IMG/VR virus record: IMGVR_UViG_2728369181_000002
Origin: a virus
Taxonomy: Duplodnaviria > Heunggongvirae > Uroviricota > Caudoviricetes
Strand: one strand, 5' to 3'
Length of the DNA: 29,192 nucleotides
Shown here: piece after piece, positions 1-29,192 of the stretch
How positions within the stretch are numbered: the stretch's first letter is position 1
Layout of the letters: each line of letters starts with the position of its first letter
Position numbers and translations under genes: made by a program
Notes under the pieces: model-generated
What the model was told of the DNA's origin: nothing
Seen by the model: the letters and a program-made list of their open reading frames with translations, nothing else
Databases searched by the model: none

Positions 1-359
1 GTATTAGGCATCGCTGAGGACGGCCAGAAGAACGGAATCCCGATAGCTGGTGCTCCTGCTCCCAAACGAAGGTTTTCGAGAGCCGTTTCCACCGTGCCAT
101 CCGATTTGATATCACCAAACGGATTCTTGCGGCTTAACAGCAGCGCACGAAGCGCTGTAAGCAGCTGGTCATGCCGCCCCTTCTCCAGGCTGGCACCGGA
201 TGCCTCCACCACGCTGCAAAGCTCCTCCTGCAACATGTCAAAGTAGTCATCATCCAGATCGGTGGCAGGCGTGCCGGTCTGGGGGTTACCACGGGTAAAA
301 CCGTTCTTACCCGCGCCGAACTTATCCTTCTGCGCGGTTTTCGTGTCTATACGATGCAT
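1..359 (-). CDS. phage tail fibre protein, N-terminal part (gene continues beyond window start)
   Basis: ATG at 359..357 sits 3 bp after the stop of the upstream baseplate gene; the frame is open to position 1 (119 codons, [43 protein letters not shown]...). The N-terminus looks like tail-fibre N-termini of Mu/P2-type tails, and the position after the baseplate genes fits. Not in the ORF track because it is partial. Confidence 0.55.
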
Positions 360-362
360 GAA

Positions 363-947
363 TTACTCCGGATATTTAAAAATTACGTAGGTATGCGACG
401 GGCAGAGTTTGTTAAGCACGCACTCGACAACGGTGTCCCCCCAGATACGCAGTGCGGAATCACAGGGATCGCCACATGTCATCCAGGTGGTGTTGGTGGC
501 GGCTGGCATGTTGACCTGCCAGTAATACCGCCATTCCGGCGCATTCACCGCGTCAGTACAGGCCGATGAGCAGGTGAACGTGCTTTTGTCGTATCGCGTG
601 ATGGTAGCGTCTGGTCTGCCCAGGGCAGCAAGCTGTGCGAGGTAAAAATCCTCATTGATGCCGCCCGCCAGGTTAACCTTCGCATCCAGTCGTTGCTGAC
701 GCTGGCGAAGGGTCTGTGTCCCTGCGGGAATACATTCATCCGGCAGGCCGCACAGACGCTCCCAGCGGTTTATCAGTTCGGTGGTGGTGCGCGGATCCAG
801 CTCCTGCATCAGGGCATCCGCACGCTGATGAACGCGGGTTAATGACGGTGCCGCACCGGCAATCGCCGGATCTCTGGCTGACCACGCCGGACCGGGTGGC
901 AACAGTGCCGACAACAGACGGATGTAATCATCGTTTGTCACGTCCAT
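363..947 (-). CDS. baseplate/tail protein (Mu gp48-like, DUF2313-type)
   Basis: 194-aa ORF starting [22 protein letters not shown]; last gene of the baseplate block; overlaps the upstream J-like gene by 10 bp. Confidence 0.55.
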
Positions 948-1996
948 GAAATCGTCCCCAGAACCGCCAGTTCATTTTTCGCAATGGAGATATTGTCTGC
1001 CGGTGCAAGCAACTGATGGCTGTATTCCCCGTTCGCACCGGAAATCGCTTCACTGATACGCGACACCTTCAGTTCTCCCTGCGGATAACCATCACGCAGC
1101 AGGAACGAACGCAACTCGGCGGTGATGGCAGCCCGTATTTCTGGTGTATCCGGCGTCACACGGATATGAAAATCCACCGTATGCGCCACCGGCCTGAACA
1201 CATACAAATCAGAGCCTGCCACCGGGGCCAGTGGCTCGATATGCAGCCTTGCCGCCGTTTCCGTTGATTCTTCCGGAATGGGATTAATCAGGTCGCTGCT
1301 GGCAATCATCACACCGACAGTCCCCGTTCCCATCCAGTGTCGGTATGTCCATGCGCGGGTAATGCCGGGAACTTCTTTAGCCCAGACGACATAGTCCCCG
1401 TCAGCCCCGCCCTGAGGCGTCCAGTAATACCGCTCAATGACGCGGGCGCGCCACGTTTCCAGCTCTTCAGTATCAAATCCACCTGTCAGTGTATCTGCCA
1501 CGCCGGAAGACGGCAGACCATTCACCGGCGTGACCAGGATTAATGACGTACCGTCGTCAGCGTTACCGACCGCGCCTGCACTTGAGCAGGCGATCGGCAC
1601 GCGCAGGACACCACCGGAGCTGGTTGCATCGGCAGTTGCCGTGTACTGAACCAGGTCATCGCGCTGAATAACACTCCCGGCGGTCACCTTCAGGCCATCG
1701 CTGACACCTTCCCAGCGCATATACCCGCTGGCAGCCGTGGCCCCCTTGCGCGGACACCGTTTCATCGCAGCATGTCGCGCCAGCCAGGACTCATCGCACA
1801 GGTCAGGCAGAATGTTCATTGCCAGATAATCGATGTACCCGTAAACCGTATGCAGCGCCGCCGCATACACCTTTGCCCGCACGTCTTCATCCATGCGCCG
1901 GAGCGTGTCGCTGACGTCCAGCCTGGCGAATAAATCGTTACGGAGCATACTGATATTTTCTGCCAGCGTCGGGCGCTGAAATTCACTGTCCGCCAT
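938..1996 (-). CDS. baseplate J-like protein (Mu gp47 / P2 gpJ family)
   Basis: 352-aa ORF; size and position between the W-like and gp48-like genes match the conserved baseplate wedge order of contractile tails. Confidence 0.65.
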
Positions 1997-2411
1997 GCGT
2001 TATCGCACTCCACAGATCATCAAAAGAAATCATTACCGGTCCGTCACGACGCCAGAGAGTGATACTGTTACCCAGTTCATTAATCCCGGTGCGGCGGATA
2101 TCCAGATCAATACGGGACACCACGCCGTCATCAATCATCCATTGCAGGCATTCGCGGATATACCCCCTTACCGTCTGCACCAGCTGATTGGTCAGTTTGC
2201 TGCGCTGAAGCAGCCACAGTCGGGAGCCGTAACGGTCATTCTGTACCGCAGGCCAGGTATCCCCCCACCATCCCATCGGGACGTCGGCGTTGTCATCAGG
2301 CTCCGCCCGCCGCCAGGTAAACAGGGAAATCACCACGGCGCGGGTCAGCGGATCCAGCGGTGCGCTGGCGCAGGTGCGTTTACCGTTCACCGTCAGCCAC
2401 AGTTCCATCAT
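1983..2411 (-). CDS. baseplate wedge protein (GPW/gp25-like, Mu gp46-like)
   Basis: 142-aa ORF between the V-like and J-like genes, overlapping both neighbours; size typical of gp25/W family. Confidence 0.55.
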   Translation of the reverse strand: MMELWLTVNGKRTCASAPLDPLTRAVVISLFTWRRAEPDDNADVPMGWWGDTWPAVQNDRYGSRLWLLQRSKLTNQLVQTVRGYIRECLQWMIDDGVVSRIDLDIRRTGINELGNSITLWRRDGPVMISFDDLWSAITHGGQ

Positions 2412-2956
2412 GCCTCCATCGCTTTATCAGGTTTGTCGGTGTTACTGCCCTGACCGTTCTCTCTGTGACGATGCCCGTTATAGGCAAGCCGCATCGCTGA
2501 CATGGTGGTGCCGCTGGAGTCGCACAGGTCTTTCACCTGTCCTGTCACTTCCAGGTCCATTTCAAAACGTGCTTTAGGTGAATTGCGAAACGTGATCGTT
2601 TTACCTGCACCGTCCACCACGATCCCCTCCCGGGTCAGCGTCACGGACTGCCCCTGATCATCATAGACCGCCACCTCACCCGTCTGCAGCCCTTTCAGGC
2701 GGTAGCGCCGGTCCGACACCGTAACAACCACCGCATGAGAACGGTCGCCATCCGGAAACAACACCACCGCTTCCGCACCGCTGTTTGCCCTTGCGGTAAA
2801 ACCGTAGGGTTCAAGATGTTCAACCCCGGCTTTGGGTTCACCGGCAATCAGGGACACATCCACGGTCTGACATTTCGTGGCGGCACTGATGCTTTTCACC
2901 ACTGCCCGCCCAATCAGGCCGAGGAGTTGTCGCTGCATGGCTTCAATCGTCCTCAT
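2408..2956 (-). CDS. baseplate assembly protein V / spike (Mu gp45-like)
   Basis: 182-aa ORF; translationally coupled to neighbours; position upstream of the W-like gene. Confidence 0.55.
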   Translation of the reverse strand: MRTIEAMQRQLLGLIGRAVVKSISAATKCQTVDVSLIAGEPKAGVEHLEPYGFTARANSGAEAVVLFPDGDRSHAVVVTVSDRRYRLKGLQTGEVAVYDDQGQSVTLTREGIVVDGAGKTITFRNSPKARFEMDLEVTGQVKDLCDSSGTTMSAMRLAYNGHRHRENGQGSNTDKPDKAMEA

Positions 2957-4035
2957 CAGAACGGGTCCTCCTGTACTCTGGCTTTTTTCTTTTTCCGCGC
3001 GCCGGGGGCTTCGGGTTCAGGCAGATAAGCATCAGGTGGGCCGACACGGATTTCCGTCAGGGTGCCGTTCTGGTCCTGAGTAAACGTGACTTCCGAGACA
3101 AGCAGTTCGGTATTGTCGAAACCACAGACCGGATCGAAGACAATCACCCGCTGGTTGGGTTGCCACAGCGTACCGTTACCCTGTCGCCAGCCCTGCACCA
3201 CATAGGTGGTTTCATCCGTCCGCGCCGCCCGTTGCCGGGCTTCAAAGTCCGCACGGGCAATACAGCCTGCCCCCGTAGCCTGCCCTGTCTGCCTGATATA
3301 CATCGGACGGTAACGGGCAATAAATGCGTCTTCTGTGCGGGCCCGCAGCGCGGTGGTGGTGGCCTCACCGAAATCATCGTCATTTCCGGCACGCTGCCCC
3401 GCCACCTGGTAAACTGAAAACCGCTCCCGGATACTCTTCTCCGTATCACAGGAAAGGATGTTTTCCCCAAGTACCAGCGCGGTATGTGCCCGCGTTGAGC
3501 CAATACCGCCAATCACCAGCCTGCCATGCGGGTCGTCGTAAGCCAGTGCCTGCTGCTGACCGAGTATTTTGTTGATCACCTCGATCACCGTTTCGCCGTG
3601 ATCAGGCTGGACATCCGGAATAACACCCGACGGCGCACCGTTGTTCACCACCTCAATGCCGAAAGGCGCAGCAAGCGCCTGCGCAATCTGTACCAGCGAT
3701 CGTCCGTTAAACTGTGTCGATTCGGCTGCACAGTCAATCAGGTCAGCGGTCAGACTGCGTCCGGCAATACCGGTGCTGACCGAACGGGCATCGTAACGAA
3801 CGGGCGTCGCCTCCACCCAGCCGGTGATCACCAGCTCATCACCAATCAGAACTTCCACTTTTGAACCATTTTTAATACGCGGCTGAAGCGTGGTGATACC
3901 CTCATCTCCCGGCCACTGGCGGGTGATCTCCACACTGAAATCCCGTGCCAGCCGTTCAATACCGGCACCGATGCGCACCGATGTCCAGCCATTCCACTCC
4001 CGGCCATTTACCCGTAGCGTGACGTTATCGTTCAT
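2956..4035 (-). CDS. tail/baseplate hub protein (Mu gp44 / P2 gpD-like)
   Basis: 359-aa ORF between the DNA-circulation-like gene and the V-like gene; ATG at 4035..4033. Confidence 0.5.
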   Translation of the reverse strand: MNDNVTLRVNGREWNGWTSVRIGAGIERLARDFSVEITRQWPGDEGITTLQPRIKNGSKVEVLIGDELVITGWVEATPVRYDARSVSTGIAGRSLTADLIDCAAESTQFNGRSLVQIAQALAAPFGIEVVNNGAPSGVIPDVQPDHGETVIEVINKILGQQQALAYDDPHGRLVIGGIGSTRAHTALVLGENILSCDTEKSIRERFSVYQVAGQRAGNDDDFGEATTTALRARTEDAFIARYRPMYIRQTGQATGAGCIARADFEARQRAARTDETTYVVQGWRQGNGTLWQPNQRVIVFDPVCGFDNTELLVSEVTFTQDQNGTLTEIRVGPPDAYLPEPEAPGARKKKKARVQEDPF

Positions 4036-5405
4036 TGCACTGGCACCTTCAGAGGGATCACCGGCACAAAGCCGGGATGTGTAATGGCATTGCGCCGGAT
4101 AATGTCCGCGTCACGCGCCGCGTTATCAAACCAGGTCGCCGCCAGCACCAGCGCGGGTAAAACCTCATCCGGCGTACGCTGAATGATCCGCGCAGACTGT
4201 TCAAGGCGCGTGTTGATATCCGCATTCAGATCTGCTTTCACCCGGCGCAGCGCCAGAAACAGCACATCACTGGTTGTACGGGACAACTCCTTATCAATTG
4301 CCGTATTCAGTGTGTCGCGAATGTCGGTCAGTTCTTCCCACGTTGGCAGGTCAACCGTGTTTTTCACCGCCGGTGCATTGTTCAGTGCCGGATGCGTGAC
4401 GGAAGGCCAGCCGGTGCTCTGCGCGGGTGTTGTTGACTGCCCCACTGCGGCATTCTGCATCACCGCGGAAGTTGTTGGCGCAGGCAATCGGGTAACGGCA
4501 TACGCCGCTTCGCTGATTGCAGTCGTACGAAGGGTGCTGGCAACCACGTTACGCTGCTGCGTCGCTGTGGCGGTGGTTTTACTATCCGTTTTCCAGACAC
4601 CGCGCGGTTGCAGATCGCTGCCGAGGCTGACACCGGAAAGCGTTTTGATCATGGTGACCAGGTCGCTGGCGTTACCATAAAGGCGCTTCCCGGTACGCCA
4701 CATTTTCTGCACCTGCTCAACGAAATTTTTGCCTGACGATGGCGGCGGCAGAAGTACCGAGATATCCCCCTGCAACAGCCTGGCGGCATCCGATACAGCA
4801 GAATCCACCACTTTCATCGCATCAGAAACATACCCCAGCATTATGCTGGCATTACCGATAACGTCGTTCTGCACGAAATCCGCCACACCATCGATACTGA
4901 AACCGCTGAAGCTGTCACTGATGCCGTCATCCAGTGCAGAACAGGATGACATCAGCGTCTGCGCCGTCGCCGCACCTGATGTGGGGTAAGAGAGTTCTCC
5001 TGCTTCGACAAACTTCAGGTCAAAGCGGACAATACGCCCTTCACTTTTCGATGTGCTGACCCGAACTTCCCCGTCAACACAGACTTTCAGCTCACCATAT
5101 GTCGGGTGGACAAGCGTGCCGGGACCGGGTTTATTCAGCGCGTCAATCAGGCGATCGCGCTGGTCAAAGCAGTCATCTCCCACCACATAAGCTGTGATGG
5201 ACGGGCGGAAAGTGACTTTTCCCAGATCTTCGGTATAGGGCTTGTCGCGGTTCGGGTATTCATGTGTTTCCACACGGCGACCGGTTCCCGCACTTTCTTC
5301 TTCAACCTTAAACGGCACACCTCGAAATGATGCTTCAAGTAGCTTTTCACGCCAGCCACTTCGAGAATCAGAGGATAGGTACGAAGAAATATGAGAAAAA
5401 TCCAT
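4032..5405 (-). CDS. tail protein of the Mu gp43 (DNA circulation protein) type
   Basis: 457-aa ORF with ATG at 5405..5403, directly downstream of the tape measure block in gene order. Confidence 0.5.
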   Translation of the reverse strand: MDFSHISSYLSSDSRSGWREKLLEASFRGVPFKVEEESAGTGRRVETHEYPNRDKPYTEDLGKVTFRPSITAYVVGDDCFDQRDRLIDALNKPGPGTLVHPTYGELKVCVDGEVRVSTSKSEGRIVRFDLKFVEAGELSYPTSGAATAQTLMSSCSALDDGISDSFSGFSIDGVADFVQNDVIGNASIMLGYVSDAMKVVDSAVSDAARLLQGDISVLLPPPSSGKNFVEQVQKMWRTGKRLYGNASDLVTMIKTLSGVSLGSDLQPRGVWKTDSKTTATATQQRNVVASTLRTTAISEAAYAVTRLPAPTTSAVMQNAAVGQSTTPAQSTGWPSVTHPALNNAPAVKNTVDLPTWEELTDIRDTLNTAIDKELSRTTSDVLFLALRRVKADLNADINTRLEQSARIIQRTPDEVLPALVLAATWFDNAARDADIIRRNAITHPGFVPVIPLKVPVQ

Positions 5406-5420
5406 GCCGTCACCTCAAAT

Positions 5421-5447
5421 AAAAACCGCGTGTAAACGCGGTTTTTT
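5421..5447. terminator. bidirectional intrinsic-terminator-like hairpin (AAAAA-CCGCG-loop-CGCGG-TTTTT)
   Basis: Stem ccgcg (5426..5430) pairs with cgcgg (5437..5441); flanked by an A5 run on one side and a T6 run on the other, so it has a U-tract in either orientation. Lies between the AT-rich moron and the next tail gene. Confidence 0.5.
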
Positions 5448-5461
5448 ATTAGGTAATAAAA

Positions 5462-5950
5462 TTAAAGATCATAATCAAAATTATGAGTATCTATTCTACA
5501 TGATGAATAAGCAATTCCGCTTTCACCACTAATATTTACGCCAGCCTTTACCTTCCCTGTCTTCGTAACATCAACAAAGAATTGCCCTCTTGGCATTTTA
5601 AATGCAAAAGAGAAACCAATAATTTCCGAGTCAAAGTCATTTTCATCCTCACTAATTGGTACAATAAAAGCCAATGGTGCAGATTGTGAGTTATTTTCAA
5701 AATCAAAAACACCAATTCCTTTATTAAACTCGTAGGATGCTTTTTTTATTAAAAGAGTTCCACTTGCCGACTTTGCTGGGCATATTACAGACAGTCTATT
5801 TATTCCCCCTACATCTAGATCTATATTCTTATCTGCTGAAGTTTTAACGTTATCTATAAAGTATGTAGCAAGCTGCTTTTCCGTTACTGGCTTCGCAAAG
5901 GAGTTTAATGGCAATCCTGCAGCCAACAACAATATAAACATTTTCTTCAT
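5462..5950 (-). CDS. hypothetical secreted protein (AT-rich moron inside the tail module)
   Basis: Start moved to ATG 5950..5948, which is preceded by AGGAGA; N-terminus MKKMFILLLAAGLPLNSFA is a typical Sec signal peptide; two Cys in the mature part; markedly AT-rich compared with the flanking tail genes. Confidence 0.6.
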   Translation of the reverse strand: MKKMFILLLAAGLPLNSFAKPVTEKQLATYFIDNVKTSADKNIDLDVGGINRLSVICPAKSASGTLLIKKASYEFNKGIGVFDFENNSQSAPLAFIVPISEDENDFDSEIIGFSFAFKMPRGQFFVDVTKTGKVKAGVNISGESGIAYSSCRIDTHNFDYDL

Positions 5951-5985
5951 ATTCTCTCCTACATTCAGCACAAACTTTACCACTC

Positions 5986-6016
5986 AATAACCCTACTTGA
6001 TTAAAGTAGGGTTATT
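5986..6016. repeat. perfect 13-bp inverted repeat (AATAACCCTACTT / AAGTAGGGTTATT) with 5-nt loop
   Basis: Read directly from the sequence; overlaps the tape measure stop codon (6015..6017) at the boundary with the moron. Confidence 0.7.
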
Positions 6017-7916
6017 ATCGTCTGAATGGAGAATACCCCACATCGTGCGTGATTTTCATCAGGGGATCGGCTTTGCCCGGTACATCAATTATCTTCATAC
6101 TTGGCGGAGCATTCTCGAACGTGACTTTCAGTTCGCTGTGCTGTGTCATGGAAGAAGATGGATTCAACAACGGAACATTGGGTTTGTACTGACTCAGGCT
6201 CGCCTGATACTGCTCGTACTCTTTACGATCAAAAAAAGGCGTCCAGTCTGAAGCCAGAAACAGCCCTTTATTATCCAGCCAGTTAACCGTATCTTCAGGA
6301 ACAACACTTTCCAGAGTATCTTTAACCGGCTCATACATCAGGGTTCCCAGAAAACCATATACCCCGGCCTTCCCGATAAAGCCGCGGCCTTTCCCCATCA
6401 ATCCCGTTTCTGCCGATACCTTCCCCAGCGTACGCATCTCTCTGGTCACTGCGGTAATGGATTTGGTAACGTCAGCAACCCATTTGGTTGTCATAAACAG
6501 GGCGATCGCTTTCAGAACAGTTTCCCATCCCCCCATCGCCTGCGCCGTTTCATCCACCACGCGCCAGACTTTTTTTATGACAGGACCTACGGTTTCCCAG
6601 TTATCAATAATGAGGTAAGCGCCACCGACCAGAAGAGCAATCAGCCCCTTAGCAGGCGTCATATTCATCACACCGCCGAGAACTTTCATGATTCTGGACA
6701 AAGAGCCTGCAGCGGCCCCCACTGTCAGTAAAGCCAGACCGATTTTAGCAATGGTCTTAACGAGCTCCGGGTTTTCACGGACAAACGTTCTCACTTCCTC
6801 AAGGAGCGGTTTTACCGCTTCAAGACCATCATTAACCTCAGGAAGAAACGTTTCCCCCAGAGTGGAAGAAATGGCATCAAGTTGATTTTGCAGAAGTAAA
6901 AGCTGGTTTTCCGTCGTCGCTGCCCTCGAAGCATATTCCTTCTGCATCGAACTGCCATACTGCTGGGAATCCGCAACCCGCCTGAAGTTGGTACGCAACA
7001 AATCAAGGTTAGTCAGCAGAGGTGCTATCGCGCCCAGAGACTCTTTCCCGAACAGGGCATTCAGCACAGCTGCCTGTTTTTCTTTAGGCACTTTAGCCAT
7101 CGCATCCAGTACAGACAGCATGGTGCCCCGGGCATCTTTCTGCATATCAGCAGCTAATTTCTTCGGATTGATCCGCAGAAAACGCAATGCCTGTTTCTGC
7201 GATTTTGTCGCGGAATTTCCCGCAGTCAGGGAAAGCATGAAGTTCTTGATCCCTGTGGCGGCAATTTCTGACTCCACACCCATCCCGGCAATGGTTGCCC
7301 CCATCGCCGCGATTTCGCCGGAAGCCACACCAGCAACACCACCTAAAGGACCAATACGCGTAACAATATCGGAGATTTTCTTCGCATTCGCCGGGCCGGT
7401 ATTACCAAGGTAGTTGATTTTGTCAGCCAGCCCGGCCACTTCATCCTGCGTCATATTAAACGCAGTACGCCACTGGGCCATCATCTGCCCGGACTCTTCA
7501 GCCGTGGTATCAAAGGCCACGCCCATCTTCACCGCATCAGTGGCAAACTGCATCAGTTCATCACGTGCAATCCCGGCCTGACCGCCAGCCGCCACAATTT
7601 CCGCGATCCCGTCTGCAGACATGGGAAGCTCAGTAGACAAAGCGCGTACCTGCTCCGTCATGGCCTTAAACGCATCCGGCGTATCCAGACCGTCCACCAC
7701 TTTGCGGACATCAGCCATCTTCGATTCAATGGTGATGGCTGATTTTACAGGGAGTGCCAGTGCCCCCATTATTGCAGTACCCGCCCCGGCAGCGCCTAGA
7801 GCAAGGCTGGAGACTTCTTTTTGAAACCCCTTAAGCTGACGCTGCATACCTTTAAGCGGGCCGGATAGCCTGTCAACGGCGGTGATGATGGCTTTCAGCT
7901 GAAAATTATCAGCCAT
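6015..7916 (-). CDS. tail tape measure protein
   Basis: 633-aa ORF, Ala/Gly-rich and predicted alpha-helical (MADNFQLKAIITAVDRLSGPLKGMQRQLKGF...); lies between the chaperone and baseplate genes. Confidence 0.8.
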   Translation of the reverse strand: MADNFQLKAIITAVDRLSGPLKGMQRQLKGFQKEVSSLALGAAGAGTAIMGALALPVKSAITIESKMADVRKVVDGLDTPDAFKAMTEQVRALSTELPMSADGIAEIVAAGGQAGIARDELMQFATDAVKMGVAFDTTAEESGQMMAQWRTAFNMTQDEVAGLADKINYLGNTGPANAKKISDIVTRIGPLGGVAGVASGEIAAMGATIAGMGVESEIAATGIKNFMLSLTAGNSATKSQKQALRFLRINPKKLAADMQKDARGTMLSVLDAMAKVPKEKQAAVLNALFGKESLGAIAPLLTNLDLLRTNFRRVADSQQYGSSMQKEYASRAATTENQLLLLQNQLDAISSTLGETFLPEVNDGLEAVKPLLEEVRTFVRENPELVKTIAKIGLALLTVGAAAGSLSRIMKVLGGVMNMTPAKGLIALLVGGAYLIIDNWETVGPVIKKVWRVVDETAQAMGGWETVLKAIALFMTTKWVADVTKSITAVTREMRTLGKVSAETGLMGKGRGFIGKAGVYGFLGTLMYEPVKDTLESVVPEDTVNWLDNKGLFLASDWTPFFDRKEYEQYQASLSQYKPNVPLLNPSSSMTQHSELKVTFENAPPSMKIIDVPGKADPLMKITHDVGYSPFRR

Positions 7917-8000
7917 GCTTCATCTCCTCATTTATACGGACGGCCTCTGCCTCCAGATCAGCAAAGTGGGAAATAGCCGTCCGGCGAAGTTCAAGGGGGT

Positions 8001-8324
8001 TTAATTTCCAGAACCACGCGACATTGTAGAATCGCTTCCGGAGGTCTCTTCCGTCTCCAAGCCGGTAAAAAAACGCATTACAATCATGCCTGCCTTGAAA
8101 ATATCCAGCTTCGTCATCTGCGCTGCAGACGAGCGCGGGATCCCGGCCAGAAGCGGGATATATTTCAGCGCCACCTGACTGTCCATTTTCATACCACCAT
8201 CAGGCGAAACAGAGAAAGGGAACCCCAGCGCCTCAATCTCGTCATACGTAGGCTCACGTATTTCCAGCACATGCAGTGTTTCTTTGTGGGCGATGATCGG
8301 TTTTTTAAGTACAAGCTCAATCAC
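8001..8324 (-). CDS. tail assembly chaperone (frame-0 product)
   Basis: 107-aa ORF between the tube and tape measure genes; GTG start overlapping the tube stop (GTGA); contains a T7 slippery run (see next feature). Confidence 0.55.
   Translation of the reverse strand: MIELVLKKPIIAHKETLHVLEIREPTYDEIEALGFPFSVSPDGGMKMDSQVALKYIPLLAGIPRSSAAQMTKLDIFKAGMIVMRFFTGLETEETSGSDSTMSRGSGN
8067..8073 (-). other. candidate programmed -1 ribosomal frameshift site (T_TTT_TTT) in the tail assembly chaperone
   Basis: Minus-strand coding sequence CGT TTT TTT ACC. The -1 frame entered here stays open for 52 codons to a TGA at 7909..7911, covering the otherwise gene-free 84 bp before the tape measure gene; this matches the conserved G/GT-type chaperone frameshift of tailed phages. 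Confidence 0.5.
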
Positions 8325-8677
8325 TGGTAATCCCCTTCTTCACCGTGGAACTCAAGATCAACCGTGCCTTCTTCGGCATTATGGTTCGCTTCACCGTGCA
8401 GCCAGGCGGACGACAATACATAGACCTGACCGTTCGCCAGCTCGGCAGTGATGGTCATCTCATCAGACGAGGTGATTTTGCTCACCGGAAAATTCTTCGG
8501 CACCTTGAAGGTCCCTTTGACATAAGGTGCACGGTGAGTTTCCTTGCGGTCCACTGAACCGTCCAGGCCGATGATGTCATCATTAACCGTCCTGTTCATG
8601 GGCACCTCAATGCCGCCGGTCAGCGATAGCTGCTGACCGTCAATTTTGAAATAACAGGTTCCCCCGATACGGGCCAT
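8321..8677 (-). CDS. tail tube protein
   Basis: 118-aa ORF immediately after the sheath gene (TAATG overlap); size and position match contractile-tail tube proteins. Confidence 0.6.
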   Translation of the reverse strand: MARIGGTCYFKIDGQQLSLTGGIEVPMNRTVNDDIIGLDGSVDRKETHRAPYVKGTFKVPKNFPVSKITSSDEMTITAELANGQVYVLSSAWLHGEANHNAEEGTVDLEFHGEEGDYQ

Positions 8678-10173
8678 TATGCAGACTCCTCTGAATACTG
8701 AAGACGGAACTGGTTAACCACGGCAAAGACACGCAACTGGTTAACATAGTCAGGCGGGAACAGCGTGTTCAGGCGGTTCGGATCGCTGGCATCACGCTCC
8801 ACAACCAGGTACTGCTTAAACAGTTCGTAGTTTTCCACGATCCCCGCACGCTCAAGCTGACGGTAGGTTGCCAGCAGTTCCCCTTTGATCACCGCCGGGG
8901 TGACAATCGCCTGACCGGGACCAAAGCGGGTACCGTCACTGGCAAGCTTGTGACGCCCGTACTTACTGGTAATGACGGATTTCAGTTTGCGCAGTACATA
9001 CGCGCTGGTATGCAGCGTCTCACTGTCGAGGTAGCTGTTATCCGCAACCCCGTAAGCGTTTTTCCTGTACGTGGTGACATCACGCTGAATGCGTAGTACC
9101 CCGCTTTCGACATACGCCGTTGCCACGCCATGAGACAGCAAGGTCTGTTGTTCGGTCATCGTGAACCGTTTCCCCTTCGGCGCAGGCAGCATACCCACCA
9201 GCTCACCGGTCTGCGTGGGACGTGCCGGATCGTTGCGAATAAACACCGCTGCGCGGGCGGTACGGCTTGCCGCCAGCTCGTCGGCAGGCGTCTGGGTCTC
9301 TTTTTCGTACCCCGCCAGGGTAATGTGCTGCTGGTTAAACTGATCACCTGCGGTCACCAGTTCTGACAGCGTGCCGGTCTTTGCCGTATACACATGACCA
9401 TACAGCTGACGCGCATAGCTCCAGCGACCGCTGGTATCGTTCATCTCGGTCACCAGCGTGTTAACGGAGGCCGTGTCGTTGAACGGCAGGCCGATATAAT
9501 CAAACGGCTCATCCGCCATTGCAGCCACCGCGCCGGTGAGAACCGGAGCACCCGTTCCGGCGGTACCCGTCGCCACGGCAATCTGTACGCCCGCTGGCAG
9601 CACTTCGCCCCCACCAAAGCCGTAGTAATTGAGGCTGACAGGAATTTCATTCCCGCAAAGCCCCTTATGACGCGCGGTCAGTGTGACCACGCCTGCCGAA
9701 GATGAAGCCGTAAACGGCAGGGTCGGAACGGCATTGATGGCATCCTGGATACTGCTGGCAATCATCGTAACGTTATCGCCGTTAGTCACCGGTGCCTGCA
9801 CGCGGGTACGTCCCACATACACATTCACCGTGCCGGTTTCGGTTGCCGCCCCGGTCACCGTCAGCGTAACCGTTGCCGCCGCGCCTGTGGATTCAGGAAC
9901 GGCAATCACATACAGCTCGCCAAACGGGTCAGTCTGGCGATAAGCCTCGACCATACGCGCCAGCTGACTTCCCGCACCACAAATCTGGCGTGCATAGTCT
10001 GCCGACGGCATCAGCACCAGACTGTTGGCAACAATCTCTGCACCGTTATTGGCATGACCAATCAGCAGCGATGCTCCGCTGTCCTGTGCAGTATTCGCAG
10101 CCTGGTTATCCATTTCCGCATAAAACAGCGGAACCAGCGTATTCGACGGAATGGTGTTAAAGCTTATCGTCAT
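8677..10173 (-). CDS. tail sheath protein
   Basis: 498-aa ORF heading the tail block, followed by the tube gene; size typical of contractile sheath proteins. Confidence 0.75.
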   Translation of the reverse strand: MTISFNTIPSNTLVPLFYAEMDNQAANTAQDSGASLLIGHANNGAEIVANSLVLMPSADYARQICGAGSQLARMVEAYRQTDPFGELYVIAVPESTGAAATVTLTVTGAATETGTVNVYVGRTRVQAPVTNGDNVTMIASSIQDAINAVPTLPFTASSSAGVVTLTARHKGLCGNEIPVSLNYYGFGGGEVLPAGVQIAVATGTAGTGAPVLTGAVAAMADEPFDYIGLPFNDTASVNTLVTEMNDTSGRWSYARQLYGHVYTAKTGTLSELVTAGDQFNQQHITLAGYEKETQTPADELAASRTARAAVFIRNDPARPTQTGELVGMLPAPKGKRFTMTEQQTLLSHGVATAYVESGVLRIQRDVTTYRKNAYGVADNSYLDSETLHTSAYVLRKLKSVITSKYGRHKLASDGTRFGPGQAIVTPAVIKGELLATYRQLERAGIVENYELFKQYLVVERDASDPNRLNTLFPPDYVNQLRVFAVVNQFRLQYSEESA

Positions 10174-10307
10174 CGGTGTTCACCTTTTTATTCACGCGCC
10201 GGATATCACCCGCTGCTTCACGGCGCAGCCAGTAGTTGTTCTCATCAACATTTCGCCCTTCGGCGGGCAAAAGGTCGCCGCGGGCAGGGTCAGGAACTGA
10301 CCGCCCT

Positions 10308-10892
10308 TTAACAGGTTTGACAAACATGAGGATCCTCAGGAAGGGTTATTTCGGTGTGATGTTCTATATCGCCGTCAGGCCCGTTACCGGGCTCGAGATA
10401 ATCAACATCAATCGCCAGCGTTTGCAGTTCATCCAGACTGTTCAGATCATCCTGCTGGCGGGTATCGTCTTCAGTCAGCTCGCTGATGACCGAAAAATCG
10501 AACTGATAAATCAGCTCATGACGATTCAGATCCAGCAGCGTGCCGCCGTCATAGGTAATCGGGTTACCGCACGCCTCCGGGTTCCAGCCCAGCAGAGCCT
10601 TAAAGAGCATCTGCCGAACATCGTCCACCACATCATACGAGGCAAACTGACCGCGCTCATCACGCCCGTTACTCAGTATGACAACCACGGAGAAACCCTC
10701 TTTCAGCACCTGCCAGTAGTCGGTCTGGCTTTTGTTTTCTCCCGGAGAATCATCACCCGGTACAACATATGCCGCCGGGAGTTTCAGCTTTCCGACCTCC
10801 GGCAGATTTTTGAACTGGGCCGCGCCTGCAACCCGGTTTTCAAAATACGGACAGCGGGCACGCAGTGCAGCAATAACAGGCGTCAGTTTCAT
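10308..10892 (-). CDS. virion structural / tail completion protein (hypothetical)
   Basis: 194-aa acidic ORF between head-completion genes and the sheath gene; function assigned by position only. Confidence 0.4.
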   Translation of the reverse strand: MKLTPVIAALRARCPYFENRVAGAAQFKNLPEVGKLKLPAAYVVPGDDSPGENKSQTDYWQVLKEGFSVVVILSNGRDERGQFASYDVVDDVRQMLFKALLGWNPEACGNPITYDGGTLLDLNRHELIYQFDFSVISELTEDDTRQQDDLNSLDELQTLAIDVDYLEPGNGPDGDIEHHTEITLPEDPHVCQTC

Positions 10893-11395
10893 CTGTGTCG
10901 TCGCTCCGGCTTCAGTGATTTACGCAATTCCCGCGCCAGAAAATAGCGTGTCCAGCTGCGGTTCTTTTCAAGAGTTTCCACCATGAAGTTATTACGTGGA
11001 GCCAGTCGCCAGCCGCTGCCACCGGATGCACCACGATGATGACTACGACGACGTTTTGCTCCTCCCCGGACACCAAAAAACAGAAACGCCGGATAGAAGT
11101 CACCAGAGATCATCCGGTTCCCCTTCCCGTTGTGCTGGTTAGGGGCAATGCGTGTCATAAAACCGGCTCGCTTTTTACTGGCTCTCGGCACCATGTAACC
11201 AATCGAACGAGCCAGGCGTCCGGTCTGATAACCGGGGTTTTCACCCGGTGCCGACCGCGCACGGCGCATCACCAGCCGACGGGCATCACGCATATGACGC
11301 TGCCCAATCGTGATAAACGCCCGCCGGACACGGGCGCGGTTAAAGCGCATCTCCGCGGGCTGCTGAACATCAACGTGAAAAAAGGGAGTCGCCAT
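10889..11395 (-). CDS. virion morphogenesis / neck protein (hypothetical)
   Basis: 168-aa basic ORF with ATG at 11395..11393 preceded by GGAGG; lies in the head-tail joining block. Confidence 0.4.
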   Translation of the reverse strand: MATPFFHVDVQQPAEMRFNRARVRRAFITIGQRHMRDARRLVMRRARSAPGENPGYQTGRLARSIGYMVPRASKKRAGFMTRIAPNQHNGKGNRMISGDFYPAFLFFGVRGGAKRRRSHHRGASGGSGWRLAPRNNFMVETLEKNRSWTRYFLARELRKSLKPERRHR

Positions 11396-11780
11396 TGCTG
11401 CCTCCGTGACTCTGCGTAAATTCGCCCAGCTCCGTACACTCCAGCAGCAGAAAGCGCCGCGCCCCGTTCAGATCGCGCTGACGTTTCACCCGGTACACAC
11501 TGTCACCGCAGACCACCTCATAATCAGCGGTAATCCCCCGGCGGTAACGAATGGTGATGTAATGGGTGATGGCGTCCCCGGTCTGCGCGGTTTCCTGCCA
11601 GGTGGTGGCACTGGTCTGGATAACCTTCGCCCATGTCCGGAACGTAATCAGGTATTGAGGCTCCACGCCAAAGTTATCCGCGGGCATATCCACCCGCAGG
11701 CGGATCAGGACGCGTTTATTCAGTTCACCGGGGTCCGGCAGAATGTAGGTTGCGCTGGTCTGCGCCTGACGAATTTTCAT
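11370..11780 (-). CDS. head-tail joining protein (hypothetical)
   Basis: 136-aa ORF in the head-tail connector block; overlaps both neighbours. Confidence 0.4.
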   Translation of the reverse strand: MKIRQAQTSATYILPDPGELNKRVLIRLRVDMPADNFGVEPQYLITFRTWAKVIQTSATTWQETAQTGDAITHYITIRYRRGITADYEVVCGDSVYRVKRQRDLNGARRFLLLECTELGEFTQSHGGSNGDSLFSR

Positions 11781-12100
11781 TGCGGAAAGTACCTGTACGG
11801 GCCGACAAGCCAGCCAAAACTCTGCGGCATGTCGAGTTTCTCCACTTCCGTAACCGACGAGCGGTTTTCGTAAAAATGGCTGATAAGCATCAGCATCCCC
11901 AGACGAATATCATCCGGCAGGTGCAGCCCGTCCGGATCGCTGTCCGGAATGGTTTCATCCGGTGCATAGAGCTTCCGGTTCAGATACGTTTCCGTCCGCT
12001 TTTGTGCCGCACAGGCCAGCAGTTGCAGATGGCGGTCATCAGCATCGAAATCCTCATCCAGCCGGAGTTGGGCTTTAATCTCTTCCATTGTCAGAAGCAT
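11777..12100 (-). CDS. head-tail connector (gp6-like)
   Basis: 107-aa ORF starting MLLTMEEIKAQLRLDEDFDADD, resembling the N-termini of gp6-like connector/DNA-packaging proteins; downstream of the capsid gene. Confidence 0.5.
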   Translation of the reverse strand: MLLTMEEIKAQLRLDEDFDADDRHLQLLACAAQKRTETYLNRKLYAPDETIPDSDPDGLHLPDDIRLGMLMLISHFYENRSSVTEVEKLDMPQSFGWLVGPYRYFPQ

Positions 12101-12102
12101 AC

Positions 12103-12303
12103 TCAGCCCTCTTTACTGGTCGTGGCTTTTTTCTCTTTTGCCGCTTTACTGCTTTTTGCACTGATTCCGCGCTCTGCTAACCCGGCCTGAAGTGCAATCT
12201 CCTGCACCCGGGCAGGAAGCGCCCCATCGTCATACTCACCGGCCCGAATGACCTCAACACGCATACCGTCCGGTGACCATTTCAGATCTTGTTTCAGGAT
12301 CAT
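12103..12303 (-). CDS. small hypothetical head-associated protein
   Basis: 66-aa ORF with a Lys/Ala-rich tail, between the capsid and connector genes. Confidence 0.35.
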   Translation of the reverse strand: MILKQDLKWSPDGMRVEVIRAGEYDDGALPARVQEIALQAGLAERGISAKSSKAAKEKKATTSKEG

Positions 12304-12325
12304 GATTCTTCACCCGTCAGAACAG

Positions 12326-12345
12326 GGGGCGCGGTTCCGCGCCCC
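12326..12345 (-). other. GC-rich stem-loop just downstream of the major capsid gene
   Basis: GGGGCGC / GCGCCCC arms (up to 9 bp) directly after the capsid stop codon (12353..12355); no U-tract follows on the coding strand. Confidence 0.45.
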
Positions 12346-12352
12346 TGAGTGA

Positions 12353-13558
12353 TTACGCCGCTGCAATCTTCAGCAGTTTGATGGCCTGCGAATCGACCAG
12401 CATCCCGCCGGTGCGCTTGGTGGTATAAAAACCGACAAACGGTTTATTGGTGTACGGGTCACGCAGAATGCGGGTGCCGATACGGTCAACGATGGTGTAA
12501 CCCCGTTTGAAGTTACCAAATGCAATGGCTTTCGCATCAGCGGCGATATCCGGCATCTGTTCGTTTTCAGCGATACCGTAACCCGCCAGAGAGGACGGCT
12601 GCCCCAGTTCCAGCCCCGGACGCCACAGATAGTTACCCTCGCTGTCTTTAAGCAGACGGATGGCAAACAGGCTGTTGTTGTTCATCATGAACTTCGCGCC
12701 AGTGCGGTGTGCCTTACGCAGCGTGTAAATCAGTTTGATAATGGCGTCTGCGGTCACCGCCGTCGCTTCGCCGGATACAATATGCTGAAGTTTGCCGAAC
12801 GCCCGGACCTTATCGGTTTCATCAGTGGATTCATACGCCAGGAACCCTTTCGGCTTCTTGGTACCATCGCCGGTGGTAAAGGCAATTTCTTCCTGTTCGG
12901 CAAATTCGGTTGCCAGTTCGCTGTTGATCCATGCTTCCACGTTGAAAAAGGCATCATCCAGCATTTTCTGGGTGGCCTGCGGGTTACCGTAGATTTCCCC
13001 CATGAAAGGTTCAATCTGGCCCAGTTTTGAGGTGGCAGTCTGGGAGCGCGCGTCAGTCTCGCCAACCCATCCGGAAGCCGTGCCGCCCAGATTCACCAGT
13101 TTTTTGTAGTCGGAACCACCAACGGTGATCACCGTGGCTTCCTGGCGCATCACCACTTCATCTTTCAGCAGGGTGAGAATGTTGCGATCCAGTGCTTCCG
13201 GCACGGCATAGCCGCCGTCTTCATCGGTGCCCACCTGCAATGCCTTGCGCTCCAGATCGCGCAGACCATCTTCACGGCCTTTACGCAGGAAGCCCACAAA
13301 CGCTTCTTTATGCTCGGTGGCCAGTTTATTTTGCGCACCACCTGCCGGACGTTTCAGCTCAAGCAGCTCTTTTTCAAGATCGCTTTTGAGGTTTTCCAGC
13401 TCGCTGAGTTTCCCGTTCAGGGTTTCCACCTGCCCGGCAAGTTTGCCTTTTTCCTGCTCAATCGCATCCACGCGCTTGTCGTTCTTTGCTTTGAAGTCGT
13501 CAAACTTCTGCTGCAGCTCCTGCGCGACCTGTTCGACATCTTTAATATCAACCGCCAT
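12353..13558 (-). CDS. major capsid protein, HK97-like
   Basis: 401-aa ORF with AGGAGA before the ATG; N-terminal ~100 aa is a coiled-coil delta/scaffold-like domain (ELQQKFDDFKAKNDKRVDAIEQEKGKLAGQVETLNGKLSELENLKSDLEKELLELKR); gene order portal-protease-capsid. Confidence 0.8.
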   Translation of the reverse strand: MAVDIKDVEQVAQELQQKFDDFKAKNDKRVDAIEQEKGKLAGQVETLNGKLSELENLKSDLEKELLELKRPAGGAQNKLATEHKEAFVGFLRKGREDGLRDLERKALQVGTDEDGGYAVPEALDRNILTLLKDEVVMRQEATVITVGGSDYKKLVNLGGTASGWVGETDARSQTATSKLGQIEPFMGEIYGNPQATQKMLDDAFFNVEAWINSELATEFAEQEEIAFTTGDGTKKPKGFLAYESTDETDKVRAFGKLQHIVSGEATAVTADAIIKLIYTLRKAHRTGAKFMMNNNSLFAIRLLKDSEGNYLWRPGLELGQPSSLAGYGIAENEQMPDIAADAKAIAFGNFKRGYTIVDRIGTRILRDPYTNKPFVGFYTTKRTGGMLVDSQAIKLLKIAAA

Positions 13559-13572
13559 CGTATTTCTCCTGA

Positions 13573-14223
13573 TTAGAAGTTCAGATTTTTCAGTGCATTC
13601 AGTGCAGAGCCCACATCCTCAGCGTCGCGCAGGGACAGTGCGCCATAGCCCCCGGCCATGAATGCTTTGGCCTGGGTACGGGAGAGTCCGACATCACGCA
13701 GGACTCTTTCGATTTTTTTCTGTTCGGGGATTTCCCCGCGGGCCAGTGCGTTCTTGACGTCGCTGATCCGCGCCTCGTCGTTAGACGGGAACGTCACCAG
13801 GCTGACTTCCCAGAGGTCGATTTCTTTCAGCAGAAAGGCTTCTTTGCTCCGGTCGTATTCCCAGTCTTTCAGGACGTACCCAATAGAAAGGCCGGTTAAC
13901 GAACCGGCCTTCATGTGTGCATGTGCGCGTTTTGCGAGGGGATCATCATCAATAAGCAACCGTCCCCTGACGTAAAGCCCGACATCGTCTTCCTTCATTT
14001 CGGTGTAAACACCGATGGGTTCATCCATGCGGTGCTGCCAGAGCAGCGCAGGTAACGCTTTTCTGTCACTCCACGCCCGCAGGGAAGCAGCAAATGCCCC
14101 GGACATCACCACATCATCGTGGCTGTCCTTTACACCAAAGACGGAGCCATACCCTTCAAACTCACCGGAGTCACTGACAGATTTCAGACTCAGCGGTACA
14201 TCAAGACGTTGTTTCGTCTGCAT
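13573..14223 (-). CDS. prohead protease (HK97 family)
   Basis: Start placed at ATG 14223..14221 (MQTKQRLDVPL...), which has a GAAGGA ribosome-binding site, rather than the ORF-track start at 14259; position between portal and capsid. Confidence 0.7.
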   Translation of the reverse strand: MQTKQRLDVPLSLKSVSDSGEFEGYGSVFGVKDSHDDVVMSGAFAASLRAWSDRKALPALLWQHRMDEPIGVYTEMKEDDVGLYVRGRLLIDDDPLAKRAHAHMKAGSLTGLSIGYVLKDWEYDRSKEAFLLKEIDLWEVSLVTFPSNDEARISDVKNALARGEIPEQKKIERVLRDVGLSRTQAKAFMAGGYGALSLRDAEDVGSALNALKNLNF

Positions 14224-15442
14224 TGGCGTTATCCTTCTGCTTACCGGCTTTACTGCCATCGGAGGGTTTCGTGGTCATGTTCATCGGTGTGAGATAGACA
14301 TCCCCTCCGGGACGGGGATTCATATCTTCCAGGTCGCGGCAGTCATTGGGAGAGTAAATTCCCCAGTTAATCCCGGTGGCGTAGGCTTCAAAACGGGACT
14401 TCATATCCCCGCGCAGTAACGCCCCGGCGTTAAATTTGGCGTAATAAACGCCCTGCTTACTTTTTCGAACCAGTCCGGTGTTGATCCGCTGCTCGATGCG
14501 GGTCAGATACGGCACCAGTGAATAGTTGATAAATCCCAGCCCCAGCTCTTCAATATTGTTGAAGGTGGCGCGATCGGTGTTCTGCACCATGTGCAACGGC
14601 ACCCGGAACAGACGACAGATTTCTTCAAGCTGAAACTTGCGGGTTTCCAGGAACTGGCTGTCCTCGGCGTTCAGCGCCATCGACTTCCAGTCCAGCCCCA
14701 TCTCAAGGATCATCGGGCGGTGAGCATTGCCAAGCCCGGTGTGACGCTCCTCAAAATCTTTCTTCAGGCGCTCATAAGCCTGATCTGACAGCGTCTGCTC
14801 TGTACGCAACACACCCGACGTCACCGCGCCATTGCTGAACAGTCTGGCCCCGTGCTCTTCGGTCGCTGCCGCCAGCGATATTGCCTCGCGGGCATAGGCG
14901 ATGGGATTCAGCCCCACCAGTCCGTCCAGCGTCAGCGTGCGCACATGCCAGATATCCTCCTGGCTCAGTACATCCGTGGAGCCATCCGGGAATGTGACCT
15001 GATAGACCGGCTCCCAGCTACTGTTAAGCTTCGGTACCACACAGCCGGGATCGACGGGCAGCAGTTCAGCCACTTCGCCAAATGCTTTCACTTTGTAGGC
15101 GTAAAAGTTTCCCCGCAGGCACAGACAGGTGACCACCAGCTCCCAGAACTCCTGCGGCGTCATATAGCCATTGGGATGCGTGGAGATCAGCTTATGCAGA
15201 CGTTCGCCAGTGGCTCTCTGCTTCAGGCTGCCGTTCAGGTGATACAGGTTGCAGGGCAACATCCCGACCGACTCCGCCAGCACCCTAACACAGGAAAAAA
15301 CCGCCGTCAGTCGCATGGCCCGCTGGCTGCTGATCTGCTTTCCGGTATAGGTGTCGTAGGACAACCCGATAGCATCCGCCAGCTCTGCTGGCGTGGTCAC
15401 CGGTGCGTCACTTTTTCGTTGAAATAATCCCGAAAAGAACAC
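14201..15442 (-). CDS. portal protein (HK97 family)
   Basis: 413-aa ORF with GTG start, immediately downstream of the large terminase. Confidence 0.75.
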   Translation of the reverse strand: MFFSGLFQRKSDAPVTTPAELADAIGLSYDTYTGKQISSQRAMRLTAVFSCVRVLAESVGMLPCNLYHLNGSLKQRATGERLHKLISTHPNGYMTPQEFWELVVTCLCLRGNFYAYKVKAFGEVAELLPVDPGCVVPKLNSSWEPVYQVTFPDGSTDVLSQEDIWHVRTLTLDGLVGLNPIAYAREAISLAAATEEHGARLFSNGAVTSGVLRTEQTLSDQAYERLKKDFEERHTGLGNAHRPMILEMGLDWKSMALNAEDSQFLETRKFQLEEICRLFRVPLHMVQNTDRATFNNIEELGLGFINYSLVPYLTRIEQRINTGLVRKSKQGVYYAKFNAGALLRGDMKSRFEAYATGINWGIYSPNDCRDLEDMNPRPGGDVYLTPMNMTTKPSDGSKAGKQKDNANADETTS

Positions 15443-15624
15443 TATTTACCTCCGCCGACAGACGACTGTGTACGGTCGAGATATCGCGCCACCAGCCACG
15501 ACCAGAACAGGCACAACGCCCCGGCAACAACAAACCCCGCCGGGGGATAAATCAGCCAGGCACCATACGCCAGCAAAAGCGCCCCCAGCACGCCCACCAG
15601 AGGCGCGAGAATCAGCATGATCAT
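15442..15624 (-). CDS. small membrane protein (hypothetical)
   Basis: 60-aa ORF with two hydrophobic segments ([45 protein letters not shown]); GAGG before the ATG; between terminase and portal. Confidence 0.45.
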
Positions 15625-15635
15625 AATTACCTCAG

Positions 15636-17369
15636 TTAAAGCGAGCGGATCCCATAGGACTCAATGTGGTCAGACAGCGTGTCTTCTTTCTCGTACAGCA
15701 TGGCTCTGCCAACCGCCATAATCAGCGCAACTGCACCATCGATTTTGTTTTCCGCCTGCTCTTTGACGGGCTTCACCACATCATCGTTACCCGGAATGGT
15801 TTTGCCGACCACGTTGCCGATACACCAGGTCATGATGGGATTGCCATCATGATGAAAGCGCCCCGATTCAATTGCCGCTTCCAGCTCTTTCATCGGGTCG
15901 GACATGTTGGTGTAGTTCTGAATGATAGTGATGGGGTTCAGGTCTTCATCAGCAAGGTCATGTGACAACCCGGTCGCCCCGAAGGGGTCGATGGGTGACT
16001 CACTGACCGGGCTGATTTTGTTCGCCGCTTTGGCCTCCTCGAGGATGTAGCGATAATCCACCTCCGCACCATCGGTAACGGTCAGAACGCCCATTTCCAC
16101 CCATTTCTGAAAGCGTTCGGCTGTCCGTCGATCTTCATTTTTCTCGACGCTGTACACCGTGTCATACGGTACCCAGAAACGCGGGGCCACACTGTAGTAA
16201 TGCGTTTTACCGTCAATATCGCGGGTATAAAGTCGCGCCATGCTGTTCATATCCAGCTTACGCGCCAGGTCAAAGGCCAGAATGCACGGCTGCCCCTCGA
16301 ACTGCTCAAGGGTCAGTGATTTATCCTCGCAGCTCTGCCAGCTCACCAGGTTGAAATACGCCGAACGCGCCGACACCCAGATATTGAGGTGTTTTGTTTT
16401 AAAGACGTTTGCCAGACGGGCGTTATTTTTCGCACGCTGCTGCTGACTTAACAAAAATTCGCGATAAACCGACACGCCAATATTTGGATTGGCTTTTTCC
16501 AGCACCTGCGGGTCGGTCCAGTCGTCACCTTCATCAACGGTATAGATGATCCCGAACAGTTCATCGTTTGGTACCGAACCGTTGAGCATCTCGATGACTT
16601 CCCGCCGTTTGTCGTAGCACGGCCCCTCAATGTTGTACCCGGCGGTGGTGATAGCCCACATCAGTGGCTGACGTCGCGCCCCCATCCCGGTAAGCATCGT
16701 GGTATAAAGCGCATCGGTGGCGTGCTCGTGATATTCATCCACCACCGCACAGTGGGGTGATGAACCATCACCGGGGTTACCGATCAGCGGTTCAAACCGC
16801 GCGCCATCCTCCGGACGGTTCATGTTTGAGGCGTTAACCTCAATCCCGAACGCTTCCGTCAGCATGGGTGTGCGTTTACACATCAGTCGCGCCGGGCGAA
16901 AGACTTCCCACGCCTGTTTCTCTGTCGTGGCACCGGAATACACTTCCGCGCCAAACTCGTTATCACAGGCAAAACAATACAGGGCAACACCGGCAGAGAT
17001 TGCCGATTTGCCGTTCTTACGGGGGATTTCGGTATACACCTCCCGGAAGCGGCGCAGCCGGGACCCTTTATTGACCCAGCCAAACGCACAGCAGATCACA
17101 AAGAGCTGCCACGGCTCCAGCGTGATGGGCATCCTCTTGAATGCCCACTCCCCCTTGGTGTGTGGCAACAGCTGAATAAATTTCGCGGCCCGTTCAGCCA
17201 GGTCCTTGTCGAAGCGGTAACGAAACGACTTACTTTTTTCCGCCATCAGGTCATCAAGATGGCGCTGGCAGGCCTGAATCACAAACTGGCAGGCCACAAT
17301 CTTTCCGCGCACGACATCACGGGCATACTGATTGGCAGCATTTACGTTGGGGTAAGATTTCCGGCTCAT
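15636..17369 (-). CDS. terminase large subunit
   Basis: 577-aa ORF; ATGA overlap with the small-subunit gene; size and position upstream of the portal. Confidence 0.85.
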
Positions 17370-17860
17370 GACTCGATGATTTTCAGAAACGGGTTAGTGG
17401 CTTTCTTCTGCCCCGCCAGGCCAATCAGACGCTGGCGGCTGCTGGGGTCGAGTCCGAGCATTGCCCCCGTACTGCTCATCTCGGACTCCTGTTCTTTTTT
17501 GGCGGTCAGCTCCGGATTTTTGACCATACCGCCCATTGCACCGGTGATGGTGTTGCCCTGTCTGGCAATATTTTTCACGGCACGTCGCCAGAACTCATAG
17601 GCCACACACCACCGCTCAAGCACCGCAAGGTCAGTCACGCACAGCAGGCCCTGACCGCAGAGTTCTTTGGTTGTCAGTTGCCACATGATCGTGGCGAGAG
17701 GAAGCTCTTCTTCAGCGAACCACTCCGGTGGCTCAACACCTTTGATGGGCGTAAAAACAGGTTCATCTTTGTTCAGGGCTCGCTTGCCGGGGTTTCCGGC
17801 CAGCGCCTTGCGCGCCGTTGGCTTAGGGCGACGCCCGGAACGCCCCGCCGTTCCAGCCAT
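17366..17860 (-). CDS. terminase small subunit (P27-like)
   Basis: Start placed at ATG 17860..17858 ([36 protein letters not shown]...), just before the N-run; the longer ORF-track model is an artefact of translating through the gap. Confidence 0.7.
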
Positions 17861-17876
17861 ATGCGGCACTCCTGGT

Positions 17877-17962
17877 NNNNNNNNNNNNNNNNNNNNNNNN
17901 NNNNNNNNNNNNNNNNNNNNNNNNNNNNNNNNNNNNNNNNNNNNNNNNNNNNNNNNNNNNNN
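17877..17962. other. assembly gap (86 N)
   Basis: Run of N in the sequence, between the HNH gene and the small terminase gene. Confidence 0.99.
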
Positions 17963-18290
17963 TCTTCGCCTTATGACACGGCCAGCACAGACTCTGCAGA
18001 TTACTGTCAGCATCAGTGCCGCCATGCGCTTTAGGGATGATGTGGTCAACAGTTTTCGCCTCACGCACCACACCAGCACGCAGACATAACTGACACAGAC
18101 CTTTGTCACGCTTCAGAACACGCGCGCGGATACTGTCCCACTTCGAACCGTAGCCGCGCTGATGACGGGATTGTCCAGGTTTGTATTGCTTCCAGCCTTC
18201 GCTTTTGTGGCTTTCGCAGTAGCCTGAAGGGTCAGTAGTGGTATGGCGGCAGCCGCGAACACGGCAGGCTTTCGGGGTTCGTGGCGGCAT
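17963..18290 (-). CDS. HNH endonuclease (3' end lost in the assembly gap)
   Basis: ATG at 18290..18288; product MPPRTPKACRVRGCRHTTTDPSGYCESHK...CQLCLRAGVVREAKTVDHIIPKAHGGTDADSNLQSLCWPCHKAK has the Cys pairs and His/Asn pattern of HNH nucleases; its stop is not visible because the ORF runs into the N-run. Confidence 0.7.
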
Positions 18291-18341
18291 TAATGCTTCC
18301 CTTTAAGTTATTACGATGGAACAGACCATAGAAATGGCAAT

Positions 18342-18363
18342 AAAAAACCGCCCGGAGGCGGTT
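18342..18363 (-). terminator. rho-independent terminator downstream of the AT-rich moron
   Basis: On the minus strand, AACCGCC-TCCG-GGCGGTT (7-bp stem) followed by TTTTTT; located 20 bp after the stop of the 18383..18703 gene. Confidence 0.6.
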
Positions 18364-18382
18364 CAATTATCATCTCGATAAA

Positions 18383-18703
18383 CTAAATCAGATCACCAAT
18401 GTATTTTGCACTAATTGAAATTTGCATCTGAGGCATTCCGACCACAGATCCATTTAACAGGTAATCACGTCCTCGTTCCTGCAAAGAAAGACTCAATTCA
18501 AAGTTCTTTACCCCAGGGAAAACCGAGGTGACATTTAAATCATGCTGCGATACGCGCAGAATAAGTTGGCTACCGTCAATTTTTCCCTGATACGTAAAAC
18601 CAAAATCTCCGCCGTTTACTGCATTGTTTTTGACAACTACGGTACCATTACCAAAATCACGTTGATTGCTTCTGAAAACAACAAAATAGATACCATCTTT
18701 CAT
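18383..18703 (-). CDS. hypothetical protein (AT-rich moron between lysis and packaging genes)
   Basis: 106-aa ORF with no signal peptide; AT-rich relative to flanks; followed by its own terminator. Confidence 0.5.
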   Translation of the reverse strand: MKDGIYFVVFRSNQRDFGNGTVVVKNNAVNGGDFGFTYQGKIDGSQLILRVSQHDLNVTSVFPGVKNFELSLSLQERGRDYLLNGSVVGMPQMQISISAKYIGDLI

Positions 18704-18795
18704 GTGTAAAGCCCTTTAAAAGAGTCACCAAAATCAGGTGCTTTGTATCTATTGGGCCATCACATATCAAATCAAGGAACAAAACAAAGTTAACA

Positions 18796-19065
18796 TCATT
18801 TTTTTTGCATGATGTGACCACGCTCAACTTCAATCCTTCTGATGTCAGCTTTATCGGTATTACACTGCGCCAATGCAGACAACAAGGCGACATTCAGATC
18901 TAAGCTCGAGCCCCACGTAAAATGATCAGGTAAATCAGGCTGAGGGGTTTCAGCCGTCAGGCTGGCTGGTAACGGAACTACCGGAACCTGGACGTAAACT
19001 GTTCGCGTACTTCCGCAACCGGTCAGCAGCGGCAGCAGGCACAGGACGTGAAGCACAATCATCAT
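18796..19065 (-). CDS. Rz1-like outer-membrane lipoprotein spanin (o-spanin)
   Basis: Start placed at ATGATG 19065..19060 giving MMIVLHVLCLLPLLTGCGS (lipobox LTGC) followed by a Pro-rich segment; begins inside the Rz gene in another frame and extends past its end. Confidence 0.5.
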   Translation of the reverse strand: MMIVLHVLCLLPLLTGCGSTRTVYVQVPVVPLPASLTAETPQPDLPDHFTWGSSLDLNVALLSALAQCNTDKADIRRIEVERGHIMQKK

Positions 19066-19342
19066 CCGCAACAGCCACTTTGATATCTTCCTGGGTTCTC
19101 TGTGACTCCAGTGCGATCTGCTGTTTTGCATGTTGATTCGCCTCCTGAATGATGTTCGTTATTGCCATAGTACGCAGAACATTTGCGGTGATAGCCTCAG
19201 TAGAATCAGCTCGCTGTTCCGCAGCATCAGCACGCTTCTGCTCCTCCAGAAACTTTCCATGATAGTGATTCGCTGACCAGACAAGACCACCAGCGACACA
19301 AGCAATAAACGTTAAAATGAGCGCCCAATAACTCATCTTCAT
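18950..19342 (-). CDS. Rz-like inner-membrane spanin (i-spanin)
   Basis: 130-aa ORF with an N-terminal transmembrane helix (MKMSYWALILTFIACVAGGLVW) then a charged coiled-coil region; ATGA overlap with the endolysin stop. Confidence 0.65.
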   Translation of the reverse strand: MKMSYWALILTFIACVAGGLVWSANHYHGKFLEEQKRADAAEQRADSTEAITANVLRTMAITNIIQEANQHAKQQIALESQRTQEDIKVAVADDDCASRPVPAAAADRLRKYANSLRPGSGSSVTSQPDG

Positions 19343-19953
19343 ACCAGCAGCGCCGCCCGCGCCTTGTTGTATCGGACCTTACGATCCTCAATACCGTTCA
19401 AACCGCCGTTAATGATGCGCGTAACACGGTTAATATCGGCACCGTAGATCATGCAACCTTTAGAGGTGTAGAACCATGCAGCTGAGCGCGCAGCCTGTAG
19501 TTCCTGTTCCAGTTGTTCAGGTGAAGTCACCAGATCTAACTTCAGCGCCGCGCCACAGATGCGATAATTATGGAGGCCAGTGATTTGAATTAATCCTCTA
19601 CCACGATATTTCCAGCCATCACCTGGTGCTTTGTTACCCAGTCGGTTGCTATACACCAGATTGGCAATAGCATCCTGACGAGCTGCATGTCCGGATGTTC
19701 TGCCAAGGGCATCAGCCTGCTGCTGTGTGATCCTCTTTCCGAACGTCGCCACCAGCGCAGATGGTGTGTAGTTAAAATTTTCAACTACGGCGCTAAACCC
19801 CATCGACTCATGGCCTACCTGAGCGATAAACATTGCCTGATCCGCTGGTGCTGTAATGCCGAATTCCTTCATCGCCGCATCAATGTGCGGAAACCAGCGC
19901 GCAGCCAGCCCGGCGCTAATACCAGCCGCCTTTTGAAATAATTGTTGGTTCAT
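19339..19953 (-). CDS. endolysin, glycoside hydrolase family 19-like
   Basis: 204-aa ORF with FIAQVGHESMGF and GRGLIQITGLHNY segments resembling GH19 catalytic motifs; TAATG overlap with the upstream membrane-protein gene. Confidence 0.75.
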   Translation of the reverse strand: MNQQLFQKAAGISAGLAARWFPHIDAAMKEFGITAPADQAMFIAQVGHESMGFSAVVENFNYTPSALVATFGKRITQQQADALGRTSGHAARQDAIANLVYSNRLGNKAPGDGWKYRGRGLIQITGLHNYRICGAALKLDLVTSPEQLEQELQAARSAAWFYTSKGCMIYGADINRVTRIINGGLNGIEDRKVRYNKARAALLV

Positions 19954-20234
19954 TAGTGCCTCAGATGATCAACCAGACGTGCAACGTTGCCTCTGACGGC
20001 CACCAGCACGGAAAGAAAAATAGTGTTCGCCACGATAATGGGCCATGAGGAATGGGGATAAATCCCACAGAGATAGGCCAACGGAACAGCACTGTATGTA
20101 ACAGTAATCAGCCAGGCTAAACGTGAAACCCAAGGACGATGCCGCGAATCACCACGACGATAAAACATCAGAGTAATAACAACACAAGCACATAACAGCG
20201 CATTTATAGTTGCTGTCGGGTCATTTAGCTCCAC
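19953..20234 (-). CDS. holin-like membrane protein (second holin or antiholin candidate)
   Basis: 93-aa ORF with GTG start and three hydrophobic segments; lies between the holin and endolysin genes. Confidence 0.5.
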   Translation of the reverse strand: MELNDPTATINALLCACVVITLMFYRRGDSRHRPWVSRLAWLITVTYSAVPLAYLCGIYPHSSWPIIVANTIFLSVLVAVRGNVARLVDHLRH

Positions 20235-20607
20235 CTGAACCTCCCCGGCGCGTTATGAGCGCCACCAGCGAGCCGATATCCTGATTATTCAGGAACGTCA
20301 GGATTTTAACGGCTAAAGCAGAGACGATTACGGCACCAATAGCATCCAGAGGTTTATCACTGTATCCGGTCAAGTTCGCCAGCTTGGAGCCAACCAACCC
20401 AGAGCAAAGAATCCCGGCAATATATGACACGATAAAATATGCCAGTCGGCGCGATGCACTCAGATCTGCTGCTGTTGCTATGTAGAATACAGCCCCTGCA
20501 AATGCGCCAAATACAACGCCGTAATCAGTTCCGGTCAGCAGTCCATAAACACTGGCACCCGTCAGGGCACCACCAGCCAGCCCAGTACCGGAAATCGGAT
20601 CGGACAT
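20221..20607 (-). CDS. holin
   Basis: 128-aa ORF rich in Gly/Ala hydrophobic segments (GTGLAGGALTGASVYGLLTGTDYGVVFGAFAGAVFYIATAADL); first gene of the lysis cassette; AGAGGGGG before the ATG. Confidence 0.55.
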   Translation of the reverse strand: MSDPISGTGLAGGALTGASVYGLLTGTDYGVVFGAFAGAVFYIATAADLSASRRLAYFIVSYIAGILCSGLVGSKLANLTGYSDKPLDAIGAVIVSALAVKILTFLNNQDIGSLVALITRRGGSGGAK

Positions 20608-20686
20608 TTAGCCCCCTCTTAATTGCTGTTGGTCCTCTCAGATATGAGGGGAAGGGATCTTAATGACAGTCTGTTTATTATTTCAG

Positions 20687-20944
20687 TCAAATACTACCCT
20701 GTTGATGATTTCTCAGAAGCGAACTTGACTCCCAAGGGAAACTCAACTTTCCGTTAAAACCACCAGCAGACATTCGTTCAATTTCCACAGAAATATCACT
20801 GAGCCGTTCTTCAAGCTCTGCTTTTTCTTTTACCAGACGGTTATAGCGGCTTAGATGAAGCTTTTGCTGCTCCAGCCAGTCTTCAAGCTGTTCAACAGTC
20901 ATACCAGGGTTAAAAAAATATGGCTGCTGCTTTTCGCCCTGCAT
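20687..20944 (-). CDS. hypothetical coiled-coil protein (late-region moron)
   Basis: Start placed at ATG 20944..20942, preceded by GGAGG at 6-nt spacing (MQGEKQQPYFFNPGMTVEQLEDWLEQQKLHL...); 85 aa; AT-rich; lies between the candidate tR' and the holin. Confidence 0.45.
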   Translation of the reverse strand: MQGEKQQPYFFNPGMTVEQLEDWLEQQKLHLSRYNRLVKEKAELEERLSDISVEIERMSAGGFNGKLSFPWESSSLLRNHQQGSI

Positions 20945-20961
20945 TATTGACCTCCAGAAAA

Positions 20962-20986
20962 GCAAAAACCCCGCCGAAGCGAGGTT
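20962..20986 (-). terminator. candidate tR'-like terminator downstream of the late promoter
   Basis: Minus strand CCTCGC-TTCG-GCGGGG (6-bp stem with one G-U pair, TTCG loop) followed by TTTTGCTTTT; about 45-65 nt downstream of the candidate pR'. Confidence 0.4.
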
Positions 20987-21034
20987 TGTTATGATTTCGT
21001 TAACGGCAGACATACAAAGCCCATCGTTAGGAGA

Positions 21035-21063
21035 ATCCTAACCAGATTTTTTGAAAAATGCAA
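21035..21063 (-). promoter_or_regulatory. candidate late promoter pR' (-35 TTGCAT, 17-bp spacer, -10 TAGGAT)
   Basis: Sigma-70-like hexamers on the minus strand within the 150 bp after the Q gene stop (21095); spacing is optimal. Confidence 0.35.
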
Positions 21064-21094
21064 GAATCATGTCGCTATCTTCGGTGAAAATCAT

Positions 21095-21847
21095 TCATCT
21101 CGTCACTTTTCTTAATTGCGCCTCAGCATATGCTTCTTCCTGCCAGCACTTTGTCACCAGTTTATCAATGACATCTGCATATCCTTTGTACCACTGATAA
21201 TCAGTCAGGTCCGGTACCAGCTTCTGGACATGATGCCGCGCCAGTGTGGTTGGTAAACGGCTAAACCGGTTTCCATTGCAACGCCCACAAATCTTATAAA
21301 CAGGCATGCCATGAAGCCGGGTTCTTTTTTCATCCAGGACAATACCTTTACCCTTACACCCTCTGCACGCTGTGCTGACTTCTCCCTTACCATGACAATG
21401 CTGACATAGTTCCTTCACCCACTCTTCCTTGATAACAGATTCCCCGTTTCTGGAGTGTTTCACCACTTCGCGCAATACATTATGAAATCCAGTACCAGCA
21501 CAATGCTCACAGCGAGCCTTACTTGCCGCAGATCTGGAATAATCAGCAAAGGCAAAATTCACAAGGTAAGGAATGATCTGTAGCCGGGTTTCTTCACTCA
21601 ATTTGTTCAATGTCGGGTTATCCAGTGCCATCGCGTAATTGAGCAGACCTTCAATCGCAAACTGAGGATCCTGAACACCAACTTTTGCCAGGAATAAGGC
21701 AAACCCAAGCGGTGCTTTCGACTGCACCATCCCCTGCGCAGCCATCACATCCGTAATCGTTAAACCACCCGAGCCTGTCGCCGGTGCGTCATCGCTCAGT
21801 TTTGGAGATTTTGGGGAGTAATATTTTGGTAAGGCTTCAAGGTTCAT
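21095..21847 (-). CDS. antitermination protein Q-like (contains four CxxCxGxG zinc-finger repeats)
   Basis: 250-aa ORF at the canonical Q position, after the nin-like genes and before pR'/lysis; contains CEHCAGTG, CQHCHGKG, CRGCKGKG and CGRCNGNR; GGAG ribosome-binding site. Confidence 0.6.
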   Translation of the reverse strand: MNLEALPKYYSPKSPKLSDDAPATGSGGLTITDVMAAQGMVQSKAPLGFALFLAKVGVQDPQFAIEGLLNYAMALDNPTLNKLSEETRLQIIPYLVNFAFADYSRSAASKARCEHCAGTGFHNVLREVVKHSRNGESVIKEEWVKELCQHCHGKGEVSTACRGCKGKGIVLDEKRTRLHGMPVYKICGRCNGNRFSRLPTTLARHHVQKLVPDLTDYQWYKGYADVIDKLVTKCWQEEAYAEAQLRKVTR

Positions 21848-21860
21848 GCTCGTTCTCCAC

Positions 21861-22655
21861 TTACGCCAGTACGCCTATTGCCAGCGCACGATCGATAAAA
21901 CGAAATATCAGCTCCAGCTGGGAGCCATACTTCTCTTCAAATGCCACGGTATCCGCATGCAGCTCGTCGTGATGCTTTCTGCACAAAGGCAACACAAAGA
22001 GGTCATGCGCTTTTGTACCCATTCCCCCCTGACCGTGGCCTATCAGATGGTGAGGATCATCAGCAGGCTTTCCACAACATGCGCACGGCTGTGTCTTAAC
22101 CCAGCGCGTGTACTTTTCATTAACCCAGCGGCGACGTTTTGGGCGTAACATAAAAGACTCCGGCGACTCCGGATCCACTTTCAGCGCCAGCACCTTTTTC
22201 GCCTTATCCTGGATGATGCTGGTGGCAGGAACCGAAGGCACAAGGTCACTTTCCCGGGTGACAGACGGCACAACAGGATTCGGTAATCTCAGTGCCTTAC
22301 GGGCTGCGCTTTCCGGTAAGGCATCCGCCAGATCATTACGAACCAGCCACCAGCACAGTTCCGGCATTGTCACAACGTGACTGTCATCAAAACCGAGATC
22401 CCGACGCACAACAGACAACACCCAGCGGGCACAGTTATCCGTTGCCATTGATTCCAGCCGTTCCGTGAACTGATCGCGCAGCTGGTTATCGCAGTGCCAG
22501 CACAGACGGATTGCGCCCGGCGCGTGTCGCATTGTGGTCATGTTCTCGCTGTGCCAGTCGGAATGAGGCCACTGACAGCCTTTTTCACGAAGTAACCAGC
22601 TTTCAAGACATTCCACTCCACCAGCACGACGGATCACTGCCTCATTGCGGAACAC
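21861..22655 (-). CDS. DUF968-type (YdfU-like) prophage protein
   Basis: 264-aa ORF with GTG start and a C-terminal Cys/His cluster (CACCGKPADDPHHLIGHGQGG...CRKHHDELH); adjacent to the Q-like gene as in Qin-type prophages. Confidence 0.5.
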   Translation of the reverse strand: MFRNEAVIRRAGGVECLESWLLREKGCQWPHSDWHSENMTTMRHAPGAIRLCWHCDNQLRDQFTERLESMATDNCARWVLSVVRRDLGFDDSHVVTMPELCWWLVRNDLADALPESAARKALRLPNPVVPSVTRESDLVPSVPATSIIQDKAKKVLALKVDPESPESFMLRPKRRRWVNEKYTRWVKTQPCACCGKPADDPHHLIGHGQGGMGTKAHDLFVLPLCRKHHDELHADTVAFEEKYGSQLELIFRFIDRALAIGVLA

Positions 22656-22756
22656 GGCCCTGCATAAACAGGGGCATCAGCTCTGAACCTGGCCTGAACA
22701 ATACGATCCCCATACGCGGGGCAATTTCAGGGGTCAGTAGTGCTCTCACGGTCACC

Positions 22757-23590
22757 TCAATGAACGGTATCGAGCAGCTTTAACAGCTCAGGGAATCGGG
22801 ATTCGAAGAAATGCGGCTGCGTCTCGCGCGGATTTGCGGGACTGGTGATGTTCTTGCCGAACATGCAACCTTTCGCTGTCAGCGACCAGAATTTTTTGAT
22901 GTTGTTAATCGCGGTACGGCTGTATCGTTCGCGCTGCTCGACGATCCCCAGTTTCACCATCTGGTGATATGCCTGATTAGCCGTCAGGCGTATACCATAC
23001 TGTTTCAGCAGTGCACTCAGTGACAGTGTCGGGCGACTTGAGCCNNNNNNNNNNNNNNNNNNNNNNNNNNNNNNNNNNNNNNNNNNNNNNNNNNNNNNNN
23101 NNNNNNNNNNNNNNNNNNNNNNNNNNNNNNNNNNNNNGAGTTTCTGACAGGCACCAAGCACTGAAGAGTTAGACAGGTTTAACTCCCGGCGCATAAAGTC
23201 CAGCAGGATCACGCCAGCCTGCATCTTGTCAGCAGCCTGTCCGGATAATTTTTCCGGTGCGCTGGTTACCATATCGAAAGTACGGATCACCTTCAGATGG
23301 AATGACGGGCTGATCCACATTGCATAGGCATACACCAGTTCCTTGCAGACATAAGTTCCCCGTTCATTTCCCCCATGAATCACACTCACCGGATCAACAC
23401 CCAAATTCTGGGTGTTGGTCAATTCATGAACAAGTTCAACAGTTTGTTGGCTGGAAAGAAACTTTCCTGGCTCCTTGGTTCTGGCATTGGCACCAGATGC
23501 TACTGCTGCGCGATGCAGATCGTTCAGGCTGTAACGCCCATAAGCATCACGACGAACTTCAATACCATCAATGACCATCAGATTATTCAT
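22757..23590 (-). CDS. KilA-N domain protein (interrupted by assembly gap)
   Basis: Start placed at ATG 23590..23588, preceded by AGGAGA (MNNLMVIDGIEVRRDAYGRYSLNDLHRAAVASGAN...); N-terminal region resembles KilA-N DNA-binding domains; the reading frame passes through the N-run 23045..23137. Confidence 0.55.
   Translation of the reverse strand: MNNLMVIDGIEVRRDAYGRYSLNDLHRAAVASGANARTKEPGKFLSSQQTVELVHELTNTQNLGVDPVSVIHGGNERGTYVCKELVYAYAMWISPSFHLKVIRTFDMVTSAPEKLSGQAADKMQAGVILLDFMRRELNLSNSSVLGACQKLXXXXXXXXXXXXXXXXXXXXXXXXXXXXXXXGSSRPTLSLSALLKQYGIRLTANQAYHQMVKLGIVEQRERYSRTAINNIKKFWSLTAKGCMFGKNITSPANPRETQPHFFESRFPELLKLLDTVH
23045..23137. other. assembly gap (93 N)
   Basis: Run of N inside the KilA-N gene. 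Confidence 0.99.
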
Positions 23591-23609
23591 ACTTCGTTTC
23601 TCCTTTTGC

Positions 23610-23999
23610 TCAGGCGGCTGCACCCGCCGTTTTCTCGTATTTACTGATAGTGATCTCGACCTTCCCTTCCGGGATAACCGGTCCCCACTCCACTAGCATT
23701 CTTTTCACCTGACTGTCGTCTTCCCACACACCCGCGTGGGTCAGGGCGTCAAACAGCGCCTTGTTATAGTTGTCCAGATCGCGGATCCGGTTATCCGGAG
23801 GAAACAACACGATCTCCACTGAAGCAGGTGCCGACGTTGGTTTTGGCAGACGACGTAACTGCTCAACTATTGCTGCACACGCCGCGCTCTGGAATTTGCG
23901 CCCCGCCGCGCTTATCAGGCTCTTACCTGCAAACGCCCCTTTGTTGGGGTGTCGCCAGTACGTGTTCACGCTGGGCGGAAAAGGCAGGATCAGCTTCAT
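23610..23999 (-). CDS. rusA: RusA Holliday junction resolvase
   Basis: 129-aa ORF MKLILPFPPSVNTYWRH...RDLDNYNKALFDALTHAGVWEDDSQV closely matches the conserved RusA core; ATGA coupling with the upstream gene. Confidence 0.85.
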   Translation of the reverse strand: MKLILPFPPSVNTYWRHPNKGAFAGKSLISAAGRKFQSAACAAIVEQLRRLPKPTSAPASVEIVLFPPDNRIRDLDNYNKALFDALTHAGVWEDDSQVKRMLVEWGPVIPEGKVEITISKYEKTAGAAA

Positions 24000-24649
24000 G
24001 CCACTATCTCCCTGACCAGTTTTTCCGCCTGCTGGCGAACCTGCACCAGAAAGGCTTCACCACATGCCTCAAGTTCATCGCGCCCGATGTAGCTGATTGC
24101 CGGTCCCTTCCAGGTCTTGTCGAAAACAGCAATAGCACCAGCGAAGAAAGCGCCTGTCGGCACCTGCTTCTCATCCTTCGGGATAAACCAGGCAGGCAGT
24201 TCAAAACCAATACGCCCGCGAATAAAAGCAATATGGTCCGCATCTTCCGGCCACCACACTTCGCTGGTGGCAGCTTTGATCAGGAAAACATAGCGCCCGC
24301 CCTTATCACGCATGGCACTGGCATGTTTCATGATGTAACGCATGCCGGTGATGTATTGCCCCTCATGCTGACTGGCGCGGCTGTATGGGGGATTACCAAA
24401 GGCAGCACCTTTAAGCTCCGCAAGACGTTCTGACCAGTCATGCGCCAGCGCGTTATCTTCCGCCGTGTAATACGCGGCACATTTGGCGTTATCACCGTCA
24501 GTAAACAGATCCAGAACAAACGGGCCAAACAGGGTGTTAATTCCCCAGAAAATGTTGTCCGGCGTGCGCCACTGATCGCCCACTTCCTTCAGTTCATGGG
24601 CTGGTTTGTTCCGCAGTTCCACCAGCGCCTGGCAATATTTATTACTCAT
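23996..24649 (-). CDS. phage DNA N6-adenine methyltransferase
   Basis: Start placed at ATG 24649..24647 (TAATG overlap with the upstream gene), product MSNKYCQALVELRN...; contains NPPY (motif IV of N6-adenine methyltransferases). Confidence 0.7.
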   Translation of the reverse strand: MSNKYCQALVELRNKPAHELKEVGDQWRTPDNIFWGINTLFGPFVLDLFTDGDNAKCAAYYTAEDNALAHDWSERLAELKGAAFGNPPYSRASQHEGQYITGMRYIMKHASAMRDKGGRYVFLIKAATSEVWWPEDADHIAFIRGRIGFELPAWFIPKDEKQVPTGAFFAGAIAVFDKTWKGPAISYIGRDELEACGEAFLVQVRQQAEKLVREIVA

Positions 24650-25143
24650 TAAGCCCCCACGTAATTCCCTGACAGATACCACTCTTCACCCGATGCAGCG
24701 CGCTTGCTGCTTTTCCGTAAGCACCGCTCACGACGCGCCAGAAAATTGTTTCGTTCTGGCTGGGAGTGGCTTTCACGGAATGCCGCCATCCACACGGTTG
24801 CAGCACGACGGTATAAGCCCCTGGACTCCAGTTCTTCAGCCTGGCGGGTCAGGCACAAAATCACCCGTGGATCGTTAGTGCCGACATAGAAATTGCGCAC
24901 AGGTCTGGTTTCACGAACTGGTTGTGGTTCCGGCTCCTGCGCTCTCTCAGTCAGGCGCGGGAAATGTCTGCGTGTATCTCCTTCACAACGGTGAGCCACA
25001 CGCCCACTCTGACGTAACTTGCTTGCTGACTGCAGAACGCGCTGCCGTGAGTAACCTGCAAAAGCATCCGCAATGTCTCCGGAAGTACACCCCGGATGGG
25101 CTTCAATGAATTTCTGAACTTCATTCAAAAGACTCATGATCAC
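24649..25143 (-). CDS. PerC-like transcriptional regulator (tentative)
   Basis: 164-aa ORF, start GTG 25143 (GTGA overlap with the O-like stop) or ATG 25137; C-terminal LESRGLYRRAATVWMAAF...NFLARRERCLRK resembles the PerC-family RRAA-W and CLRK signature as recalled. Confidence 0.4.
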   Translation of the reverse strand: MIMSLLNEVQKFIEAHPGCTSGDIADAFAGYSRQRVLQSASKLRQSGRVAHRCEGDTRRHFPRLTERAQEPEPQPVRETRPVRNFYVGTNDPRVILCLTRQAEELESRGLYRRAATVWMAAFRESHSQPERNNFLARRERCLRKSSKRAASGEEWYLSGNYVGA

Positions 25144-26132
25144 CCCCTGAATCCTGCCGGGATCTGGCTGTAGTCCACGTTGTCGTAACTGGATTTGAAA
25201 TACGGGTCTTCGCGTTTTTCTGTGTATGTGCTGACGGACGGCGATAAGCGCAGGGAAAGCTCATCCCATTTTTCCCGCAGCTTCGACGGACTGAGCACGT
25301 TACGGCACCAGAACGGATCGCGGCTGACGCGGCTGTACATCTCGCAGATTTGTTTGTGAGTACGACCATCCTGCACACACATCAGGCGAATTTCGTTTGC
25401 CCAGGCTGTCCAGTTAGGTTCTTTGGGACGAACCACCTCGCCGTCACATTCGGCGGCCTGCTCGTACAGGGCGATGATTTTTTTCCAGAGCCACTGTGCG
25501 CAGGTCAAATCATCCTGCGTTCCCCACTGGCGCTTTTTAGGGCTGAATACAACCGCATCAGGATGGCGAGTTAAAAAATCCTGTTCAGCCATCTGCGTGT
25601 CCGGTTGCGAAGCGTCCGGACGAGAAGAGGTTTTATTCTCTGTAGTAATCTCTGTTGTATTCTCTGTAAGATCATTGGGCCATTTTGACCCGATGACAGC
25701 GTGTCGTTTTGAACCAATGGATCGTGTCATTTTGCGCCCATCCATCAGGTCACTTTGACCCGATGGAGAAGTGCATTTTGACCTGATGGATTCGTTCACT
25801 TTGACCTCTTCTAAAAGCTCACTTTCATAGTTGATCGTGTAGAAATTGGTCATGTCACGCTTCGATTTATTGAGTTGCTCGCGACGCAAAACCCCAAGTG
25901 ATTTCAGGCTTGCAAATGTGCGTTTCAGAGTGGACTCTGACCAGAACGGAAACTGCTCCAGCCACTGTTCTGTCGTGTTATAAACCCAGCGAATTCCGCC
26001 ATGCTCAGTGCCTGAATTCGTTTCATTCAGCCAGTAATGAAGCTGCTGCAACACAATTGCCTCATTCAGACCAATACGGCATGCAAGATCACGATTTATC
26101 ACAATGGGCTGGGATGTCATTAACAGGCTCAT
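25140..26132 (-). CDS. replication initiation protein (lambda O-like, iteron-containing)
   Basis: 330-aa ORF whose N-terminus ([26 protein letters not shown]...) looks like a helix-turn-helix replisome organiser; the central part of the gene contains about six 23-bp direct repeats and an adjacent AT-rich tract, as oriLambda lies within O. Confidence 0.65.
   Translation of the reverse strand: MSLLMTSQPIVINRDLACRIGLNEAIVLQQLHYWLNETNSGTEHGGIRWVYNTTEQWLEQFPFWSESTLKRTFASLKSLGVLRREQLNKSKRDMTNFYTINYESELLEEVKVNESIRSKCTSPSGQSDLMDGRKMTRSIGSKRHAVIGSKWPNDLTENTTEITTENKTSSRPDASQPDTQMAEQDFLTRHPDAVVFSPKKRQWGTQDDLTCAQWLWKKIIALYEQAAECDGEVVRPKEPNWTAWANEIRLMCVQDGRTHKQICEMYSRVSRDPFWCRNVLSPSKLREKWDELSLRLSPSVSTYTEKREDPYFKSSYDNVDYSQIPAGFRG
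25681..25818. repeat. iteron array (about six 23-bp direct repeats, core TTTTGACCCGATGG), candidate origin of replication
   Basis: Copies begin near 25681, 25704, 25727, 25751, 25774 and 25796; an AT-rich tract with repeated TTCTCTGTA sits at 25633..25670. Confidence 0.65.
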
Positions 26133-26301
26133 GACCGACCTCTATTTCCCTGAATTTACGACGAAACTGTTCGAGCGGACTGAAGCATTCATGTTCATAG
26201 CCTTCACGGAGGTAGATAACCCGTTGTGTTTCCGGCTCCCAACGAATGACTCTGACGGGCACTCCGTAGTGATCTTTGAACCAGCGGTTAACTTGTCGCA
26301 A
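26089..26301 (-). CDS. hypothetical small protein (TTG start; gene model ambiguous)
   Basis: 70-aa [43 protein letters not shown]...; TTG start at 26301 preceded by AAGGAG at 8-nt spacing; overlaps the O-like start by 44 bp and competes with ORF 26142..26480 in another frame. Confidence 0.35.
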
Positions 26302-26476
26302 AGGACTGTCTCCTTCTGCCGGTTGAAATCACCCACAGCCCACTCTGCAAAGCTGTGGGTTACAATTTCCCTGTCACCTGGTACATTCACTGCATAGCAA
26401 TACTCCACCTTCGCTTTTCCACCCGGTACAGGAAGCGCAATCAGTTGCGAACGACGGTAGAGTGTTGTTAAACTGT

Positions 26477-27118
26477 TCATGCGTTAGTTTCTCCACAACC
26501 AGAAGCAATCGACGCCACGACGCCCGGAGCTGCACACTCGCGGGCGTTACTCTTTTCCGGCGCACAAAAAACACGAAATAACAGTGTCAAATGCTCCTGC
26601 CACTTCGCCATTACTTGGTAGCTGTTCTCTTCGATTTGCTCACGCTCAGCCTGGTCAATAACTCCATCAGCAGTTGCCTTGCGTAAGTACTGGGAATGCT
26701 TGCCAATCCATTCTATTGACTCCATCAGCCGCTGATTAATGTCACCATTGTCAATGTCATCAATGACCACCAGCGGCACAAACACCCCATTACTACGACG
26801 GGCTATTGCATCCGTTACATGCCTGGTACCACTGGCATCCTGTAAAACCATGGCCCACTCAAGTGGAAAAATTTGATCCCCACCGCTACGCAGTCTGTTA
26901 TGCAATTGATCTTTTGCTGGGGTGATATCATCAGATTTATACAAACCAAGAATTTCTGCTGCTTCCTCATAGCCATGAGGTAAATCAGCAATCGTTCTTC
27001 GTATTGCTGCCACCAGCCATGCTGGCTGTTTATCAACTTTCCATTCAGGTTCTTTACCCACGTTTAAGTCCTCATATCTGTGGTTTCTGTAAATCGATTT
27101 ATCCATTAGATTTTTCAT
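26477..27118 (-). CDS. CII-position regulatory protein (YdaT/CP76-like, tentative)
   Basis: Start tentatively at ATG 27118 ([19 protein letters not shown]...); second gene of the early rightward operon, directly after the Cro-like gene; family assignment from memory. Confidence 0.5.
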
Positions 27119-27299
27119 AAAGCTCAGGTTTAAATGGCAACCGTCCGCAAGTTCTATATGCAGCCTCTGCTGCACGTCCTTTTGGAATTAACTGGCCAGG
27201 ACGGTTTCGCCACTGATAAACGGCTTCAGTTGTTATGCCGAAAAAAGCAGCAACTTTCTCAATGCTGCCGAAGTAGCTTTCGATATCGTCAGTCGTCAT
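27099..27299 (-). CDS. Cro-like transcriptional regulator (YdaS-type helix-turn-helix)
   Basis: 66-aa ORF, ATG at 27299..27297 preceded by GGAGGG; helix-turn-helix-like segment VAAFFGITTEAVYQWRNR; divergent from the CI-like repressor. Confidence 0.6.
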   Translation of the reverse strand: MTTDDIESYFGSIEKVAAFFGITTEAVYQWRNRPGQLIPKGRAAEAAYRTCGRLPFKPELYEKSNG

Positions 27300-27311
27300 A
27301 TGCCCTCCAAG

Positions 27312-27374
27312 CTAAGTTTTATTAGATGTTAATTATCAATCTATCTTAGGTCAATAAAAACTAAGATTACTTAG
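27312..27374. promoter_or_regulatory. immunity-region operator cluster (CTAAG-N4-NTTAG palindromes) with divergent promoters
   Basis: CTAAGTTTTATTAG at 27312..27325 and CTAAGATTACTTAG at 27361..27374, plus a CTTAG-N11-CTAAG inverted pair at 27345..27365; all lie in the 97-bp gap between the divergent Cro-like and CI-like genes. Confidence 0.55.
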
Positions 27375-27396
27375 TAATTAAAGAAATGGTGCTCCT

Positions 27397-28023
27397 ATGG
27401 AAACGGTTGGTCAGCGTATAAAAGCTCTGAGAAGGGTTACCAGAACGTCCCAGAAAGAATTGGGTAAATTTTGTGGAGTAAGTGACGTTGCTGTGGGGTA
27501 CTGGGAGAAAGACATCAATGTCCCTGGTGGGGAAGCACTTTCAAAATTAGCGAAGTTCTTCAATACGTCAATAGATTACATTCTTTATGGTGCTGAGTTT
27601 GAAGGCAAACTCGTCACAAACATGCGCAGAGTTCCTGTAATCTCGTGGGTGCAGGCTGGGCAGTTTACTGAGTGCAGGACAGCAGAAGTGTTTAGTGAAG
27701 TAGACAAGTGGGTAGATACATCATTAAAGATTGGTGATAACTCATTTGCATTGGAGGTTAAAGGCGACTCCATGACTAACCCTAATGGCCTCCCAACAAT
27801 ACCAGAAGGCGCAACAGTGATTGTAGATCCTGATGCAGAACCCCGGCATGGAAAAATAGTCATCGCTAGACTTGATGGAACAAACGAAGCCACAGTAAAA
27901 AAATTAGTTATCGATGGCCCTCAAAAGTTTTTAGTGCCATTAAATCCCCGGTACCCCAACATCCCGATCAATGGTAATTGCCTCATCATTGGTGTAGTCA
28001 AAGGAGTTCAATACGAACTCTAG
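27397..28023 (+). CDS. CI-like repressor (helix-turn-helix domain plus LexA/S24-type autopeptidase domain)
   Basis: 208-aa ORF with N-terminal HTH (QRIKALRRVTRTSQKELGKFCGVSDVAVGYWEKD) and C-terminal S24-like region (GDSMTNPNGLPTIPEGATVIVDPD...GKIVIARL); no obvious ribosome-binding site, as for PRM-type leaderless transcripts. Confidence 0.85.
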   Translation: METVGQRIKALRRVTRTSQKELGKFCGVSDVAVGYWEKDINVPGGEALSKLAKFFNTSIDYILYGAEFEGKLVTNMRRVPVISWVQAGQFTECRTAEVFSEVDKWVDTSLKIGDNSFALEVKGDSMTNPNGLPTIPEGATVIVDPDAEPRHGKIVIARLDGTNEATVKKLVIDGPQKFLVPLNPRYPNIPINGNCLIIGVVKGVQYEL

Positions 28024-28041
28024 CCCCCCTTTTCTCTAACC

Positions 28042-28073
28042 AAAACACCGAACTAAGAAAAGTTTGGTGTTTT
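28042..28073 (+). terminator. candidate terminator after the repressor gene
   Basis: 13-bp stem AAAACACCGAACT / AGTTTGGTGTTTT (one G-U pair) with 6-nt loop, followed by a T-rich stretch; begins 19 bp after the repressor stop. Confidence 0.45.
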
Positions 28074-28088
28074 CTCTTGCCATTAAAA

Positions 28089-28102
28089 CTAAGTTAAGTT
28101 AG
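28089..28102. promoter_or_regulatory. operator-like site CTAAGTTAAGTTAG (third copy of the CTAAG-N4-NTTAG motif)
   Basis: Same motif and AAAA-flanked context as the site at 27361..27374; sits about 105 bp upstream of the ClpX-ZBD-like gene. Confidence 0.45.
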
Positions 28103-28207
28103 ATTTTATATCAAAGATAACGAACAGGCAGGACGCCCACGAAGTAGCCGCCGGTGGCGTATGAATGACCGGATGATTCGTTAAATACTATGTGTAAGAG
28201 AGCGCAA

Positions 28208-28411
28208 ATGAACCGTTATTTCACATGCTCGTTTTGTGGCGCAAACGAGCTGCGGGCAAAAAAAATCATCGCCAAAGGCGGAAAAGATGAAGTTGCTATC
28301 TGCTCTGAGTGCGTAGTCTTGTGTGTCGGGGCATTAATCAATATCAGCACAACTATTCAGTTCACACCAAATGAGAATGCGCCTTTAGATGCGCGGAAAT
28401 CTGGAGGTTAA
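28208..28411 (+). CDS. ClpX N-terminal zinc-binding-domain-like mini-protein
   Basis: Start placed at ATG 28208, preceded by AAGAGAG; 67 aa, MNRYFTCSFCGANELRAKKIIAKGGKDEVAICSECVVLCVGALI aligns with the C4 zinc-binding domain of ClpX (CSFCGK...VYICDECVDLC) as recalled; no AAA+ ATPase domain follows. Confidence 0.55.
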   Translation: MNRYFTCSFCGANELRAKKIIAKGGKDEVAICSECVVLCVGALINISTTIQFTPNENAPLDARKSGG

Positions 28412-28500
28412 AGAACAAAATGAAAGTCCAGATTTTAAACAATAACTGTGAAGTCGTTTGGGCGTAAAACATGACCGCGCGTAGACCAAGGGAGGGAAAA

Positions 28501-28677
28501 GTGGGAATAGTTAGAAATCAAGCAGATATATTGAAAATCAGCTCTGAATTGCTTGGAGTTTTGAAAAGTGAGCTCACCGCACATGGCATCGAGCCCACTG
28601 ACGAAAATTTAAGTTGGGTTTTGTCGATTATTCAACAATCACTCAAGCCCAGCCTCAGCAAACTTTTTATCGAGTAG
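28501..28677 (+). CDS. hypothetical small protein
   Basis: GTG at 28501 preceded by GGGAGGG at 4-nt spacing; 58 aa; AT-rich; its 3' end overlaps a convergent small ORF. Confidence 0.35.
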   Translation: MGIVRNQADILKISSELLGVLKSELTAHGIEPTDENLSWVLSIIQQSLKPSLSKLFIE

Positions 28678-28830
28678 TGCTTCGAACTTATCGTAAAGCT
28701 TGCTTATGTCGTCTATCGGGTTTTCTGACGTACTGTAATTTTTATCTGATGTCATGGCAGCAGTCTGATATGCAGTGTGAGTCTTAACCGATAGTTGGAA
28801 TAAATAAAGAATTTTTTCTTCTTTGGTCAT
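28639..28830 (-). CDS. hypothetical small protein
   Basis: ATG at 28830..28828 preceded by AAGGAAA (MTKEEKILYLFQLSVKTHTAYQ...); 63 aa; AT-rich; convergent with and overlapping the 28501..28677 ORF. Confidence 0.35.
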   Translation of the reverse strand: MTKEEKILYLFQLSVKTHTAYQTAAMTSDKNYSTSENPIDDISKLYDKFEALLDKKFAEAGLE

Positions 28831-29192
28831 AACTATTTCCTTCTTGGCTATATGAAAACACCAAGATACCACCGAGCCTGAAGTGGTGAAAAGACAGGCA
28901 CATAACAGCTAAGTATTTTCAACCAGAGAGAATCCTTAGCGTTGTGGTGAATGCGGCTCAGCGCACGCGGGTTAAGGTTGAGGCTGACAGTCGACCTTCT
29001 GTGGATACCCACCCGCCTGGTGTGCAACCTTCGCCAGGCACCGGGAGGCACCCGGCACCACAACTTTATGCTGTGTGTAGTCCTGGCGGTACCAGCTTGT
29101 ACCATTGCTTCCGGCTGGTACCGCTCTTTTTACAAAACAGAGAAGAGCATCACCGGACGACGGGCTCATAACCCAATCCATCCGGGCGGCTG

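Follow-up and report, generated by a model that had tools for sequence, protein, structure and literature searches.

The 29,192 nt stretch of viral DNA analyzed here (the window) carries, between two genes of its tail operon, a short cassette that is probably a moron: an accessory low-GC gene with its own ribosome-binding site (RBS) and its own terminator, lying in a recurrent cargo slot. The gene encodes a 162-aa precursor that is predicted to be exported and to form a small beta-barrel. The initial annotation had proposed a moron at this place, and that reading was largely borne out, as the cassette was found to be accessory and mobile, with aberrant GC content and its own terminator, and tail modules whose tape measure and N proteins are 98-99% identical to those of the window were found without it.

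This part of the window has genes on the minus strand only. The upstream neighbor of the cassette is the tail tape measure gene (6015..7916; Pfam PhageMin_Tail, 2.2e-42; phrog_28), and the downstream neighbor is N (4032..5405; Pfam DNA_circ_N, 8e-34; phrog_184 baseplate hub), a Mu gp43 (N)-like "DNA circularisation"/baseplate hub gene. The window was collinear with the dusA-adjacent prophage of E. coli PigCaeca_1, with 98.3% identity in the tail region, and that prophage combines a head of the HK97 type and a contractile tail of the Mu type with a lysis cassette and an antiterminator of the Q type. The corresponding late antiterminator gene lies at 21095..21847 of the window (minus strand), where the collinear PigCaeca_1 ORF is annotated as an antitermination protein. 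Phage vB_EcoM-720R4 (ON470603) showed the same arrangement at 97.8% identity. The cassette is hosted by a lambdoid E. coli prophage of the SfV/SfIV kind, whose contractile tail is of the Mu type. Literature searches returned nothing on the cargo gene or on phage vB_EcoM-720R4.

The cargo gene (5462..5950, minus strand; stop codon at 5462-5464) was delimited by its ORF and translation, and the same ATG start is used in the RefSeq annotation of a 99.7% identical prophage (WP_074613461.1). An RBS, AGGAG (5956..5960, minus strand), was read from the sequence 5 nt 5' of the ATG and was invariant in 20 related loci. The GC content was 0.345-0.35 in 5401-6000 compared with 0.51-0.59 in the adjacent 4001-5400 and 7001-8000, and the cassette stretch was the GC minimum of the whole window. 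The ORF, the composition, and the RBS all agreed with the low-GC gene that had been placed here at the outset.

Downstream of the gene, a hairpin search, RNA folding, and reading of the sequence identified a bidirectional-looking intrinsic terminator (5417..5447, minus strand) with the stem CCGCGT/ACGCGG, a loop, and then UUUUUAUUU; on the coding strand, the hairpin starts 14 nt past the cargo stop codon. It has perfect 11-nt arms (5421-5431 and 5436-5446), a 4-nt loop, and flanking A and T runs, and it folded at -20.4 kcal/mol (z = -6.2), a stability equaled by none of 200 shuffles. These values support the bidirectional, terminator-like hairpin initially proposed at 5421..5447. The terminator was conserved in 20/20 close relatives and abuts the RBS of N, GAGGTG (5411-5416), which is directly followed by the ATG of N. 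A simple terminator scan did not list the hairpin at 5417-5447, and we think that this miss perhaps arose from the A/T extension being counted as stem. The hairpin matched a leader/attenuator model in Rfam at a sub-threshold level only. By its sequence, 5417-5447 is a textbook intrinsic terminator.

Upstream of the gene, a 13-bp inverted repeat with a 5-nt loop (5986..6016) overlaps the stop codon of the tape measure gene (6015-6017). Its arms (5986-5998 and 6004-6016; 13 nt each) are 100% complementary in the window, with z = -4.6 to -5.8. The perfect repeat described by the initial annotation is thus present here, but it was perfect in only 7/20 closely related IMG/VR loci; in 12/20 loci, the arm beside the stop codon carried three mismatches, and the fold weakened from -18.7 to -8.9 kcal/mol. 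On the coding strand, no U-run follows this repeat. We considered the palindrome as a terminator, an operator, or an insertion scar, and rejected a functional role because it was degenerate in 12/20 relatives, lacked a U-run, and had no supporting evidence. The description of the cassette as bracketed by hairpins had to be dropped accordingly, since the downstream terminator alone was conserved with the cassette.

Comparison with related prophages had been suggested as a check for insertion polymorphism, and it revealed tail genes that adjoin each other elsewhere. In SfIV, an isolated serotype-converting Shigella phage (PMC3851460), and in E. coli CX05, the tape measure gene and N are separated by 24 bp, with no cassette between them, and the two proteins are 98-99% identical to those of the window. 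In UTI89, the gap is 60 bp, again with no cassette. The empty junctions had no terminator. The cassette was present in 101/5,426 complete E. coli genomes and in 100/1,091 E. coli genomes that matched the adjacent part of N. Alignment with CX05, N-terminal translations, and tblastn showed that the segment differing from the empty sites of SfIV and CX05 extends over about 5358..6025 and comprises, besides the cassette, some 17 codons at the start of N and the final codons of the tape measure gene. The N protein begins with MDFSHISSYLSSDSRSGW... in the window and with MDLSSFPTRPSLLSSSSGW... at the empty site, and in tblastn, N matched only from residue 14. A simple insertion or deletion event was rejected because the ends of both flanking genes were exchanged along with the cassette. 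The pattern is a mosaic exchange typical of lambdoid phages. The proposed insertion into the tail operon therefore holds insofar as the cassette is accessory, but it was not a clean one, as the start of N and the end of the tape measure gene were swapped too. Two further alleles deserve mention: a decayed prophage (L016) lost everything from the lysis genes to the loop of the upstream palindrome and carries the cassette intact, and one cassette copy was interrupted by IS1.

The window was compared with close alleles to estimate substitution rates. Four pairs had measurable divergence, while the cassette of one allele showed no synonymous change. In the same four pairs, dS was 0.034-0.044 for the cargo gene, 0.033-0.052 for the tape measure gene, and 0.051-0.073 for N. 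Because the dS of the cassette was similar to that of its flanks, the cassette has traveled with them. The dN/dS ratio of the cargo gene was 0.27-0.74 (from small counts of about 4-10 non-synonymous and about 4 synonymous changes) compared with 0.05-0.14 for the tape measure gene and N, implying that the cargo gene was under weaker or partly diversifying constraint. The cargo ORF was intact, and its core was conserved down to 27% identity.

The same junction carries other cargo. In E. coli CH4804, it holds an unrelated AT-rich gene (cargo B). The 176-aa product of cargo B (phrog_5485) has a hydrophobic N-terminus, and the gene is followed by a hairpin-plus-T-run terminator of its own immediately ahead of the RBS of N; this cassette was found in 178 of 5,426 E. 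coli genomes. Three other diverged lineages of Mu-like tails were found to have relatives of the window's cargo gene, at 37-49% identity, at this junction. In a Shigella/E. coli type (11 E. coli genomes), the cargo protein was 48% identical, the tape measure about 71%, and N 53%; in a Salmonella enterica type (several sequences, each found on 1,000 contigs or more), the corresponding values were 37%, about 63%, and 53%; and in a second E. coli type, they were 43%, 45-54%, and 72%. In these lineages, the cargo gene had a GC content of 0.35-0.39 compared with 0.47-0.56 for the flanks, and each lineage had a different GC hairpin with a T-run after the cargo gene, immediately ahead of the N start. 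The cargo gene of the Salmonella-type lineage begins only about 20 nt past the stop codon of the tape measure gene. The tape measure/N junction is thus a recurrent cargo slot with at least two unrelated cassettes, which in SfV-like, Mu-tailed prophages are together present in about 290/5,426 complete E. coli genomes. The initial annotation had called insertions at this position unusual, and this view was contradicted by the two or more unrelated cassettes at the junction and by the presence of the cargo family there in four diverged tail lineages. The founding moron, gene 15 of HK97, also adjoins the tape measure gene (PMC3594210).

More distant relatives, at 27-30% identity and including one from Pantoea, lay outside tail modules on phage-plasmid-like contigs, next to ParA-like, cI-like repressor, IncFII RepA, and toxin-antitoxin genes. 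These non-tail copies were also accompanied by a terminator. When the distant relatives were searched by tblastn against phage and plasmid collections, almost no matches were obtained. The family was found in several O25b:H4-ST131 E. coli genomes and was very common in Salmonella enterica, and its members were named "hypothetical protein" or "Phage protein" throughout the databases.

The cargo protein is a candidate for Sec/signal peptidase I export, as judged by sequence features. Its predicted signal peptide comprises residues 1-19, MKKMFILLLAAGLPLNSFA (5894..5950, minus strand), with predicted cleavage before Lys20. MKKMFILLLAAGLPLNSFA is followed by KP, has two Lys residues before the hydrophobic core and no acidic residues, and reaches a mean Kyte-Doolittle value of 2.76. 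The signal regions are MKK, MFILLLAAGLPL, and NSFA, followed by K, with small residues at -3 and -1. The features of a signal peptide and a small-x-Ala site followed by Lys/Gly recurred in 9/9 other family members checked (seven full-length sequences and two N-terminal fragments) despite their differing sequences. The Sec signal peptide expected by the initial annotation was thus supported at the level of n-, h-, and c-region features. The signal peptide of the window contains no Cys at all and thus no lipobox Cys, indicating that this protein is not a lipoprotein; the 48% identical Shigella-type variant, unlike the window protein, has LTSC.

The protein matched PHROG 5586 over its full length (phrog_5586, E = 2.6e-81), and all relatives tested aligned to the whole or the greater part of the same model (E = 2.6e-81 to 2.6e-13). 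As PHROG 5586 has no assigned function, membership says nothing on mechanism, and the earlier statement that the family is unknown was correct in this sense. Pfam gave no match for any of 11 family members, NCBIfam and a PDB sequence search gave nothing significant for the cargo family, and 0 families of the PADLOC-DB defence models matched at E <= 10. The remote homology search and structure prediction that had been recommended revealed no characterised homologue and yielded a beta-barrel model. With an alignment of 14 sequences, AlphaFold modeled the mature protein at pLDDT 89.1 and pTM 0.85; with a 3-sequence alignment, the pLDDT was 39, and the prediction became confident only once an exhaustive HMM search had added remote relatives. 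The model consists of an N-terminal helix and eight beta-strands, and the fold is predicted to be a helix plus, probably, an eight-stranded antiparallel beta-barrel. Cys57 and Cys151 (precursor numbering) were conserved across the family, and in the model they lie after strand 1 and in strand 8, respectively. Because strands 1 and 8 would be neighbors in a closed barrel, a periplasmic Cys57-Cys151 disulfide that would close the barrel is plausible. Foldseek searches against the PDB and BFVD found nothing below E = 0.01, and characterised exclusion and defence proteins gave no sequence match and no significant Foldseek match. Membership in the MliC/PliC family was raised by the fold and by an SASG motif, invariant in the family, that E. 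coli MliC likewise has in its inhibitory loop (ISASGARY). However, a profile-profile comparison with the MliC/PliC alignment showed no relation (hhalign probability 0.09%), and the protein was therefore not assigned to that family.

Morons are well known, and the cargo protein is already catalogued (in PHROG and as a RefSeq "hypothetical protein"); the cassette is a well-delimited new example. At the sequence level, the marks of a moron were found, namely absence from the same site in close relatives, deviating GC content, and an own terminator. Gene 15 of HK97 likewise adjoins the tape measure gene, deviates in GC content, has its own terminator, and is absent from close relatives (PMC3594210). 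Its product excludes superinfecting phages, with a specificity that depends on the tail region of the incoming phage (PMC3594210). Like HK97 gene 15, the cassette adds to the tail operon a gene beside the tape measure gene that is missing in relatives, has its own terminator, and encodes a product predicted to be located in the envelope. The two differ in that no sequence relation exists between them, gp15 is a small inner-membrane protein whereas the window protein is a predicted soluble exported beta-barrel, and gene 15 is upstream of the tape measure gene whereas the cassette is downstream. Furthermore, the promoter of the cassette is only a candidate, and its expression from the prophage is inferred.

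The terminator also bears on the timing of expression. A terminator is found with the gene in all lineages and contexts, follows cargo B as well, and is missing from empty junctions, indicating that it belongs to the cassette. A terminator owned by the cassette is sensible only if an ordinary, terminator-sensitive polymerase transcribes the gene, that is, from a promoter of its own in the lysogen. A scan for consensus (sigma-70) promoters upstream of the cargo gene found none, and no shared promoter was seen by eye across the upstream regions of the four lineages. A candidate extended -10 element, TGgTAAAGT (5974..5982, minus strand), was read from the sequence; it was identical in 19/20 related loci, with TAAAGC in the remaining one, and was kept in the decayed prophage L016, whose sequence further upstream is all replaced. 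In the lysogen, the gene would be transcribed alone, possibly from this element, and the terminator would halt the cargo transcript before the baseplate genes; during lytic growth, a Q-modified polymerase would read through the terminator to N and the baseplate genes. The mature protein would be released to the periplasm and act there as a binding or inhibitor protein. Given the negative promoter scan and the gap of about 20 nt in the Salmonella type, autonomous transcription is no more than a likely reading, and the cargo gene might be expressed late only.

Exclusively late expression would make the gene an accessory factor of the lytic cycle, transcribed only in the Q-antiterminated late operon, with a periplasmic product acting at or after lysis, for example by modulating lysis or peptidoglycan hydrolases or by sparing progeny loss on cell debris. 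We regard this as unlikely. The missing consensus promoter, a Salmonella-type gap that leaves no intergenic room for one, the late-operon position conserved in four lineages, and a resemblance in fold to PliC and PhiA, two periplasmic lysozyme inhibitors, would all be in keeping with it. However, a strong terminator is hard to understand if only a terminator-resistant polymerase transcribes the gene, yet one is present everywhere, different each time, including in non-operon contexts. The gene is also dispensable, as near-identical tails lack the cassette, its relatives occur in lysogeny and maintenance regions as well, and the decayed prophage retains it intact after the loss of the late genes upstream. 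A genuine optional tail component or assembly factor could instead explain why four diverged Mu-like tail lineages all carry the gene between tape measure and hub, and why its dS matches that of the neighboring tail genes, a match that implies co-inheritance. This explanation is very improbable, since the protein has the features of Sec export whereas tails assemble in the cytoplasm, and since SfIV and most related prophages lack the gene, which is foreign in composition, has its own terminator, and has relatives outside tail modules. Conservation in all relatives as a structural tail component, which the initial annotation had named as the outcome that would speak against a moron, was not found.

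If the cassette is a moron, its product may act on incoming phages or on the host. Superinfection exclusion, or the neutralization of an incoming envelope-active factor, is the function that we tentatively place first, although the assignment, which draws on localization, fold class, and linkage, is itself no better than possible. It was ranked above the alternatives based on the linkage to the tape measure/N junction, the faster evolution of the protein, and precedents for tail-directed exclusion. Second in this order, and doubtful, is a lysogenic-conversion or fitness factor directed at the host and unrelated to phage, in which a periplasmic calycin-like binder would alter the envelope, stress tolerance, or resistance to host lysozyme or to the toxins of competitors; the late lytic role comes third. 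A host-directed role would suit the probable lipocalin/avidin/PliC-like eight-stranded barrel of the model and the carriage by clinically important lineages, including several O25b:H4-ST131 strains, with wide distribution in Salmonella enterica, and there is precedent for host-directed roles among known morons, lambda Lom being one (PMC3594210). In contrast, the MliC/PliC profile was unrelated, Pfam and NCBIfam gave no above-threshold match, and the tape measure/N linkage would be left without a reason. An observation that weighs against the moron reading is the long stay of the gene at one junction in four diverged tail lineages, which is better accounted for by an accessory function tied to the tail than by random cargo.

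Extracytoplasmic exclusion proteins provide precedents. Llp of T5, Cor of phi80 and N15, and Sp of T4 are exported phage or prophage proteins that block an incoming phage at the envelope, and Ltp, Llp, and Cor are lipoproteins. The cargo protein resembles Ltp, Llp, Cor, and Sp in being phage-encoded and, by prediction, exported across the cytoplasmic membrane, and a mechanism shared with them would be hypothetical; unlike Ltp, Llp, and Cor, it has no lipobox Cys, and no homology with them was detected. According to Bebeacua et al. 2013, as cited in PMC3952083, Ltp of TP-J34 is directed at the incoming phage's tape measure protein. The cargo protein would, in a similar manner, bind a protein that an incoming phage has at its tail tip or ejects.

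For a family very common in Salmonella enterica and present in several ST131 E. coli, these results provide a confident fold and predict export, and they offer a testable hypothesis for clinically important lineages, namely a periplasmic exclusion factor linked to its tail. A broader and more speculative proposal, to which we give little weight at present, is that PHROG 5586 represents a new periplasmic superinfection-exclusion family of Mu-tailed temperate Enterobacteriaceae phages, whose binding targets would be the tape measure, N, or hub proteins that the cognate tail of an incoming phage ejects into the periplasm. If true, this would explain the linkage of the gene to the tape measure/N junction and its co-divergence with it, and the junction would be a dedicated slot for envelope-active cassettes.

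The segment exchanged between the tape measure gene and the Mu gpN-like gene N was delimited by two allele-switch zones, at window 5358-5405 in N and at 6015-6025 in the tape measure gene. The approximately 17 initial codons of N and the final tape measure codons were represented by distinct alleles in cassette-bearing and empty-site prophages, indicating that the mosaic boundaries lie within both structural genes. In E. coli CH4804 (NZ_CM166344.1; comparison locus L040, 3990-4620), the junction matching window 5406-6014 was occupied by an unrelated cargo gene of 176 aa. This AT-rich phrog_5485 gene encodes a hydrophobic N-terminus, brings its own terminator, and shows no kinship to the window cassette gene. 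The phrog_5485 cassette was detected in 178 of 5,426 complete E. coli genomes and was commoner than the window cassette.

One decayed prophage and one disrupted copy of the gene were also found. In the decayed prophage IMGVR_UViG_2778261416_000006 (L016, 3793-5489), a deletion had removed the terminase, head, and tail genes as far as the tape measure gene, and the loop of the upstream palindrome was the direct point of fusion with the genes for holin, lysozyme, and Rz; both N and the cargo gene had survived intact. In IMGVR_UViG_2874968258_000001 (L035, 4051-5001), an IS1 insertion carrying the InsA and InsB ORFs was located in the 5' end of a Shigella-type gene copy, and the signal peptide was lost.

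The Shigella/E. coli variant P0007 (L005, 4825-5307), which starts with GTG, was 48% identical to the window protein. Because its signal peptide holds a lipobox-like LTSC motif, P0007 might be a lipoprotein, whereas the window protein cannot be one. The SASG tetrapeptide (Ser61-Gly64; codons at window 5758-5769), invariant across the family of the window protein, also forms the centre of the loop with which MliC inhibits lysozyme (E. coli YdhA, ISASGARY). This match is probably due to chance, since profile comparison revealed no homology between the family and MliC.

Distant relatives with 27-30% identity, one of them from Pantoea, were located in phage-plasmid-like maintenance regions (L007, 740-1270; L008, 1-452; L009, 2919-3413). 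Their neighbours included ParA/CbiA, a cI-like repressor, IncFII RepA, and PemK/MazE or Gp49/HTH toxin-antitoxin pairs, and each relative was followed by a bidirectional terminator. A 37% identical relative was extremely common in Salmonella enterica, where several sequences were each present in at least 1,000 contigs. Several O25b:H4-ST131 genomes (matches H15, H18, H20, and others) carried a 98.7% identical allele.

Outside the head-gene region, the PigCaeca_1 prophage (L006) was near-identical to the window. Across the head genes (window 11196-15714), similarity was patchy, with one 84.6% block and gaps, a pattern indicating that the head module has been replaced in a mosaic fashion. Milder low-GC stretches (0.41-0.44) at window 18500-19000, 23000-23500, and 27000-29000 lay within the lysis-proximal and early/immunity regions, and these stretches may contain further accessory genes.

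Follow-up and report, generated by a model that had tools for sequence, protein, structure and literature searches.

The DNA analysed here, called the window below, is a stretch of 29,192 nucleotides with 100% identity to Escherichia phage SKA5. Among 5426 complete E. coli genomes, 54 carry prophages that match it with at least 99% identity, ETEC H10407, UPEC and STEC strains being among them. Our subject is a reading frame for a protein of 106 amino acids in the late region. The features that frame it are given in the direction of transcription; all are on the minus strand.

24652-25143, minus strand: PerC-family gene (Pfam detects PerC only)
21095-21847, minus strand: Q antiterminator (Pfam Antiterm, E = 1.7e-54)
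lysis region, minus strand: two holin-like genes
19339-19953, minus strand: GH19 endolysin
18950-19342, minus strand: Rz spanin gene, upstream of the 106-aa reading frame
18796-19131, minus strand: Rz1/LysC spanin gene, embedded in Rz, with its stop codon at 18796; closes the lysis cassette
18704..18795, minus strand: 5' intergenic region, 92 nt from the Rz1 stop codon to the start codon of the gene
TTGATT 18775..18770, 18 nt, TAGATA 18751..18746, minus strand: weak, putative sigma-70-like pair, found by eye
18741..18724, minus strand: weak hairpin, read by eye
18716..18712, minus strand: Shine-Dalgarno sequence AAGGG, read by eye
18383..18703, minus strand: gene for the GrlR-family protein, 106 aa, ATG start, stop codon at 18383-18385
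18335..18364, minus strand: intrinsic terminator, beginning 18 nt past the stop codon
about 17940-18290, minus strand: HNH endonuclease gene, the first gene of the packaging module (Pfam HNH, E = 3e-15, and RefSeq annotation)
downstream of HNH, minus strand: P27-family small terminase gene
15636-17369, minus strand: TerL gene, in the downstream packaging module

The 106-aa gene is thus co-oriented with the Q-dependent late operon and lies between Rz/Rz1 on its upstream side and the HNH and terminase genes on its downstream side, which confirms the position between lysis cassette and packaging genes that a first-pass annotation of this DNA had given it. The 3' end of the HNH gene is hidden by a run of Ns at 17877-17962.

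The reading frame is a real gene. A word-indexed search returned 91 homologues, nearly all of them 105-107 aa long, and the median pairwise dN/dS of the family is 0.06 (0.16-0.18 for the window gene against its nearest relatives), a ratio so low that the GrlR-like gene must be under strong purifying selection. Much of what had been said of the frame itself was correct: it opens with an ATG on the minus strand at 18703 and ends at 18383, and it is AT-rich, with a GC content of 39.3% (0.39) against 52.6% (0.53) for the window. This places it within the lowest 3.4% of the window's 321-nt windows, in a trough that extends from about 18350 to 18950 between flanks with a GC content of 0.51-0.56. Direct reading of the N-terminus, MKDGIYFVVFRSNQRD, likewise bears out the reported absence of a signal peptide, as it contains neither a hydrophobic leader nor a lipobox cysteine. 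The protein has a pI of 8.0 and a net charge of +1, compared with 4.7 and -8 for GrlR and a median pI of 5.8 for the family.

The gene had also been described as an orphan without a recognisable domain, and here the outcome is different. Over residues 1-105 the protein matches the PDB entries for GrlR, 2OVS/4KT5 (phmmer, E = 1.6e-10); it matches the NCBIfam model PRK14051 (GrlR; NF010652) with E = 2.4e-10 and 40.5 bits, and PHROG 2483, a family of unknown function, with E = 6e-53 over 106 of 106 positions. The Pfam family PF16518 (GrlR) is matched with E = 6.6e-6 and 26.7 bits, the gathering score being 26.8. On Pfam alone, 0.1 bit below the gathering score, the assignment would be a marginal one. 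RefSeq already holds an identical protein, WP_000651450.1, under the name "GrlR family regulatory protein" in the 54 E. coli genomes, whereas the copy in SKA5 is labelled "hypothetical". Membership in the GrlR family (PF16518, PHROG 2483, PGAP name) is therefore already known and annotated in databases, and the label "orphan" has to be dropped. The suggestion of a perhaps undescribed function has no support as it was worded, since the protein belongs to a known family, though the interest taken in its role in prophages stands.

The family is large. Hosts of the homologues include Salmonella, Citrobacter, Klebsiella, Enterobacter, Serratia, Pantoea, Yersinia, Cronobacter, Arsenophonus, Sodalis and others, and a PF16518 match has been precomputed for many of the proteins. 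An exhaustive profile search extends the superfamily to 486 clusters (50% identity) at E <= 1e-3, one of which is GrlR of the LEE (65 bits, E = 3.9e-13). The members are almost entirely single-domain proteins. Among the best 150 matches there are few longer ones; one of these is fused to a STAS-like DUF4325 domain, and the other long relatives in this set have no recognisable extra domain, so that fusions give no functional hint. In an alignment of 24 members, the invariant or nearly invariant residues include M1, K2, G4, I5, Y6, F10, G18, G20, the NGGD stretch at 30-33, Y38, G40, H54 and I102-G103. The literature search on phage-borne GrlR homologues found nothing beyond one sentence in PMC9979310, which mentions uncharacterised GrlR "orthologs" in other enterobacteria that have 30-42% identity and no assigned function.

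Structure prediction agrees with the profile searches. An AlphaFold model built with 24 homologues has a pLDDT of 93.7 and consists of eight strands with an unstructured loop at residues 54-66, as in the GrlR-superfamily barrel with its eight antiparallel strands and the long plug loop that joins strands 5 and 6. The top PDB matches of the model in Foldseek are the GrlR chains 4kt5_A/B and 2ovs_A with a TM score of 0.90 (rmsd 1.8 A and 28% identity to 4kt5_A), and the next match falls to 0.53. The profile and structure searches that the first-pass annotation had recommended thus lead to the same family (PHROG 2483, E = 6e-53; TM 0.90), and the protein is predicted to be a cytoplasmic eight-stranded beta-barrel of the GrlR type.

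To see how the gene behaves elsewhere, we retrieved 92 related loci, of which 80 came from IMG/VR and 12 from genomes; the viral contigs with a match numbered 140 in all. In most of these loci the gene directly follows Rz/Rz1 or another spanin, precedes the terminase genes and has the orientation of the late genes. In Proteus-type loci such as L056 (the name refers only to base composition, these being the low-GC loci of about 35-40% GC), it follows a DNA methylase gene and precedes holin, lysozyme and Rz, a slot that presumably resembles the one occupied by stx in Stx phages. Solitary chromosomal copies also occur: one after yfdE-like oxalate-catabolism genes (L014), one beside fimbrial genes (L007) and one between genes for an Fe-S protein and an MFS transporter (L013). 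The GC content of the gene is below that of its flanks in nearly all loci. The borders of the conserved unit can be seen in L044 and L046, in which the coding sequence is 94-95% and the terminator 84-89% identical to the window at the nucleotide level, and the 5' region is unrelated.

The same slot has other contents in E. coli prophages that keep the same HNH and Rz1 genes. It is empty, with a spacer of 26 nt, in strain LWY6 (L097), filled by an unrelated gene for 168 aa in strain MSB1_6C (L098) and by an unrelated gene for 145 aa in strain CRE1493 (L099). Both alternative genes have a terminator-like hairpin of their own, and neither has a match in Pfam or PADLOC. This synteny comparison, flanks kept and slot content varying, bears out the earlier view of the gene as accessory cargo in a bor-like slot.

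The intrinsic terminator that had been placed at 18342..18363 is indeed present. Its stem at 18364..18345 reads GAACCGCC-TCCG-GGCGGTTT, with eight pairs, five of them G-C, and a TCCG loop, and it is followed by the T-rich tail TTTATTGCCA. By loose criteria, 59 of 62 diverged loci have a stem-loop and a T run after the stop codon; by stricter criteria, 34 of the 43 non-redundant diverged loci have a terminator, compared with 2.4% of random 60-nt windows. The terminators of the diverged loci comprise 25 distinct hairpin sequences.

Presence in some relatives and absence from others, a downstream terminator of its own and a deviant base composition are traits of morons, and the GrlR-like gene with its terminator fits a moron cassette, promoter aside. 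Lambda bor, the morons of HK97 and HK022, and stx are likewise cargo that flanks the lysis cassette, deviates in composition and is present or absent among relatives, and an own terminator is shared with lambda bor and other late-region morons. The likeness to bor ends with the product and its orientation: lambda Bor is an outer-membrane lipoprotein encoded on the opposite strand, whereas the 106-aa protein lacks a signal peptide and lipobox and its gene is co-oriented with the late genes. No relationship to the Bor/Iss family emerged from the Pfam, PHROG and NCBIfam searches, all of which matched GrlR families only, and the statement that the protein is neither Bor-like nor a lipoprotein was right.

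The upstream side of the cassette is less uniform. When 18704-18795 was scanned with a promoter tool, no consensus promoter emerged, and across the loci the generic sigma-70 scores of the upstream regions are no better than those of shuffled sequences (mean 8.24 against 8.05). In the window, 42 nt separate the end of the -10-like hexamer from the ATG. The best-scoring -10-like hexamer of other subfamilies lies 33-44 nt before the ATG and precedes a small hairpin of varying sequence; a perfect TATAAT is present in L005, L066-L069, L074, L076, L086 and L088, and several of these end 33-38 nt before the ATG. Over 24 UTR clusters, the 5' regions carry more structure than shuffled sequences do (mean z -1.7, p = 6e-5). 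As the window's own 5'-UTR hairpin is weak (z +0.7), we do not count a conserved 5'-UTR hairpin as part of this locus. No known RNA in Rfam reached its gathering threshold anywhere in the window, and the matches in 18200-18900 are at chance level.

These results bear on whether the gene is simply an ordinary late gene, transcribed only under the control of Q and with a role in lytic growth such as the tuning of lysis or host shut-off. Its orientation matches the late operon, it nearly always adjoins the lysis cassette, either before or after it, and both the missing consensus promoter and the shuffle-level scores are what such a gene would have. However, a terminator conserved immediately behind the gene is of little use to a transcript that is antiterminated, the gene is missing from sister prophages or replaced in them, solitary copies sit in chromosomes away from phage genes, and the perfect TATAAT precedes the gene in several subfamilies. 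We regard an exclusively late role as unlikely, and because of the terminator and the solitary chromosomal copies we favor transcription of the cassette from a start of its own.

What the product might bind is best approached through GrlR. The GrlR dimer sequesters GrlA by binding its helix-turn-helix (PMC9979310, PMC4933562), and both GrlA binding and repression depend on the surface motif EDED at residues 46-49 (PMC1868957). GrlR also represses in the absence of GrlA, via another target, and this repression persists when H-NS is missing and in a non-EPEC background, E. coli K-12 (PMC9979310). With LEE GrlR (L0044 of EHEC, EPEC and Citrobacter rodentium; PDB 2OVS, 3E3C, 4KT5) the 106-aa protein has in common its fold, homology over the full length, the N-terminal MKDGIY and the GGD and YQG motifs; both are small, cytoplasmic, single-domain proteins without a DNA-binding motif.

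The differences concern the parts of GrlR that are known to matter for GrlA. EDED46-49 aligns to D43-gap-G44-S45-Q46 in the 106-aa protein, and the position is variable and non-acidic among the 24 aligned family members. LEE GrlR is acidic (pI about 4.8) and so complementary to the basic GrlA, whereas the 106-aa protein is not acidic; the latter also lacks the C-terminal tail beyond residue 108 or so. With EDED absent and the charge different, the known binding chemistry of GrlR is not conserved in the 106-aa protein, and these same two observations argue for a target other than GrlA. The NCBIfam score of 40.5 bits is far below the equivalog cutoff of 205. Judged by its sequence, then, the protein is a GrlR relative and not LEE GrlR proper. 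The hydrophobic cluster of the GrlR dimer, I7, I23, I25, V39 and I107, corresponds to I5, T21, V23, T37 and I102; three of the five equivalents (I5, V23, I102) are hydrophobic and conserved and two are threonines, and dimerisation appears plausible from this comparison.

The genomic context differs as well. In the LEE reference contig (L096), a PF07180 CaiF_GrlA gene comes next after grlR and forms the grlRA operon with it, whereas the window gene lies in a phage late region with Rz1 and HNH as neighbours and no grlA next to it. A tblastn search with GrlA from the LEE contig gave chance matches only (E >= 3.8) in the window, in the 40-kb prophage of ETEC H10407 and in the 92 related loci, and no CaiF/GrlA-family gene is annotated in the 40-kb prophage; we therefore rejected a GrlA/CaiF partner encoded in cis.

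Two other candidates for a partner were considered. Small reading frames downstream of the gene in some loci were dismissed because they overlap the terminator. The PerC-family protein contains a stretch, SGDIADAF, that resembles RNDIAEAF of GrlA, but the BLASTP match has E = 0.28 and Pfam finds PerC only, so it is kept as no more than a candidate lead. Within 6 kb on either side of GrlR-like genes, the PerC-family gene is found only in near-identical prophages.

Together, the data suggest a model in which the GrlR-family barrel travels as a mobile moron cassette and would sequester a regulatory partner other than GrlA. We take this to be the best explanation and give it a probability of roughly 45%. 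In the lysogen, the cassette would be transcribed on its own, and the terminator would keep this transcription out of the HNH and terminase genes; during lytic growth, Q-modified polymerase would read through the terminator. The protein, which like GrlR has no DNA-binding motif, would bind and sequester another macromolecule, the likeliest target being a DNA-binding regulator of the host or the phage that is neither GrlA nor encoded adjacently. This activity may correspond to the GrlA-independent repression reported for GrlR, which shows that a conserved target besides GrlA is within reach of the fold, and by analogy the phage proteins might have the same activity. At the level of the protein, the mechanism is modelled on GrlR because GrlR is the only characterised relative. 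A comparable case, already likened to GrlR, is VtrC of Vibrio parahaemolyticus, a small calycin-like barrel with a hydrophobic chamber that binds and regulates a transcription factor (PMC4933562). VtrC differs in being periplasmic, in binding bile salts and in pairing with a membrane protein, VtrA, and no homology between it and the 106-aa protein was detected.

The calycin-like shape also allows for a barrel that binds a ligand, holding a small hydrophobic molecule or a lipid in its cavity and acting as a sensor, carrier or sponge. The cavity of GrlR is hydrophobic and contained Triton X-100 in the crystal (PMC1868957, PMC4933562), and lipid binding by GrlR is mentioned in PMC4933562 with reference to Jobichen 2009. 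The remote Foldseek matches of the model include lipocalins, siderocalin, fatty-acid-binding proteins and the barrel of the cyclic-dinucleotide receptor Cap15, and the motifs GIY, NGGD, Y-x-G and SVF recur throughout the 486 clusters without a conserved partner gene. These remote matches are weak, however (TM 0.45-0.55, E >= 0.005), the conserved motifs, located in strands and in a tight turn, may have a structural role only, and no functional ligand is known even for GrlR. Such a ligand-binding role in place of sequestration seems to us improbable.

More doubtful is a far-reaching variant of the regulatory model, according to which the partner-less GrlR-like proteins of phages are the ancestral and main form, their target is a conserved host factor, and they serve to reprogram host transcription; the repression that GrlR exerts in K-12 would then be a remnant of this activity. 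If read this way, GrlR of the LEE is one offshoot among the 486 clusters.

The first-pass annotation had also raised an anti-phage role. In lambdoid morons, this kind of slot and architecture is typical of defence or exclusion cargo, and the alternative genes that fill the slot in sister prophages would suit a role of the GrlR-like gene in anti-phage defence, superinfection exclusion or counter-defence. PADLOC-DB 2.0 gave no sign of it: neither the 106-aa protein (0 families at E <= 1) nor the alternative cargo nor the fused relatives had a match. Moreover, GrlR, the sole characterised relative, is an antagonist of a transcription factor, and no partner or effector gene travels with the GrlR-like gene. 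Such a role is, in our judgement, distinctly unlikely.

Least probable of all is that the protein does the work of LEE GrlR, binding GrlA and repressing type III secretion in LEE-positive hosts, since family membership, the fold and the presence in the same prophage of a gene from the PerC family, named after a LEE regulator, are outweighed by the low equivalog score, the missing EDED motif and acidic surface, and the occurrence of the gene in LEE-negative hosts such as ETEC H10407 and in genera without a LEE (Serratia, Providencia, Klebsiella, Xenorhabdus).

The result is in the main corrective: the gene is not an orphan, it is already annotated by family, and it occupies an ordinary variable slot. 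Our additions are descriptive, namely the conserved terminator, the swappable slot, the solitary chromosomal copies, and the lack of both a GrlA partner and the EDED motif. If the proposed role of the cassette as a carrier of a sequestering GrlR-type protein is true, many Enterobacterales have temperate phages that spread a small regulator of this type as self-contained cargo, and the GrlR family would be a widespread route of regulatory cross-talk between prophage and host. It could then also help to find out on what GrlR acts, independently of GrlA, in pathogenic E. coli.

In E. coli prophages that share this packaging module, the junction between Rz1 and the HNH gene serves as a hotspot for cargo. 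Strain LWY6 has no gene in the slot. Strains MSB1_6C and CRE1493 carry unrelated genes there (168 aa and 145 aa), each followed on its 3' side by a terminator-like hairpin. Searches of Pfam and of the PADLOC anti-phage defence models gave no match for either of these alternative slot genes.

Equivalents of window 18291-18795 in the comparison loci
L097, 929-954
L098, 986-1492
L099, 1056-1493

Two stretches of the window are masked.

17877-17962, N run
23045-23137, N run

The first conceals where the HNH gene ends on its 3' side, as well as the junction between HNH and small terminase, and it gives rise to artefactual long ORFs with X residues.

Further small or AT-rich genes, and a PerC-family gene, are found elsewhere in the same prophage.

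4032-5405, DNA-circularisation gene
5462..5950, - strand, ORF of about 162 aa with signal peptide MKKMFILLLAAGLPLNSFA
6015-7916, tape-measure gene
20687-21013, - strand, small AT-rich ORF between Q and the first holin
24652-25143, - strand, PerC-family gene, YfdN-like (Pfam PerC, E=7.8e-9)

The ORF at 20687-21013, at whose site the RefSeq annotation has an 85-aa hypothetical protein, takes the promoter-proximal late slot; Pfam and PADLOC searches returned no match for it. The DNA-circularisation and tape-measure genes flank a second AT-rich island (5300-6100, GC 0.35-0.39), with a trough deeper than that at the GrlR-family gene. The product of the ORF in this island is 'hypothetical' in RefSeq and had no match in a Pfam search, and the gene is a candidate secreted moron of the tail module. 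The PerC family, like the GrlR family, takes its name from a regulator of the LEE pathogenicity island, for PerC an activator; the N-terminus of the prophage protein contains 'SGDIADAF', which resembles 'RNDIAEAF' of the GrlA HTH, a likeness that is not significant (E=0.28).

GrlR-like genes also stand alone, outside any prophage (loci L014, 1836-6321; L007; L013). In Klebsiella sp. BIGb0407 a solitary copy lies 3' of a yfdUVE-like cluster of oxalyl-CoA decarboxylase, transporter and CoA-transferase genes, and in Serratia aquatilis and Enterobacillus solitary copies adjoin chaperone-usher fimbrial genes. Rarely, the GrlR domain is fused to an N-terminal extension, as in the distant superfamily members P0206 (211 aa) and P0185 (226 aa). 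The former has a STAS-like DUF4325 domain, the extension of the latter had no match in Pfam, and PADLOC searches yielded no match for either protein.

A small hairpin 20-45 nt 5' of the start codons of GrlR-like genes recurs across subfamilies with differing stem sequences, often with a TATAAT-like hexamer on its 5' side. Loci with such a hairpin in the 60 nt upstream include L003, L011, L044, L047, L048, L052, L063 and L073, among others, and the copy in the window itself is degenerate. Across 24 UTR clusters of GrlR-like genes, the mean folding z was -1.7 (p=6e-5). The upstream hairpin of GrlR-like genes may act as a 5' stabiliser or have a regulatory role.

What the first reader, a model, noticed from the sequence alone, without database searches (positions are those of the whole stretch)
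28024..28420. Stand-alone ClpX zinc-binding-domain mimic behind an operator-like site, directly downstream of the CI repressor
The 67-aa product of 28208..28411 is essentially a ClpX N-terminal C4 zinc-binding domain with no ATPase domain. It sits where lambdoid phages keep exclusion and early-left functions (the rexAB/PL position), behind a candidate terminator (28042..28073) and a third copy of the immunity operator motif (28089..28102). A free ZBD could compete with host ClpX for substrates or adaptors, for example to stabilise a phage protein normally degraded by ClpXP, or act as a decoy. Being operator-controlled would tie it to the lysogeny-lysis decision.
Basis: partly seen in the sequence, partly recalled or inferred. 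Interest (0 to 1): 0.7.

Follow-up and report, generated by a model that had tools for sequence, protein, structure and literature searches.

The report
Phage stand-alone ClpX zinc domain
A temperate E. coli phage makes, as the very first product of its repressor-controlled early-left operon, a 67-residue copy of the zinc-binding docking domain of the host unfoldase ClpX without the motor; its function is untested, and it sits just behind a widespread structured leader RNA that has no Rfam match.

Summary
ORF 28208..28411 encodes a 67-aa protein that passes Pfam's ClpX zinc-finger cut-off (39 vs 27 bits). It keeps all four Cys, is under purifying selection, and its model superposes on solved ClpX ZBD structures (rmsd 1.4-1.6 A). 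The terminator (28042..28073) and the third operator copy (28089..28102, overlapping a sigma-70 promoter) are also real.

The position was misread. The gene lies downstream of PL, so it is the first early-left gene (lambda's N position), not a rexAB-like lysogen gene.

RefSeq already names it 'ClpX C4-type zinc finger protein', and it belongs to PHROG 5259. No functional study was found. The decoy idea remains an inference. It is helped by published inhibition of ClpXP by free ZBD in trans, and weakened by only ~37% identity to host ZBD and a 3-residue insertion in the beta-hairpin.

It shows strong covariation and has no Rfam match. It occurs in about a quarter of complete E. coli genomes, including K-12 e14, and in lambdoid, T5-like and KP34-like phages. 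It is not a put RNA by sequence or by model search.

The parts
27397..28023 (+). CI-type repressor (HTH_3 + Peptidase_S24), 208 aa
   Evidence: Pfam PF00717 E 1.6e-27 and PF01381 E 3.5e-9. Annotated 'LexA family protein' in RefSeq relatives.
27312..27374 (.). OR region with two exact operator copies (27312..27325, 27361..27374), overlapping the cro-side promoter
   Evidence: Minus-strand promoter-like site TTGACC-17-TAACAT at 27354..27326.
28042..28078 (+). intrinsic terminator closing the cI transcript (13-bp hairpin plus U-run)
   Evidence: dG -15.6 kcal/mol, z -5.1. SfII carries an annotated terminator at the same place.
28053..28066 (.). weak second operator-like site (1 mismatch) in the terminator loop
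   Evidence: Weak evidence, possibly chance.
28077..28105 (+). candidate PL promoter, TTGCCA-17-TAGATT
   Evidence: This sequence travels with this cI type, and a phage with a different immunity type (SfII) has a different sequence here.
28089..28102 (.). OL operator CTAAGTTAAGTTAG, overlapping the PL spacer and -10
28117..28186 (+). structured leader RNA, a three-way junction: P1 28119-28124/28177-28182, P2 28127-28129/28135-28137, P3 28151-28155/28168-28172, with an invariant 22-nt core GGCAGGACGCCCACGAAGUAGC
   Evidence: Alignments A2 and A6. 95.4% of cells are paired, 10 of 14 pairs show compensatory changes, and slid controls reach at most 43%. Covariance model R1 scores 90.7 bits here. 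No Rfam match.
28196..28202 (+). Shine-Dalgarno-like AAGAGAG, 5 nt before the ATG
   Evidence: read from the sequence
28208..28411 (+). stand-alone ClpX-type zinc-binding domain protein, 67 aa: ZBD at residues 1-46, Zn ligands C7, C10, C32 and C35, disordered tail at 47-67
28420..28467 (+). 15-codon remnant (MKVQILNNNCEVVWA*) of a longer ORF that occupies the first slot after the leader in other contigs
   Evidence: (the ORF beginning MLKQVYEMKVQILNNNCEVVW... in 11 loci) and the sequence itself
28911..29133 (+). STnc100/PasD-like prophage sRNA ending in a strong intrinsic terminator (stem 29085..29124 plus U-run)
   Evidence: Rfam RF02076, 45.4 bits against a gathering score of 47, E 2.6e-8. 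Hairpin fold -33.8 kcal/mol, z -3.8.

Best explanation
The interval is the head of the CI-repressed early-left (PL) operon of an SfV/mEp460/e14-type lambdoid prophage of E. coli. Shown: after the cI terminator comes a sigma-70 promoter overlapped by a copy of the immunity operator. A 70-nt structured leader RNA follows. The first translated gene is then a 67-aa free-standing ClpX-type zinc-binding domain (treble clef, four Cys) with a short disordered tail and no AAA+ module. Inferred: the protein is made at once on infection or prophage induction and is silent in the lysogen. The free ZBD, probably a dimer like ClpX's own, competes with the N-domain of host ClpX for what docks there. Those ligands include the adaptors SspB and RssB and N-domain-dependent substrates such as O-type replication initiators. 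This would transiently damp N-domain-dependent ClpXP proteolysis while leaving adaptor-independent degradation untouched. It would be a ClpXP counterpart of lambda CIII, which acts on FtsH from the same operon.
For: Domain and fold: Pfam 39 bits against a cut-off of 27. The only real PDB sequence hits are ClpX N-domains. The model superposes on 2ds5, 2ds6 and 2ds8 at 1.4-1.6 A.
Real gene: the four Cys are invariant in 22 aligned sequences. dN/dS on the 44-codon core is 0.08-0.30.
Expression logic: the terminator, promoter and operator arrangement. The gene is always the first one after the repressor gene on the same strand, behind at least 8 repressor types in 80 viral contigs.
Exchangeable accessory gene: mEp460 has the same immunity region and leader but a different first gene. 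This points to a host-directed rather than a phage-specific partner.
Precedent: purified ClpX ZBD added in trans at 5-20 uM inhibits RssB-mediated sigma-S degradation by ClpXP (PMC7226468, Fig. 1d). The ZBD is required for lambda O degradation, and the same hydrophobic region around F16 and I46 binds lambda O, SspB, RssB and trigger factor (PMC7804408). F16 corresponds to the invariant F9 here. The window's replication protein has a lambda-O-like C-terminal half, judged by eye from the translation.
Against: There is no experimental or co-occurrence evidence for any ClpX link beyond homology.
Identity to the E. coli ZBD is only ~37%. The Pfam score (26-45 bits in the family) is well below the ~50-70 bits per domain of other ZBDs.
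The beta-hairpin loop carries a family-specific 3-residue insertion (AKGGKDE against AG-PS). The position matching I46 is Ala here and varies across the family.
The family has its own invariant residues (E14, A22-K23-G24, N45), which suggests a surface tuned to something other than ClpX's ligands.
ClpX-type ZBDs also occur as tandem repeats, fused to carbamoyltransferase, and on cyanobacterial sigma factors (PMC11119718). The fold is therefore a general interaction module.
The C-terminal tails come in at least four unrelated types, which a pure decoy would not need.
Confidence: 0.4

Rival explanations
1. The ZBD is only a zinc-stabilised dimerisation or peptide-binding scaffold, used for a job unrelated to ClpXP. 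Examples would be binding FtsZ as a Kil-like division inhibitor, or presenting the variable C-terminal tails as the real effectors against host targets.
For: Tails after residue 46 fall into at least four unrelated types on a constant ZBD. ClpX-type ZBDs occur in tandem arrays and fused to unrelated enzymes and sigma factors (PMC11119718). The family has its own invariant surface residues. The same first slot after the leader holds Kil in mEp237.
Against: In the window's protein the tail is short and predicted disordered (pLDDT below 50 at 57-67). Frameshifted tail variants are common (P0004 on 38 contigs), so the tail looks dispensable here. The conserved part is the ZBD itself. No non-ClpX partner is indicated by any data.
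Confidence: 0.25
2. The free ZBD pairs directly with ClpX N-domains, forming mixed dimers on the hexamer. This poisons or retargets ClpX rather than titrating its ligands.
For: ClpX ZBDs are obligate dimers: free ZBD cross-links as a dimer (PMC7226468, Fig. 2). The helix and hairpin that form the ZBD fold are retained in the model.
Against: At 37% identity, with a longer hairpin loop, a matching interface is not assured. Each ClpX ZBD already has a tethered partner at high local concentration. This could not be tested here because no multimer prediction was available.
Confidence: 0.15
3. The ZBD protein is an N-like cofactor of the leader RNA, that is, an RNA-binding antitermination protein and its nut-like site.
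For: 73 of 80 ZBD genes lie 80-89 nt behind the leader core. The gene occupies lambda's N position. There is a faint Elf1 zinc-ribbon hit (E 0.19).
Against: Only 12 of 131 leader-bearing loci have a ZBD as the first ORF. The leader also occurs in T5-like and KP34-like phages and in K-12 e14 without a ZBD gene next to it. The ZBD loci L009-L011 have no leader by covariance model.
Confidence: 0.05
4. The ORF is a decaying moron with no current function.
For: It is sporadic: 131 of 5426 complete E. coli genomes. Frameshifted copies and copies that have lost a Cys exist (P0004, P0008, P0132).
Against: dN/dS is 0.08-0.30 across saturated synonymous divergence. The position and Cys ligands are conserved across Escherichia, Salmonella, Citrobacter and Enterobacter.
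Confidence: 0.05

Closest known systems
N-terminal zinc-binding domain of ClpX (E. coli; PDB 1OVX, 2DS5-2DS8; Pfam PF06689)
   Same: C4 treble-clef fold with CxxC...CxxC ligands. The CSFCG, K-I-I-A and ICxEC motifs are kept. F16 of the ligand patch is kept. The model superposes at 1.4-1.6 A.
   Different: No AAA+ module. ~37% identity. A 3-residue longer hairpin loop. Ala or a variable residue at the I46 position. Family-specific invariant residues. Encoded by a phage and controlled by the phage repressor.
Phage modulators of host ATP-dependent proteases: lambda CIII (FtsH), T4 PinA and T7 gp4.5 (Lon). These are recalled from my own knowledge and were not tested here.
   Same: A small early phage protein. 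CIII is likewise a PL-operon product that competes at a host protease to stabilise phage proteins.
   Different: Those proteins are not copies of a host protease domain, none targets ClpX, and their functions are proven while this one is inferred.
Anti-adaptors IraD, IraM and IraP of E. coli
   Same: Small proteins that block delivery of sigma-S to ClpXP at the RssB/ZBD docking step (PMC7226468). iraM lies directly beside the e14 prophage.
   Different: They bind RssB and are unrelated in fold. They are host-regulated stress proteins, not ZBD copies.
HK022/HK639 put antiterminator RNAs (compared with the leader RNA, not the protein)
   Same: About 70 nt, structured, and placed a few bases after the PL start in lambdoid phages that have no recognisable N gene (PMC9378689; HK639 annotation).
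   Different: No sequence similarity. put is two tandem stem-loops, whereas this is a three-way junction. Model R1 finds nothing in HK022 or HK639. Antitermination activity is untested.
lambda N / nutL position
   Same: The first gene after PL, lying between a leader RNA element and the first strong terminator.
   Different: No boxA/boxB, and no similarity to N. The gene is optional among otherwise near-identical phages.

Membership tests
Pfam PF06689 zf-C4_ClpX (ClpX-type ZBD) | HMM score at or above the curated gathering cut-off | tested here: met
   39 bits against 27, E 7.5e-10. Homologues score 26-45 bits.
Pfam PF06689 zf-C4_ClpX (ClpX-type ZBD) | Four Cys zinc ligands, CxxC...CxxC | tested here: met
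   C7, C10, C32 and C35 are invariant in 22 aligned sequences. There are rare exceptions in a 30-sequence set.
Pfam PF06689 zf-C4_ClpX (ClpX-type ZBD) | Treble-clef fold that superposes on solved ZBD structures | tested here: met
   The predicted model against 2ds5, 2ds6 and 2ds8: TM 0.81-0.84 on the target, rmsd 1.4-1.6 A. This is a prediction, not a solved structure.
Pfam PF06689 zf-C4_ClpX (ClpX-type ZBD) | Zinc binding and dimerisation | not testable with these tools
   Needs metal analysis and SEC, AUC or NMR.
ClpX unfoldase proper | AAA+ ATPase module following the ZBD | tested here: not met
   The protein is 67 aa. NCBIfam ClpX models match only positions 5-47, at 25 bits against a cut-off of 359.
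ClpX-ZBD ligand-docking surface (functional mimicry) | Hydrophobic patch around F16 and I46 that binds lambda O, SspB, RssB and TF (PMC7804408) | tested here: inconclusive
   F16 corresponds to the invariant F9. I46 corresponds to A42, which varies (A/I/V/T/K). There is also a 3-residue insertion in the hairpin loop.
Lambdoid OL/PL operator-promoter | A copy of the OR operator sequence overlapping a sigma-70 promoter, downstream of cI and pointing away from it | tested here: met
   The sequence co-varies with immunity type.
Lambdoid OL/PL operator-promoter | Repression by the cognate CI | not testable with these tools
   Needs a reporter assay.
put antiterminator RNA (HK022 type) | Conserved put sequence and two-stem-loop architecture | tested here: not met
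   HK022 and HK639 put align with each other on visual comparison but not with this leader. R1 finds no match in either phage. The covariation supports a three-way junction.
put antiterminator RNA (HK022 type) | Position immediately downstream of the PL start | tested here: met
   P1 starts about 8 nt after the predicted start site. The same placement is seen after -10-like hexamers in ST64B, ZF40, pAEv1818 and PSTCR5.
put antiterminator RNA (HK022 type) | Protein-independent terminator read-through | not testable with these tools
   A crude count of terminator-like sites downstream of the leader showed no enrichment, which is inconclusive.
Rfam RF02076 STnc100 (for 28911..29133) | Score at or above the gathering threshold | tested here: inconclusive
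   45.4 bits against 47, E 2.6e-8, full-length match.

The most novel reading that the evidence does not exclude
The 70-nt three-way-junction leader at 28117..28186 is a new class of phage early-operon RNA, absent from Rfam, that acts in cis on host RNA polymerase. It would be a put-like, protein-independent antitermination or anti-pausing element with a different architecture. It is shared by lambdoid, T5-like and KP34-like phages and is still present in E. coli K-12 e14. The ZBD gene behind it would then be one of several interchangeable immediate-early cargoes, in this case a viral antagonist of ClpX N-domain docking.
Probability: 0.3. Interest if true: 0.8.

Novelty: new variant of a known kind. 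Interest (0 to 1): 0.6.

Why it matters
If the free ZBD does compete at the ClpX N-domain, it would be, to my knowledge, the first viral factor aimed at the adaptor-docking platform of ClpXP. It would also be a natural tool for switching off adaptor-dependent proteolysis (sigma-S, SspB cargo, O-type initiators) without touching the motor. It would further tie ClpXP control to the moment of prophage induction in about 2% of complete E. coli genomes, including Nissle 1917.

The leader RNA matters independently. It has a 22-nt invariant core and is found in roughly a quarter of complete E. coli genomes and in three unrelated phage lifestyles. It sits where put RNAs sit in HK022. A copy in K-12 e14 makes it immediately testable with standard strains.

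Tried and rejected
1. Literature: eight of the ten full-text searches were aimed at a described phage-encoded or stand-alone ClpX ZBD, or at the leader sequence (one search failed on a short term). None found a functional study. King 2011 on HK639 put RNAs is not held, so I compared HK639 and HK022 DNA directly instead.
2. Rfam: no hit at gathering thresholds. At E<=1 and E<=10 there was no family for the leader, only a chance miRNA hit.
3. put homology: rejected.
4. Hammerhead or other small ribozymes: considered because of the GAUGA and CGAA junction strands. The order of elements does not fit, and Rfam's ribozyme models gave nothing.
5. A loop-core pseudoknot (ACGCC with GGCGU), suggested by the single-sequence MFE fold: neither supported nor excluded, because the core is invariant and the loop R position varies without compensation.
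6. Terminator enrichment downstream of the leader: not seen with a crude scan.
7. PADLOC and NCBIfam: no defence family or named family beyond the ClpX N-terminus.
8. Species-representative genomes: only one ZBD locus was recovered, which was uninformative.
9. A second, putR-like copy of the leader in the right operon: none in the window.
10. Multimer prediction of ZBD homodimers or ZBD with the ClpX N-domain was not possible with the tools.

Full report
What the window is. The 29-kb window is a lambdoid prophage of the SfV/SfII/mEp460/CPS-53/e14 kind. Its right end matches Escherichia virus mEp460 and many E. coli chromosomes at 95-98% identity. RefSeq relatives carry the same gene order: Q, RusA, PerC/YfdN, an O-like HTH replication protein, YmfL, Cro, then a divergent LexA-family repressor followed by yfdP-yfdQ-yfdR. 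In the window, cro is 27099..27299 (-), a CII/CP76-like gene is 26477..27175 (-), and the S24-type CI repressor is 27397..28023 (+).

Checking the observation. The ORF runs from ATG 28208 to the stop at 28409..28411 and encodes 67 aa, with AAGAGAG five bases upstream.
- It passes Pfam's curated threshold for zf-C4_ClpX (39 bits against 27).
- Its only meaningful PDB sequence hits are ClpX N-domains.
- It belongs to PHROG 5259, function unknown.
- An AlphaFold model built on 30 family members gives a beta-hairpin (20-23, 30-32) and a helix (33-49) with usable confidence, and a disordered tail.
- Foldseek ranks the E. coli ClpX ZBD crystal structures first, at 1.4-1.6 A rmsd. Unrelated zinc fingers follow only at E of about 2 or worse.
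- The four zinc ligands are invariant in the 22 aligned sequences, which include the E. coli ClpX N-domain.
- Nei-Gojobori dN/dS over the 44-codon core is 0.08-0.30 between lineages with saturated synonymous change. It is therefore a real, constrained gene.

The hairpin at 28042..28073 is a good terminator (dG -15.6, z -5.1). The motif CTAAGN5TTAG occurs exactly three times in 29 kb: twice between cI and cro and once at 28089. The third copy overlaps the spacer and -10 of TTGCCA-17-TAGATT (28077..28105). The only other promoter-like hit in that 2.2-kb scan is the cro-side promoter, which is overlapped by the OR copies. This promoter-operator block is kept in relatives with the same cI and is replaced in SfII, which has a different cI. 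That is what one expects of an immunity-specific OL/PL.

Where the gene really sits. The order is cI, terminator, OL/PL, leader, ZBD. The gene is therefore not in the lysogenic cI transcript, as rexAB is in lambda. It is the first gene of the repressed early-left operon, which is N's place.

This position is a family property. In Enterobacter, Citrobacter and Salmonella contigs, the ZBD gene is the first gene after an HTH_3/Peptidase_S24 repressor on the same strand. Eighty viral contigs were added to these loci. In the 80 loci where the gene could be parsed, it follows repressors with at least eight different N-termini and lengths.

The gene is optional. mEp460 shares the immunity region and leader but has a 122-aa ORF in its place. 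A 15-codon remnant of yet another first-slot gene lies right after the ZBD stop, at 28420..28467. About 131 of 5426 complete E. coli genomes carry the gene, Nissle 1917 among them with a variant about 76% identical over its 5' part. The family is confined to Enterobacteriaceae in the large protein collections.

What the protein most likely does. Only homology and context are available. Three points favour a ClpXP-directed role.
- The fold is specifically that of the ClpX N-domain.
- Free E. coli ZBD added in trans is published to inhibit RssB-dependent sigma-S degradation (PMC7226468).
- One hydrophobic patch of the ZBD (F16, I46) is published to bind lambda O, SspB, RssB and trigger factor, and the ZBD is required for lambda O degradation (PMC7804408).

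F16 is the invariant F9 here, and the K-I-I-A strand and the ICxEC motif are kept. Because the gene is interchangeable among near-identical phages, its target is more likely a host protein than a phage-specific one.

Several points argue against simple mimicry.
- Identity to the host ZBD is about 37%.
- Pfam scores are well below those of other ZBDs.
- The hairpin loop is three residues longer.
- The I46 position is Ala or variable.
- The family has its own invariant residues.
- ClpX-type ZBDs are also used outside ClpX: in tandem arrays, fused to carbamoyltransferase, and on cyanobacterial sigma factors (PMC11119718).
- The tails after residue 46 fall into several unrelated types.

I therefore hold the competitor/decoy mechanism at about 0.4. 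The main rivals are a ClpX-independent scaffold role and direct heterodimerisation with ClpX.

Most of the 'spacer' between the operator and the ORF (28117..28186) is a discrete conserved module. It is shared at 82-99% identity by over 1400 E. coli genomes and 53 phage records from ten genera, whatever the immunity type or downstream gene. It always lies shortly downstream of the repressor gene, at the head of the early-left operon.

These gave 98 distinct variants. On 42 distinct sequences, a three-way junction (P1, P2, P3) is paired in 95.4% of cells. Compensatory changes occur at 10 of 14 pairs. All five P3 pairs and five of six P1 pairs covary, whereas slid controls pair at no more than 43%. 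P2 is invariant in that set, which was selected by the exact core. In the divergent Providencia PSTCR5 and Escherichia Minorna copies, however, its 3-bp stem is kept around a different loop.

Those two phages are T5-like (Demerecviridae) and KP34-like (Drulisvirus). In PSTCR5 the motif lies upstream of annotated genes, right after a strong sigma-70-type promoter.

Covariance model R1 finds one copy per locus searched and none in the window's right operon. It finds none in HK022, HK639, or the leader-less ZBD loci. It does find one in E. coli K-12 MG1655, between the e14 repressor gene ymfK and ymfJ, at NC_000913.3 1202108..1202178 on the minus strand.

Rfam 15 has no match. HK022 and HK639 put RNAs resemble each other but not this motif.

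Its placement about 8 nt after the start site mirrors putL (PMC9378689). A strong terminator lies downstream in the same transcript, at 29085..29124. The closely related LLS/ST64B group is reported to lack an N homologue (PMC12315714). For these reasons a cis-acting polymerase-modifying role is my leading guess. It is untested, and a crude terminator census gave no support.

Leader and ZBD are separable. Only 12 of 131 leader loci carry a ZBD, yet 73 of 80 ZBD genes sit 80-89 nt behind the leader core. The ZBD is thus one of several alternative cargoes of this slot, not a cofactor of the RNA.

Comparison with what is known, and novelty. The domain assignment is not new. RefSeq calls the product 'ClpX C4-type zinc finger protein'. 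What is not in the searchable literature is any function for it, the recognition that it is the immediate-early PL gene, or the leader RNA. As a class, a small early phage protein that modulates a host protease is known (lambda CIII, T4 PinA, T7 gp4.5; from my own knowledge). A copy of the protease's own docking domain would be a new variant of that class. Overall interest is moderate for the protein alone and higher with the RNA.

Noticed in passing
window 28117..28186 (+): A 70-nt three-way-junction leader RNA with an invariant 22-nt core, strong covariation and no Rfam match. It lies between PL and the ZBD gene and is present in over 1400 complete E. coli genomes and many phages.
   Followed up: yes
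L219 6109..6179 (-), which is NC_000913.3 1202108..1202178: E. coli K-12 MG1655 carries a copy of the leader RNA in cryptic prophage e14, between the repressor gene ymfK and ymfJ (71 bits with model R1). The anti-adaptor gene iraM lies just outside e14.
   Followed up: partly
L136 1481..1552 (Providencia phage PSTCR5); L137 1163..1234 (Escherichia phage Minorna): The same RNA motif occurs in a T5-like and a KP34-like lytic phage upstream of annotated genes. P1 shows compensatory changes and P2 has a different loop. In PSTCR5 it is followed by a boxA-like ACGCTCTTTAAAAA.
   Followed up: partly
window 28911..29133 (+): An STnc100/PasD-like prophage sRNA (Rfam RF02076, 45.4 bits against a gathering score of 47) ending in a 13-bp terminator hairpin at 29085..29124. 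It is the first strong stop in the PL transcript after the ZBD gene.
   Followed up: partly
window 28420..28467 (+): A 15-codon remnant (MKVQILNNNCEVVWA*) of a longer ORF that is the first gene after the leader in other contigs. It marks a mosaic junction at the end of the ZBD cassette.
   Followed up: partly
L045, L026, L041, L019, L044 and others: the first ORF after the leader: In about 25 leader-bearing viral contigs the first ORF is a conserved 39-47-aa peptide (MIDFARKPxRQQAVxLNxxEVxIRxLCYxLAQKGxP), an uncharacterised alternative occupant of the slot.
   Followed up: no
window 28471..28677 (+) and 28639..28830 (-): Two small overlapping convergent ORFs of unknown function (PHROG 15476, 68 aa; PHROG 2605, 63 aa). 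The minus-strand one is annotated in RefSeq relatives.
   Followed up: no
proteins P0019, P0025, P0026, P0031, P0039: Proteins made of 2-4 tandem ClpX-type ZBDs without an ATPase, and a ZBD-carbamoyltransferase fusion, are common among the nearest non-family hits. Their organisms and roles are unknown.
   Followed up: partly
ZBD homologues P0004, P0008, P0132; E. coli hits H214-H218: Some copies are frameshifted by a 1-bp deletion (a new 78-aa tail on 38 contigs) or have lost a Cys ligand. PGAP leaves several of these unannotated.
   Followed up: no
ZBD homologues P0009, P0010, P0012, P0022 and P0121, C-termini: Several long-tailed family members end in a shared short motif (I/V-x-I/V-x-F-x-x-A-P-x-L/R-G). 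The window's tail (IQFTPNENAPLD) may be a compressed version of it. Its meaning is unknown.
   Followed up: no

Follow-up and report, generated by a model that had tools for sequence, protein, structure and literature searches.

The stretch of DNA analysed here (29,192 nucleotides, referred to below as the window) is an SfV/CPS-53-like lambdoid prophage, read opposite to the lambda map. The genes and features that bear on the segment at its far end, as given by PHROGs, Pfam and a promoter scan, are the following:

21095-21847, minus strand: Q antiterminator (PF03589 plus a DnaJ zinc finger; PHROGs/Pfam)
26477-27175, minus strand: CII-like protein (PHROGs/Pfam)
27099-27299, minus strand: Cro-like protein (PHROGs/Pfam)
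27397-28023, plus strand: S24 repressor, CI-like (PHROGs/Pfam)
28077..28105, plus strand: probable PL promoter TTGCCA-17-TAGATT (promoter scan), right after the terminator of the repressor gene
28190-28411: ORF for a ClpX-type zinc-finger protein (PHROG family)
between the ClpX-type ORF and the element: ORF of 68 aa (PHROG family)
28639-28872, minus strand: ORF of PHROG 2605, a real minus-strand gene between the proposed PL and the element

The segment that follows is a non-coding gap of about 400 nt, which heads the early-left operon and separates the immunity region from yfdP-yfdQ-yfdR. SfV and genomes that share the upstream genes have these three genes, and later xis and int, downstream on the same strand; because the prophage goes on in this way, the segment is not the edge of another element. 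An earlier note on this DNA had considered both a recombination site and the edge of a further element, and this continuation contradicts both. When the sequence is extended beyond 29192, as that note had proposed, the 3' arm of a long hairpin comes first and yfdP next, with no conserved coding frame across the element. The element is common: of 5426 complete E. coli genomes, 2779 contain a match, and in 1826 the match covers at least 80% of the query.

The promoter candidate at 28077-28105 is overlapped by operator-like CTAAGnnnn(n)TTAG repeats, which are also found in the cI-cro intergenic region (27312 and 27361), and in ST64B and mEp460 an equivalent promoter with operators lies right after the repressor genes. 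These features suggest that it is PL and the likely source of transcripts into the element. The promoter scan gave no sigma-70 promoter adjoining the element, and the hexamer CATAAC (28900-28905), picked out by eye, was rejected as it has no credible -35. With no adjoining promoter, any released RNA would be the 3' part of a transcript of about 1 kb unless it is processed. Neither PHROGs nor Pfam gave an N-like domain or protein among the first PL ORFs, which encode the ClpX-type zinc-finger protein and an unknown protein. The window has a separate late leader of its own, which is short and lambda-like, at about 21060-20965 on the minus strand, and ARAGORN found no tRNA or tmRNA in the window.

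At 28940 the GC fraction rises from 0.393 (28640-28939) to 0.589 (28940-29192), reaching 0.637 in the core at 28941-29064, and in 60-nt sliding windows it jumps from about 0.43 to 0.60. The abrupt switch from AT-rich to GC-rich sequence described in the earlier note is therefore real, and so are its four inverted repeats: CCTGGTG/CGCCAGG at 29016-29022 / 29032-29038 (given there as 29015..29039), CCGGG/CCCGG at 29041-29055, GGCGGTACCAGC/GCTGGTACCGC at 29085-29096 / 29114-29124 (given as 29088..29122; 11 nt with 100% complementarity), and GCTCTT/AAGAGC at 29123-29128 / 29143-29148. RNA folding and covariance-model searches had both been suggested as checks. In comparison with dinucleotide shuffles, the minimum free energy (MFE) has a z of -3.09 for the 124-nt core, where 0 of 200 shuffles folded equally well, and of -4.08 for the 29085-29124 hairpin; it falls to -6.03 over 361 nt when the sequence is completed with a 99.7% identical E. 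coli chromosome. The plus strand gives the better fold. In the Rfam search, the sole match in the whole window was STnc100 (RF02076), on the plus strand at 28911-29133, covering model positions 1-206 (the full length) with 45.4 bits and E 2.6e-8. On this strand the RNA can be divided as follows:

28911..28937, plus strand: small 5' hairpin AAG-AUUUUC...GAGAAU-CUU, aligned to STnc100 model positions 1-30 and present in the MFE fold of the extended sequence
28941..28949, plus strand: 5' strand of P1, GUUGUGGUG, paired with 29056-29064 in a 9-bp closing helix
28950..28965, plus strand: conserved AAU junction and hairpin A, UGCG-GCUCAG-CGCA (28952-28965), invariant in the subfamily
28968..28972, plus strand: 5' strand of P2, CGGGU, paired with ACCCG (29011-29015) in a subtype-specific helix
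28974..28980, plus strand: pseudoknot strand X, AAGGUUG, whose partner X', CAACCUU (29025-29031), is in the loop of hairpin C
28981..29010, plus strand: variable region B, in which the segment UCGACCUU can also pair locally with strand X
29016..29038, plus strand: hairpin C, CCUGGUG...CGCCAGG, with a stem of 7 pairs (29016-29022 / 29032-29038) and X' (29025-29031) in its loop
29039-29060, plus strand: conserved 22-mer CACCGGGAGGCACCCGGCACCA, overlapping hairpin D and the 3' strand of P1
29041..29064, plus strand: hairpin D, CCGGG-AGGCA-CCCGG (29041-29055), then the 3' strand of P1, CACCACAAC (29056-29064); upper-case (highly conserved) in the Rfam consensus
29069..29077, plus strand: single-stranded linker UGCUGUGUG, invariant in the E. 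coli, Salmonella and Cronobacter versions
29085..29131, plus strand: predicted intrinsic terminator, a 12-13-bp GC-rich stem (29085-29096 / 29114-29124) followed by CUCUUUUUA; -23.7 kcal/mol
29132..29192, plus strand: long hairpin, with the 5' arm ACAAAACAGAGAAGAGC (29132-29148) and the apical part; completed from L001:6232-6322

Four features are absent from the earlier note: the closing helix of 9 bp (28941-28949 / 29056-29064), the pseudoknot, the U-tract by which the third repeat becomes a terminator, and the membership of the fourth repeat in a much longer hairpin, whose 3' arm is beyond the window.

All nine pairs of P1 are kept in six distinct homologues, with one double change from G-C to A-U, and closing by GGUG/CACC is seen in every STnc100-family member inspected; the GGUGAAU motif lies at 28946-28952. 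Hairpin A aligns with the CCCCCUnnGCGGnGGGG hairpin of typical STnc100, and its divergence from that hairpin is probably the reason why the Rfam score falls below threshold. P2 is paired in every cell of the close-homologue alignment that has letters on both sides, and it takes other forms in phiES15 (GCGGGG/CCCCGU) and in locus L016 (GCGGAA/UUCCGC). In the MFE fold AAGGUUGA is paired with UCGACCUU and the pseudoknot is missed; this local pairing, which is kept only partly in ST64B and phiES15, may be an alternative conformer. The closing pair of hairpin C varies among C-G, U-G and U-A, and the pair 29021-29033 among U-G, C-G and U-A; a U-G pair would read C-A in the minus strand, so these pairs support function of the plus strand, to which the U-tract and the better-defined fold also point.

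Downstream of the core, the linker UGCUGUGUG may be a base-pairing seed, and UUGCUGUGU directly 5' of the terminator is also found in loci L016, L054 and L064, where the linkers are much longer. In ST64B, phiES15, L016, L054, L064 and L084 a stem with a U-tract is always present while the stem sequences are all different, which is how an intrinsic terminator under selection would be expected to look. The longest unbroken run in the U-tract is only 5 U, and at about 15-17 nt the loop is unusually long; the terminator was missed by a simple scan because its loop exceeds 8 nt. The 3' arm of the long hairpin, GUUCUUCUCUGUUUUGU, lies beyond the window and directly 5' of the yfdP ribosome-binding site, and the pairing is kept in ST64B as ACACAACAGAAAAGAG / CUCUUUUCUGUUUUGU. 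Over terminator and long hairpin combined, identity to Stx2, cdtI and mEp460 phages is 96-97%; in those phages the core is more divergent, with the same P1 and with CCGG-AGAUCAGCA-CCGG in place of hairpin D. The long hairpin before the first gene may be an RNase III site, and it recalls the one in the lambda N leader.

Evidence for the fold comes from covariation, first among six distinct close homologues (E. coli, SfV, an IMG/VR variant, ST64B, 118970_sal3 and phiES15). In these, standard pairs fill 99.1% of pair cells, against 36-43% when the partners are slid by 1-3 columns, and there are three double compensatory changes, one each in P1, the pseudoknot and hairpin C; covarying pairs in homologous prophages, which the earlier note had advised looking for, are thus present. 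The change in the pseudoknot is found in phiES15, where AAGGCUG/CAGCCUU has C-G in place of U-A. In the wider family, 91% of 54 distinct combinations of X and loop allow at least 6 bp between X and its own loop, as compared with 29% when the loops are taken from unrelated members. About ten different X/X' sequence pairs occur across the family, including CCAGUC/GACUGG, AUCAGC/GCUGGU, CUGGUG/CACCGG, CCAGAC/GUCUGG, GCCAGGUC/GACCUGGC and AGACUGACAAA/UUUGUCAGUCU. The consensus structure line of STnc100, as printed by cmscan, does not contain this pseudoknot, which was observed in the present analysis.

STnc100 is catalogued as a small RNA of gammaproteobacterial prophages with no known function. 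Its RNA has been found by RT-qPCR in vesicles of Shiga-toxin E. coli (STEC), where one copy is located 75 nt downstream of stx2B (PMC12370729). It has been reported by Zhu, Shabalina and Storz that STnc100 and PasD share structure and probably ancestry, with PasD located near Q and upstream of a sialate esterase gene (bioRxiv 10.64898/2026.05.13.724894). PasD1 and PasD2 have been validated by northern blot and show Hfq-dependent stability and RIL-seq partners, and family members in lysogens are discrete, terminated small RNAs (PMC8550237). The present element narrowly fails formal membership, 1.6 bits below the 47-bit gathering threshold, and its relatives score lower (SfV 39.5, phiES15 40.6 and ST64B 35.1 bits), but its homology to STnc100 is clear. 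It shares with STnc100 and PasD1/PasD2 the GGUG/CACC closing helix, the GAAU junction, a hairpin directly 5' of CACCGGGAGGCACCCGGCACCA that forms a pseudoknot between its loop and an upstream strand, and an intrinsic terminator at the 3' end, with the hairpin and U-tract at 29085-29131 aligned to the terminal stem of the model. As in STnc100 and PasD of Salmonella, EHEC and EPEC, it is prophage-borne and follows the same strand logic. It differs from STnc100 in the sequence of hairpin A (UGCG-GCUCAG-CGCA rather than CCCCCUnnGCGGnGGGG), in the extra helix P2, in having no adjacent near-consensus promoter, and in heading the early-left operon instead of lying in the interval between the Q antiterminator gene and the lysis genes. 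The element is therefore a divergent STnc100/PasD relative in a new map position, and the proposal of the earlier note that the segment is a structured non-coding RNA is well supported by the full-length plus-strand match, by helices and a pseudoknot kept through compensatory changes, and by the lack of a conserved reading frame.

A scan of viral contigs for the exact 22-mer CACCGGGAGGCACCCGGCACCA gave at least 120 loci, with 85 distinct cores in 34 clusters in a first extraction and 74 in 24 clusters in a stricter one; the closing helix with GGUGAAU and the 22-mer are common to the 85 cores, the invariance of the 22-mer there being by construction of the search. When divided by the sequence of hairpin A, these elements fall into a late type (n=109) and the present subtype (n=25). 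In the late type, a lysozyme gene lies downstream on the same strand in 55 of the 65 loci with at least 3 kb of downstream sequence, and a DnaJ-type Q homologue lies upstream on the same strand in 32 and downstream in none. Other late-type copies are found 227-528 nt downstream of Q proteins of the unrelated Pfam families PF06530 and PF06323, and annotated Klebsiella phages have the element between the holin gene and Q, the DnaJ-type Q being annotated as a 'molecular chaperone'. Many late-type copies begin about 7 nt after a near-consensus promoter (e.g. TTGACA-17-TAAATT), and this position in the interval between Q and lysis genes makes them leaders of late operons, exactly in the position of lambda 6S RNA and of StxS.

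In the present subtype, Q upstream or a lysozyme gene downstream is found in 0 of 25 elements. The order is instead repressor, element and then yfdP/Q/R or kil/gam on the same strand, as seen in SfV, ST64B, phiES15 (kil, gam), mEp460, locus L084 and E. coli chromosomes, with yfdP about 400 nt downstream in 8 of the 17 subtype loci that have at least 3 kb of downstream sequence. A third context is provided by L016, L054 and L064, which have the present core type and head small accessory-gene (moron) cassettes between the portal and terminase genes. Across the family the nearest called downstream ORF is on the strand of the element in 82 of the 112 loci with such an ORF. A scan of genome contigs for GTGGTGAATGCGN{4,10}GCGC proved too loose, nearly all of its 120 hits being chance matches in GC-rich genomes; the only locus kept by a later motif filter was from Kosakonia (L135, of the mEp460 type), and a Pluralibacter locus (L160), apt by taxon, failed that filter. 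The idea that the core is the recognition site of one Q family was rejected, since late-type copies follow Qs of PF03589, PF06530 and PF06323 and the Q of the window has its own lambda-like late leader. The positional rule is clear: STnc100/PasD-type RNAs sit at the heads of antitermination-controlled phage operons, whichever Q family is present.

A protein-coding reading, in which the region would encode a small protein or an N-terminal extension of YfdP, is very unlikely, even though in E. coli and SfV the frame that opens at ATG 28951 continues without interruption into yfdP (226 codons), and although a hypothetical or frameshifted CDS or pseudogene is annotated at the element in RefSeq/PGAP and in several phage records. 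Both this plus-strand ORF and the minus-strand ORF open to the window edge (72 codons), which the earlier note had listed, are present; three of the six frames are nearly free of stops across the element, as expected at 59-64% GC. That note had found no convincing coding frame, and the homologues agree. In phiES15 and mEp460 no frame crosses the element. The frame that leads into yfdP is not the same in ST64B as in E. coli, since indels of +1, +20 and -1 lie in the stretch from the core to the start of yfdP; the core itself contains a further 1-nt deletion. The substitutions are compensatory across helices, the translations are of low complexity and rich in R, P and G, and PGAP itself models the region only as frameshifted. 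The change in composition and the dense dyad symmetries would also suit a site acting as DNA, such as an attachment or recombination site, an operator cluster or the boundary of a mobile element, but we find this hardly credible: the prophage runs several kb further to xis and int, the repressor operator motif CTAAGnnnn(n)TTAG is not repeated in the segment, and G-U pairs and a pseudoknot make sense for RNA only.

On balance, we think it probable that the segment is a structured leader RNA together with the first intrinsic terminator of the early-left (PL) operon, which gates the operon and releases a small RNA of the STnc100/PasD type of about 220 nt. In this system, transcription of the plus strand would enter most likely from the repressor-controlled promoter at 28077-28105, and the RNA, as covariation indicates, would fold into the compact core at 28941-29064, with the closing helix, four internal helices and the pseudoknot. 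After the short conserved linker, polymerase would meet the strong hairpin and U-tract at 29085-29131, features that are conserved and that are expected to act as a terminator. Unmodified polymerase would stop at about 29131, leaving yfdP-yfdQ-yfdR-...-xis-int silent and releasing a stable RNA of about 220 nt, while expression of the operon would need read-through of the terminator by some factor. By homology to PasD, the released RNA probably acts in trans with Hfq, perhaps via the linker UGCUGUGUG. Points counted against this model include the minus-strand gene at 28639-28872, the lack of an adjoining promoter, the short U-tract and long loop, and the sub-threshold Rfam score.

There are precedents for such an arrangement in lambda 6S RNA and in StxS of Stx phages, each of which is a promoter-proximal RNA ending at the first terminator of an operon that is opened by antitermination only. 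StxS is reportedly (in work attributed to Sy et al., 2020) a terminated product able to serve as a small RNA in lysogens. The present element differs from both in belonging to the early-left rather than the late operon and in being much more structured. For SfV, Roberts, Allison and Verma are said to have described in 2007 a 'transcription-termination-mediated immunity', which may concern C4 and isrK instead of the element because SfV carries both on the PR side. These two RNAs are present on the PR side of SfV, ST64B and mEp460; in the window, neither C4 (RF01695), the P4-CI type of immunity antisense RNA, nor isrK has a match anywhere.

It is possible, if unlikely, that the core is instead a cis-acting, protein-independent processive antiterminator, like HK022 put or the Bacillus EAR element, which replaces N-nut in SfV/ST64B/LLS-type phages. 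In this mode, polymerase would be bound by the nascent core RNA during transcription and would thereby read through the following terminator and later ones. Phage LLS, which has an ST64B-like early-left operon, is reported to lack an N homologue, and a put-like RNA was suggested, with none named (PMC12315714). The element lies between PL and the first early-left terminator in phages with no ORF, or no conserved ORF, before it, and the first PL ORFs of the window are not N-like. The core keeps invariant nucleotides beyond base pairing and occurs next to unrelated partner proteins, both of which would be expected if the RNA made contact with a host machine, and its spacing of 20-170 nt to the terminator suits a processive mechanism. 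What the element shares with put is its place, after an early promoter and ahead of the first terminators of a lambdoid phage that has no N, and a sequence conserved beyond base pairing. However, the majority of the family is found in the interval from Q to the lysis genes, shortly after a near-consensus promoter. An antiterminator acting on its own there would leave Q without a purpose, and lysis would become constitutive, which would be lethal. Relatives in lysogens are discrete terminated small RNAs (PMC8550237). No homology of sequence or structure to put is detectable, as the STnc100 model has no match to HK022 putL or putR even at E up to 10, and put has two stems in about 70 nt and starts at +1, as opposed to five helices and a pseudoknot in about 124 nt located 0.3-0.8 kb downstream of PL. 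Resemblances to put seen by eye (GCGGGUUCAGG, CGGGAG..CGGC) occur in a different motif order and were judged to be chance, and the two-stem fold of about 70 nt is absent. HK022 has both putL and putR; in the window, Rfam gave one copy downstream of the probable PL and no second STnc100-type copy on the PR side or elsewhere. As for nut itself, the map position after the repressor and PL and before the early-left genes is that of lambda nutL and the N leader, but the element has no boxA/boxB pair and no N-like protein was found. A boxA-like CGCUCUUUUUACAA is merely the U-tract of the terminator, and neither it nor an ops-like GGCGGTA in the terminator is conserved in SfV, ST64B or phiES15, so both are coincidental.

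A ligand- or condition-sensing aptamer that sets the activity of the terminator, in the manner of a riboswitch-like attenuator, appears improbable. In keeping with such an attenuator, the element has the form of a compact pseudoknotted multi-helix junction that has invariant unpaired nucleotides and is always followed by an intrinsic terminator and, in most loci (as given above) and in all subtype members, by genes on the same strand; strand X, moreover, has two possible partners, the loop of hairpin C and UCGACCUU. Yet conserved, mutually exclusive pairing between core and terminator, as in the expression platform of a riboswitch, was not seen on inspection, the linker of about 20-170 nt is not conserved in sequence between subfamilies, and no ligand is suggested by the downstream genes, which are lysis genes, yfdPQR and accessory or moron genes.

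While a terminated leader releasing a PasD-like small RNA accounts for the locus best, none of the models considered here explains the core: 124 nt with a pseudoknot and with invariant nucleotides outside the helices go far beyond what an Hfq small RNA requires. The point of real interest that is left is why a small RNA should need such a core, kept in contexts that differ so much. The core heads transcription units of three kinds, with a terminator close behind it in every case: the late operon (with three unrelated Q families), the early-left operon without N, and moron cassettes. A speculative suggestion, which we consider rather unlikely, is that the core is a portable cis-acting RNA for the control of transcription, and that in SfV/ST64B/LLS-type phages it would be the missing N-independent device for early antitermination, a second put-like one (structurally unrelated) or a conditional one.

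For annotation, the findings concern an element that is common in E. coli, recorded as a hypothetical or frameshifted protein, and that escapes Rfam annotation by 1.6 bits. For SfV/ST64B/LLS-type phages, in which early-left read-through has no recognised N (PMC12315714), this RNA with its terminator is the natural target for a test. The STnc100/PasD family, in turn, gains a covarying pseudoknot and a positional rule, which sharpen the question of what role its elaborate core plays.

Between the S24 repressor gene and yfdP, the probable early-left promoter PL and the STnc100/PasD-like core (28941-29064, +) are accompanied by small genes and further structured segments, which lie in the window as follows.

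28042-28073, terminator of the repressor gene
28077-28105 (+), probable PL with operator-like repeats, 3' of the repressor's terminator
28124-28180, leader AACAGGCAGGACGCCCACGAAGUAGCCGCCGGUGGCGUAUGAAUGACCGGAUGAUUCG of about 60 nt, 3' of the probable PL
28190-28411 (+), first ORF after the probable PL, a ClpX-type C4 zinc-finger protein of 73 aa (PF06689, E 8e-10)
28471-28677 (+), PHROG 15476 protein of 68 aa
28639-28872 (-), PHROG 2605 protein
28869-28905, short hairpin followed by AAAAGNCAGGCACAYAAC, upstream of the element (L001:5975-6005 in the 99.7% identical E. coli genome; L005:2895-2935)
29132-29192 and beyond (L001:6232-6322), stem of about 25 bp

In Salmonella phage ST64B a near-identical copy of the leader at 28124-28180 has been found (L004:2668-2728) between dissimilar flanks, and this segment is possibly another conserved leader element, in addition to the core. 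Closer to the core, the minus-strand gene varies among carriers of the element, with products of 63-170 aa at the equivalent spot, a variability that suggests a slot for moron (accessory) genes. The hairpin at 28869-28905 shows compensatory changes (CACCACCGAGCCUGAAGUGGUG vs CCACCUCGCCUGAUGUGG), and together with AAAAGNCAGGCACAYAAC it is kept upstream of the element across phages with differing immunity regions; it is not clearly recognisable as either a terminator or a promoter. On the other side, the stem of about 25 bp takes in the U-tract of the element's terminator and has its 3' end just upstream of the yfdP ribosome-binding site. This stem is long enough for a possible RNase III substrate, and in this it recalls the RNase III site that the lambda N leader contains.

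The window also has a lambda-like late leader of its own (20965-21095, -), directly 3' of the Q gene, in whose 250-aa product the PF03589 repeat occurs twice, along with a zinc finger of the DnaJ CXXCXGXG type. Here TTGCAT-17-TAGGAT is followed by TAACGAT, resembling the pause-inducing AACGAT of lambda, and by a terminator about 60 nt on; no STnc100-like RNA is present at this late leader. Similarly absent from the window are both the C4 antisense RNA (80-84 bits) and the adjoining isrK (64-67 bits), which SfV (L003:1195-1383), ST64B (L004:409-597), mEp460 (L127:823-1011) and Stx2a_1447 (L128:768-956) carry on their PR side, within the antirepressor region.

A divergent core subtype, which is not detected by Rfam, is carried by mEp460 (L127:3353-3490), Stx2a_1447 (L128) and Kosakonia (L135), where the closing helix P1 and GAAUGCG are identical to those of the window's core. 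In this subtype, the loop of hairpin A, the first internal hairpin, reads GCUGAU and is complementary to AUCAGC in the loop of the last hairpin, a complementarity that suggests a loop-loop kiss between the two; in Kosakonia the last loop reads AUUAGC and the pairing is retained via G-U.

Some viral contigs hold two tandem same-strand copies of the element, with one terminator per copy (L021, L038, L052 and L072, 484 nt apart; L077, 267 nt; L014, 922 nt; L022; L028), and in L028 a separate promoter-like sequence lies upstream of the second copy. Klebsiella-type late leaders (L011, L036, L104, L130:3725-3760) have a second conserved segment, CCUGGUAAAUCGGUAGCUCGGACWAUYAGG, about 100 nt 3' of the core and 5' of the first terminator. 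In three other loci (L016, L054, L064), with neither Q nor repressor nearby, window-type cores lie between portal and terminase genes, at the head of small cassettes whose products, 125-361 aa long, are coiled-coil or membrane proteins; the portal-terminase location is a third context of the element.
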